Assembly: GCF_044704955.1 (NCBI RefSeq)
Contig: NC_091997.1
Coordinates: 33,046,001 to 33,110,000, forward strand
Direction of reading: 5' to 3'
Origin: Pristiophorus japonicus
Lineage: Eukaryota
DNA: 64,000 nucleotides
Positions 1-64,000 of this stretch are shown here, in pieces. The notes beneath the pieces are model-generated. The model did not search any database. It was not told the origin of the DNA and saw nothing but the letters and a program-made list of their open reading frames with translations. Position numbers and translations under genes: made by a program. Numbering within the stretch: position 1 is the stretch's first letter; the number at the start of each line of letters is the position of its first letter.

Positions 1-907
1 AACGGCCGTATACCTCAAAACGTGGATTTAAAACGGTATGTCTTGGTTTACCATTCATCCCTATATCTTCATGCTTTTGGGGCTGAGCGAGAAACACTTT
101 ATCTTGCATTAATTATGGAAACAGTCTGTAACGATTTTGTTTCCTGATTCAATTTCCCCGATGCACCAACCCGAGTAGATGTGTTTGCGGTTGAAGTAAT
201 TAATTTGGCCTGAATGATTAAAAATCAGATGGGAGCTAATTGTGCCGAGAGAACAGGAATCGGTGTTAATAAGAGAACAAAATCACTGCAATTTGTTTCA
301 TAGATCAAATGTTTTTATTTTATACAAAAGGTGTCGAACTTCATTGAAAAATACAATTCTGTCGGGAACATGCAGAGTGAGACTCCAAACGCTGATCAAG
401 CAGTGTATTTACAGGAAACATAATTAATGTTCAATTTGCAGTTGGTTTAGGGGGAAGGGGAACCTTATTTGGTGAAATGCTTCCTATTTTCTCTCTATTC
501 CTGCCACAATATTATGACACAGTAATGGTGTTGAACATGTGCGGGAGTCAGGGTACTTAAGTGACTTGTGGAAAGCCTGCTTTCCAATCTCTTGGCAACG
601 TTTAAAGAGGCAAAAATCAGCCTGTCACATTAATCCGGCCTTTGAAATAACGCTATAAATTCATTTGTTTGATCTCGTGCATTTAAAGTTATTTATTTAT
701 GTTTATGCAAATCCATAGTTTGAAAATATGTAATTCGTGCAAACGAGCTGTCACGCAACTGAAAAAATAAATACAAAAGTTAGAAATTTGAAATTAAAAG
801 AAAATACTTGAAATAGTCATCAAATCTCTCAAACGGCGAAAGAGGCGAAGGTTTCAGGTGTATGCGAACCGTTTACTTGGCCGTTGTCTCATCTGTGTCT
901 TTCCAGA

Positions 908-1700
908 ATGTTCCGTTTTAATCCCAGAAAACCCGTTTCCTTAATCTCCTCTTGAATTTCGTATTTTCCATTGATAAAAATATTGCAAAACAGGTACTAT
1001 TCCTTATATAATAGTTAGATTGTTATAAAAATCAGCTTGTCCCTAAAACCTCGCCGTGCTAAAGGTTTTTATTAAGCTGTGCTCACCAATACTATTAGTT
1101 TAGAATTAATTTTGATGTTTGTATATTTTGGTGAAATACCTGCTTTGCTATTTCCTTGTCAAACCGCACTTAATTGCAACATATTTTAAATTTTACACGT
1201 TTCACTAAAAGTAGAAAAGTTACCAACTTTCAGTTTTTGTTCGACATCTCGGCAGGGATTATTTATAAATATTTACAGATTTTTTGTTGCAAAAGGGAGA
1301 TATATGTAATAATATGAAGAGCAAACCGATGAAAAATGTTTGAGATATTTAATTTCGAGACTGTCTCTTCACCTCCTTTCCTGCCGGACTTTATGAGCAC
1401 ACAGTTGGAATAAGGAACATGTCTGCGTGTCAGTAAAACAGGGAAAGTAGTAGGTTGATGTATCTTTGTGCCTGCATCCGTTTGAGAGTTGATGCTCTTT
1501 ACTATCAACCATAAGTCTTGGTGCAGTGGACACGGCAAGTGCGCGAAGAAACCAAACGGGAAAGCGGACGTTTATTTGCTGGCTAGTTAAATAATCGGGT
1601 TGTATGTTGGTGTGCAGACATCGGGTGCCGTTCTACAGAGCATCGGCTAACAGTTTAAAATGCGCACAGAACTTACTGTGTATGAGCGGCATTTCTGAGC
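908..1700 (+). pseudogene. Putative highly eroded Hox12-like (HoxB12) pseudogene relic
   Basis: Exon-1-like landmarks: ATG 908, N-P 920-925, L-L-N-F 949-960, Y-F-P 962-970, compared with the Hox12 N-terminus M..LLNPG..SLLNF..FYFPN. After AG at 1514-1515 the frame reads S-W-C-S-G-H-G-K-C-A-K-K (cf. PWYPMHxRSRKK). It continues with A..*(E)-L..N at 1578-1595 and E..N-S-L-K at 1638-1660 (cf. ELSNRLNL). K3-to-N36 spacing is 103 nt against 99 expected. Manual alignment only. Confidence 0.4.
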
Positions 1701-2730
1701 GTCTTATACCCTGGCCGGGTGCTGGACATTTTGGGTGTGTTGCTCAAATTCGACAACACTTTAATTGGAAATGAATTAATATTTCTATAGATTGCTTTCG
1801 ATCGGGAATTCTTTTCAAAGCTGCTGTATAGTCCCAGCTCGCCTCCGCCAGGTTCTAAGTACAACTGTCCTGCTGTGTTGCAGTATTTTCATTGGCACGA
1901 AGAGCCTTGTTATTTCTGTGTTGATTGCAAACGAACATATTTGTTTATTTTACAATGCCTGAGTTTAATTCACAATCATGAAACGAACCGTCCCATAAAC
2001 CTTGGTATGTAACTAAACGGTAACGCAGTTTTTAAAAAATGTCATCAACATAGAGATGAATAATTAACTTTTCTGTTTCTTTTTTTTTACGTTTAGCAGT
2101 TATTTTTCTCGGATCCAACGAACTGCAAGGATTTATGAACGAACTCTGAAGAGAGAGCGCTGGCGTCAGTCAAAGCCTCTATGCTAATGTGTGCGAGCCG
2201 GCATGATGAAATACTTCCTCTAATATTTTGTATTCTTATACCGTGGGGAATACAACGACTCTCTAAAGTAAAAAAAAAAATTCACAACGAATGCACAGAT
2301 TGAAAGGTTAAATAAGTTACAGGAGTTAATCTTTTTTCCAAAGAATTTGTTGCAGTTTTGACTTCAATTTCAAAAGAAAACAAATAACGAGACTGATGTC
2401 ACATTCCACATGCTTGATTGGCAGAACGGCGGCGATCACACCGTAACACTTGCACGCTCTTCCTGGAACGTGGTGTGTTCATTTTTGGTTGGGTTAATAC
2501 GTCTCAACAGAATTATAATTAAAATTATTGTAAAAGTGCCAGACTGGTACAAATTAACTACTGTGCCTTGGGAGGACATATTGCGCAAGTCACCTTCAAA
2601 GGACATTTAAAATCAAATATTACGATCAATAAAAAAAAAATGTGTGGTAGTTTGGGAAACAAGTTAGTCAAATAAATAATGATGGGATATTTTTATATAG
2701 CTATTTGGCGAATAAGCAGGAATCTGACAT

Positions 2731-2763
2731 AGGAACATAAGAAATAGGAGCAGGATTAGGCCA
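2731..2763 (-). mobile_element. Very short 3' tail fragment of a CR1-type LINE/SINE
   Basis: AGGAACATAAGAAATAGGAGCAGGA is the reverse complement of the tail at about 9400-9425 (TCCTGCTCCTATTTCTTATGTTCTT). Confidence 0.6.
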
Positions 2764-3059
2764 AGATTGTGTTTATTAAGATAAATAGTGGCCTACTACA
2801 GGCCTTGGCAACAAAACCCAACATTGCTACTTGTTCATTCCAAGAGATGAGCGGCGAAATAATCTTCAGCATTTTCACATGAGATATCTGTGTTCTGCAG
2901 ATCTGTGTTCTACAGCTTGATGGCTGCCATTGCCATTCGACAGCACAACAGACACAATAGGACAAGATAATAACAGCATGCAGTCCGGAAGCTGCGGACT
3001 TGCCACCGCCTTTGAACCAATGTTGGCCCCTTAAGTGTTTGCTACAAGTTATGTTGCAT

Positions 3060-3135
3060 TCTTGGTACGATCACGTGATCACGTCACACGTCACGTGGTT
3101 CACCATATTGCAAGAGAAGCGGAGGTGATTTATTT
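3060..3135 (+). promoter_or_regulatory. E-box-rich promoter-like element upstream of the Hox11-like relic
   Basis: Palindrome GATCACGTGATC (3069-3080) and a second CACGTG (3092-3097), about 210 bp upstream of the relic ATG. Paired CACGTG boxes also occur in the HoxB7 promoter in this window. Confidence 0.35.
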
Positions 3136-3307
3136 GTCTTTAGATACATATATGAAGAATTGCACGTGAAAATAATTTCAATTTTGTCCAAATGCGAGTC
3201 TAACCTCTGATTTCGTGAGTACTGAGAGGCCTGCACTGCAATAGGCTGATCCTTCTGACTTTAGATGGAATCGTTTTTTAATAGCTGCTTATATATGTAT
3301 GTTGGCG

Positions 3308-4374
3308 ATGGAGTTTTATTTAATTAAACCATACCCTAATCCCCAACATTTTTTTAACTGTTTTCTATAAGGTTCGTCAGCAACATGCCTGCAGCAAACA
3401 AGAACCCAGTCAATAGAATTGGATTTCTTACTCGAGTTTCCAACACGTTAAACTTCCACCCGAATAAACATCCGCTCTAGAATGAGCGACAATTTGCACA
3501 GGGGAATGCGTCCAGGGAATAAAGTTTAAGCCTGGAACCGTTTCAAGGTTAGAAACTGCAGGAGGGAAAACAATTCCGCCACAGGAATAACAAGAGAAGT
3601 TCACTCGGTTGCAGCTAACTGCCCCAGATACGGCCATAAGGAGCCCAAAGCGCGAGCAGAGGCATCGAAATGCCAACACGACATTGCTTTAAAAAAATCA
3701 ATCCTCTATATTAAAACCTGGATTTTTACCCATACCGAATATTTACAATTAAAATTAATGAATGGTGCTTTAAATTTTAAGGACTCCACACCAAACATCC
3801 ACGATCAAGTACAATTTGCAGACTTGTTTTCACAGTGGCGTTGTTTATTTGCTTTTAGAGATCTAAAATCTCTATCCACCAACGAAACAAAATGTTAGCA
3901 CTCGCAACAATATACTGAGACTATACATTCTAAATGCGGATAAAAGTTAAAATATCAATCCCACGACTGTGCTGTGGCCCCATTTAAAAGCAACGTTTTC
4001 TTTTTATCAAGGCGTTCTATGCGGAGCGTACCCAGCAACAGACACTTTACTGCCTGCCTGTGTAAATTTTATGTGCCAACAGACGACTGGCTGACGAAAA
4101 AAAGAGACAGAGGCAGGGGTGCCTCTTGTAACAAACATCAAATTTGGTGCTAGCGTGAGTGGGGGAAAGAGAGATATTCCAACTCTACACAAACAAAGAA
4201 AAGGCCAACTGCTTTTAATCCCGGTATCTGAAGTTTATCTGACGCGATAAGTCGAAATTCTTATCATTGTTGGGTGAGTGGAAGAAAGCGGCAGACAAAT
4301 TCAGCTTGTGTCTGAAAAAAGTGGTGCATTTCATACAATGTCTATGGAATCGAACACACTCCACTGGAGACCCC
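3308..4374 (+). pseudogene. Putative eroded Hox11-like (HoxB11) pseudogene with two exon relics
   Basis: Exon 1: ATG GAG TTT TAT (MEFY vs MDFD) at 3308; S-N-M 3379-3387; D-F 3422; N-L..Q..V-R-E..F..L-E-P 3491-3540; G-G-K..I-P-P-Q (vs GRNGVLPQ) 3561-3584. Exon 2, after AG at 4081-4082: K-K-R 4097-4105; C..C-N-K-H-Q-I-W (vs CPYTKYQIR) 4120-4147; Y-T-N-K-E-K (vs YINKEK) 4186-4203; S-R-Y-L-K/L-S-D/R-*-V-E-I (vs SRMLNLTDRQVKI) 4219-4259; H-S-T-G-D-P (vs YFTGNP) 4357-4374. Multiple frameshifts and stops. Confidence 0.7.
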
Positions 4375-5886
4375 GACTCTCTCGGGCTGCTGTACACCCC
4401 ACCCGCTTAAAGTGGCCACTCTCCTTATTCTGGGACACATTTTGCTAGGTTTTAATTAGCATTTCTGCTGGTGCTAAATTCTTCACTCGTGGAGCTGAGC
4501 TTTTGACTTGAAAAATCAGCTCGGCTTCCAGATGGGACCAGATGTCGAAGGCCGTTTGGTTCCATGTAACTTTAAACGCTGACCTTGCAAATCCAACTGC
4601 AGTTATTTACTCTAGTTTTAAAATCCATTAAATTGAGGGCACCACACAATCCGAGGAATGAATGCGCTATCACTTAGATATCCACATTAAACTTGCATGT
4701 AACATCGAACGTCCTCGCCAGTATAAATAAACTGACACTCAAAGATTAATCTTGCAGTCGAATTTGTATTACAGGCCAGAACTAGCTTTCCAAAGAAACA
4801 CAGTGCAGCACCAGCCTTTAGCAGGGAGTATGAAAAGTTTATAATTGTCTCTTTATCACTGAAAGGAAACTTTAAGCTTTAATTTTCAATACGGCCGATT
4901 TAAATGCCCATGGCGCGCTTTAGACGCCATTTAGACTGTAAAACTAAGATGCACAGAAGCGTAGACATGTATAACTGTTGCTGTACCTTCCTGATATTGC
5001 ATATTCACAACGGACGCCATTTATTACATTGGACCCTTTCAGTACTTATTTGATTAAAACAAGTCAGAATGACATAATTATCCTTGCTTTCTCCATTAAT
5101 TCGTGTGCAACAATGTTTAAATGCCACAAAATACAATGTGTCAGTCCTGATTTAAACCATCCCAATTAATGTAATCCTCATTTCAACCTAAGCACGGTGT
5201 TGTGTCACAGGATAACAATAATATAAACCCGTTAATTTTAACATAAAAAGGTTTGGTAAGAATACTGGGTTGTAGAGTTGAATATCGTAGTTCTCAAAAT
5301 ATAGGAGCACTGAAAAATGAAGGAAGACTCATTTAATAATATATATTGTTGCATGCAATCCTGAGGGGAAATTATTACGCTAAAGAATACTTTGCATTAC
5401 CGCAAATTATTCGTTAACATCAACATTGTAATTGTTTGATAAACAAAATCCGTCATTTGAATTCCAGGATATGATGGAAACATGAACAATGTCGGTACAA
5501 GATATCCCCATTAGGTAAGAACAATTCTATCTGTTCCTCATCCTTTTGAAAAAAGTGAAGGGTTGAAGATATTTCTAACTAATAATTATTCAGAACTTTG
5601 CTTTTAAACTGTTCAGTTTCATAACATCTTTACTATGTTTTAAATGTAGTAATCAGTGGAAAGTTCTAAGCTAATTTGGCGCAACTAAATCTTTACCAGT
5701 ATTGAGAAAATATCGGTAAAAACTGTCTCTCGCTCTGCCATCTCGCAATCTCTCTGAAATTAACTTTACAGGGTTTGGAGAGATGCAATATTTTTATGGG
5801 TAAGTGATTGTCCGTGTTTTGTACAACCATTGCAAGTGCTTGCACTTTGTGTTACTCATAATCACACACAATTGTCTGAGAGTAGT

Positions 5887-6418
5887 CATCATCATCATAG
5901 GCAGTCCCTCGGAATCGTTGAAGACTTGCTTCCACTCCTAAAGTGAGTTATTTGGTGGCTGAACAGTCCAATACGAGATCCACAGACCCTGTCACAGGTG
6001 GGAGAGACATTCGTCGGGGGAAGCGGGGTGGGGGGGGGGGGGTGTTGGTGGGGATGGAACTGATTTGCTGCATGCTCCTTCTGCTGCCTGCGCCTGACCT
6101 CTTCACGCTCACGGCACTTTCTCCACTTAGGGCCGTCTTCGGCCAGGTGTCAGTGGTGATGTTGCACTTCATCAGGGAGGCTTTGAGAATGTTCTTGTAA
6201 CGTTTCCGCTGCCCATCTTTTGCTCATTTGCCGTGAAGGAGCTCCGAATAGAGCAATTGCTTAGGGAGTCTCATGTTTGACATGCGAACTATGTGGCCTG
6301 CCCAACGAAGCCGATGGTGTGTGGTCAGTGCTTCAATGCTGGGGATGTTGGCCTGGGCGAGGACACTGATATTTGTGCACTTGTCCTCCCAGGGAATTTG
6401 CAGGAGCTTGTGGAGACA
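5887..6418 (-). mobile_element. RTE-clade LINE, 3' end in sense orientation on the minus strand
   Basis: (ATG)n-type tail seen as CATCATCATCAT at 5887-5898. The minus-strand peptide QIPWEDKCTNISVL...RLRWAGHIVRMSNMRLPKQLLYSEL is typical of the RTE ORF C-terminus. Confidence 0.85.
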
Positions 6419-7127
6419 CAGCCCTCTGGGGAGGCATGATTGGTAGAGAGGGGGTAGGGAAAGCCAACTCCAGTGGTACATTACTCCTGACAAAATATCT
6501 AGAACACGAACTCCTCATCACCAAGATTCTGTTCTGCCAGAGGGACAAATACAAGGCATCGTGGCAACACCCTCACTCCAAACACTGGCACCTGCTCGAC
6601 TATGTCATCATCCAAGCCATGGATTGCAAGGATGTGCGTATCACCCGCACCATGACAAGAGCTGACGACTGCTGTATGGACCATCGCCTAATCCAATCCA
6701 TTATTGATATTAACATAGCCCCAAAGCAGAAGGGGCAGCAGAAGCAGTTAATGCTGGAGCATTTAAAGACCCAGCTAAGAGAGCCCTATACAGCCAACGC
6801 TTCGCAGCTAATCTGGCATGCCTTGATGACTCTGAGATGCTGAATGCCCACAGCACTTGGTCTGCCTCCAGTCCTCCATAACCAGTGTCTGCGAAGAGAC
6901 ATTTGGTTACTCAACCAAAAAACACCAGAACAGATTTGATGAAAATGATAAGGAGATCCAAGAACTAATAGATCGTAAGCACAGAGCATTTCTGAGCCTC
7001 AAGCAACAAACCAACTGGAGATCTGCAAAGCAACGTTACAGATGGCTCAAGGCTGAGGTCCAACAAAAAGCCCGGGACCTAAAGAATAGGTGGTGGATGG
7101 AAAAAGCACGGGAGATACAAAGGCCTT
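6415..7127 (+). mobile_element. RTE-clade LINE endonuclease/linker fragment, inverted relative to the adjoining 3' end
   Basis: Peptides IGREGVGKANSSGTLLL...SWQHPHSKHWHLLDYVII...DHRLI (AP-endonuclease C-terminal motifs) and KKHQNRFDEND...KNRWWMEKAREIQ. Confidence 0.85.
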
Positions 7128-7134
7128 TGAGAGT

Positions 7135-7180
7135 GTCTCTTTCTCTCTCTCTCTCTCGCTATATTATATATATATATAAT
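7135..7180. repeat. (CT)n/(AT)n microsatellite
   Basis: Direct reading of the sequence. Confidence 0.8.
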
Positions 7181-7184
7181 CAAT

Positions 7185-8695
7185 AGAAAAAAGAACAGTG
7201 CCGGTAGAATGGCGAACAAAAAATGTAATTCCCATCTTCAAAAAAGGAGATAGAACTAATCCAGGGAACTATAGACTGGATAGCTTAGCGAAAATGGTAG
7301 AATAATACTAGAATCTTTACTATAAGATCAGATAACAAAACATCCAATGTTGGAGAATATAACAAAACAGCAGCATTGCTTTCTAGAAGGAGGGTCGTGT
7401 TGAACCAACCCTTATTGAATTCTTTGGAGAAAAAGCAAAAAAGAATAGACAAGAGCAATGAAGTGGATGTGGTATGTTCGGGCTTTGAGAAGGCTTTCAA
7501 GAAGGTGCCACATGAGAGACTTTTGAGAAAGGTCAGGCAGTGTGGAGGCAGCAGAATGTATTGAAAGATGACTACAAAATAAAATACAGAGGGTTGAAGT
7601 TAAAGGAAGTTTCTCAGACGAGCACGAAGAAGGAAGAGGTGTCCTGCAGCAATCTGTGCTGGAAGCATTGTTGTTCACCAAATGTATAAATGATTTTGAC
7701 TCCGAAGTTGCGGATGCTGTGTTGACACTCTCAGATGATTCCAAATTGGGGGCTATTGCTAATAATATGCAAGGCTGCATGAAATTACAAGAAGACATAA
7801 ACAGGCTTGCACTGTCGGAGGAAAGACAGCAATTAAAATTCAATATAGCGAAATGTGAGGTGGTTCATTTTTGTAGGAGGAATAAGGAGGTCACTTATTC
7901 CTTGCACGGGGTAGAATGGCAAAGTGATCTGGGAATATAGATACATTCGTCACTGAAAGTAGCAACACACAGTGACAGCACCATAAAAAGTACAAATAAT
8001 ATATTGTGGGTGAATTTATAGAGGAATAAATGCAAAAGTAGGGCGATAATACATTTATGTAGAACCTTGGTTAGATTAAAAAAGAGCATACTACAAAAAT
8101 AACATTGAAGCACTGGAGAAAATGGAAAAAAGATTTGCAAAGATGTTACTCTAATTGAGAGTATGCAACTACCAGGTAATATTGAGCAGCCTGAGTCCCT
8201 TTTCTCTGGAAAAGTGAAAAACTATAACCCATTATTAGCTATAGCCCCCAATTTGGAATCATCTGAGCGTGTCGACATTGTACCTCCAAATTCTGAGTAA
8301 AAATCATTTATATATATAAGAGAAGACCAGATAGAGGTCTTGAAAATTATGAAAGGTTTCAGTAGGGTGGTGAAACCGTTTCTACCAGTGAGTTAAGGGG
8401 TCAGAGATAAAAGTTGGCATTAACAGAACAAATGAAGAATTAACAGGAATTTATTTACACAGAGAGTGGTAAGAATGTGGGAACTCGCTGCCACATGGAC
8501 TGGTTGAAGCAGATAGTATTGATGAATTTAAGGGCAGATGCATACATGAGGACAAAGGGAATACTGGGAGAGGTATACGAGCAGGGTGAGAAGAGATGGT
8601 TAGAGTGTGAAGAGGCTCGTGTGGGGCATAAACACATGGATAGACCAGTTGAGCCAAATGGCTTGTTTTGTGCTGTAGATTCTATGTAATTCTAG
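7185..8695 (+). mobile_element. Old, degenerate CR1-type LINE (reverse transcriptase to 3' end)
   Basis: Frameshifted motifs VPVEWRTKNVIPIFKKGDRTNPGNYR, VDVVCSGFEKAFKKVPHERLLRK, LSDDSKLG and KFNIAKCEVVHF. The 3' tail is ...AAATGGCTTGTTTTGTGCTGTAGATTCTATG. Confidence 0.85.
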
Positions 8696-8859
8696 TCCAA
8701 GGACAATATTTACAAAGCTGTAAGAATACTTGCAGGAACACATTATCAAAGGTGCAATTTACAAAAGCATATATATATTAAATGAACAGATCAGACTGCA
8801 TGTGTACGCACTGGGCAATCCTGATATCACCTCATTCATATTGACATCCTGAGATGCAA

Positions 8860-9427
8860 ATCACACCTGGAGTACTGCGTACAGTTTTGGTCTCCTTATT
8901 TAAGGAGGGATATACTTGCATTCGTGGCAGTTCAGAGAAGGTTCACTAGGCTGACTCCTGGGATGAAGGGGTTTTCTTATGAGGAAAGGTTGAGCAGGTT
9001 TGTCCTGTACTCATTGGAGTTTAGAAGAATGAGAGGTGATCTTATTGAAACATATAAGATACTGAGGGGGCTTGACAGGGTAGATACTGAGAGGATATTT
9101 CCCCTTGTGGGGGAATCTAGAACTAGGGGGCATAGTTTCAGAATAAATGGTCGCCCATTTAAGACAGAGATGAGAGGAATTTCTCCTCCCAGAGGCTTAG
9201 GAATCTTTGGAATTCTCTACCCCAGAGAGCTGTGGAAGCTGAGTCATTGAAAATATTCAAGGCTGATATTGACAGATTCTTGAACTATAGGGGAGTCAAG
9301 GGTTATGGGGATCAGGCAAGAACCTGGAGTTGAGGCCAAAATCAGATCAGCCCTGATGTTATTGAATGGTGGAGCAGGCTCGAGGGGCCTTATGGCCCAC
9401 TCCTGCTCCTATTTCTTATGTTCTTAC
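8860..9427 (+). mobile_element. 5'-truncated younger CR1-type LINE 3' end
   Basis: Peptide HLEYCVQFWSPY...VQRRFTRLTPGMKGFSYEERL...RRMRGDLIETYKIL, followed by a 3' UTR ending CTCCTGCTCCTATTTCTTATGTTCTTA. Confidence 0.9.
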
Positions 9428-9777
9428 CTACTGTCTTATTAGCAATAACATAATAAGCAAGAGCACAGTCAGTGATTATATATTTTATAATGGTAGCTTC
9501 AGTTATGCTAAGTCAGTCTCGCCCTGAGAAACGTAACTGAATCCTGCCGCAATGAGACACGCAGGGGTCTACTGCACATGTAACATCTCGCAATCGTTGA
9601 CAATTTATGCTTCATAATTTGGAAAATGTATCTGGTGGCGCTAATTAATTATATCTAGAGAATTAAAGAATGAACACGTAAGGCTCAGCTTCCGGTTCCA
9701 GTCAAGCTAATTCAACAAATGGAATACCTGCATGCCAAGCCTCTTAGTAATAAATTGCGCCCTGTAGGGTTTCGTTT

Positions 9778-9866
9778 CAGTTTTTTTGTCTTATTACACT
9801 CCTGTGAAGCACCTTGGGACATTTTACTACGTTAAAGGCGCTATATAAATGCAAGAGGTTGTTGTT
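9778..9866 (+). mobile_element. L2-type LINE/SINE 3' tail fragment
   Basis: CCTGTGAAGCACCTTGGGACATTTTACTACGTTAAAGGCGCTATATAAATGCAAG matches the tails at 34420-34482 and, as the reverse complement, at about 11900-11960. Confidence 0.75.
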
Positions 9867-11077
9867 TGTTTTAAATATTATATATTGACGGATCAATGTA
9901 TTACATTTTTAATTTAAAGATGATTTTAATTTTTTGAGATACGAATCTCTCTACCTGTCGATGATTCGCTCTCCTCAGCTGAAATGGTGCCCTGTGACCA
10001 TTTAGTTAAAAGATGGAGGCGGGCAATAAGCCATGTAAGGTCATATAAAGTGCCTTGTGCACTTTGCGGTTAAACATTCATAGAGTTGCTGGCGTTTTAT
10101 CACATTTTTCACATTAACATCTTTATTATGCTTGGTTTCAGTCATAAAAACAGGGCACAACAGGTACACCGAGTGACACAAACAGATTATTATATCAAGA
10201 GGAGGAATGTGCCAGTACCTCCCGGGCCAACGTTTGGCGAGCCAACGACCTGAAATGATTCACAGTCTCACAGATCGCTATCAACAGATATTAAAAGTGA
10301 ACAGTTTCTTAATTATTAATCTCAGCCGTATAATTGTTTTCTGTTATAATTTATCTAGTAAGATAGATTGCCATTATGAAAACTGTCTCGTGGATTCGGC
10401 GTGGTGGCGCCTTCAGAACCCTTACCTCAGAATAATATGTAACAATTAGCAATGCACGTATAATAATGTTAACTATTCAGTTGCACGTTTTCTGTAATGA
10501 CTTATTACCATGGTCAATCTACAATGTTTGCTAATTCAATATTCTCAAAGGTGCTTGCCTGAATATTTCCACTAAAAAATAAATACCTCAATCCTTGATG
10601 CTGTTTCAGTGAGTGTTTCTGATCCATTGAGTTAAATTAAATCATCATGCAGACTTTCGCTATACTATATTCGTTCATGATAAGTACCCGTTCTTATCTG
10701 TAAATCCCTGGAGCAGAAATATTTCACTTTACCATTTCGCAGTCACATGCTTTTTTTTTAAAACTTTAAAAAAAAATAGCGTAACAATCAAAATAAAGTT
10801 CAGATTGAAACCAGAATCACAGCACTATAATGACCGGTGATGACAACAACCATTACAAAATAGCCAGAGTGTGGAATGCTAACGGGAGGTGTGAAATCTA
10901 ATTAAAAGTTCCAAGTTAATTCCTTTGTTTTGAAGGGAAATCTAGCGTAGATAATCCAGCCCTTGTCCGGCCCAATATCTGGCTCCCCCCTGGACCGGCA
11001 CACACGGTATAAGAATCCAGGGTTGACCCAAGTCCCGATTATTTTTACTGCTGTTTAGTACAAATCGAGCTTTGGCG

Positions 11078-11460
11078 GGAACATAGGAACCGGAGGAGGC
11101 CATTCAGCCCCTCGAGCCTGTTCTGCCATTCAATGAGATCATGGCTGATCTGCGACCTTACTCCATATACCCACCTTTGGCCCATATCCGGAATACCTTT
11201 GGTTAACAGAAAGCTATCAATCCCCTACCACCCTTTGTGTGTAGAAGTGTTTCCTAATATCACTCCTGAAAGGTCCGGCTCTAATGTTTAGAATATGCCC
11301 CTAGTCCTAGACTCCCCAACCAGCAGGTATAGTTTCTATCTATCCTATATGGTCCCCTTAATATCCTGAAAACTTCGATCAGTTCACCCCTTAACCTTCC
11401 AAACTCTAGAGAATACAACTCTAATTTTTGTAATCATTCCTCGTAACTTAACCTTTGAAT
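11078..11460 (-). mobile_element. CR1-type LINE 3' end
   Basis: GGAACATAGGAACCGGAGGAGGCCATTCAGCCCCTCGAGCCTGTTCTGCCATTCAAT is reverse-complement similar to the tail at 9340-9427. Confidence 0.8.
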
Positions 11461-11896
11461 TCCGGGAAAGTTAGAGAAATTGTACTCAGGCAAAACAGAT
11501 AGAGTTATATCAACAATATCGACAGTTATTTTCCTCCAACGTTTACATTGTTTATAGTACACTGGAATTACGCGCGCCCAATCATCACAGTCAATACATG
11601 CTTCAAATTTAGTCTCCCAGAATTGACAGGCCGGTCTTATCTGTCTTATCAGAACCCAACTGTGTTGGAATTTAATTCCTCTTAAGTCGATTTCATAGAC
11701 TTTTGCACTGTAATGATATTAAAAGTAACAACAATGCATAGAATTATTAAAGAGAACACATGTATAACTGAGGTACAAACTGGCCAAATCATGTGCCATC
11801 CCCTCCCCCAATCCAAGCGAAGCAAATCACTATGGAAACAGTTTAGGGTTTAGCAAAGTACTTCTGCACTTATCTTGAGTGAGACATACTCAGCAT

Positions 11897-12940
11897 GCAA
11901 CAACAACTTGCATTTATGTAGCTCCTTTAACATAGCAAAACGTCCCAATGCGCTTCACAGGAGTGTTATCAAAGTTTAACACCAAGCCACATAAGAAGAT
12001 ATCAGGGCAGATGACCAAAAGCTTGGTCAAAGAGGTAGGTTATAAGGAGCGTGTTAAAGAGGAAAGAGAGGTAGGGAGGTGGAGAGGTTTAAAAGAAAGA
12101 AAGAAAATAATTTTTATAGCGCCTTTCATGACCACCTGTCGTCTCAAAGCGCTTTACAACCAATTAAGTACTTTTGGAGTGTAGACACTGTTGTAATGTG
12201 GGAAGGAATTCCCGAGCTTGGGGCCGAGGCACGGCCACCAATGGTGGAGTGACTGAAATCGGGGACGCTTAAGAGGCCAGAATTAGAGTGGCGCAGAGAT
12301 CTCGGAGGGTTGTAGGGCTGGAGGAGATTACAGAGATAGGGTGAGGCGAGGCCTTGGAGGAATTTGAAAACAAAGTTGATAATTGTAAAATCTTAGCCAG
12401 GAGACATTGCAGATCAGTGAACACAGGGGTGATGGATGGATGGGACTTGGTGCGAGTTAGGACATGGGCAGCAGAGTTTTGGATGTGCTCAAAGTTTATG
12501 GATGGTAGAACATGGGAGGCCAGCCGGAAGTGCATTGGAATAGTGAAGTCTAGAGGTAACAAAGTCACAGATGAGGGCTTCAGCAGCAGATGAGCTGAGG
12601 CAGGGGAAAAGTTGGTGATGTTACCGAGATGGAAATAGGCGATCTTAGTGATGGCACAGATGTATGATTGGAAGCCCATCTCGGGTCAAATATGACGCCA
12701 AGATTGCAAGGAGTCTGGTTCAGCCTCAGGCAGTTGCCAGGGAGAGGGTTGGTGGCTATGGAACGGGGGTTGCAGCGGGGATCAAAGACAATGGCTTCGG
12801 CCTTCCCAATATTTAGTTGGAGGAAACTTCTGCTCATCCAGTACTGGATATCAGGAAAGCAGTCTGTCAATTTAGAGAGAGTGGAGGCATCGGTAGAGGT
12901 CTGGTGAGGTAGAGCTGGGTGTCATCAGTCTACGTGGGGA
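11897..12940 (-). mobile_element. L2-type LINE 3' portion
   Basis: Tail CAACAACAACTTGCATTTATGTAGC at the left end. Minus-strand peptides DIQYWMSRSFLQLNIGKAEAIVF, NLGVIFD and IQNSAAHVLTRTKSHPSITPV are typical of L2 ORF2. Confidence 0.85.
12091..12205 (-). mobile_element. Truncated SINE 3' end with (TTTC)n tail, nested in the L2 element
   Basis: AAAGAAAGAAAG...ATAGCGCCTTTCATGACCACCTGTCGTCTCAAAGCGCTTTACA interrupts the L2. A close copy lies at 29058-29167. Confidence 0.7.
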
Positions 12941-12944
12941 AACA

Positions 12945-13080
12945 GCATGCAGTCAGCTGTGCAAAGTCGTCCCTAACATACTTACACCATATTTCGAGCA
13001 TGTACCCAGCATGTGCCCGATATGCACTGAGCATGCAGCCAGCATGTACCCGACATGTACTGAGCATGCAGCCAGCATGG
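12945..13080. repeat. Degenerate 11-bp minisatellite (CATGTACCCAG-like)
   Basis: Tandem units CATGTACCCAG/CATGTGCCCGA/CATGCAGCCAG/CATGTACTGAG. Confidence 0.75.
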
Positions 13081-13480
13081 CCTTGGTGTCATATTTGGCT
13101 CTGAGGTGAGCTTCTGACCACATATCAGCACCATCAATAAAATCGACTATTCCATCTCTGTAGCATCACCAGACTCTGCTGCTGCCTCAGCCCATCCACT
13201 GCTGAAACCCTCAGCCATGCCTCTTTACCTCGAGACTTCACTATTCCAACGCACCCCTGGCCGGCCTCCCACATTCTACCCTGCATAAACTTGTGATCAT
13301 CTAAAACTCTGCTGTCCATGTCCGAATTCGCATTAAGTCCTATTCACCCACCAACCCCTGTGCTCGCTGACCTGCATTGGCTCCTTTTAAAATTCTCATC
13401 CTTGTTTTTAAATTCCTGCATGGCCTCGCCCCTCTCTATCGCTGTAACATTGTCCAGGCCCACAACCATCTGAGATAGCT
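13081..13480 (+). mobile_element. L2-type LINE fragment, inverted relative to the 11897-12940 copy
   Basis: CCTTGGTGTCATATTTGGCTCTGAGGTGAGCTTC... is homologous to the reverse complement of about 12270-12710. Confidence 0.75.
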
Positions 13481-13486
13481 TCATGT

Positions 13487-13710
13487 GCCTAACATGTATG
13501 CATTATGTACCTAATGTTGAGCCAATATGCAGCTGGCATGGATGCTGCATATACATGGTATGTACCTAGCCTGTTCTCGCCATGTCCCCGCCAAGTATTC
13601 GCAATGAACCCAGCATTTCCATGCAATGCACCTAACATGCACCCAGCGTGTACCCAGTATAACTTGGCATGTACCCAGTACGTATCCAACATGTGCCCAG
13701 CGTGTATTCA
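13487..13710. repeat. Continuation of the degenerate 11-bp CATG minisatellite
   Basis: Units such as CATGTACCCAG, CATGCACCCAG and CATGTGCCCAG. Confidence 0.7.
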
Positions 13711-15004
13711 GCGCTCGTCCCTCTGTCTCTATCTCTCTCCAGCTCTGTGTCTGTCTTTGTTTATTTATCCACCGCACTTTTGTCTCTCTGTCTGTCGATC
13801 TACCGCTCTCTCTCTAACGCAAGAGAAGTTCGACTAAAATCCCCAAATGGAAAAAAAAGAGACCAACGTGAAGACATGATGCGAATTGTGACTTTGGTAG
13901 ATATCGGGTGGAACACGACTTCTCTGTCTCTCCTTGTTAAGTTAAACGAATATTTGAATTTATCTTATTTCTTCTTTCGACTAAAAGTTACTGAATGTTC
14001 GAAGGCCAAACCGGGCAGTCACAACTTCACGCGAAGGTGGAGGATCGGCATTTATCTATTCCCAGAATACATAGGAACCCGAGCGGCCATGTTAACCCCA
14101 CGACACAACCCCGCAAAATGAAACAAGCCAGACCTGATTTCCGTGTGGGGGGCAATTTGTTACTTTCAACTTCCTTAATACATACCCTAGAACTAGGAGA
14201 GGTTAGGGGGTTTATTGGTGAGAAATATGCAGACCGTTTGTCCAGATGTGCGCCTCACGGGGAGGGAATGATTGTTTACATTGAAGTTTAAAAAAAGATA
14301 AGATATATTTTCTACATTCTATCCTGTCATTTCTTGTTTGCATCGATTTTTCCAACGCTCTCGCTATAACTATCATTGTAGTTATGATAAACTTATTTCT
14401 CCTGTACGTCCCATTTGCAATGCTGCCTGTGTGACCATAAAACAAGCTTTAGATTATTTCTCGACCACCGCTTTGATAGGAAGGCAAACACCAGCCTCTG
14501 GTTGGCAATTCTGATTTTTGTCTCTCATCTGTTATTGTTTCCTTCTTCCGCTCTCTCTCCCTCTCTCTCACATACACACTCTCTCTCCCCCCGGTCGCTC
14601 TCTCTCTCTTCCCTTCCCTTCTTTTCCACGCCTTTTTTCCGCCTTCCTCTTCTCACCTACATTCCCTGCCTCGGTCTGTCTGTCTCTCCGCCCTTTTCCA
14701 GCCTCGCTGCCGGCTGGATATTTAAAGCAGAAACGGCACCAATGCTAACGGTTTTTACCCAAAATGCTAACATTTTTTCTCTTAGCAGTTGCTGCGCGAT
14801 TCGCGGTATGTGTCTGTTTGTCCCCTGTTTACCTCCTCACTGCCTCCCTCTTCCTCTCCATGTCTTGCTGTTCTTCATCTTTCTGTCCCCCTTTATTCTT
14901 TCCCTTCTCGCTTTTTTTTTATCGCCCCTCTCTTTCTCTCTGCCTCTTTCTCAGCAAACGCTGATGTTTTAAGTGCCCCCCAACCCTTCTGGTCTAATAA
15001 GCAC

Positions 15005-15053
15005 TGCCTTTGAACTTCCGTCAGGTCAAGGTCACCTTTGACCCCGGGGTCAA
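15005..15053. promoter_or_regulatory. Cluster of nuclear-receptor half-sites (candidate enhancer)
   Basis: TGCCTTTGAACT 15005-15016; AGGTCA-AGGTCA (DR0) 15023-15034; minus-strand GGGTCA-A-AGGTGA (DR1) 15032-15044; perfect palindrome TTGACCCCGGGGTCAA 15038-15053. Confidence 0.5.
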
Positions 15054-18000
15054 GACAAACACATTCCACGACAGCTCAAACTTCCAAACATCGCTCCGGC
15101 AACAGATCAGTTTCACGATCTGTTAATGGCTGCCAGCAACCTCAGAGCTGAAACAAAGTATAAGAGGGGTTCAAACTTGGCGCTCCTCCCCCCTCTCGCC
15201 CCCTGTCGACAGAAAGTGAATCTATTTAGCAACCAGTTCCGTGGATGCTGGCCGTTCCACGGTGTGACGGAGTTAATGTTCTGTAACCTTGCCACGCTGC
15301 ACCAATAACAGGCAACAACCGTCGCCATGGCTACAGTTATATTTCACTGAACTTTAATAACATTTTGACGACTCATTTTGCAATGAGCCTCCCTTGGCAT
15401 AAATCCGACTGGCCAAACGAGCTGGAAAGTACACACAGCCCCGACTTCACATAAATATAACAGCTTCCTAAGTAGAGCTAAATTGTAACGGCGGGCAATC
15501 TGCATAATGCGCAGGATGGCGCAATCATCGCCCAGCCCTAATAGCAGTAATATTGTGCTATAAAATCTGCAGCGCGCATACGAACGAGGAGAGGAACGAG
15601 CGCAGATTCGACGGGTTCTGTTCATTGAGGGACTGAAGGACTGTCGCCCTGAAACAACGAATGAGAGTGGTGCTGGTGGGGGGAACCCTAAAGATACAGT
15701 AGGATTCTGACAGGTGAGTGAGTGCATGTTCCTGGTGGTCTGGCAATGGCGGGATTCTTGAACGTCACGCTTTGGGCCTTGATCGTACATTATTGAAGAT
15801 TGTCGCTCGCAAGTTCAAGAATAATACATCAGACAAACTAACGGCAGATGCCAAACCACATGTAAAAAGGATAGGTCCCCCCGAAAATCAGACTCCTCCC
15901 GCCCCCTCTTATCTCGGGGTCTAACCCCTTCGTTGTATTTACAGAATTCCAATGCAGCAATATAATTTCCCGGGAATCCCCCGCTTCGCATTTACCCCCG
16001 AGTTAAGATTTGGTTCCGCAGTCTCACATCGGTGTAATCCAGTGTAAATATTCGAGCAAATGTCGCCGGATCTGTGTTGATCTGGGCGTCTTTCTTCCGT
16101 CTCATTGAGAGGTGGTTGGGGAACACCTGAATATAGAATACCCACGCTCATTATTTTAGATTCCCGCCTTCATAACGAGCTGGATTCACATCTAGCGCTA
16201 TAAGTTTAGTTTCGGTTTAATGCGCAGTTTGCCGTTAATCTGTGCTGTGTTTATAAACAAATACTGCTTTTGTCTATTGGATTGTTGAGTTCTATTGTTT
16301 GTTTCTGCTCCCAGGATTTGGATTATTTTTGAATTGTTGCAACAAATGTTGCTTTTACTTCGTTCAATTTCTGATTTACTTGTGTCAGGGACTGATCACT
16401 TGGCGTGATTCTAGAATGTGGTCTTGTGTTCAGTGTGGCGGGAGTTTTAGTTATTCTGATGCAGAAAAAGAAAGGTGTGAAGAAACTTGATGACTTTGAA
16501 AAGATTTCGACTCTCGTCCTGACTTTGAGTTTCAGATGACTCCCTTTGGAAGAAATATCTCCTGCCTCACTCAGTCACGATTTCAAGTTTGCAATAACGC
16601 TTTAGTTCAAGGGAACGCATGACATTAGTGTCGATCGCAATGCAGAGACCATTACCCAGCATTATTTCCCCTGAAAGGATAAATCACTTCAAGTTAAATT
16701 ACTAATTATGATAATGCTGCTTGATACCCGGTTTCATTTTCATGATAATCCAACTGCTTCGTAGATGTTATACAAGGAAAAATGTGCAGACTTAAGATTT
16801 TTCTAATCAGTGATGTAGCCTTTTTTTGTTTATTTGTTCACTACCTTAAAGCAACAGGAAGGCTAGTCTGGGAGTTGGAAGTGGCTAATTGGAAAAGCAG
16901 TAAAGAATGGAAGACAGGTTAATGCACAATGATCTTTCAAAGTGGCATATATATTCCGACCTGCTTATGCTGTAACTCAAAACTGTATGAATACGACATC
17001 AATCATGTTCCCCTGATAGGAAGGCCCAGCAATTATTGAACAGTTCGCAGACAAACTTTCAACCCAGAGTTTAAAAAACAACTCGACGGTTAGTCTATAA
17101 TATATAAAAAGACAATCTCTTCAGTATAGTGGCCGCCTTTTCTCTCTATTCTAAATTGATGCAAGATTTAAAACAAATAAAAACACGATAGAGCAATGAA
17201 AAGACACCAACGTGAGTTTTGTTCCTTAAAATTAACTATTAGTGTAGTATGTTGGCCGCTTCATTTGTTATTTCATTTCACAATTACACTAACCAGGCAT
17301 GATCTAAATCGTTGAAGTTCAATTTTAAAATATTTTAGACTGTGACGTGCAATATGAAGTTTAACTTTGTTAGTGCATCTTAATGCTACAAATAAAACTA
17401 CGGAAAAATAGCTATGTTATTTTAGCCTTGAATTTAGTCTCAAGACAGTCACATAAAGGCCAAGTTCCCGTTAGGCCCATTTGTGGAGCAACACCGACCT
17501 CACGTGGCAATCTGAATTATTACAGCGGCGGCTTGTATTTTTCCAGTTAGCACAGTGCTGTATAAACATACGAAGAAAAGACTGTTTCGTTACTGAGACA
17601 ATTGGTACAAGAATCTCCAATTTTCGAAGACCTATTGTTCGCAAATATTAATTATCCATAGATCTTTCACCCTCTAAATGGATGAATACTTCGCAGAGTC
17701 AGTGCAAACTCGTCTGCTTTATACCACCGTTATGATGTGCCTCCTCTACTTTTTCAAAGATTAGCCCAACATGTGAGTGTATATTAACAGATATTATTGC
17801 AATATTAACAGGGATACACAGATTATTAAACACTTTATTTTGTGAGTAAAAATCGGATTTATTTTATGAAATCAGTATAAGCTATTGAATCTGGAATAAC
17901 CCATTTATAAATAGTATTTTTCCGATGCTAAGTTGGAAGGGAAAAATGGGGAAAAGTACTGCGGGTCTGAAAAGCATATGTTGGCACTATATCTTCCGAA

Positions 18001-19232
18001 ACCCCATAGGAAAATTCTTAGTAATCGCTTAATAAAATTGTCCCAGCTTGTGGAGGAACCCACCATCCCACAGTATAAGTGATCCTTCATTTTCGAACAA
18101 TGTAACAACGTTTAATAATTCTACAGCGCGACCAAAGATAGTTTCCTTGAGACAAGTTTTCCATTTATTTTTGTTCGCTGAAATAGTTGTATCTTTATTT
18201 AGGTTCTGGTTTAGGTTTTTTTTTAAAGTTGTTTTGTGCAAATATGTGTTTGCAGCACCAAGGATTCAATAGAAAGCCATTTATAATTTATGAAAGTTTA
18301 GCAAATACTCATAAGATTCCTGCGGTTGCGGGTATATAGAGCGACTTGTTATTCCAAGTTCGGGTTGTTATTCGCAACTTTGATGTAAATTCAAAGTCGG
18401 CGAGCTATTGGGGAGAAAACGCCAAGTTTTACTTACAAATAATTGATTTAGATAAAACATTATATAAAGCGCGAGCTTGGAATCAGTTGAAAGAAATAAA
18501 AATCGTGGCATTCGTTGCATTATGCACGGAGGGTTTCCTCCACAAGCTTTGTCGAGATAAAATAGTGTTTTTGGTAAGGGTTTAAAGCTGTGTTTGATAT
18601 GGAATTGTAGACGCAATCTCTCTATATTTCTATTTAAGTCTTCTCGGCCTGATCAAACAGACAATACAGGCGAGTAAAAAAATCCATTTAAACTTTATTT
18701 AAACTTCAACTGAAATGCAAAATTGTAATTTTCATGCGGCAATAACAATAATAGTAATTAAAGTCAGGATGTTAATTATAAATCATTTACATGTCGTTTT
18801 AAGATCTCAAACGTCGCTAAATGTAATCAGATTTATTAATGAAAAGAAGCCAAAAATTAACTTCTGATCTGCAGGTGTTCCGATTATATATTTTTTCCCC
18901 TATTACAAACGGAAATACACCGCACTTACAGTGGCTGCAGAATTATGCCTCTATGTGACTGGCAATAAGTTATTTGTTGAGAAATGGAAAATCAGATTTC
19001 CATTATGCTATTCCATTTTTTTTTAAACAGTCACAAGCGATTCTTGTTTACATTTAGAAAATAGATTAAAATATGACTGTTCGAGTGACTGAATGTCAGC
19101 AACAGGAGCCGCCAATGTCAAAGTCAGTGTTTGGAGAGCCGCGAGAAAGAAAGGCAAAATCTTGAAAAGCATACCCGCTAGGAAAGAAAGTAGGAGCCGA
19201 GTAAGTGTAATTCTGGTGATCCTGTTTGATGT

Positions 19233-19493
19233 NNNNNNNNNNNNNNNNNNNNNNNNNNNNNNNNNNNNNNNNNNNNNNNNNNNNNNNNNNNNNNNNNNNN
19301 NNNNNNNNNNNNNNNNNNNNNNNNNNNNNNNNNNNNNNNNNNNNNNNNNNNNNNNNNNNNNNNNNNNNNNNNNNNNNNNNNNNNNNNNNNNNNNNNNNNN
19401 NNNNNNNNNNNNNNNNNNNNNNNNNNNNNNNNNNNNNNNNNNNNNNNNNNNNNNNNNNNNNNNNNNNNNNNNNNNNNNNNNNNNNNNNNNNNN
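19233..19493. other. Assembly gap
   Basis: Run of N. Confidence 1.
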
Positions 19494-20562
19494 TACTGGT
19501 TAGAGTTGCGATCTTTTTGGAATGTTTCTAAAATAGCGTGACCTTCCAGCGGCGGTAAGAGGGTTGAGGCAAAATCGAGATCAGCATATCATCGATGTGG
19601 ATTAACTAGGAAAGCAAGCAAGGTAGTATCCTCGCGAGGGTAAACACGCGAACTCATAAAAGATTTCTTCTTCGACTAATCTTGGCACCTTCCCAAGCGA
19701 GGCACATGGTCAGAGAGCAATAAATGTACTGTACAGTCCGCAAGCATCAACCACAGGCCACTGGATGGATTTATTTCAACCAATAATAAGTGAGAAACGT
19801 TGGCTGTAGTGGACGCTCCGGTGTCTCTGTTGTATAATAGACAGCGCGGAATCTGGGTTAGTGATGGTCAGATAACAAAATGTAATTTACTGAAAATGTG
19901 TTATTTTAAAGGATGGCCACATTAACTGCGAAATTTCATTTGATTTCTAATCGTCAGACTCAATATTTCATTTAGAGATGTTATTTTTCAACCTCAGGAA
20001 CTCTGTACAGATCCTCGTCAAATCCGATTTTTTAAAAAAGTATAAATAATTTTAAAATTCGATTACAATCCAACTTGGAACATTGTGGAGTTCAGGAAGG
20101 AGGGGTAAGTTTAGTGTTTGGGAACATTTATTATAGTATTAAAGTTTGTTTGTTACTACCTTGTTATTAAACGAAGGCAAACGGTCCAAGTATTGCTTTT
20201 GCGGGTTTAGAGTTTCTCTGTTTATTGCAGTGGAGGATTATGCGAAGCAGATTTGTTCTATTTCTGAAGGAATCCCGAGGAGTCTTGAAGTCTGCAGAAC
20301 CTGGACCTTGAGGGGATTTTAGAGTGGATACATGGATGGCTGGATTTGATTTAGTTTAGAAATCTAGATGCAGGAAAAAAGAGACAGATCTTGAACAGAT
20401 TCAGAGAAAAGAGGTGACCAGGGTGGCGATGGTTTCTCGATATAAAGTTTGGATTTTACATGCTTGCATTTTGAATGAGAATAAGGGATCCTGTGAAGCA
20501 ACGAGTGAAAGAGGGAGACGGGGGGCTGAGAGAAGGGAAATGATGACATCATCTTCAACTTG

Positions 20563-20921
20563 NNNNNNNNNNNNNNNNNNNNNNNNNNNNNNNNNNNNNN
20601 NNNNNNNNNNNNNNNNNNNNNNNNNNNNNNNNNNNNNNNNNNNNNNNNNNNNNNNNNNNNNNNNNNNNNNNNNNNNNNNNNNNNNNNNNNNNNNNNNNNN
20701 NNNNNNNNNNNNNNNNNNNNNNNNNNNNNNNNNNNNNNNNNNNNNNNNNNNNNNNNNNNNNNNNNNNNNNNNNNNNNNNNNNNNNNNNNNNNNNNNNNNN
20801 NNNNNNNNNNNNNNNNNNNNNNNNNNNNNNNNNNNNNNNNNNNNNNNNNNNNNNNNNNNNNNNNNNNNNNNNNNNNNNNNNNNNNNNNNNNNNNNNNNNN
20901 NNNNNNNNNNNNNNNNNNNNN
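20563..20921. other. Assembly gap
   Basis: Run of N. Confidence 1.
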
Positions 20922-21789
20922 AACTGAGTTTGATTCATGCTGTCAATAAAGACACAATGAGCACGGAGTTGAAATGCATGGGGTTTTATATTTGATTGTT
21001 GTGTCTGCGGTTGGCCGTAAGCCGATGTGTTTCCAGAGACATGTTCTGTCGGGAGGTAGACACTTGGAGGATTGTGTGATGTCTTTTATCGTTGTTTTGT
21101 TTCCTGGCCTGTGTCTCCTTTCAGTCACCGCGCCCTGCCCTATGTGAGATTCCGATATTAACTATAAACTACAAGAGGCGAAGCGCAGGGTCTAGCTTCG
21201 CCCCCCTGTAAGTTTCTGCAATTTTAAACTTAATTTGAACTCCTAGCCACAGAGCTTTAGATTGATTCCAACCGAGTCTGTGTGGAAGACTGATCATTGA
21301 TGAAGTTGCGGCGAAAGTATATCAGAGATGCAGAAATATCCCAGGAAATTGACTGCGCGTTCTGGAATTAAATGTATCTCCGCTTCAACATTGTTTTTTC
21401 AGTTAGAAAAGTATAACCTATAATAGGCGCGCACTCCGAGGTGAAATGTACCTGATTCCTGTGAGGAAATAATGTAATTTTCATTGTGTTTTAACTGTTG
21501 ATATGGGAGCGTGTATAAAAAAGATCGCAGGTTGTCGGTTAGTAACAAATAAGAAAAGGTATTGCCCGCTCTCTGTGACCACTGCACACCGACACGAGCT
21601 GATTTTACACCGATGTGACTTTCTATCCTGACCGTCAGTTTTGTGACATAGAACGGGCGAATTTCCTTGTTGCCCATTTGCCAAGAAGAAACATAGAATT
21701 AATGGAATAGGAAAAGCCTAAAAGTGTTTAACATTTCAATGCCAATGTTAATATATGTCTCCATATATATCCAAGGAATCGCATCACAT

Positions 21790-21856
21790 TCACCGAAGCG
21801 TGTTGGGACCATTTTGTGGTGTTAAAGGACGCTGTACAAAAGCAAGTTGCTGTTGC
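21790..21856 (+). mobile_element. Old SINE/L2-type 3' tail relic
   Basis: GAAGCGTGTTGGGACCATTTTGTGGTGTTAAAGGACGCTGTACAAAAGCAAGTTGCTGTTG resembles the tail at 9800-9866. Confidence 0.55.
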
Positions 21857-24800
21857 TATTTTACATTCGATAATATATACACATACTAATCTCACCGGTA
21901 TATCGAGCCAATGTATAAACCTGTTCTTAGTGGGGCCGCTCAGAGTTTAAAACTTTCTTTCGCGAATACATTTGAACGAAAGCGAACGAAAGAGTAAGCG
22001 TGAGAGAGAAAGAGAGAAAGAGAAAGCATCAGGCCATAACGACTAGTGTGTTCTGAACTCGGGGGTTTAACCAGTTTGGATTTAGAAGTTACGGTATTTA
22101 GTTTTTCAATACTGAACTTGATTAACAAGGGAGCTATAAAGCCTGCAGTAGTTCCAACTAACTTTGTTTTGCAGTTAAGAGAGTATGACTGGTTAACTAT
22201 TTTTGTTGCCCATCTTATTATTGTAGCATCACGGAACAGAAATCAATAGTTTTGTGAAAGTTTCTAGAAATAAGTTGTATGAATTTTTCAAATGTAATTA
22301 GAGTCTTGACGCCATTTTGCCGTATATGCCCTGCTCACAAGGCGTAAGATTCTCCATCCTCCCTCTCCCCTACATCACCCGCCCCCCCCCCCCACCCCCA
22401 CCAAGGCCACTCTGATACTCTGTTAACGAGCCATTAATGAACCGCGTTTCGAATGTGGAGAAAAAATAATGTGACTCTTTCAAAAAGATTTCTTCACTTA
22501 AGTACAGCGTTGTGATTGTAATTCTTCCACAAACAATGACCGTGCAGGGTTCCTGGTGCTGCGGCTGTCACCTTTATTGTATAACTCTGATTTAAATATC
22601 TTGGAATTATATATGGCTCGGTTTCACCGAGCAGGCACCAGCATCGGAGACGGTTCTGCACTCAATGCAGCCTCGTGTTATGTTTTAATCGGCGCAGTAA
22701 TTCTTATCAGGAGCCCCTTGGAGTTCTGAAGGTTTGTGGGAGCTTGGCCTCATTGTAAATTTCAACATTATTTCGGGGTAAATAAAAGCCCGCACGAATC
22801 ACATAACACAAAAAGCTCTGTACAATAATGTCCTTTATGATGTAGCGTATGGTGTGTGTTACTTTGATAGTTTAACATCCCCAAGGACATTTTTAATGGA
22901 AAATGAATGTTGTTATTTTTTTTAAGGCAGCACATATATTTTCCGTCGATCGGCGAATCCTCACTGTTCAGCAGCGCATATATCAACATTGGACGGATAC
23001 GCTGTTTACCAAAGCCTTTGAGCAAGGATTACAGACAAATTTGTGTGCTAAACATTATGTTTTAAAGTTAAAGATACCAATGGAAAGTTGCTTACTGTGA
23101 AGATCGAATGGAGCAGGAGAAATATTTATAATTATATTGCGTATCAATTTGGCTGATCTCATTTTTGGGTGGGGCTCTTTTTACAAGCTCGCTAAAAAAA
23201 TATCTTAAATCTCACTGTGTTTTAATCAGTATTTTGTGCCTCTGAATTCAACTGTGCGTTCCAACCTCGTAGTGTCTATAAGCAGTTTTAAAAAGTGGAT
23301 CCAAATCCTTAATAAAATGTGAGAGCAGGAAATTCAGCCTCTAACAAACTCGTTCGTCATTATGCGAGAGTGTATGTCATCCATACAGGCAATATAGATT
23401 ATAAAATGTGGCCGGATTCTGTGTCTATCGAAACAGTTATGCAATGTTGTGCCTGTGTGTTTAGATAAGGAATAGAATGTAAATGAGGTTTCAGTCAATC
23501 GCTACATGCAACATGGGCTGCATACCTATTCAGAGATTTGCAAGTGTGTGTGTATCTATATTATAATTATTATATATTATATATAGTTCTGAGTTCTGCA
23601 TTTATATTCTCTGTTTATTTGCTATGTATGGGGTGGCGATGTCAGCTATTAACGTGCCCTGCTGGGAATTAGCCGCTAAGGTTTAAGTTTGATGTGCTTT
23701 ACTCAGACACTACACTCTACAAGGCCTTGATATATATAATTCCCCTCTCACCCCTTTAATCTGGTCTCTCTCCCACATGGAACTGCCTGCGCTTTCGATT
23801 GTGCCAGACGGGTGCCCAGAATACTGTACTCCAGGGTCTCGTTATAAGCAAGGAACGGGATAATCCCTCTGCTTATTCTCATCCAAGAGGGCTCTCAGTG
23901 ATTTCTGTAGAATTATTGCTGCAATTCGGGGCAGGAAAAAGTACCCCCACGCGTGTCCTGTCCACGTGGTAATAACATGCTACAATCTCCCATTGCCTTT
24001 CTGAAATATTACCCGGTTATGAATTGTAACTAAGTCCAGTTATGCACACAAAGGCGCTTTCATTTCAGTTTAGATGATATATTTCTCGGGGTGGATCGGG
24101 GCGGCAAGCGGTGTGAGAGTCGAATCGAATCCTATCTACACCCTAGTTCAATAACTGCAGCACATTAAGTTCCGATCGAATTTCCAACTCACATTGCTGA
24201 TTCGTTGGCGCTGCTCCCAGAGGATTAAATTATGTGCGGACTGTACAATTTTAACTTTAGTCGCGAAAGCAGATTTAATTGAGGTTGAAAAGCCAAATCT
24301 GTAGTTAGTTAGCCAGTTGTCAAAAAAAAATTGTCCCTATCTGTCATCGTCGGGATTTAAATCTTTTTTTGGCTCTTAAAATATTTACAGTTGGGAAGGT
24401 GAGGCCTCGTGAGGGATAGTATTTCAAAGTTCAAACTTTTATTTAATTGTTAATAAAGATTTTTTCAACTGGGGTGGCGCCTGTGAGTGAATTTGACAGA
24501 TTGAAAATATTTCACTCTCAGGAAAGAGACAACTTACATTCTTCAAAAAAAAAGTTTAGCCCAAACTGCTGTTTCAAAGACAATTTTGCACCGGAGATTT
24601 GGTCTCACTTGAAGACCTTGGGGGTGCATTAAGTTGGATTTAATGGTTATGTATAAACGGCCGAACGATTGGTCTCTTAATGTACAGCTCTACACAGATG
24701 TACTGCAGGCATGAGATGCATTTGTTTTAGAAAGATGTGTGTGTGTGTGTGTGTGTGCTGTGCATCGTACATAATATCCGCAGTTGGGGATTAATAAAAT

Positions 24801-26039
24801 TATCTATTCATTAATATGCTTGTTTATTTATTTATTTATCTGTTTGTTCCGCTCTGTGACTCGGCGAAGCACAATAAAGTGCGAGAAATAAATAAATATA
24901 GCAGCGTTTAAATTATGTAAATCATAAATATTAAATTATTCATATTTAAAATAGCAAATAAGGGACTTAACGACTTCGATAAACAATTGAAATAGGCAAG
25001 GGGGAAATTCTGCGGGACATAAAATCGAAGCTGTAAAGTGACGTTTTTGCCATTTTTGTTATTGCTGGAAAATGCAAGGTAACAACAGGTTCACTAAACT
25101 GGGAAGAGTTAAAATAAATAGGTCAAATGTAATTCTTGTTTTTAATAGCTAGTTGAAGGGATCAAACTATGTGCCCGGGGGATGGAGAAAATGTGGGTAT
25201 CTCCGAAGCTTGGGTCCCATTATTCTCCTTTAATCCGACTCAGAACAAGAGAGAGAAACACACACAAGTTAAATATTCAGTCTTTGGTAAAAGCCGTTTA
25301 GCCATATTGTTACATCCAGTGTTGTTTGGCATGATATCCATTCTTTTATGGATTTGGGAACTGCAGGTTTACTCCACCCAGTACAAATTTTACATGTAAC
25401 AAGCCGCCATTACCAATTAAAACGAGCTAAATTTGTGGTTTCAAAATCATGTTTGTGCGTGAGTATAAAATATGTATTCAGCTTCACGTAAAATTAACTG
25501 CTAAATCTATGTCCCATCCAATGGGAGGCTGTTAATATCATTTAACTATATTATTGAAACCATAAATTAACATGCAGCTGTTCCAATAAATTAATTATAT
25601 GAGTATGTATATATATATTTATATATTTATCTATGACATTAAATATATATATGTGCATATTTCTCCAGGTGCCTGAAAGCTAATATATTATTTTTTGCAC
25701 TAGTGAATTACCAGCGTTGCTTTCAGGTTTTCTTCTATTTCCTTATTTTTCCTGAATCTTCTGTTATGAGTTACCACCACACAGAACTTGAAAAATGCAC
25801 AGAGCTGCTCCAGCGTTCCTGCTGTCGCCATACTGTCTGAAAAATTATAATCTTGTTCTGTTTTAAGTTGCCACAAAAAAATGTTGTTTGAGTTGGACTG
25901 GGAAATGTGCATGTGTAACTAACGAGAGGATTCCCCTCCAAGTTGGTTAATAAAAGCAGAATTAACAAGCGTGTATTTGTCACAATAACTAGGTGTTGCT
26001 GAGCCCCACAAATGCATCAATTTTCTTCTCATTTCAAAT

Positions 26040-26160
26040 CCCTCGTGATGTGGGCGGCGCCTGCAGTGGCTGACAGCATTCTGATTGGCCGGCTGGCAGG
26101 AAGTTGTCTCCAGCCGCCTTCTGATGAGTCCAAGAGAAATGTCAGTTTGATAAGGACCTT
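26040..26160 (+). promoter_or_regulatory. HoxB10 proximal promoter candidate
   Basis: GC box GGGCGG, TGACAG (Meis/TALE-type) and GATTGG (inverted CCAAT) about 150-200 bp upstream of the ATG. Confidence 0.45.
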
Positions 26161-26246
26161 TTTTTTCCTCCCCCCCCCCCCCCCCTCCCTCCCCTCCCTA
26201 CCCCCACCTTCTCCTCCTCCCCTCCTCAGCAAATTAAGCTGCAGCT

Positions 26247-26973
26247 ATGTCATGTTCTGAGAATTCTGCTTCAAGCTCGTTTTCAGTGAGGTCTTTAATT
26301 TGCTCTAACCGGACTGAACCTTACTGTCCTGGGGGTTATATGTCCTCCCGACCGGAGCAGGGCTACGCGGTGCAGAATTGGCAAGTTGGCCTAGCGCATC
26401 GTAAACAAGCGGAGATGAACCACCAACAAGGTCTAGGTTTGGTTCCACATCAGTACGTGCCAGGCATGGCAGGATGGACAACCCCGTCACCATCCAGCCA
26501 CATAGGCCGACTCCAGCAGCTAAGCACTTACTCCTTCGCGTCCAGCGTCAAGGAAGAAGCCAACTACTGTTTATTGGACGGGGATAAGCACGCGAAGACC
26601 CACCCCGAGGGCTCAATGTACCCGAGGGTGATTTCTGAAATGTGCACAAGTGACAGTGGCAGGCTCCCCGTGCCCAGCTACTTCCGTCCAGAACCGAATT
26701 ATTCATCAAGCAAAGCGACGGATTACAACCAGCCGCAGCCAGTCACCGCTCCGTGCTCGCTTCAGTCCAGCATTCCCTTCACTTCTTCCTTCGCCACGTC
26801 GTCCTCCTCCTCCAAACCAGGTGAAAAAGACACAAAAGTGAGCACCTCAAACGATCCAGGCCGCGGAGAGCCGGGAAAGAGCACAGGGCGAAGAGAGGGG
26901 GCCTATGTACAAGAGCCATCCTCTTTACAATTTCCTGGCGCGGATAAGAGCCTTTCCGAGAAGGAAACAAAAG
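26247..26973 (+). CDS. HoxB10: Homeobox protein Hox-B10, exon 1
   Basis: Hox10-type N-terminus MSCSENSASSSFSVRSLI, plus VKEEANYCL and PVPSYFR motifs. Phase-1 donor G|GTGGGT at 26974. Confidence 0.9.
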
Positions 26974-29019
26974 GTGGGTAAAACCATGAACCTAAGGAAG
27001 ACAAACAATTACACGGCAATTGGAGCAGGAACATAGGCAGCTCTCTCATCTGCGGCAAGGTGACTTTATGTAGGCCATAAAGGAGCCTTTTTGTCTCCAA
27101 CACAAAGATCCCTCAGTACAAATTAATACTTTGAGTAATTTATAGGACAGGTCCCTTACGGTAGAGTAAATTACAAACACGTTGAAGTGACCCTTTTAAA
27201 GATCAAAACAGCGGAAGGTTCCTGTTCCGAAGACCATTCCTCAGTTGCATTAGAAACCGCTGTAAAAGCCCCCAGTATGAACAACCCACCGAGCCAAAAA
27301 CAATTGAACATTTTCAAATGAAAGGCGTGCTTAAAAATAACTTAAAACTGCAGTTATATCAAGTGCAACGTAAACTTAAAATAGCAGTCACGTTATCAAA
27401 GGAAAAACGACACAACAGGTCTATTTAGCTATATAATTTTATGAGCGTATATACTATATATTATAATTATATACACAGATAGCTGTTTACAAAATTACAT
27501 AGATATCTATATAATTATAATGTTGAAATATGTGTGTACCTATATCATTGTACATGTATATAATTATACGTAAACACAGGGGCAAACGAATTTAATTGAC
27601 CTGCTAATTCGCATCTACATCTTTATGAATATAGGTATGTATGTGTGCATATATGTGAGTAACATTGCAAGGATAGCTAGTTTTATGCATACATATATAG
27701 AAACATAAATAATACAGATGAATATTCCTTTAAATGAAATCAGAGGACGTCCTCGAGTTTAAGGTTTTGGAACAAACATTGCATTGGTGGCCAGCAATGT
27801 GTTTTAGTATATAGCTGTGGCGGTTGCTATATTATTGGAATTGAGCGTGACATCCAGTGAACTGAAATCTAAGCACCCGAGCGACGCTCCAGCAATGGTT
27901 GGCTCACATATCAAAACAATCTAAGATGCAACTATAAATTCAAAATACTGAATATAAATACAATGAGCTGGGTGGCACCATGTGATATTTACTTAAGCTC
28001 CCTTTGTTGTCATGGGGCTAGATTATGGCGCCAAAGGAAAATTACATCGTGCAGCGCTGCAGAGGTATTGCAGCATTATTTTGTGGGACCTCGCTCCTCA
28101 GTAAGTTGGGAATAAAGGAGCCACAAATTGAACTGACATGCTAATTAGTGATCCGAGGTGCCCTAAATGGTATTTCCTGGTAGGTATCTATGATGGTGCT
28201 CTGGCTGTGGTTTGTATCTAACACAATCTCCGAGAGCTGTGATGAATATCAAACCCTTTGTAGTAACGCCTTACCGATTCTTTTTGAAATTGACTATTGT
28301 GTAACAGGTGACCAATAAGCTACGCTTCTGTGTTTTTTAGGAGAACATTAAAATATATGTTTATTACCCCCTGCCCCCCCCCCCCCCAACACACACACAT
28401 ACACACTGAACCGCTACACAGGAGGAAAGACGTGAGTAAACACCAGGATGCAATAACTCGTAGGAAGTTATAATTAACTCGGTGCCGCCATAACGGATTT
28501 CCCCCATCTAATCCCACACACAAACATGAAACATTGCAAAGCAAAGCCACTTCAACTACATTAAAGCCGGCAGGCCCTTTGTGAAATCGTCGCTATCTCC
28601 AACAGTTCAAGTGGCTGCTTTCTTGCTTGTGTCTGTTTTTGTGCTGTTGGGGTCTAAATATAAATGCTGAACTGATGGGCTGATCTCGCTAGCTAGCACT
28701 GATTTTATTGAGTCTTTACCCACACAATCAAGAGACACAAACGAGGAGACTGTACTAAACATCAATTAACAATGGAGTATACAACTGTCGGTATTGTTAT
28801 GGAAATCTGGGACATGTTAAGCACACGCTGCACTTTGAATTTGAGGCATGGCGTGTCCCTTGTCCCGCTAGATAGACAGCCAGCACCTCACAAGTTAAAT
28901 TAACTCTCAATTAGCAAGACATAGTTACGTATTTCATAACTTTTAATACGTATTTTTAATTTGAATTGTGTATGGGTGCATTGATGGCATTTATTAACAG
29001 CAACAGACTAAATCGTACA

Positions 29020-29415
29020 CAGGGGGCATAGATTTAAAGTCGTTAGTAGAAGGAGTAGAAAGAAAGAAAGAAAGACTTACATTTATATAGCGCTTTTCAC
29101 GACCACCGGACGTCTCAAAGCGCTTTACATCTAATTAAGTACTTTTGGAATGTAGCCACTGATGTAATTAGAGGGGAGATGAGGAAAAAAAATCACCCAG
29201 ATGGTGATGGGGGTCTGGAACTCACTGCCTGAAAGGGTGGTAGAGGCAGTAACCCTCATCACATTTAAAAGTACTTGAATATGCACTTGAATGCCGTAAC
29301 CTACAGCGCTAGGGACCGAGAGCTGGAAATTGGGATTCGACTGGATAGCTCTTTTTCGGCCAGCACAGACACGATGGGTCGAATGGCCTCCTTCTGTGTC
29401 GTAACTTTGTATGAT
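29020..29415 (+). mobile_element. CR1-type LINE 3' end inside the HoxB10 intron, with a nested minus-strand SINE tail (29058-29167)
   Basis: AGGGGGCATAGATTTAAAG...GGTCTGGAACTCACTGCCTGAAAGGGTGGTAGAGGCAG...GGGTCGAATGGCCTCCTTCTGTG, interrupted by (AAAG)n ACTTACATTTATATAGCGC... Confidence 0.8.
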
Positions 29416-32400
29416 TATTTGAAAGCAGGAGTGTGCACTCAAACCACAGATTGGGAGATTGTTAATTGATAACGTTTAGTGTAACCTGGCAAATAGGCTT
29501 GGCATAGGGACAGTTGTAATTTACCTATAAACATCCTCCGTAGATGTGGGGACTTTCCTAGCCTTCTTACCTATGAATAGTTGAGCTGGTGGCCAACATT
29601 TAATTCCGTAGAGTGCAATATCATTGAGCAGTTTTATTTATTTTTCCAAAATATGTGTAATATATCATTGCTGTGCTCCAGTTGATGTGTTCAGTTTCAG
29701 GAGATTATTTGGCTTGCAAGGGACACTGAATTTTCATTTCTAATTGATGACAAAAATCTTAGGAAAACACTAAAGGCTATGACAACAACGTCTCCGCCAT
29801 CTTTGCTGCATTGTAACAACGCCAGCTTCATACAGATAACTTAATAACGCTACAAAGTAGTTAATAAAGATGCAGGCCTTCGATTGAGTTGGGAGTTTGA
29901 CTGCTTTTAAGATTGAACTTGCGCATAACAAAGCAAGAATTAAAACGAGACCGTGCATTGCGATTCATAGGTGCCAGGTACTTCCCAAACAATTTCTATA
30001 TGTGACACATTTTATTGTTCTAAAATGATGATAAAAGTTGCGATTTAGACCCGCGAGTGGGATTGAGACACATAGTACAATACGACTTTACTGCATGACA
30101 CTCAAATACTTTACTCAGTCAATAATTCGCAGACGGCTTCAAGGTACATTTTAAATTTGCATTTTAATTTTTAATCTGAACCGCAGTTTGTGTAGTAGGA
30201 CCGTATTTCTTTTCTGTTCCGCTCCTGTTGAGTAATTTTCCGCATTTTAAATACATTCAGGCCAAAGTAATCACAGCATGCAGGTTCCATGTTGATCCGA
30301 AGGCCCCACTCAATTAAGCTGCCGCATTTGAACAGAAAATGTCACACCTGATGCAACTCTTAGCCACAGCATAACCCGAAACAGCAACAAACACCGACAA
30401 AGGAGACTACCGGAGAAGCCTGGGGAGATTTCAGACCCTCTACTATCTAGTTCCTTCTCTTTTTGACCATGTTGAAATATTAGGTCAAAAGGGAAACATA
30501 ATTTAGCCCCGTGTCTTGCACGTTTGTATTTGCTTACAAACTATTCATTTGAAATCCAAGGCAAATTCGCATAGATTCATTACCACCGCAACAGACGCAA
30601 GAATCATTGCTAATAAGCCGCTATTGCTTCAGTCAGGCTGCAATAGTTTGCGAATGTTTAATTACAGGTTTATGACTTAAAATAATATCTCAGAACAGAA
30701 AGCTCCCTACAAAGTTAATATTGATGAATTGTGATACTGAATGTGACGGAATTTATGTTATGACATTGAGTTCTAACCAAGGACATGGCCAATCAATAAT
30801 CATTTATAGATTCTATAAGCTGTGATATTCAGTTAGTTTTCGCGTTTTACTCCTCAGAACTTGTTTGTAAAGAATTGTCCCCTGCACTATATACACCTTT
30901 TCTTTTATGGAGCGAATATTTTAACGCTATATGGATCGCTTCTTTGTGATGTTATCCGTTTTGCAAGTTTATTTATTTACAGCGGTTGAATGTATAAACC
31001 TGGAGATTTCTTATGTTTCATGATTTTTAAACACCTCCAGCAAAACTTGCCCAATGTTAGAGTGTAAGTCACATCAACGAAATTACATCTGATATTTTTT
31101 TATCCTAAATGCTCTCTGTTCAATGGCTATCCATATTTACAAGCGGGTTAAATCATGCTGTTTCATTGTAACTAGAGAATTTCATAAAATACTTTTGATT
31201 TCCCCAAGATACAAGTATGTTGTATTTAACCAACACACACTGCAATGATATTGAGAGACGCTGGTATATCTTTGCATCGACAATTTGGATACATTTGACC
31301 CATTTGCCAATAATGACTTCTGCTTCATCAATTTTTCAATTCAATACAGCGATACTGGCGGCATCAGCAACATTTGGCTTGTTTACCTCAATAAAGAAGG
31401 GAACCAGAGATCAGTTTACAATCTAAAACAAACTACTAATAAGTCTAAATGTTATTGTAGAAACAGTCCAGTCTCACAATACTCACAAAAGGACGGTGAA
31501 TGAGAAAAAGCGCGTCAGCTGTTGCGTTAAAGTTAACAAAATCAACATGAGTCTTTCAGCAAATTCAGTAAAATGAAAAGCGAGGGGAAGCTTTATTAAA
31601 AAAGGCTCATGATTTCCTGTTGAAAACATCTGCGCCCATGTTCCTTCTTTCGTGCACTCTGCTCTCTAAACGACTACTTCCCTTCCCTTGCATAAACTAC
31701 AACCTTTAAGTGAATATCCAGTGTTAAGGCGATATTATAGGGGTTAAAGGTTATTTTGCAATGCAACAACCCGCTTCTAAATCAATTCTCAAAAGGTCAT
31801 CTGCACTAAACATTGACTGTGAGAAGTTAATAGATGTTTAAATGCTATTTGGTGAGATACCCCTAGGAAATAGATAGGTTTATCTTAAACTAATTACTCA
31901 CATTTTTAACAGAAAGTTAATATTATTAGATAGAATTCAGAGGTGCAATTTCCTGCTAATGACAAGCTATATGAGCTGTGTTTTAAACACAGTGACTTTT
32001 TTGCAATGAAGGTTTCGGGATAACCATGTCTTTTTATAATCAGACTGTAAGCTCTTTATAAAGGTGAAGGGACAGGAGTACTAGCACGTCTGTGATGGCT
32101 TATTCCATTATATTGCGTCTCAATCTTGTTAGAAATCAAAGATTAGGTGTAATGTGCATTAGAAATAACATTTTAGATTTGCCCTTAATTAGACCTTCGT
32201 TGTAACTATTTGTCCAGGTGCTGGATTCTCCTTTAAGTAAAGTTGCTGGAAAACTTATTTTGATAAGTCGTCAAGTTACATTAGAGCAGGTAATGCCACA
32301 GTGTGACACAATATTCTACAGTGTGTGCTAATGTGGAACGGGCTAATATATGGACGGTTCAGATTCCACTGTTGACTCTGATCCGCCACTCCAACCCCCT

Positions 32401-32543
32401 CCACGCTCCCACCTGGGTAACCTCGTTGAAAATCCTGAGTCATGGTATCGTTGATGGTGAAAGAAGGGGGGAGGCAGAGGGGGACGGGACAGACCCGTTT
32501 TATTCAGCAGGTCGTCTGACAATGTTTTTTTCCCGATTGACAG

Positions 32544-32815
32544 AGAGCGAAAAGGCTGAGAATACGATAAACTGGCTGACGCCGAAGGGCGGTAGGAAGA
32601 AACGCTGCCCATACACCAAGCACCAGACACTGGAGTTGGAGAAGGAATTCCTCTTTAACATGTATTTAACTCGAGAGCGCCGCCTAGAGATCAGTCGGGG
32701 CGTGAATCTATCCGACAGACAGGTCAAAATCTGGTTTCAAAACCGAAGAATGAAACTGAAAAAGATGAGCAGAGAGCACAGAGTTCGAGAAATATCGGCT
32801 GCGTTCCCCATCTGA
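32544..32815 (+). CDS. HoxB10: Homeobox protein Hox-B10, exon 2 (homeodomain); spliced product 332 aa
   Basis: Acceptor CAG at 32541-32543 is phase-compatible with exon 1. [42 protein letters not shown]...[17 protein letters not shown] is paralog group 10. Cluster B is assigned from the neighbouring genes. Confidence 0.93.
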
Positions 32816-33919
32816 TGAAGGGGGCTAGTGCTTTTTTTTAATTGAAAAGGACGAGACAGTGGACGATAAAAAGCGGCTAGTTAAAGAAACCGAACGCTGC
32901 AGGGCGGGGGGTATGCGGGGGGGAGGGGGCGGTGTGGGGGAGGTTGGTAGTCATGGGGAGGAGTTGCAAGTTCAGCAGTCTAGTCACTAGAACAACATTG
33001 AGCCAGCTATGGGGAAGGGTAGATGGTGGGATGGCGGGCTTGCAAGTTCAAAATAACTAAACATGACAGAAAGTTACGGATTTGCTTTTGAAAATGAACT
33101 TATTCTGAAGACTCTCCTTTACTGCCCAGGAGCCCATTAATTGATCTCAATTAATTTAGTGCCCTATCACTTAATTATGAGGATATGAACTGAAAGAATG
33201 TTTGAAAAAGGCAATAAAATCTGGCTTGCTTTATGCATTTAGTCATTTTGTTGGATTTAAAGTAAGTATAGTTAATACCACATATATGTGTTATGCTTCC
33301 AAGAGTAATCATTTTACGGTCTGCAACCTCCGCTTACTGAGGGACAACAGAGAAATCGGCACCTATTAAAGTACGCCACCTGCGCAGACATATTTCACGC
33401 ACAAGAGTGTTTGAAGCACTTGTTAAAGTATAGCAACAAAATAGCGAGACACGTTGAAAGAATTAGAGGCCTGTAATTAAGGGAAATGCTCGGTGTACCA
33501 AAGAGTAAATTTAGAATTATTTTTTGCTTATGGATAGATGCATCCTGTTTTGTCTTAAAACAAAGTAATAAGAAGTCGTAAAGGTTAAAAAAAAATCGTT
33601 TTCATCAATGGTCGCCCCATCAAGAATCCTTCCTCCTTCTTAGCGTGTTTATGCAGGTCATTGTATAGACATGCATGACAAAAATGATATGAAACAACGT
33701 GCAGTTATATTCATTGCTGTCATTTACTTCCAATAGGTAATCTTTCCAACTTGATGTCCAGTATTCAATTGTTTATTTAAAAAAAGGTTTCTAAGAATTC
33801 CAATTAAAATCTGTATTTTTCCCTTTCAATGCACAACCGCGACGTACAGTTGACTAGAATTGCATGGATATAACCAAACTATGAAAAATTGCATATCTAT
33901 TTCATAGAGATTATAGTAC

Positions 33920-34010
33920 TAACACTTGCATTTATTTCGCGTGTTTCAGGTCTAAACGTCTTAAAGCTTTTACACAATAACTTGCTGTGGAAGTGCATTG
34001 ACTGTTATGT
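33920..34010 (-). mobile_element. Old SINE 3' tail relic
   Basis: ACTTGCATTTATTTCGCGTGTTTCA...ACGTCTTAAAGCTTTTACAC is similar to 29075-29130. Confidence 0.45.
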
Positions 34011-34104
34011 AGATTAACAACATGTTTTACAGTTGATTCCACTTAAAATAACATCTAATAACTGGAGATTACTATTAAATGAAGATTTGAGAAATAACTT
34101 TAAT

Positions 34105-34482
34105 TGGATGCACATTGGTTCCCGATTAAGCAATTCTCATCCTTATTTTCAAATCCCTCCATAGCCTCGCCCCTTCCTATCTCTGTAATCCCCTCCAGCC
34201 CCACAACCCCCGAGATATCTGCGCTCCTCTAATTCTGGCCGCAACTGCCTCGGCCCCAAGCTCTGGAACTCCCTGCCTAAACCACTTCACCTCTCTACAT
34301 CTCTTTCCTCCTCCAAGACGCTCCTTAAACCATAACTCCTTGACCAAGCTTTTTATCATCTGCCCTAATTTCTCCTTATGCGGCTTGGTGTCATTTTTTT
34401 TTTAATCTCATAATACTCCTGTGAAGCGCCTTGGGGCGTTTCACTGCGTTAAAGGCGCTATATAAATACACGTTTTTGTTGT
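34105..34482 (+). mobile_element. L2-type LINE 3' end
   Basis: Homologous to the reverse complement of 11900-12370. Ends CCTGTGAAGCGCCTTGGGGCGTTTCACTGCGTTAAAGGCGCTATATAAAT...TTGTTG. Confidence 0.85.
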
Positions 34483-36769
34483 AAACATTTAAATGAAAGA
34501 AACAAGTACCAAGATTGAACAATTTTTAATGATCTTGTTACAATGTTATAAAAAGACAGATTCTTACCTAGCGACTCTCTTTGTCTGTGTTCCTTTGACT
34601 AACATCAAGTGGCTAAAATTATTCATGAACCAACCCCCACACCTGGCTCCTAGCGACTAAACAGAAAATAATTTGCATAAAATCCTGCTAGCTATTCATT
34701 TCACGTGTTTATTGAAAAATGTTATTCATCTATATTTTCCCTCCCTACGCCTATAAATACCTCAAAGCTTCTCGGTTCACGTGGGGGAAAAGCTACATCT
34801 GGGTGGGGAACTAATTGGACCCCGACCTATTTAAAAAGATTTAGCCTCAATTTCACGGTTTAATTTCTCATTCAGTTCCACACTACAGATGTGCTGTAAG
34901 GCATCCCATCAAAACGTGAATGGAATGTGAGAAACCCATAAATTAATACTCACAGTAACAATTGCAGATGAAGTATAACGGCAAATTAAAATAGATATAC
35001 ACACAGGCGAGTTCTTGATCAGTCAATGGTCTTGAGAAGTAATGTCCATTGGGAAATCGGTAGTTGTTCTTTTCAACATCTGTTGCATAAATAATGTGAA
35101 TATATAACAATCGGTGAAAACCCAGCTTGTAACATGCCATGAGTGCCGATTATACCTCTCGCAGTGAACGTACACCCTTAGTGGATATTATACACTATAA
35201 TTAAAATGTGTTTGTACTTAGGAATAACGTGTCTTTTAAATGTTCATCAAAGTGTCTGACATTTAATACAAGCAATCTATGGTGGTCTGTCGTGTCAATT
35301 AGTTTTACATGCGTGTTTTTAGATAGAAATTTGTCAGATACTAAATGTGTAATGTTGGATAAAATGTAATATTTATTTTTAAAAATATAAAGAAACTTGT
35401 TATACCAAAGACTATTAACGTTGTGCCCATCACCTCTTTATTGCTAAGCACACTGAACTCCGTACAATGCCCCTGTAAGAGAGAGGGGATTACAAAAAAC
35501 TGTTAATATTTGAACAATATGTAAATTCACCAATAACTGTTTCAATGAAATATTTTAAGTTCATGGTGTATGTTAAATGTTGATATAATTTTTTTTGTAT
35601 AGCATGTGCTGTATATTTCACGGCTTAAAGTCGTTGCATTATTTCCTAGGCCTTGTCACAGGTCAATATTAAAATGCGGATTTAAAAACAAAATAAGAAA
35701 ATATCGTGTTTGGGTGCCTTTCTGTAGTTCTTAATACTTTTACTCAATGTTCAAGGGTCTGCTTAAAGTTTTTGGTCGCCATTTCCCCGCGAGTGGCTCT
35801 TCCTTTAAATCTGGCTCGTGTATTTCATGAACGGTGGTTGGCTGAATGTGAACCCGTGAAATTGACCTGAAATGGACAAGTTGATGGTTGAGAGAGAGAA
35901 AAAAAGACAGTGAATTCCGATGCTTCCAGCCCGAAAGAAAACCCTGCAGTTTGAAATTTATTTGGTATCCGGTGTCGGTGATTTAAATACCAGCGAGACG
36001 GTCGTAATCTGACTGTGGGCCCTGACGATGCGCCACGGACGACCACGTCTGCTTTTGTGAAGTTTTATGGCTTGTAAATATGTTTGGCAAGTTGCTGTCA
36101 TGTAGGACTTGTTGGACTTGGGCAGTTTGGCTCCGAGCGTCATGTCACACAACATAGCGTTGGGATCAGGAAAATAGTCACGCTGCTCTCTTCTTGACAA
36201 ACTTCAAGTGGAATCTCGCTAACTGTTGCCCAAATTTGCTTACAGAGACTTTGGAAAAACATGATGGGAATGGTAGGACATTGTTGTCACGTTTAGCTGT
36301 GTTTTGCCAGCGACCCTTTGTAAGGCTGCTTAGAGTTGCTGTGCCTGCGTGGAGATTTAAATTGTTGGTTTTACTAAGTTTGTTGTTACAGCAGTCTAGT
36401 GACTGGTTTAAAAAGTGAAAACTTTGATCCTTTACTATGGTAACGATGCAACATAGTGAGGCCTATTGCTTCAGTTTCTCAGATGTTTATTTGCACTCTG
36501 AATACGAACGAAGCAAGGTCAAAATGGTGCAATCGGCCCTGTTGGAATAATTAAACAGTGATATATGCAATTTTGGAGCCGTCAGTGACTGAGATTTCTA
36601 ACCACCCTCCCTTCCTTTTCTTTCTTAGAAACATGAGACTCTTTTTATCAATTGAATGATTATTTTTAAAGAGTAATGTCTAGCAAAAAAACATATTTGA
36701 CAATGATGGTCTTTACTGTTGGAACTGAAGTCGACTCATTCAGTCCAGTCTATGGCGCAAACGAATTGG

Positions 36770-36853
36770 AACTGCGGTGTGATTTAGGTAGTTTCATGTT
36801 GTTGGGCTTGTGTTTGATCGCAGTGACAAGAAACTGCCTGGATCACTCCAGTT
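36770..36853 (+). ncRNA. mir-196a: miR-196a precursor; mature 5p arm 36785-36806
   Basis: Exact mature sequence TAGGTAGTTTCATGTTGTTGGG. The 3p arm CAGTGACAAGAAACTGCCTGGA (36821-36842) pairs with it, and the basal stem is AACTG/CAGTT. Position between Hox10 and Hox9 is canonical. Confidence 0.97.
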
Positions 36854-39800
36854 ATTGTCATCGCAAAGTGTTGGATATTAGTCAAACAGAGGAATCTCTG
36901 GCATTTTTGCTGCCTGAAGAAGTGGTCTCTCTGGCAAAACATGTGCTATGGTGCGAAGATGTGGAAGTATGGTGCCACTAACAATGCCTAGCGCGGATTG
37001 CTAGTGCAGAATAATTGGAATATACATCTGTCTAATTGCCTATCCAACCCATATGTGGATAGACCCTAACATAACAATTTCGGTGCAAGCACGTGTATGA
37101 ATAGCATGGCAACGGGTTTAAATAGTTCAAATTATGCATATTTTTCTGGGGGCAAATACGTAATTTTTGAATTGTATTGTGATTGCAAAAGTGACTAGTT
37201 GGATCTGCTGTTGTAGTCTTTAAGGTCCAACTGCGTTGTTAGATAAAATAGATCGTTTATACACATAGATAGATGGATAGATATATAGGTAGAAACACAG
37301 ATATATGGGCAGTTTTGTAAAGTGTTTCGCCAGTAATATCTCTATAGTCTTTATCTATTCAAGAGATTATTTCAAGTTTTTAAAACAGAGAAATGGGAAC
37401 TAGCATGAAAATGAGCACGATTAGTTCTGTAGTGCATTCGTTTTGTTTCGTGAAGTAACATTTATACACTTATGATTATGATCTAAGGGAAACAAACAGA
37501 AGATCACACACTCAAGGGTCAGAGCCCTTTTCTTTCGTCCAATGTCAAGTTATCAAGGCTTGTAGTCTTGCAGCACTGGTGTTATTTTATTTTGTTACAA
37601 TGCAATTGATCTAACATAAAGGATAATGTACATATTACTCATGGTTGCTCAGTCTATCACAACGTTACTTTATATTAAATAAAAGAGGCCGTGTCGATCT
37701 TACTGCAGCTAGGCACATCTTACTCTATCTCATAGTATTTTTAACTGGACGCAAGTCTCAAATTAGACCCTTTGCTCTGGACCGGGAAGCTTTGGCATCG
37801 TTCTCACCCTACTGTGGTTTGGTTCGTTTAAATATAAAAGTATAAACTGAGCGAGTTCGCGTAGATATTCTTCAAATCGTTCATTTTCACTGTCAGTTTG
37901 CGGTGTGGGGTACCTGCAAATTTAGTATCGGCTACTGTTTAAAACACACGCAGAGACGCACACACATCGGTCACTTAACCCGCCGAGTGATTTGTAGAAT
38001 CTAAATGCATCAAGGGGGAAAGGAAAACATTTTAACCACAATTGGATATCAGAGAGTGTTCCAAACACGAGCTGTAGCGGATTGCCGATCGGTATCACGG
38101 TGTGTAGTATTGTAAAGGAGTTTGACTTGTTTTCCTGCTCATCTGCATATTTCCAGTGTGTTAGGAAATGAGCCAAACCGGGGGATACAACAAAGGAGCT
38201 TGTTACTGTTAAAGATGTCGGAGCGTTTATAACTGCACTTAAACTAGTAGAGTTGCTGGGATTGCTGCGTGCCAATGAGCTAGGAGCTAAGGGCCCCATT
38301 TCTTGTATAATTAGGCCGAGTGAAACCTCCGTCTTTAAATCTAAATGAGGAGTTCCCACTCAAATGGCCTGCAGCGACCCCGAACGACGGGACTTTTCCC
38401 ATTCATGATGCCAGTTTCTGCTGTTTGGAGACAATCGCCATTTTTGGTTGGCAGGGAAAAGTCTTTAAACATATAAGTATATAAATTCGGAATATACAAG
38501 AAAAGCCCAATAATATGCTCCAATAAAAACATATAAACTTATCATTGCAACAATATATCAGCATAGATACTACAAATGGAGCAATAAAATAGCTTATCCT
38601 TTTTATAGACTTGTATTGTAAAAATGCAGTTCCTATTCGTTGTAGCCAAGTTAAATTTTGCATCTGTTCTCCCTTATAGATACAATCGCTTTTAATATTG
38701 GAACACATCTATTTTAATTAACCACATAATAATGAAAACTGCATTGTTGCTAACCGTTTGGAAGTGCACATTTTTACTTTATTGAGAGTGAAACAGTAGA
38801 CGATATTAAACAATCATTTTTAAGCTACGGCTTGTACATTCCAGAATGTTTTGGTTGTTAAAGTGAGAACATTACAAGAATCCAATGGATATCCAAAATT
38901 TCAGTTGGATCGGGACGGAGTAATGGCGCTGTGAGTGCCAGATTATCGCTTCAACGAATACTGAGTCTTTGAACCTGGCTTTTAGCATTTGCACAGTGAT
39001 ACACTGGCCGATTGACAGTGTTCAGCTTAATAAGACGTACATAATTATGAGGTATACCTCAGCATGCTTTGAATAAATACATAAAATAATTTATTTGCAC
39101 AAATAAAATAACAAAAGTTAATTTTCTCATAGTTCGCACACTTGATGGATTTCAGAAAAAAACAAGTGCGTTGCATTTTGTAAAATCTATTATTTTTCAG
39201 TTGAAAGCAATATCTATAAATAGAGTTTCTTAAAAGAACATATCGAATAAATATAGCTCAAAAGTTTAGTAATTAAGTATAGACTATCTTAGCAATTCCT
39301 ATTTATAAATAAGCCAGGCTTCGGTCACAGTAGCTGCAGAGACGATGGGCCGCTTGTTTCATGATATATACAACATTCACCAACATATGTAGGTGTGACT
39401 TCGTCCTCCTGATTCAAGCATCCGTTTTATACCAATTTACAGATGCTGACTCTCATACTGCACAATCTTTCTTTTACTCTTTAGCATCTTAACGATTTTT
39501 TCCCTGAAAAACAAGTTTTAAAGTACACGTTCTTAAAGTGTAGAATATTGTCAAATTATTTTTTTCTAGTTTACTCCTAAACTTTTCAAACTAACGTGGA
39601 GGCAAATAAACTTTTTCAACGAGGGTGCAAGCTAGAGAATAAGGAAGTTATGTTAATACATACAATGTTTGTCAAGGCAAGTAGAATGAAAATACAAAAT
39701 GATGTTCAAATGTGTACATACTTTGAAATTTAAATGCCACGATGCAAACAACCAATTTAAGGACAAAAGTGACGCTTTATATTGACCTGTTCTAACATTT

Positions 39801-41687
39801 GGATATTTTCTCACTTGTACCCACAACATGGTGGATTATAGTTTAGCCAGGTTTCTGCAAGAATTTAAGAAAATATTTTTAAAACGGGAGGATCCTTTTG
39901 GATATACTGGCTATAGCGAGGCCCCAGGCATCGCATGAACGAATAAGCAGATATTATCCTCAGCCTATGATTTGCTCAATACCCAGAAACTCTCTTGTGA
40001 TATTTTAAGGGACCACAGTCTATCTGACAGTCCACTGCTATTCAGCATAACAGCTCCAAAATTCGGACTGAAATGTCAGTCAAGTGATTCCTGAGTCCAA
40101 ACAAATGAACATCTATTTATATTTAAATTAATTTCTTCCTGAATTGAATAATGCAGTTTATTGCATTAATTTGATAAAATCAAAGATTGACAAAAAAACG
40201 TGTTTAGCATTGCGTATAAATATTTCGCCACTTGTTGTAATCTTTTCGCACTGCCTTCGCCACCGCTCGCCCTGAGGTTTGACTAATATCCAAATCTTTT
40301 CAACTCCACAGTCTTTGTTCAGCTGAATCACATAAAATCAAGTTATCTCACCAACCTTCGAATTGAATTTCTTGCAAAGTTAAACATTGTTAGTTTCCAT
40401 CAATGAGTTACATTGAGAAATTGGTGGGGTGAGTTGTCTAGCCGAACCGTTTCCTATTTTTATAAGCCCTTCACTTCCCTTTAAATGTTGTCCGTATTTC
40501 GCTATTTTCTTGTACCTATTTTCAAGTCGAATGCAGTTTTAGAATTTTCATTCACAATTTCTTCCTATTTTCATGATACAAATATCTTTCTTGACACCGA
40601 TTCTCACGGAAAGGGCGGCTCCTTACACAGATTGTAAAGATAACGGGGCAAGACGTGGCTTTAACTGAACAACTTATAACATGTAACAATTTGTGTATAA
40701 GTTTAAAACAATTCATAGTTATTCAATCGTTCACTGTAGTTCATTGTGGTTTAAATATAAACTTTCCGTCTTCCTTTGCTGTAAAGCAGTCTTGTGAGTA
40801 ATTTAAAACCACGCAGCCTTATAATGCAGAATAATCCGTAGCCGTGTCTTTAATGTAACTGTGAGCTTTAAGATATCACAATGGGAACAAAAGGAAGTTC
40901 TTGGTTGAGAATGCAGGAACGGGCACAACAAACTATCTTTAATCCAATTGGTTCCTAGCCCTGCTCAATTGTGGACTTTTGTCGCGATTAAAATGTGAAA
41001 GAAAAGTAACGCATTGGCTTGTCACGGTTTGTGATGTGTATTTTCACCACAATCTCTGCTGTATAAAGTTTACATTTACCGCACGTTGAACTCACACATA
41101 TTTCACTCAATGGCTCCAGAACCTCGGGCTAATGTTATTAACTCAAAAATGTGCGTTTGCAAATCGCCAAACTCGGCACTTTCTTGCACCCATCAAACAC
41201 AAATATCACAAGAATGATCTGTTAGGATGATTGCATTTAACACTTTTTATGTTATTGGTCTAAGATGATAACAGTAATAATAAAACTGACGATTATGAGA
41301 CCTGGTGTGAGAATTTGTCACACCACAGAAGATTAATTAGGAAGCAAAATAGTTCCTTCAAAGATTGCCTTTTAAAGTTAATCCGGTTTTTGTATTTGAA
41401 GGAAAGTTGTACAATATGTATATATGTGTGGTGCTGTTGGCTGTTTAAACCCTCACTTCAACGCTAAAACTATTTAATACGGGGGCGATGTTAATTGTTT
41501 AACCCCCATTGCGGATTGATTTACGTTTTATTGTCGCTTTGCCGGTCTCATGAAAACTTTAACCAATCATTTCGCAGAGAGCCCACAACATATTAGCTAA
41601 CTCTACTTTGTTAGTTGAGAAGTTGAGAGAACAATTTCTAGTCTTACATATAATTTCCCAATGAATCGAAGTGTATGATGTTTGACA

Positions 41688-42204
41688 ATGTCGATATCTG
41701 GCGCGATTAGTAACTATTTTGTCGATTCACTCATAAGTCATGAGAGCGAGGGGACGCCTGCAGCAAAGTTTACTTCTGGGCAATATATAGTCTCCAGACA
41801 GCCGGGGCTCCCTGAGCACCCCGATTTTCCTGCCTGTAATTTCCAGCCGAAATCTCCCGTGTTCGGCACTTCTTGGGCCCCCGTGTACTCTCAGCCCTCG
41901 GCCAATGTCTCCACTTTGTATCATCCGTACGTCCAGTCTCACCCCATCCCGCCTGACAGCAGGTACATGCGGTCGTGGCTGGACCCGACGCCCAGGGCCG
42001 TGGCCGTTCCCGGGATAACTTCCAGCGGTCACGATGCACTGAAAACCGACTCACTCGCCGGTCACCGCGGCGAGACCTTACCAGCGGCGCTGCAGAAATT
42101 ACATGCCGAATCTTTGGAGGGCGAGACGATCAGCTCGGGGAAAGCGCCCGGCTTTGCAGACAATATATGTGAAGAGAAGGCAGACAAAGAAACATCAGAA
42201 CAAA
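41688..42204 (+). CDS. HoxB9: Homeobox protein Hox-B9, exon 1
   Basis: MSISGAISNYFVDSLISHESE (HoxB9-type start), FPACNFQPKSPVF, YHPY and RYMRSWLD. Donor A|GTAAGT at 42205. Confidence 0.95.
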
Positions 42205-42894
42205 GTAAGTTGTTCGGGAAATGTACTTGACTTGTCTCAGAGTTAAAATAGTTAACCAAACTCACGCCAAAAACGCGACTGAAATAAGGTTCTAATTAAA
42301 AGGCAGTTTGCTTCCAGTTTAGCCACGAGTATTTAACTGGTTTTATATTGCTTGTTATTTTATGCGCCTCCGTTCTATTTTATGGCTTACACAAGTAACC
42401 ACCTGCAAACCTTTAATGACGGGTTTGCCAGTCTATCCTCCACTAGGCAATAAATACATGACGAAGGAATACAACTTTTTCTCTCCCTTGTTATTTTCTG
42501 TTTGAATCAGTGTTCGGAAGAACGGTGAGCAAAACTGTGCGGCACACCATCTTTTTGTGAAACCGTTGAGAGAGGGAACAAAAAGAAAGCAGTGCTGTCT
42601 GGTTTGGCGTTTTCTTCTCAATTGCAACGGTGGCAATAAACTGCACAAAATAGACCATCCGAGGGCGCCCAGCGCTTTCCAGTTTAGTAATACCCTTTAC
42701 TGAGGGAAAGACGCTTAGGAATATGACCACAACACACACCCCCGCTATCTCAACACTTAGCTTGATATAATTTGGGGGGGGGGACCTCCTCCCCCTTACG
42801 CATTGCAACGTTAGAAGTGCATTGAAGAAATATGATCACATTATAATTCTTAATTCTGAACTGAATTGTTTTCTCCTGCTCCACTCATCTTCAG

Positions 42895-43136
42895 GCAATC
42901 CTTCTGCAAATTGGCTGCACGCTCGCTCGACAAGGAAGAAAAGGTGTCCTTACAGCAAGTATCAGACTCTGGAACTGGAGAAGGAGTTCCTGTTCAATAT
43001 GTACCTCACCAGGGACCGGCGGCACGAAGTAGCCCGTCTTCTCAACTTGACTGAGAGACAAGTCAAAATCTGGTTTCAGAACAGGAGGATGAAGATGAAA
43101 AGACTCAGCAAGGAGCATGTCAAAGAGTTCGAGTGA
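42895..43136 (+). CDS. HoxB9: Homeobox protein Hox-B9, exon 2; spliced product 252 aa
   Basis: Acceptor TCAG ending at 42894. [66 protein letters not shown]. Confidence 0.95.
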
Positions 43137-45738
43137 CTCGCTTGTTGAGTAGGACTGTGGCGCGCAGCTAAGAGTGCTGTCACTGCAATATATCGGTAAA
43201 CCACTGTAGTTCTGAGAAAAGCGACATCCTTCCACGGCAAAGAATAGCCAGAATGTAAGCTTTTAACATTCAGCAATTCGGCTATTTATTTCGAACATTT
43301 TAGTGCATTCATTCAGGGAATAGAGTCACGTGCAAAGGATTTTATTGCAGGATATTAAGAGATACAACTTCCTCTCATTCTCATCCACTATAACAGTCAC
43401 AGAGAGAGCAACGAGCATTCATCCCCGCTACGTTTTCTCTCTTTATGGCTTAAAAAAAAAGAAACTTCAGGTTATTTATAAATTATTACAATGTATGTGA
43501 CTGTTTTGGCGCGGGACCGCGATGGATCGCGCTCCAAAGCAACCTTTAGCTAAAAATGAAGGGATCTTTTTTTTAACTTACGATTAAATATATATTTTTA
43601 ATCTTTGTTGTTCGCAATGATTTAACACGACTTATTTCCAATTGTTTACATGCAAAGGTGAATGTTTATAATCCATTTCGATGACACGTCGCATTGCTGT
43701 CGTTTTTAAGGGCTGTTTTCCCGATCCTGTATCTGTCTGAGTTGGAACTTTGATTGTCTCAATGGAAATGTGGTTACTATTTAAACCGATTGATGATATA
43801 CTTTGCGATCTCTATTTCTGTAGACTTTAGTCTGTGTGTTTGAGTGCGTGTGGGTCTGTCGTTTAGGTTTTAATGTGCAGCGCAAGACTCCTGCGGTTTA
43901 AATTTGTAGCTTTCACATTTGGGTGCCTGTATCCTTTGTTAAGTGTTTGTATAACTAGGGGTAACTACCACGTGGCTCTTTTAAAAAACATGGTTTAATA
44001 TTGTAGTAAGCAGGTTTAACTGTGGTCGAAGCGAACATTGAACAATCTGTAATATAGAATTTCATGACATTTTAGAAATAAAACTGTTTAGGAATAATCT
44101 GGAGAAGGGGTTCGAATTATAATTGTCTACCAGGTTGCACAAAAGGAGGATGACAACCCGGATCAGCTCCTAGGGATAAAATGTAGCGACAATAACATTC
44201 CAACTTGTTTGATATTCTCAGCATCTCTCTGTCTCTGTCCGGTGTGGAGCTGGTGTATATATTCCGGGTTTTGTAGATTTTGTGCAGATTTTACATTTAA
44301 GGCGAACGAACCAACTGCTTCACATCGAAGCGGCCGGATTCTCGGGGGCCTTTACTCTTAGTTTGATTTTTATCCGGAGCTATCCGACTTCAACAGCGCG
44401 CGGTTGCACTATTTTAATGTGATTTATCATCAATAATATTAGTGATAATAATCAGGCATGGAAGCCACTGAATGGCGTGCACCATTTTGAACCCACCGTT
44501 CTCTGGACACCTAACATCACAATCAGTAGATGGAAATATATGAATGTATTAAAACCGGCTGCAAAAATAAAATGCTGCTGAAAATTTGAAACGGATGTTT
44601 CCGCGTGACCTTGCTTCTCGTTTCTGTAGTCTTGCCTCGGTCCTGGTTGTGAATGTGAACCCCAGTCTGTGCTGAGAACTAGGCCCCATTTTTTTAAAAT
44701 AGAAGGGGGAAAATGAGCTTATTTATGAAGTAATCTTGGTGAATAATTATAACTAGAGAACGAGAAGAACTATTTGGAAACAGGCGTGTAAAGTCGATTC
44801 CTAAAGTCTCAACATGGACAGCGTATTTCTCTGATAGAGCACGGGGCAATCATTGGGGGCAAAGCCAGTGTTTATACCGGACACAGGGACATGAAGTAAT
44901 TCAGTAATTTTATCTTACAATTCATGGTCTTTTCCGATAAATCCTCTCTAACAGTGGACACAATGGTGGGTCCTCAATAGAACAGCCCAGAGAAAGGAAT
45001 GTGCGCAATTACGGGGAAGAAGCATAAAACTAGGCAAAGTGTCCAATAAATAATGCTAAATCAAAATGCCACCATCTTATGAAGGAATATTAACCGGGGT
45101 GACTCGCCGAGTAAGACGCAGTCTCAAGTTGTTGTCTCAAGTTATAAGATGCAGAAACTCTAGTTTCATCCCAGGGAAACTACTCGACATCCAGTAAGTT
45201 GCTCACTTACGTTCCATGCTTTTATCGTTACAGGATCTGAAATATCAGCTATTTTGGGATTTTTCTTAACCCATTAATTAACTCCGCACTAAACAAATTA
45301 CGAACAAAAATCCTGACCGTTTTATCTGCTGTTTACTTTGCCTGTTTCATCGTCCAATACAGATCATAAAGTATGTAAGTTCATCACTTAGTATTTTCAA
45401 CACGTTGAATCTTAAGCATCACGGTTATTGGAACAAGATTAAAAGCTTGGGGAATTCGAACGCAAAATCTAACGTATTTATACATGAAGGAGATTATATG
45501 TTCCGACAGAATTTACATCAACTATTAAGAAATAATTAATCCGTTTTCCCTTCTGCCGGGTTCCTTGCACTGTTCACTATTATAATGAATGTGCTAAGTA
45601 ATATTCCTCTAGCCCACCTATTTATGTTGAATTTTCAAACTCATTTCAACACTTTTTGGAACTTTAAATTCACCTCTTTATTTAGCGGATAGAGGGAATT
45701 TATGGAAAAAGCCTTGTTACTCAATGTACATTTTTTGC

Positions 45739-45812
<74 letters not shown>
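45739..45812. repeat. (ATCT)n tetranucleotide microsatellite, followed by an assembly gap (45841-46006)
   Basis: Direct reading of the sequence. Confidence 0.95.
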
Positions 45813-48800
45813 TTAACTATCTGTATATTTATGTATCTATNNNNNNNNNNNNNNNNNNNNNNNNNNNNNNNNNNNNNNNNNNNNNNNNNNNNNNNNNNNN
45901 NNNNNNNNNNNNNNNNNNNNNNNNNNNNNNNNNNNNNNNNNNNNNNNNNNNNNNNNNNNNNNNNNNNNNNNNNNNNNNNNNNNNNNNNNNNNNNNNNNNN
46001 NNNNNNTATAGAGAGATTATAGATGAGAGTTGTAAAATGACGAGAGTAAATTAATGCAGAAACCGATCTGCTAGCCGTTACATCCATATATATATAATCA
46101 CATATTGCAAAAGGCTTTGAGAACCACAATTTAAAAACGAAGAGAAATATTACTGAATCAATTATAAAAATTACCATGAGGAATTTGCACCCAAACAACT
46201 AATAGGGACATTTTCATGTAATGCCTTTAACTTGCAGACAATTACATGCTAAACAAAAATGCGTTCAAAAGTGATATGTATAAATCTCTGATAATAAGGT
46301 ACATATTTCACCATAGTCGAAAGAAAAGTTGATCAATTTCATCGGGTGTACAGGGTAGATGACATTTCTGACAACGCAGCAAGGGATAATTAGATGGGAG
46401 GGAGCGGTGCTCGCCACCTTAAAAGCTTGCTCCTTAAGTTGGTTTAGTGGAAGGGCAGCTATGGATATCTCATAGCCATGTTAAAAAATAAATCTATGTA
46501 AAGACGCATTAACACCTTCTTATTAATGTTTGGGGTTATGCGGCCGTTCGAAACTGCTTTTACTGGGCGAGATTAAAATAATTACAGTATCAGCATGTCG
46601 TACAGTAGGATTAATATAATATCAGATATTCTCATTTCAATATTTTTTACAAACACAAGAAACGAATACAAAAAGAAAGCATAAATGAGTCTTGCATGGC
46701 GGAGGAGGAGGAGTTAGGAAGGTGTCTGTCATTATAGGAAATTCAGTGTGGTGTGCTGCAATAAAATAATATGACCGTTGTAAAAGTTTATAGGGTATAA
46801 ATTTCTGAAGGTTAAGAATTGAACGTCTGTAAAACAAACACAGCAAAGGGAAAACTTTCAGAACCTATTAAATTAAACTCACAATTGGAGGTGGCAAGCA
46901 ATAAAAATATGGCTTTGTGTTTTATTTCTGAGGGGTAATAGAAAGGAACTGGATTTTTTTAAAGGGAAAATCCCGGTGAAGATTGCGGTGCAACCAACAT
47001 GCTTTTTAGAATCTAAAGCAAGCGACGCCCTCTTTTGTTTTACTTCCTAACCATTTCAGGCTGCCAGAAACTACTGCAATAAAAAGCTATACAGAATCTG
47101 GCGAGACGTCTGGAGCGAGGTCCTTGGATATGTTTACAGCCCAGCGCCCATGCCTGGGACTTTATTCTAAAGCAGAATGCCCAATTGTTTCGTCTCGAAG
47201 GTGGAGACAATAGAGTTCTGAAAGCTTTCTTTCCCTCCTTTTTTTTCTTTTGCTTCTTCCTCTTCTTTACTGCCCATTGGCAATTCAGGTTGTTAGCAAT
47301 CCGCTACAGCACGACACTAAGGATGTCGTTTATTGGTACAGTCTACGGTTGTATGTGACGATGGAATTGAAGAGCTTAAACATTCTTCCTCCAACGCGGT
47401 TTGGGTCTAATGAATTCTTTATATTCAAGATTTTATCGCTCTATTGCGCATATTTGCTAATGCTTTTACAACATGTTCTTTCTTAAATGTCCAGAACACT
47501 TCTCCTTGACAACAGTAGGCGGCAGCATTGTTCCACCAAACTCAGGCGTGGCGCTGCACCGGACATTAGTCCTGGAGTCCAGGATTCAGTCGATATAACA
47601 CACATGTAACAGGCATACAGCTCCTGCTTCAATTCTCCCCTGCCCTTCCTGCTCGATCCTGTTGCGTCATATTATAAGAATAAAATATTTAAATACTCTT
47701 ACTAAAACTTTGCCCCATCAACTGTTTTGCTGAGTATTGGCAAAATGTCACTAAAGCTTATTCGCAATTATCGTCGTTACAATGTGTTCATCTGCGCCAC
47801 GTTTTAAGCAGTTTTAATTTTTATTTTCAAACACCTTTATAAACCCGAGAAGGAAAAAAAACAAGATCATCCATTTAGGACAAGATAGTGCACAGTATGA
47901 GGCTACCGTCAATAAATAAAAGAGGGTTCCATTATAGCGAAATCACGAGATTTGCTGCACTTGGGAAATATATACATTTTTAAGGATTCGGACTTTTAAA
48001 TGTGCGTGCGCAGAGCTGACTATCTAACAAACTGTATGTTGACTTGCAGTTGGCTATTCTAAAACGATGCATGCATTGGGAAAATAATTTGTTATACTTC
48101 TTTAAAGACATAAACAAGTTACGTCGAAAGATGCTCCAAGTGTACATTTTCATTTCTGAATGCGTAGCGTCCAAATGAACTTTCAACCCCGTTATAAGTC
48201 TCACATCTCAGTGCACATACCTTTCGATTCAATCTGCCCTAGACTGTTGTACATTTATTGATTATTGTTTGTGTGACTGTCTTCCTTTCAACAAACCATA
48301 TACCACACATTTTCAGTGCAATGACCATCCGCATGGGCATTTCCTCCAGACCGTGCACATTTATTCTTTCTCAGATTTTATTGATTTCGTTTTTTTTCTG
48401 TTGCATATTTTTAGAAGATACACAGTTTAGGTGACCACCCCCTGTCTGTCTGTCTCTGTATTTAAATCAAACGGTAGTCCTGTGTTATATATAACAGAAA
48501 GGGAGGTGTGCAGCAATCCCGTGCAATAGGGTTTGCGCGGAACGGGACTGATGCAACATTATCTAAAAGCAAAACTGGAATTCCGCCCAAGATAAATGCA
48601 AGACTATACTTCAGTTAGGGTTGTTCTTTCTCTTTCTCTGTCTCTGTCCCTGTTTCTTTTTTCGTGTCTGACTTTCTCTGTTTCATTTTCCTGCACGATC
48701 ATATATATTTTTAAATAGATAACACGTTGTCTATAATTTCAGTAAAAGCGAAATATAACACAAGGATGCTGAATACAAGCATTTTTTGGTGATACTTTAT

Positions 48801-51800
48801 TTTTGACTCGTAAAAGTCTTCACATGATTCACCCACGAGCTACAGACATAGAATTAGATCTATATTACACACACACACACATATATAGATATATATATAT
48901 ACATATATAAACAGGATTACCATTTTTCAAGTGGAATCCCACTGTACATTTACGACGTGTGTAAGTGAGTGCTTTGTGTGTGTTTATCCATGTGTATATG
49001 TATGTGTGGAAGTAGTTAGCTCTCTGTTTCTACTTTTGTGCGTTTATACATAGTTTATTAATAGCACCATAACAAACATGCGGTTTTAGATTTCAAACTT
49101 GAAAACTTTGGTAATACTTTCACTTTTGTACAACATAGCAGCTTTCTATTAATTTCAGGTTAAATTCCAGTACTATGCTATGCATCTGCTGAAAGTATCA
49201 ATAATGTCCCAACTGATTCAGTAGGTATAAGGATACATACACAAATATTTGTGTTACTCCATCTTCTATAGCCGGCAACAGAATTACACAGGGATGGAAA
49301 TTAAATGGAACAACCAGCGCCAACACCTATAACATTCTATCTCGCCGAGCTGCTGCATATTTATCAAAAATAATAACGTTCTGCCTAAGTGCGGGGAAAC
49401 TACTTCAGTTGCATGCATATATTTTCAGAAATACACGTAAACATATCTGTAAACAGACTAAAAGTAGGCTTATTTTCTGAATAGATTCGGAAATAAAACT
49501 CATCAGTATTTGAAAATGTAATTGTGTCAGTGTGCATGATAGATGCATGGAACATCATATTACGCACACACGTGTATACGTGTGTGTGTGTGCGTGTGTA
49601 GAGAGAGAAAGATAATATAGATGGAGATTGTCCAAGTAAAATTCACGATATTTGAATGCTGTCATTGCTAAACTTAGGAGATATATATTAATACTTTCTA
49701 ACAAAATCTAACTACATCCATAAAATGATGCACTTTGCTGATAAAGAGATTAAACACATTAAAAGAACAAGGAAGCACGGCAAGCAATCGTAAATAAACA
49801 GACCAGAGCCATCGAAACCACGTCACGGCCACAATACATAATAAAACAATCACGTGGGTCCTCACGGACCGGACACTCCGCAAGTTGTAGATTTTAAATG
49901 TTTTTGCAGTCAGAAATCTTTTTCGAAAAGCCTCAAAAATTCTGCAGATAATTAACCAGTTGCGAGATGATCCCGTTTAAACAAGGCATTTTTGTGCGAA
50001 CTTCACGATATTGTTAAGTAGCTGGCTGGTCTATGTTGCAGTTATGTTGCATTTTAAAACATATTTTTTATCACTTTAAATTCTAACATTTGTTCCGTTA
50101 TATTTAACATTATTTCCGGTAAATTCGAGCGAAATTGAAGCAGAATTTAATCATCTACAGACAATTGAAAGGATCATTGCCAAAAGCGAAAGTAAAAGTT
50201 AATCTGTCAATCGGAAAGTGGTCCTATAATCTTAAGGAAAAACACAAAGTAACATTAGATTATTTTAACCAGAGTCTGAGAAGCCGTGCACCAGTAATCG
50301 AAGAGGAAAAACTTTTGAAGAGGAACCTTTCAATTAATGATTATACTAGTAGGCTTCATTCAGTCCCATTTCTGATACATTTATTTTTTTCCAGAAGGCT
50401 AATGCTACCGATACAGAAAAGCAAATTATTTAAACACAAGAACGCTCGCAGAATCGAATCATTTTTGAAAGTTCGTAACGTCTTTCATACTCTACGCTTT
50501 GTAAAGGCATTCCAACATCTTTTCATCACAATATCCTTCTACGGGATAATTTCATCAGTTGACCACATTCCGCAGGCCACACGTGCAGTATGTTCATAAC
50601 ATTTTCTTATTTTCATTATTTTACTGCATAAGCTGTACTCGGGAACTTTGGACGAGCGGTGGTACTTTTGCAACACCGGTGCGTTCAGTTTCTCTCGATC
50701 TGACGCATCCCATAATATCACAGAACAGAGTGCAAATCTGCAGCCCAAGAACCATCAGTTTTTCTGCAACACTCACTTATTGAGATTGAAAATCCATTGT
50801 TTATATATTATCGATAGATAGACAGACAGAGTGATGCTCAGATAGATAAACAAATAGGTAGGTAGAGAGACTGGGTGATAGAAAGATGCCTAGTAAGTAC
50901 ATGCATATGTAAAGTTTGAATATTGTTATATATTGCGTGTGCTAGTTGTGAAAGTACATTAGCTCAGCTACCCGAAAGTTTCAGTTACACCTTGCATTCA
51001 AGCAAGTTATGCTTTAACTAACTTTTAAACTGTTATCAGGGCGTAAACTCGGTTGTTTTGGACCAGACTTAGGTGTACAGAGGGGCATTCCGAATGCTAA
51101 CACAAAATATGCCTTTTGTAAATAATTGAATTGTATGATTAGATTTAGTCTGCTTCGGGAGATCTGCCAAGGTGGGACAAATCGATGATAACTTATTGAT
51201 TCTTCACAAAATAAGAGTATTAGATTTGTTGTGTAGGGAACCGGTTTGGCGTCACAACCCGAGGCTCCCTGTGAGCTGGCGTTAGGAAATAGCTTTCTTT
51301 CAATTGTCAAAAATAAACCATAACACTTCAACATAATACAGGGTCAGTATGATTCACGATTATGGCGTCCCGTTAGTGGTTTAATACTAAATGAGCAGTT
51401 TGAAAAAATGAGTCAGAATTACAACACTTTCCCTCAAGTTTATACCTGATTTTAGAATGTAATGTCAACTCGTTGTAAATAACGACTAGTATATATATAT
51501 ATATATACATACTTGATATATCAAATCTACATAGTATTTACGATAAAGAGAAAATGGATTCGAAGCAAGTTCATGCGCGTCTTTAGTGAGCGTTGTGCTT
51601 TTCTGCATAAACCGTTTATTAGAAATCGCTGCACTTGTTTTCAGTAAGAAGCCTGTGGGTCGGAAACTAAAACTCTCTTAACGAGCTCAAATTTGCGGTG
51701 TAATTTGTCACCCAATAACAAATAGTCCCGTATTTTTTATATATATATATAAAGTGTTGCTGCTTTGTAGAAAAACAAATTGTTTAAAAATAGTAAACGG

Positions 51801-52504
51801 GAACAGCGCGTCCACTTTCAGCAAACCTGTGTTTTACTGCTCCACACAGAGCGTCTCATAAAAACACTAACTGCCGTTCACTGCATGTTATAAACAATAA
51901 CAGGCTGTGCTTTTATTGCGCTTTATAGTTCCTTAATCTCTTCCCTATAGTTCTCAGATGACTGTTACTGTTCCACGGTCCGTCCAAGCACCAGATAAAA
52001 GGCTTTATTAATAATAGGACAACGGATCATTAAATTGTTAAATACCACTAGATTCCCCCTATTCCTGAAGATAAAACCATTTTTTTGTAAATTATCCCAA
52101 ATAATTCGCGTCTGAGTGCGACTGGACATGTCACTGCGCTGCAATAACTTGGGAGGAAAAATAGCAATTAGACCCAAAGTTGATGGTAATTAGATTTCAG
52201 GTTTGCTACTGTACTTCCTCATCTTGTTGATGTAACTCTGACCTTTAAAAGAGTCGCATATTCTCATTAAATGGTTTGGAAATTAACGTCTGGCTGTCTA
52301 CCCTTTACTTCACAACAGCATGGATACTTCCCCTTATCAATCTTTGGGTGGCGTATGTATTTCATCTGTTGTAAAGCGGCTGATATCCCTGTAATGAACA
52401 TGGTTGAATATATTAATCCGCATATTCCCCCTCTCTATCTTTCTCTCATTCCCTCTCTCTCTCTCACCATTCCCCTTTCACGCGGTGCGGTGTCCGTACG
52501 GAGT

Positions 52505-52625
52505 AAGCGAAGCCAATAGGACGTGGTTGAGGTAATAAATGCAAATTATCATGAAAAGAGACGGCAAAATATGAAACAACTCATTTGTGCTGAAGTAAAT
52601 CACAGAAAACTGTTTATGAGTGAAC
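52505..52625 (+). promoter_or_regulatory. HoxB8 proximal promoter/5' conserved region
   Basis: CCAAT box (AGCCAATAG), GTAATAAA, ATGCAAAT octamer, GTAAATCA (Pbx-Hox type) and TTTATG upstream of the ATG. Confidence 0.5.
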
Positions 52626-52775
52626 CTCCTCAGGAAGATGTGATATCAGGACACTATATGTTGAGATCAATAAGATGAAGGTTTAATCTTTAAAAAAAAT
52701 AATTCTTGGCTTGTTTGTTTGTTTGTCCAAACACTAAGTTCCCTCGGTTGAGCAGAAAGATCCTTGTCCTTCCCA

Positions 52776-53202
52776 ATGAGCTCCTACTTTGTGAATTCGC
52801 TGTTTTCCAAGTATAAAAGTGGGGAGACTCTGCGCCCCAATTACTATGACTGTGGGTTCACCCAGGAGTTGGGCGGCAGACCCACGGTGGTTTATGGACC
52901 CGGCACCGGGAGCACCTTCCAACATCCCAGCCAGATCCAGGATTTTTACCATCACAGCGCGGCCACCCTCTCCACCTCGGCGTATCAACAGAATCCATGT
53001 GCGGTGACGTGTCACGGCGATGCGGGCAGCTTCTACAGCTACGATGCCCTGCAAAGGCAGCCAATTTTCGCCGCCCAACAGGAGGCCGAGCTGGTCCAAT
53101 ATCCCGACTGCAAGTCGACGGCGAACAGCCTGGGAGAAGATGCAGAGAATTCAGAACAGAGTTCCTCTCCGACACAGCTTTTCCCGTGGATGAGACCGCA
53201 AG
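52776..53202 (+). CDS. HoxB8: Homeobox protein Hox-B8, exon 1
   Basis: [38 protein letters not shown] and hexapeptide FPWMR. Donor G|GTGAG at 53203. Confidence 0.96.
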
Positions 53203-53591
53203 GTGAGGCTTTGGCAGGAACCAGCAAGAAGTAAAGAGAGAGACAGAAAGATAGTGATAAACACACACACACAAATTTTTAAAACACAGTAAGGTTGATT
53301 TCCTGAACCAATACAGGAAATGCTGAAACTTTAGTGTTTTATGATTCTAAAGTTCAGCACTTGTAAATTACTTTATACTTTAATGGTCCTGAAGGCGGGT
53401 TTTGAAGTGTGGTATATTGCGTGCTGTTTGTAGTTTTATTGCGGTTTTATGGCACATTTTTTTCCTACGGTGTTGAATACTGTTCAATAGTGTTTGGATC
53501 CTGTTTTAGAACCCCTCGTATAACAGCTACAAAGCCTCACTGAGATGCCTCTCTTGTTCCTCCTCTCTCTCCCTCTCCCTCTCTTTACCAG

Positions 53592-53881
53592 TAGCTGCAG
53601 GACGTCGACGGGGAAGGCAAACATACAGTCGCTATCAGACACTAGAACTTGAAAAAGAATTTTTGTTCAATCCATACCTGACTCGCAAACGGCGGATCGA
53701 AGTGTCACACGCACTGGGACTGACCGAGAGACAGGTCAAAATTTGGTTCCAGAACCGAAGGATGAAATGGAAGAAAGAAAACAACAAAGATAAGTTTCCC
53801 AGCAGTAAGTCTGAAATAGAAGAGACGCCAAAGGAGAAGGACGGGAAAGAGGAAGAAGAAGACGAGGAAAAAGAACAATAA
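53592..53881 (+). CDS. HoxB8: Homeobox protein Hox-B8, exon 2; spliced product 238 aa (237 aa with the alternative acceptor)
   Basis: Acceptor CAG/TAG at 53589-53594. [72 protein letters not shown]. Confidence 0.96.
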
Positions 53882-54259
53882 TAATAAAAAATAATAATTT
53901 AAACAGTATAAACGCTAACTGGACGGGGAATGGATAGAATAATGTGGGCGGTTTTTAAATAGTGCGGGTGTGAGAGGCAGAACAACTGTTACTGATCACT
54001 GTTTGATACAAAATATTGTACGGAAATGTATGGAGGTGTAGATTAAAAGGAACATTTCAACTTTTTACCAGATATATACGTGTTGTTGTGTAACAATCTA
54101 GCTATTTTAAGTGGGTTCGTGTAAAAGTATTTGATGTGAAGCTCATAGAACAATGTACTAGTGTGTGTGTGTGTGTATGTGTGTGTGTGGATATACTGCT
54201 GTAGAATTCTGAAGCCCTGTGCACTATTCCAGCTAATAACCATTAGCTTAAAGAACGAT

Positions 54260-54281
54260 CCTGACAACATGAAGCTGCCTA
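54260..54281 (+). promoter_or_regulatory. Extended miR-196 complementary site in the HoxB8 3' UTR
   Basis: CCTGACAACATGAAGCTGCCTA pairs with all 22 nt of the miR-196 encoded at 36785 (18 Watson-Crick pairs plus 4 G:U). Confidence 0.9.
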
Positions 54282-55320
54282 TTTAAGCTTTAGCTGTTTT
54301 AGAATGTTATTGTTTACGTCTATGTTGTATTTATAAGGTTGTTTTCTCCAATTTGGCATGTGCATCAGTAAAGGCTGTTTTTTTTAAAACAAAATGATGA
54401 AGAAAGTGATCTTTAACTTTAAATTGTGAGAAAATTCTACTGTATGCGTGAATTGCTTTTATTGGGGGAGGTGGGGTGGGAGGGTGGGGGACCGGTGGTA
54501 CATTATTGTTATACACCAGATTGGCCCATTGTTTGACCATGCAAGCGGCGGAAAAGAGTGACAATAAACTTTACAAGCGAAAACAGAATTGTGAAACTGC
54601 TCGGCTTTTAAAAAAAATAGAATTTCTTTGAATGAAGAGATTTGGCAAAACTGCATATTGTGTCGAGTACGAGATAGGCAAATGCACAGAGCGATGGATA
54701 GATAATGTTGTTGAAAAGTGACCATTAAAATATCAATAACACATAGCTATCGCACCTGACTCAATTTGTCTTTGTGACCTTTTTATTAGCGACCTGTTTA
54801 TGTTTGCAGCTCACTTGACTCATTTGCACTCATAATTCCTCCCTCCCCACACCACCCCCTGTAAAAAAATGGGACAAGTTGAAGTTCGCTCTGAGCTATC
54901 TGTGGCGAATATAAACAGCAGATTTTGTTTGTGCATAAACTAATGTTGTACTTTTTGCAACAAAAAAAATAGATTATGAATACTTTCCTTCGGCTAGCGA
55001 CCGATATTAAAGTAGAAATCGATTAGAAGAACTTGTTAGAACTCAATCCAGTCCGCGCCCCCCCTCCCCCCCCCCCCGCCCCTCCAAAAAAGCTGTTTTG
55101 ACAAATGCGTTTCCCATTGTAAACTGAATCCCATCTACAGAAAGCCAATCGATTTTTTTAAAAATCCCCATCTACAGTCTCAATGCAGCCAGCCTAGAAC
55201 CTCAACCCGCGTCCCATTCACCTTATATTTAAAGTTAGTCACTTTATTACTTGGATACAGGAATTTTGCTTTTGATCAGAGAAATGTTTCTCTCATCCAA
55301 GGAAGCAGCGGGTAGCCTGG

Positions 55321-55480
55321 CTGTCATTGGTCGGCCGCGTCACGTGCCGACTATCACGTGCCTCGGGAGGAAAAAGGGGGTTCTTCCAGTGTAAATCTGG
55401 ACTCTTAATTCCGTAATATATCACCGTACCTCGTAAAACCGACACTGAAACGTCCCGGCCTACAAATCACCGGCCAAATT
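55321..55480 (+). promoter_or_regulatory. HoxB7 promoter and 5' UTR
   Basis: CATTGG, two CACGTG boxes, and GTAAATCTGGACTC...CTCGTAAAACCGACACT...CTACAAATCA...GGCCAAATT-ATG, which resembles the conserved Hox7 5' UTR (from memory). Confidence 0.65.
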
Positions 55481-55880
55481 ATGAGTTCATTGTATTATGC
55501 GAATGCTTTATTTTCGAAATATACAGCCGGAACTTCTATGTTTCCAACCGGGGTATTTTCCGAACCAACTTCTTGCGCGTTTGCCTCCAACTCCCAGCGG
55601 CCGGGCTATGGCTCGGGATCGGCTTCCTACGCAGCCACGGTGCCGGCTCTGTACAGCTCAGCCAACAGCCTGCACCACCAGAGCCCGACCATGTACACGT
55701 CTCCTTACGGCCTCAACGCCAACTCCTTTAACATGCACTGCTCTTCCTTCGATCACAACATCTCCTCAATGATGTGCGGCGCGGGGGACTCCTGCAAGCA
55801 GACTTGCAGCAAATCGGAGCAAAGGGAGACAGACTCCCAGTCCGAGAACTTCCGCATCTACCCTTGGATGAAGAGTTCAG
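55481..55880 (+). CDS. HoxB7: Homeobox protein Hox-B7, exon 1
   Basis: [14 protein letters not shown] (HoxB7-diagnostic start), SCAFASN and [11 protein letters not shown]. Donor G|GTATGT at 55881. Confidence 0.96.
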
Positions 55881-57239
55881 GTATGTGAAAAGTCACAGAA
55901 GATGAAACCTCTTTGAGGGACCGTGAATTACTTTATTGCATTATGGTGCCATGTTCATTTATGACGTTCAGGGGTATAAAATGCAATGTGCCCTCCCCCC
56001 CTCATAAGCAATCAAGTCGTTGAATTGGATGTATAATAGCTCCTTGTGAAAAAATATTCAATGCCACCTTAAAATAAAATGGGGAATAGAGTGCTGCAAA
56101 GTTGTGCATTAAAAGGCAAATATATTCACACATTTCAAAGAAGCATGTATTCTTGTTCTTGTAAGTGTTCACCAATCTGTGCTCTTAATTCCAAAATAAC
56201 ACAGCATTGAGCCCGGAAAATCCCTTGAGACTTAACTGGCCTCTTTATTTTCTTTTTCTCTTTATTTCCATTAAATCCTGTTACAATTCAGCTTCGGTTC
56301 AAAGTTTCTCTCGGTGTTTCTGAGTTGCAACGTGCTATTGGGTGTTGTGGATGCAGCTGGAGGGGGGGGGGGGAGGTGGTAGAGAAGCGGCGTACATCAG
56401 GGATGCCTAGAAGATGACAAATGGAGGCTAGAAAAAAGTGCGCAAAACTAGCATTAAATATTTAAAAAGATATTTCAGTTCAATGGGAATTACATCAATG
56501 CGCAGGCGAACGTTGCTTTGGCCGAGTCAAACCAATGCGGCAGTTTACACTTGTGTAGCTAATGTGGGGAGTGTGTGTGGGGGGGGGGGGGAGGCATTAC
56601 CCCATTTTAGCAGCTCTTTTCAGCCAGCCAAGCGAGAGCGTTGTTTCTATGCCTATTCCACATTTGTTTTATTTTCTCCTGTATGTTGGCGAGTTGGAAA
56701 ACTGTCGACCCTTTACTGAATTTGGAGGCTGGTGCTTTCAGCATAGCCGCGCAGACAAAGTGCACCAGAGTGTTATGCTTTGAAACACATCGCAGTATCC
56801 ATTTTCCAGCTACCTGTCAGGTTCAGGTTACATAACATTAATTCACCTAAAATCCAGAGAGCTGAGGATGTGGGCTAACCACCATCCATCAATAGATTAT
56901 AGTTGTTAAACTAATGCAAATAGCCTTCTTTAAAACTAATAGCTAAATAGAAAATTAAACTCAATATAGTTTTGAGTCTCATTACATGATAGGGTTTTAG
57001 GCCTGCATGTGCTTGCTATGTAAACAATTCAAATACTTTCACATATACAGCCATCATCCGTCCTTTATAAAGCATTAATACAACCTTTATATTGATTATA
57101 ATCAGTTACTTTCCGACAGCAATATGTTGTATCTGTCAAGGGGATATTCTGGATAAAATGTTGTAAGTTGTGGCAATGGTGAAGTGCAGGGAAGGGCAGT
57201 GCTGATTTTTAAAAAAGGACTTTGCTGTCTTGTTTGTGA

Positions 57240-57539
<300 letters not shown>

Positions 57540-57642
57540 AGAAAAACACACTTCTAAAAACTAAAAAAAGAGGCATAAACTTAAATGACTTTTTTAACAA
57601 ATGGAGCGATTTGCTCCTCATTTCTTAACACTGAAACAGAAT

Positions 57643-57650
57643 ACTACCTA
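57643..57650 (+). promoter_or_regulatory. miR-196 8mer seed site in the HoxB7 3' UTR
   Basis: ACTACCTA about 100 nt after the stop codon. Confidence 0.7.
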
Positions 57651-59389
57651 AATCTGTAACTGTTTTACTTGTAGTTTGTTTTGTACAGATTAGAGGGAAT
57701 AACCCATATCTATATTGTACAAGTACAGTTATATATGGTCTGTGCGTTAGCCTTTTTGATGTGGTGAATTTGTCGTTGCTGTAATTAGCTTGCTTTACCT
57801 TGTGTGTTTAAAGGAAATCATGTCAGTGACTTTATATTTGTTACTGTATCGATGTAATTTCATGTCAGTAAGAAATAGTTTTGAAAAGGAGCTGTGAGTA
57901 GTCACAGTCCGTGTACAGATTATTAATGTTCGTCCCGTATAAACTCCTGTTATAGTTAAATATATAAAAATAGTGTTCTGGTGGAAGTGTTGAGTGTAAC
58001 TTCTATGTACATTTTTTGATATTTAAAAATGGACCATTTATGTCTGTTCAGTTGAGTTTTCGCGCTTTAGTATGAAGGATGTATACTGTTCTGTGAAATA
58101 AAATTAGGGTTTTTTTTCGTTATTTTGCCTCGCTATCAAAGTTCATATTTTGTACAACACAGACACAGCATAATCATAACATGTCCCTCAACCAAAATAC
58201 CAAAGGCTGGGAGGCGTTTCATGAGTCAATGCCAATTCCTCTGTCAGACTAACCCCATTATTTTCGCTCGGACTAATTCCCAGTTTTGCGCCCCAGTGTA
58301 TAAACACTCGACTCTTTAAAACTAGCTCTCCTGGTTAAACAGAATTCGGCAATTACACGCAACAAAGGGACTGGAAGCACACCGAACGTTGGCGTGGGAG
58401 CTGTAAACCTATCTGTGTCTAAATAAAGATATAATACATTGTGAAGACAATGTAGCTGGGGTAGGCGTCGGGTGTCAAGGCATTGCATTTCGGCGGGTAA
58501 ACAGTTGCAAAATTACTCGTAAAAGGTGCAGTTAATATATGCATTGTACGTAAATGCACTTTACATAGCAAACATAAGTGTCCCCGCCAATGAAATATTT
58601 TTTTGCCGGAAAGCAGGGACGAATATTATTTTAACAAATACTGGCAACATATAAAATGGGCAATGCCATTTTCACATACAAACGATTGTAATTGTTTACA
58701 TAAGAATTAACTAATTTTGCTATTTAAAAACATTCTGACGATTACTATAATTGAAATATTCTCTTATGGTGGTTTAAGCGCCTCGTCTTGTAGAGAGTGA
58801 ATTCAGTCAGTTTACCAGGAGCTCGAGATTGCGATCGGTTTATTCTCGCTCTTGTCCTTTTGGAGTATACAGGACGAGTGAATCCTTCTGACTTGATCAA
58901 AGAAACCGGTATACTATTGTATTCAAATACACTGCGTTCCTTCAAAAGTAAATATCAGGCAAATATGGATGAAAATTTAATTTTGAGAAAATAACACGTC
59001 GAACTGTGAAAACCGGCTTTTAAAATGAAACCAGGCAAATTTCGTTAAACGAACCGTTTTATCTACTTAAGCTAAACTGAATCCATAATTTTACATCATA
59101 TGTTTCAACAAATTGCGCCAATCGCAGCCGCACAGAAAGAGTCCAGGACTATTTGATTTTCGCAAAAGCTATTTTTTATTTTATGTAGCTACCCTTCTTT
59201 CTACGGAAAGAAAAGAGGCGAATGCGGGAAACACGGAGGAATGGGCTTTGGTTTAAACTGGCACAGAATGAAAAGACAATTCATATAAACATTGCCATTT
59301 TGTAAAAGAGCATTTAATAAAAAATATTCTTTTTTTGCCATTTTGCTTTAGCACAAAACATGGCGGCGAGGGGGCCTGTTGTTAGGAGT

Positions 59390-59545
59390 CATGAAGAAAT
59401 GCAATAAATTCCTTGTTGTTTTATGAAAATTTACAACTTTGTGATAGAACTTTATGAGTGGATCGGTCCTTCGATTGGCCGCTGACGGTCATGTGGATAG
59501 CAACCGTGAACATGAACTTTTTATGATTTCCCATGTGAGTATATT
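59390..59545 (+). promoter_or_regulatory. Conserved non-coding element between Hox7 and Hox6 (probably the 'H8/7-6 four-cluster sequence')
   Basis: CAATAAATTCCTTGTTGTTTTATGAAAATTTACAACTTTGTGATAGAACTTTATGAG...GATTGG...GAACTTTTTATGATTTCCC, with several TTTATG (Cdx/posterior Hox) sites. Recognised from memory of Hox cluster comparisons. Confidence 0.6.
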
Positions 59546-62500
59546 GCAGTATTCTTTTGGCCACCGTACCTTGGGTCGGTCCTATGTCCTCCTCAGGGCT
59601 TCTATCGGTTTTTTTTTACAAACTTTGATAGTTAATATTGGCGGTGAAAACACACACACACACACACAGACACACACATAGGCAGAGACATAGACACACA
59701 CACACACACACACATACACGCGCACACAAAGTAAACAATACTTTTTCTTTTGTAATCTACTACTTGTCCGCCGATTGGGAATTTCAGCAATGGATGGAGT
59801 GGCGCAAATCTCAGTGATGTGGATGATATCATTTTTCAAAGAGGCTCGAATTCCGATTTCCCGTGTAAATGACTGATGCATGAACCCGGCCACTCTGCGG
59901 CCGCAGGTTAAGGGACGGCTATCAGTTTGGGACAATATTGTCGGTGAAAAAAAATCGCGCTGGTTCCAAAGTGAGAGGAGGCAGTCGAAACAAATTCACA
60001 GACGATGCTGCAAACGGTAAGGCGAATATTAGCACGTCTTTTACAATTGATTTAAATAATTCGACTAAATGATTTCTGTGCAGAAATTCAGCAAAAAAAC
60101 TCAGAAAATAATTAGAGACTTGTTGACGTAAGTTGTACAATATATTTATTGCATTTTATTCTAATGAGCCTGTGTTTAGAGACTGTAATGTGATGCAGCT
60201 GTAGAAAAATTATTTCTTCAATTTAAATGAGAGACCGTGAGTTTTTGGCATTGATTTCAATCTGCAAGCATTTGTGCTTCACATGTCTGTTACATAATTA
60301 GCAAGCCAGTTATCCAGTATAGCTGTGGCTTGTTGACAAATCTATAATTGTGTTCAGGGACGAGTTCTGTTACATGGTAATGTTAAATGAGCTCGGCGAT
60401 TGTTAATCTTCTCTCGAGGGTCGCGCATTGCGTGAACAGTTTTATCAGGAGCAGCAATTAGAGCCGGCAGTGTCACCGAGAGTGACGCACTGACGTATTA
60501 TAATTGTGTTGGAATAGTGGTGTTTTTCCTCCTATTGTGTCTCACGTTTGTTAATAATTTGTTCTGAGTCGAGCATTTGGTGCTACAGTTACAAATTCAT
60601 TCGCTCACGATCTGCGACAGGTTTTTTTTCTGTTGGAGAGCATTAGGGTTTCAGCTTACACCGATAGTGGATAACAGTACCATGATATAATATAAGATGG
60701 CGTTTAGATGACCGTGGTTTAGAATGTTTAGCAACCAAGAGGCCCAGTAGCTCAGCATTGATATAATATAAATCCACCAGGGTTTTTGCTGGAGGGAGGG
60801 GGGGAGAGGGCGGAGGGAGAGGCTGAATTTCTGGCTCTCTGCTGCCACCTTGCGTTCCACTTGGCCGAGGAAGTCAGAAAATAATGGAGAAAAGAGGACA
60901 TGCTGCATTGTATCTGCAGAATATGAAAACGAACTGAGCCTCATAAACGAGCCCCGCCGATGTATATATACTGTCGGGGTGTGTGCGTGTGCATGCGTAT
61001 TTATATGTAACTATTAAGTTTGCAGCGATTTTCACTATTGGTCTATGTGCTTTTAAGTAGCAAGTTACATATTTGCTTCCCCTTCATTTCTGTCTCTCTC
61101 AATGCAACAATTGCACTAACTAGTATAGAACTATTAATATTTGTGATTTTATTTTATTGACTGTTCTGTTCAAAGCAAAAAATAAGCTCAAAGTATTTGG
61201 AAAAGGAAAGATATAGTACACGGCAACCCTGCCGCAGTGCTGTGTACGAATGTAAATGCATCGTGATGGTCTGTTGGCGTCTCTCTCCCAAATGTTTTGC
61301 TTTAAAAACAACCAATTCGTAGTAAACAGAAATGATTCGGAGGAAATTTCACGGTTGTTGTTGTAGAAATCGAATTTTGAATCAAAGTCAATCTGCAATT
61401 GCCATTTGTAAAATGCCTGTGCAAACAGATCTCACAGGAGCAAATTCCTGGCTACCTCCTAATAGCGGCAAATTAAAAGCAAGGCCCGCGTTTGCTGTCT
61501 GTCCGTGCGCAGATAGCAATGCTGCAAGTCAGTCCTGTTATGTGCAAGGCCTGGCATGTAAAGCATAACCAGACCGGCTACAAATGAATTTCTCCCTTTA
61601 ATGTCCCCGACCTATTGCAATAAACCCGACCCAGAGAACTGCCAGCACCCCTTTAGTTTTACCTTCCCACACTATGAAAGAGGATTTTAAACCTTTTCCC
61701 TGACAAAGAGATGTTGAAATTGACACCAAAAGTAAATGGCGACCCTCCATGACCAGTGAAAGGGAACATTGTCGGGTAGTGGGAATATGTAACTAAGACT
61801 TAAAACTACAATATTTAGTGAAAGGTACAAATATCAAGTTTGTATTCAAAAACATGTCTTATTCAGCAATCAAAAACTCAGGTTAAAACATTTGTACACC
61901 GGATTTGTTTAACCAACTATGACATTTCTTGGGAGCTCAGCGTTGGGACAATTGTGCTGTGAAATAGCCATAATCTTACAATGTTTGTTCTACGTGGTTG
62001 TATAATTCCAACTCTGTTTATACTGAATTTATTAAAAAAAATAATAATGAATAAATAAAACAAAACTTACACCGACTGTAACGCACCTTTGTAGCTTACA
62101 GGGATTCAGGTGATACAATCAGACGGTATCAATCATTTAAAAAACGACCAAATAAAAACAAAATAAACTTAAAGTTACAATAAAAATATCTAGTTGGGGC
62201 CCAAATTTCTAAAAAATGAAAAGAAAAAAGGTTCAGCAAGAGAAATTAAACATCGCATAGCAACTGATTTGAGTCGGTTGTCTCCGAGTACTAATGTTAT
62301 TTGGAAGGTTGCAATGTATATGCAGAATCTTGATATCACTGCTGTTTGAAACTTTCTTGGCAACTAGAACAAGAAAATAAAACAAAATAGAAAGTAAAAA
62401 TCTAAGATTTAATTTGGAAAGACTTGGTTTGAATCCAGTAACTACCGCTTCTAGAAGCAATGCCAGACTGGGACGCTCTCAGATGGGAAAAGTTTCGCCT

Positions 62501-64000
62501 ATGCTTTCTCACCCAGCTCAAAATGACATGATTCTGGATCAAGAAAACTGCCCGCGTCTGAAAATGAACTAGCATCGAGAGTGAAGCCTTTCTTTAATCT
62601 CTGCCATGTGCTCACTAATCAGTTTATGATTCTTTGAAACAGATGTTTGAAACCAGGAAGTGGTGCGTTCCAGAGGAACTGCTAAAAATAAATCCTAAAG
62701 TCCAACACAAACTCTCTGCTTGCAACATTTAATAGTTAAAAATGGTAAAATAATAATATCTCTTTAAACATATATTTATGCGTTTTCGTCTAAAGTGAAA
62801 ATGGCTAAAACTCCGTTTGATATACTTAAATTGCTAATCACAGATGGACACAACATGTTTGTATTTTTTTTGGAACAAAAACCGTCTTGTGCATTTCACG
62901 AGTAAAGTATAAAGATTTATTCAAAGAATAGCTGACGTTTGAATAAAAGACACATTACGAAATTCATACGTTACAATGCAAAACTATTTTATTTCTATAA
63001 CACATAATTTAAGAATACAACACAACATAATATCAAATATAGAAATCGGAAGAACCACATTGACTGATATCTGAAGTACTGTGCACCAATCTATATATGT
63101 AGGCGTGTATCAGTTTACAGGCTGTGTGTAGTCGTGAATATCACCGAGTAGCTATTAAGCACTTAACATAAGTGACTTCAAGTAATATTCGTACATATGT
63201 GTGAGGATACACGGAATAAGTCTGTAAATGGTGTACTCACTGAACGAAACAGAGTACATTTAAATATAGCCATACTTCTGTCAGCGAAAACCGTTCTTGC
63301 CGCTTTTGGGCGCAGGCGCTGTTTCGTTTTACAAAGGCGGCCACTCTCTAACAAGTTGAGTTTTTAATAAATTTTGAGCCATTTTCTGTGATGTTCCCCA
63401 TTCGTCTATTCAAAAAAAAACTCTTCACATGTTGTTCCGAGAACTTTAAAATATAAAATCGTAGTTTCTCTGTAGCGAATGCGTCTGTGCCATTCCGCTG
63501 CTGACTCCCTCCCGGGTTTTGGGTCTAGTTGCCTTTTTTTCTCTTTGGAAAGTTTCTTCCGTTGGCTTTGCGGTTTCAATTAAAGATTAAAAGTTGGTAT
63601 TTTGATCTCCTTTTCGTGTGCCTCAAAGTTAAACCGCATCACATTAATACACAGCGAGAGAACTGCAACACAAGCACAACAAACGTCTATCAGGATCTCT
63701 TGAGTACTTAATATATTTATACACATACAATGCAATATGTGAACGAAACTGTTATGGCAAATAACACGGGGAGCTGGAAATGTCAATGGAAGCATCTTAT
63801 ATGTAAAACAGACCAAATGCATCTTTAATTACACAATCACAATGCAAACCAGACCGGTAAGAAACATAAAACCGACCTCCGATTGAAAAGGGAAGAAGCA
63901 ATAAAATGTAGTTAATAAGTGTTTAGTGAATTATTATCTGAATGCACGGATACTGGATGGAGTTTTATTTTGCTTGTGGTTCAGTTTGAAGGCGGTGGAT

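Follow-up and report, generated by a model that had tools for sequence, protein, structure and literature searches.

HoxB clusters are described as lacking the genes B11 and B12, according to the accessible text of one account (10.1101/2024.07.20.604409). An earlier note on the DNA studied here, made from the letters alone, claimed that the HoxB cluster in it still holds a decayed, two-exon HoxB11 gene. Is this stretch indeed what is left of HoxB11, and if so, how did it come to its present state? The window, by which we mean the whole stretch of DNA analysed, comprises 64,000 nucleotides of Pristiophorus japonicus DNA (assembly GCF_044704955.1, contig NC_091997.1, positions 33,046,001 to 33,110,000, forward strand). 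Unless stated otherwise, positions are those of the window.

The relic lies between HoxB13 and HoxB10

The window contains, all intact and on the + strand, Hox10, Hox9, Hox8 and Hox7; it also contains mir-196, and a Hox13 gene ends ~48 kb before it, within the 110 kb of upstream sequence that was examined. This order and content (13, 10, 9, 8, 7) identify the cluster as HoxB. Two features of this context are relevant here:

26247..32815, + strand: intact HoxB10 (context; candidate donor of the linker patch described below)
36776..36849, + strand: mir-196 (Rfam RF00256, 68.5 bits)

HoxB13 lies 51 kb upstream of the relic and HoxB10 22 kb downstream of it, so that the cluster reads B13-relic-B10-mir196-B9-B8-B7. 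It thus occupies the position of a group-11 gene, between groups 13/12 and 10, on the + strand, which confirms the position and orientation 5' of HoxB10 claimed for it.

Intact Hox11 genes are present elsewhere in the genome. Matches to intact Hox11 exon 1 were obtained for three of nine scored candidates, none of them on the contig of the relic (these counts are lower bounds). According to their neighbours, the three genes belong to HoxA, HoxC and HoxD, and a tree of 33 selected intact proteins agrees with this assignment. This tree contains no fourth Hox11 clade, the divergent Hox11 proteins in it carrying the source labels C11, D11b or cyclostome, and no intact HoxB11 was seen among the homologs examined. 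Between B13 and the relic there is no trace of a HoxB12 relic, the best group-12 window (5.7 bits) being located upstream of B13. Neither was a HoxB14 relic found within 50 kb above B13, where the best exon-2 score in 298 windows was 2.7 bits.

Several other features of the clusters were observed. The intron of HoxB10 (26974-32543) is 5.6 kb long, far above the 1.2-1.6 kb of those of A10 and D10. Positions 1-2400 of the window form a further single-copy island above the relic, which has a CpG o/e of 1.2 at 2001-2400 and no Hox signal. Among the blastn matches listed, a 20-27-nt element located 1.8 kb below HoxB13 recurs at the corresponding place downstream of HoxA13 and HoxD13; it is possibly a CTCF-type site. 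Other noncoding elements, at 36047-36113 (B10-B9), 46722-46816 (B9-B8) and 59387-59559 (post-B7), have paralogs in HoxA among these matches, and the last of them also in HoxD. The HoxC rows of this blastn comparison consisted mostly of simple repeats and were left out. The HoxC cluster contains C12, C11 and C10, which are 38-45 kb apart in GC-rich sequence with many simple repeats, and C11 has His/Pro/Ala tracts.

A decayed homeobox is present on the + strand

The homeobox remnant occupies positions 4083 to ~4300 on the + strand and is single-copy. Its features are:

4077..4082, + strand: putative splice acceptor (phase 1, like all Hox genes built; adds ~2 bits)
4120..4290, + strand: decayed homeobox of group 11 (stop codon at 4151-4153; several indels of 1-4 nt; WFQNRR, the recognition helix, destroyed)
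AG 4081-4082, KKR 4099, KHQIW 4133, YTNKEK 4186, SRYLK 4219 and VEI 4249, + strand: exon-2 landmarks, present as letters
4357..4374, + strand: possible C-terminal T-G-x-P motif (HSTGDP 4357)

Every landmark quoted in the earlier note, here and in the presumed exon 1, is present as letters where it was placed. For exon 2, the likeness to Hox11 that was read from them holds. The nhmmer search with a Hox11 profile that had been proposed, run over both strands of 174 kb, found exon 2 at 4115-4259 (17.0 bits, E=2.1e-4), and the group-10 model scored 6.2-8.8 bits at 4080-4171. In a pair-HMM of neutral decay, the parameters of which were tuned on the relic exon 2 itself, exon 2 scored 21.8 bits, a value equalled in none of 1000 dinucleotide shuffles and none of 876 genomic windows. 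Untuned settings gave 12.7-19.2 bits versus shuffle maxima of ~2. When 1032 non-genic HoxB windows were scanned, the relic was the sole outlier (23.2 bits; next unrelated window 7.1), and the same scan picked up the positive controls evx2, HoxD14 and the HoxA14 relic. The reference set consisted of 22 Hox coding sequences built from the same genome, in which a few donor sites outside group 11 are possibly misplaced.

Simpler alignments are less discriminating between groups. Plain DNA alignment of exon 2 against 3000-4600 exceeded all 200 shuffles for C11 (z 8.3), D11 (z 7.3) and A11 (z 4.3), and also for A10 (z 8.4) and D10 (z 5.3); the highest plain local score was that of HoxA10 (2497, versus 2410 for C11). 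At the protein level, frameshift alignments (BLOSUM62) were weak, with scores of 30-59. The HSTGDP assigned to the C-terminus stands as letters at 4357; however, to match the group-11 C-terminal (T/S)GNPL, the alignment needs an insertion of ~50 nt, and the posterior is just 0.5-0.7.

The frame is disabled. Between 4083 and 4420 there are 3-5 stops in each of the frames, together with several indels, and WFQNRR is gone; the relic region has no open frame and no match to PF12045. The contig showed 0 differences over 2735-5908 in three runs of the same sample, and the relic stretch has one match in the whole genome, genome counts being lower bounds. Among the sequencing runs listed as containing the stretch, all were DNA from this one sample and none was RNA. 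The relic makes no Hox protein, and it is most likely functionless.

The homeobox belongs to paralog group 11

The comparison with other paralog groups gave group 11 as the best match. For homeodomain positions 3-60, group 11 scored 28.9 bits, as against 6.2 for group 9, 5.0-5.8 for group 10, -2.7 for group 12 and -2.0 for group 13. The strongest signal comes from positions 23-45 (11.6 bits for group 11 versus -0.7 to -1.9 for group 10), and the YINKEKRLQLSRMLNL region of the group-11 homeodomain can be recognized in the relic; neither the homeodomain region nor the exon 1 of group 10 can. All 16 of 16 group-11 diagnostic sites agree, in an alignment that was made under the group-11 model and is biased to that extent.

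As single genes, D11 (28.2 bits), C11 (24.7) and A11 (23.4) were the best matches, the best other gene scoring 7.7, and D11 is the closest paralog. At sites invariant in A11, C11 and D11, the identity of the relic is 72, 73 and 65% by codon position. At 30 variable silent sites, it agrees with A11 at 12, with C11 at 14 and with D11 at 17. Models of an exact copy scored lower on the relic than models in which the silent sites are free. These silent sites and scores imply that the relic is not a recent copy of A11, C11 or D11. Moreover, its D11-like residues (N23, G-x-P) are also found in C11 and in hagfish Hox11, and are therefore ancestral.

The homeodomain scores, the cluster order, the single copy, the three other Hox11 genes, all intact, and a syntenic element downstream (see below) together uphold the identification as a decayed group-11 gene. 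With its disabled frame, single copy and no intact ortholog elsewhere in the genome (counts being lower bounds), the relic has the attributes of a unitary pseudogene. We consider it very probable that the stretch is a noncoding HoxB11 unitary pseudogene that was left in place.

Possible remnants of exon 1, promoter and intron

The earlier note described a gene of two exons. The features bearing on the regions upstream of exon 2 are:

3126..3185, + strand: possible remnant of a Hox11 proximal promoter, weak (E-box word at 3157-3167; 41/60 identity to HoxD11 -167..-106)
3308..3995, + strand: presumed exon 1, decayed past statistical recognition (starting with ATG 3308 and possibly ending in K-S-N at 3986-3994)
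ATG/MEFY 3308, SNM 3379, DF 3422, NL 3491, RE 3514, LEP 3532 and GGK..IPPQ 3561, + strand: exon-1 landmarks, as letters
4064..4075, + strand: half of a conserved Hox11 intron element (9-nt core at 4067)

Exon 1 gave no nhmmer match and no Pfam (PF12045) match. With a profile from the same genome, it scored 6.4 bits, which was matched by none of 1000 shuffles but by 35 of 876 genomic windows. This score stems from 3403-3449, a segment that is absent from the landmarks of the earlier note and not collinear with them; it shares a diagonal with a match to A11 at 3499-3592 (3 of 200 shuffles as good). A broader profile of 13 proteins gave 0.4 bits. The spacing of SNM, DF, NL and RE is near that of A11 and D11, and the SNM..LEP block scored -3.1 bits, equalled by 3 of 200 shuffles and 99 of 800 genomic windows. 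The exon-1 landmarks therefore exist as letters but do not rise above the genomic background (77 of 356 windows as good with the broader profile), and what had been presented as about ten landmarks comes down, as independent evidence, to one exon plus its flanks. The two-exon anatomy is only weakly shown.

Upstream of the presumed exon 1, the match of 3126..3185 to HoxD11 was equalled by 2 of 200 shuffles, and the promoter core profile scored 4.1 bits there, rank 3 of 1388 windows. A model of promoter, UTR and ATG was negative above the relic (-3 to -4 bits), and plain local upstream matches of similar strength were also obtained for B10 and C11. At 3070-3100, which is 216-236 nt upstream of the putative ATG, there are four CACGT(G/C) words; the Hox genes built commonly have a single word of this type 100-175 nt upstream of their ATG.

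The introns of A11, C11 and D11 have in common an element located 58-107 nt past the donor. The 174 kb of HoxB contain its 9-nt core a single time on the + strand, at 4067, immediately ahead of exon 2; as a profile, the element scores just 1.0 bit there. A model of D11 from donor to element gave 3.0 bits, with 5 of 1260 genomic windows as good, or 172 of 1260 once the word itself was left out. A splice donor of the relic was not found. These observations suggest that most of the intron has been deleted. The remnants of exon 1, promoter and intron are individually weak and were partly picked after looking; read together, they suggest a putative exon 1 at ~3308-3995, followed by an intron that would be mostly lost.

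A downstream element marks the Hox11-Hox10 interval

The position of the Hox11 site within HoxB can also be assessed from the noncoding sequence below the relic:

15004..15049, + strand: noncoding element, marker of the Hox11-Hox10 interval (paralogs downstream of the stop codons of HoxA11, at 2431 nt, and HoxD11, at 1682 nt)

At 15004-15049, a profile without any HoxB copy, built from those of A and D, scored 24.7 bits, and the next unrelated of 1736 windows reached 5.2. The element is the top match between A and D within the 3.2-kb flanks downstream of Hox11; it is single copy and contains nuclear-receptor-like half sites. No clear HoxC copy was obtained (best 7.0 bits). The element follows Hox11 in A and D, which places the Hox11 site of HoxB above 15 kb, the side on which the relic lies. 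The gap from relic to element is 10.6 kb, of which at least 5.6 kb is high-copy repeat. The 3' flank at 4331-5900 shows no similarity to the downstream regions of the Hox11 genes (38, 4 and 55 of 60 shuffles as good). The element would have been kept by selection, probably for the regulation of HoxB10.

The A11/D11 promoter core has its best match in the 174 kb at 15020-15102 (14.8 bits), and not above the relic. The sequence at 15020-16100 is CpG-rich, with a strong donor-like site at ~15713, an acceptor-like site at ~15946 and a VKIWF word at 16001-16017; it could be the promoter of a lncRNA or due to chance. A second relic at 15-16 kb was considered and dropped, since the coding score is at most 1.9 bits over 14901-16700 and the element has its place downstream of Hox11.

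The start of exon 2 resembles group 10

The 5' end of exon 2 differs in affinity from the homeobox that follows it:

4085..4141, + strand: group-10-like linker and N-terminal arm (W-L-T...K-H-Q in register; possibly converted from HoxB10, or lengthened by a slippage insertion of 12-14 nt)

Past the acceptor-like site, the frame reads D-W-L-T-K-K-R-D-R-G-R-G-A-S-C-N-K-H-Q, in which the spacing between W and KHQ is exactly that of groups 9 and 10. Over its first ~55 nt, exon 2 is closer to group 10 than to group 11, and positions -7..+2 score 10.2 bits for group 10 versus 0.0 for group 11. Chimeric models, in which a group-10 5' part precedes a group-11 homeobox, reach 35-39 bits versus 24, and their gain is +9 to +13 bits when long gaps are cheap. 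A gain of 10.8 bits was seen in 1 of 5538 simulations of Hox11 only, with slippage-type insertions, versus 234 of 1560 chimera simulations. Thus, set against the short linker of group 11, which has no tryptophan, group 10 fits by 9-13 bits, next to which a reading as Hox11 plus insertion exists; the NWLTAKSGR-type linker of group 10 fits with the 10.2 bits and the one null simulation in 5538 just given, a likeness that was noticed post hoc.

Retention of an ancestral tryptophan linker was ruled out as its source. Among 265 proteins, which included three hagfish and two lamprey Hox11, none combines a Hox11 homeodomain with a group-10-type linker (two have an unrelated W), so that a WLT-type linker is not an ancestral trait of Hox11.

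These results make it plausible that ectopic conversion from HoxB10 patched HoxB11, a variant of the best explanation rather than an exclusive alternative to it, and one to which we give about an even chance. A break in the intron would have been repaired with the similar homeobox of Hox10 as the template. The repair would have exchanged exon 2 from its start to approximately homeodomain position 12 and taken out most of the intron, and it may even have been the inactivating event. The intron element adjoining the patch also speaks for conversion. Several points weigh against it. The WLT linker was noticed after the fact. The stretch can also be read as Hox11, with KKR at 4099 and a 12-14-nt insertion of three similar hexamers (4101-4120). 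A10 fits the patch better than B10 does (13.1 versus 7.9 bits), and the 5' junction of the patch would be non-homologous.

Other origins of the relic

A second possibility is that the relic is a secondary local product, i.e., a tandem duplicate, a B10/B11 fusion generated by unequal crossover, or an overwritten B12 site. Such an origin could account for the group-10-like 5' end of exon 2, and for the better promoter-core match and the VKIWF word at 15-16 kb. However, neither a group-10 nor a group-12 exon-1 signal is present at the relic, the 15-kb sequence is the post-Hox11 element in a region of no coding signal (best 1.9 bits over 14901-16700), and the 1032 windows contain no second homeobox relic. 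We regard it as quite improbable.

Slightly less probable again is an insertion from elsewhere: HoxD11, C11 or A11 would have been retroposed or duplicated into the HoxB interval, and the copy would then have decayed. D11 is the best single match for the homeobox, the promoter word and the intron word, and exon 1 of the relic is not demonstrable. Yet the position and strand are correct for HoxB11 and a syntenic element lies downstream; intron-like sequence, rather than exon 1, adjoins exon 2; and the silent sites are not D11-specific, N23 and G-x-P being ancestral. The joined exons and the poly(A) remnant of a processed copy, an origin that the earlier note had itself raised against its reading, were not found: there is no run of seven or more As in 4375-5200, where an old tail could have decayed.

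Finally, the relic might come from a duplicate of HoxB10 alone that decayed, or resemble Hox11 by chance; this is the least probable reading of all and largely refuted: the group-10 exon-2 model does reach 13.5-14.8 bits, A-rich codons can match by composition and the protein-level alignments are weak, but positions 23-45 favour group 11 and no shuffle or genomic window reaches the score of exon 2.

Decay and probable history of HoxB11

Taking the relic as HoxB11 left in place, its decay can be compared with that of another Hox relic of the same genome. The relic has accumulated ~0.3 substitutions per site (0.2-0.45 within 2 bits), with a short-gap rate of 0.045-0.08. For the HoxA14 relic, the decay is at most 0.3, a value that includes the divergence between A14 and D14, and the gap rate is 0.005. 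The substitution depth is thus similar, and the indel rate of the HoxB11 relic is ~10 times that of the HoxA14 relic. The surroundings of the relic form a repeat-free island at ~2.8-5.6 kb, with a CpG o/e of 0.68-0.99 over 2401-5600. Sharks evolve slowly, and the survival of the relic may be owed to this slow evolution and to a CpG-rich region free of repeat insertions. Exon 2 is still visible because its ancestor was almost invariant and is well known, which does not hold for exon 1.

HoxB11 would have arisen with the vertebrate genome duplications, become redundant with A11, C11 and D11 and then been inactivated; neutral decay since then would account for the ~0.3 substitutions per site, the many small indels and the loss of most of the intron. 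HoxA14 is intact in lobe-finned fishes, namely lungfish and coelacanth (PMC3038165, available part), so the loss of HoxA14 in sharks postdates their split from bony fishes. The relic is more eroded than that of HoxA14, and hence the loss of HoxB11 is probably older. The data are compatible with one loss of HoxB11 before the split of sharks and bony fishes. A possible scenario, against which we lean slightly, is that HoxB11 was inactivated near the base of the gnathostomes by recombination with HoxB10, that a Hox10 patch and a truncated Hox11 intron were kept, and that the post-Hox11 enhancer outlived the gene.

That HoxB11 once existed is not surprising in itself. It was expected from the genome duplications, and the relic, a physical remnant of a gene described as absent from living jawed vertebrates, makes this inference measurable. 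It is known from one genome, as one heavily decayed copy. The relic bears on whether the gene was lost once or repeatedly, on the timing of the loss relative to those of HoxA14 and HoxB12, and on the nature of the fourth Hox11 lineage. If the Hox10 patch is real, it records a conversion between neighbouring paralog groups inside a vertebrate Hox cluster. If the scenario above holds, relics of the same gene in other sharks, in rays and in chimaeras would permit reconstruction of the HoxB11 homeobox and a test of the relationships of the four clusters. The 15-kb element, an enhancer-like shared sequence that outlived its gene, bears on the spacer between B9/B10 and B13 that has been studied in mouse.

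Comparison with known systems

Among the titles listed and the text available, we found no description of the HoxB11 relic, prior mention in Ravi 2009, Oulion 2010 or Hara 2018 being possible. The available portions of 10.1101/2025.06.08.657570, PMC3038165, PMC13097845 and PMC8713815 do not mention it. The in-place pseudogenes HoxA14 and HoxB14 of the elephant shark are the sole chondrichthyan Hox pseudogenes named in the accessible text of a review (PMC3707753). Like these, the relic is a disabled posterior Hox gene left in place in a cluster of a cartilaginous fish; it differs in group and position, and in its roughly tenfold higher indel rate. The HoxA14 pseudogene used for this comparison is:

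9020-9301 of the HoxA stretch, - strand: exons 2 and 3 of the HoxA14 pseudogene, ~6.5 kb upstream of HoxA13 (scores with the HoxD14 model 40.7 and 10.8 bits)

HoxD14 itself is apparently intact, with three exons, between evx2 and HoxD13; together with the HoxA14 relic and the homologs found, it points to the genome of a cartilaginous fish.

Two further cases are the HoxD12 pseudogene of a caecilian and the HoxD13 pseudogene of coelacanth, which, in the part of PMC3091776 available, are relics with frameshifts, located in the expanded interval, invaded by repeats, that the lost Hox gene left. In contrast to HoxB11, HoxD12 and HoxD13 survive intact in other lineages living today, and for HoxD13, blastx aligns both exons. 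The HoxB11 relic is invisible at the protein level, and no living ortholog was found.

The 15-kb element also has a counterpart in a known system, and it may correspond to the element RIX itself. The HoxD regulatory regions RVIII and RIX are located between Hoxd11 and Hoxd10 according to the available part of PMC3091776, and the 15-kb element is paralogous to the HoxD element of that interval. No HoxB paralog of RVIII/RIX was found described among the titles listed.

With intact HoxA11, HoxC11 and HoxD11 (PF12045 and PF00046), the relic shares its homeobox ancestry, its orientation, its place above Hox10, the downstream element and part of the intron element; it differs from them in having no open frame, PF12045 match or recognition helix, and in its group-10-like linker. 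Hox relics left in place are already known as a kind, and the HoxB11 relic is a new case of it.
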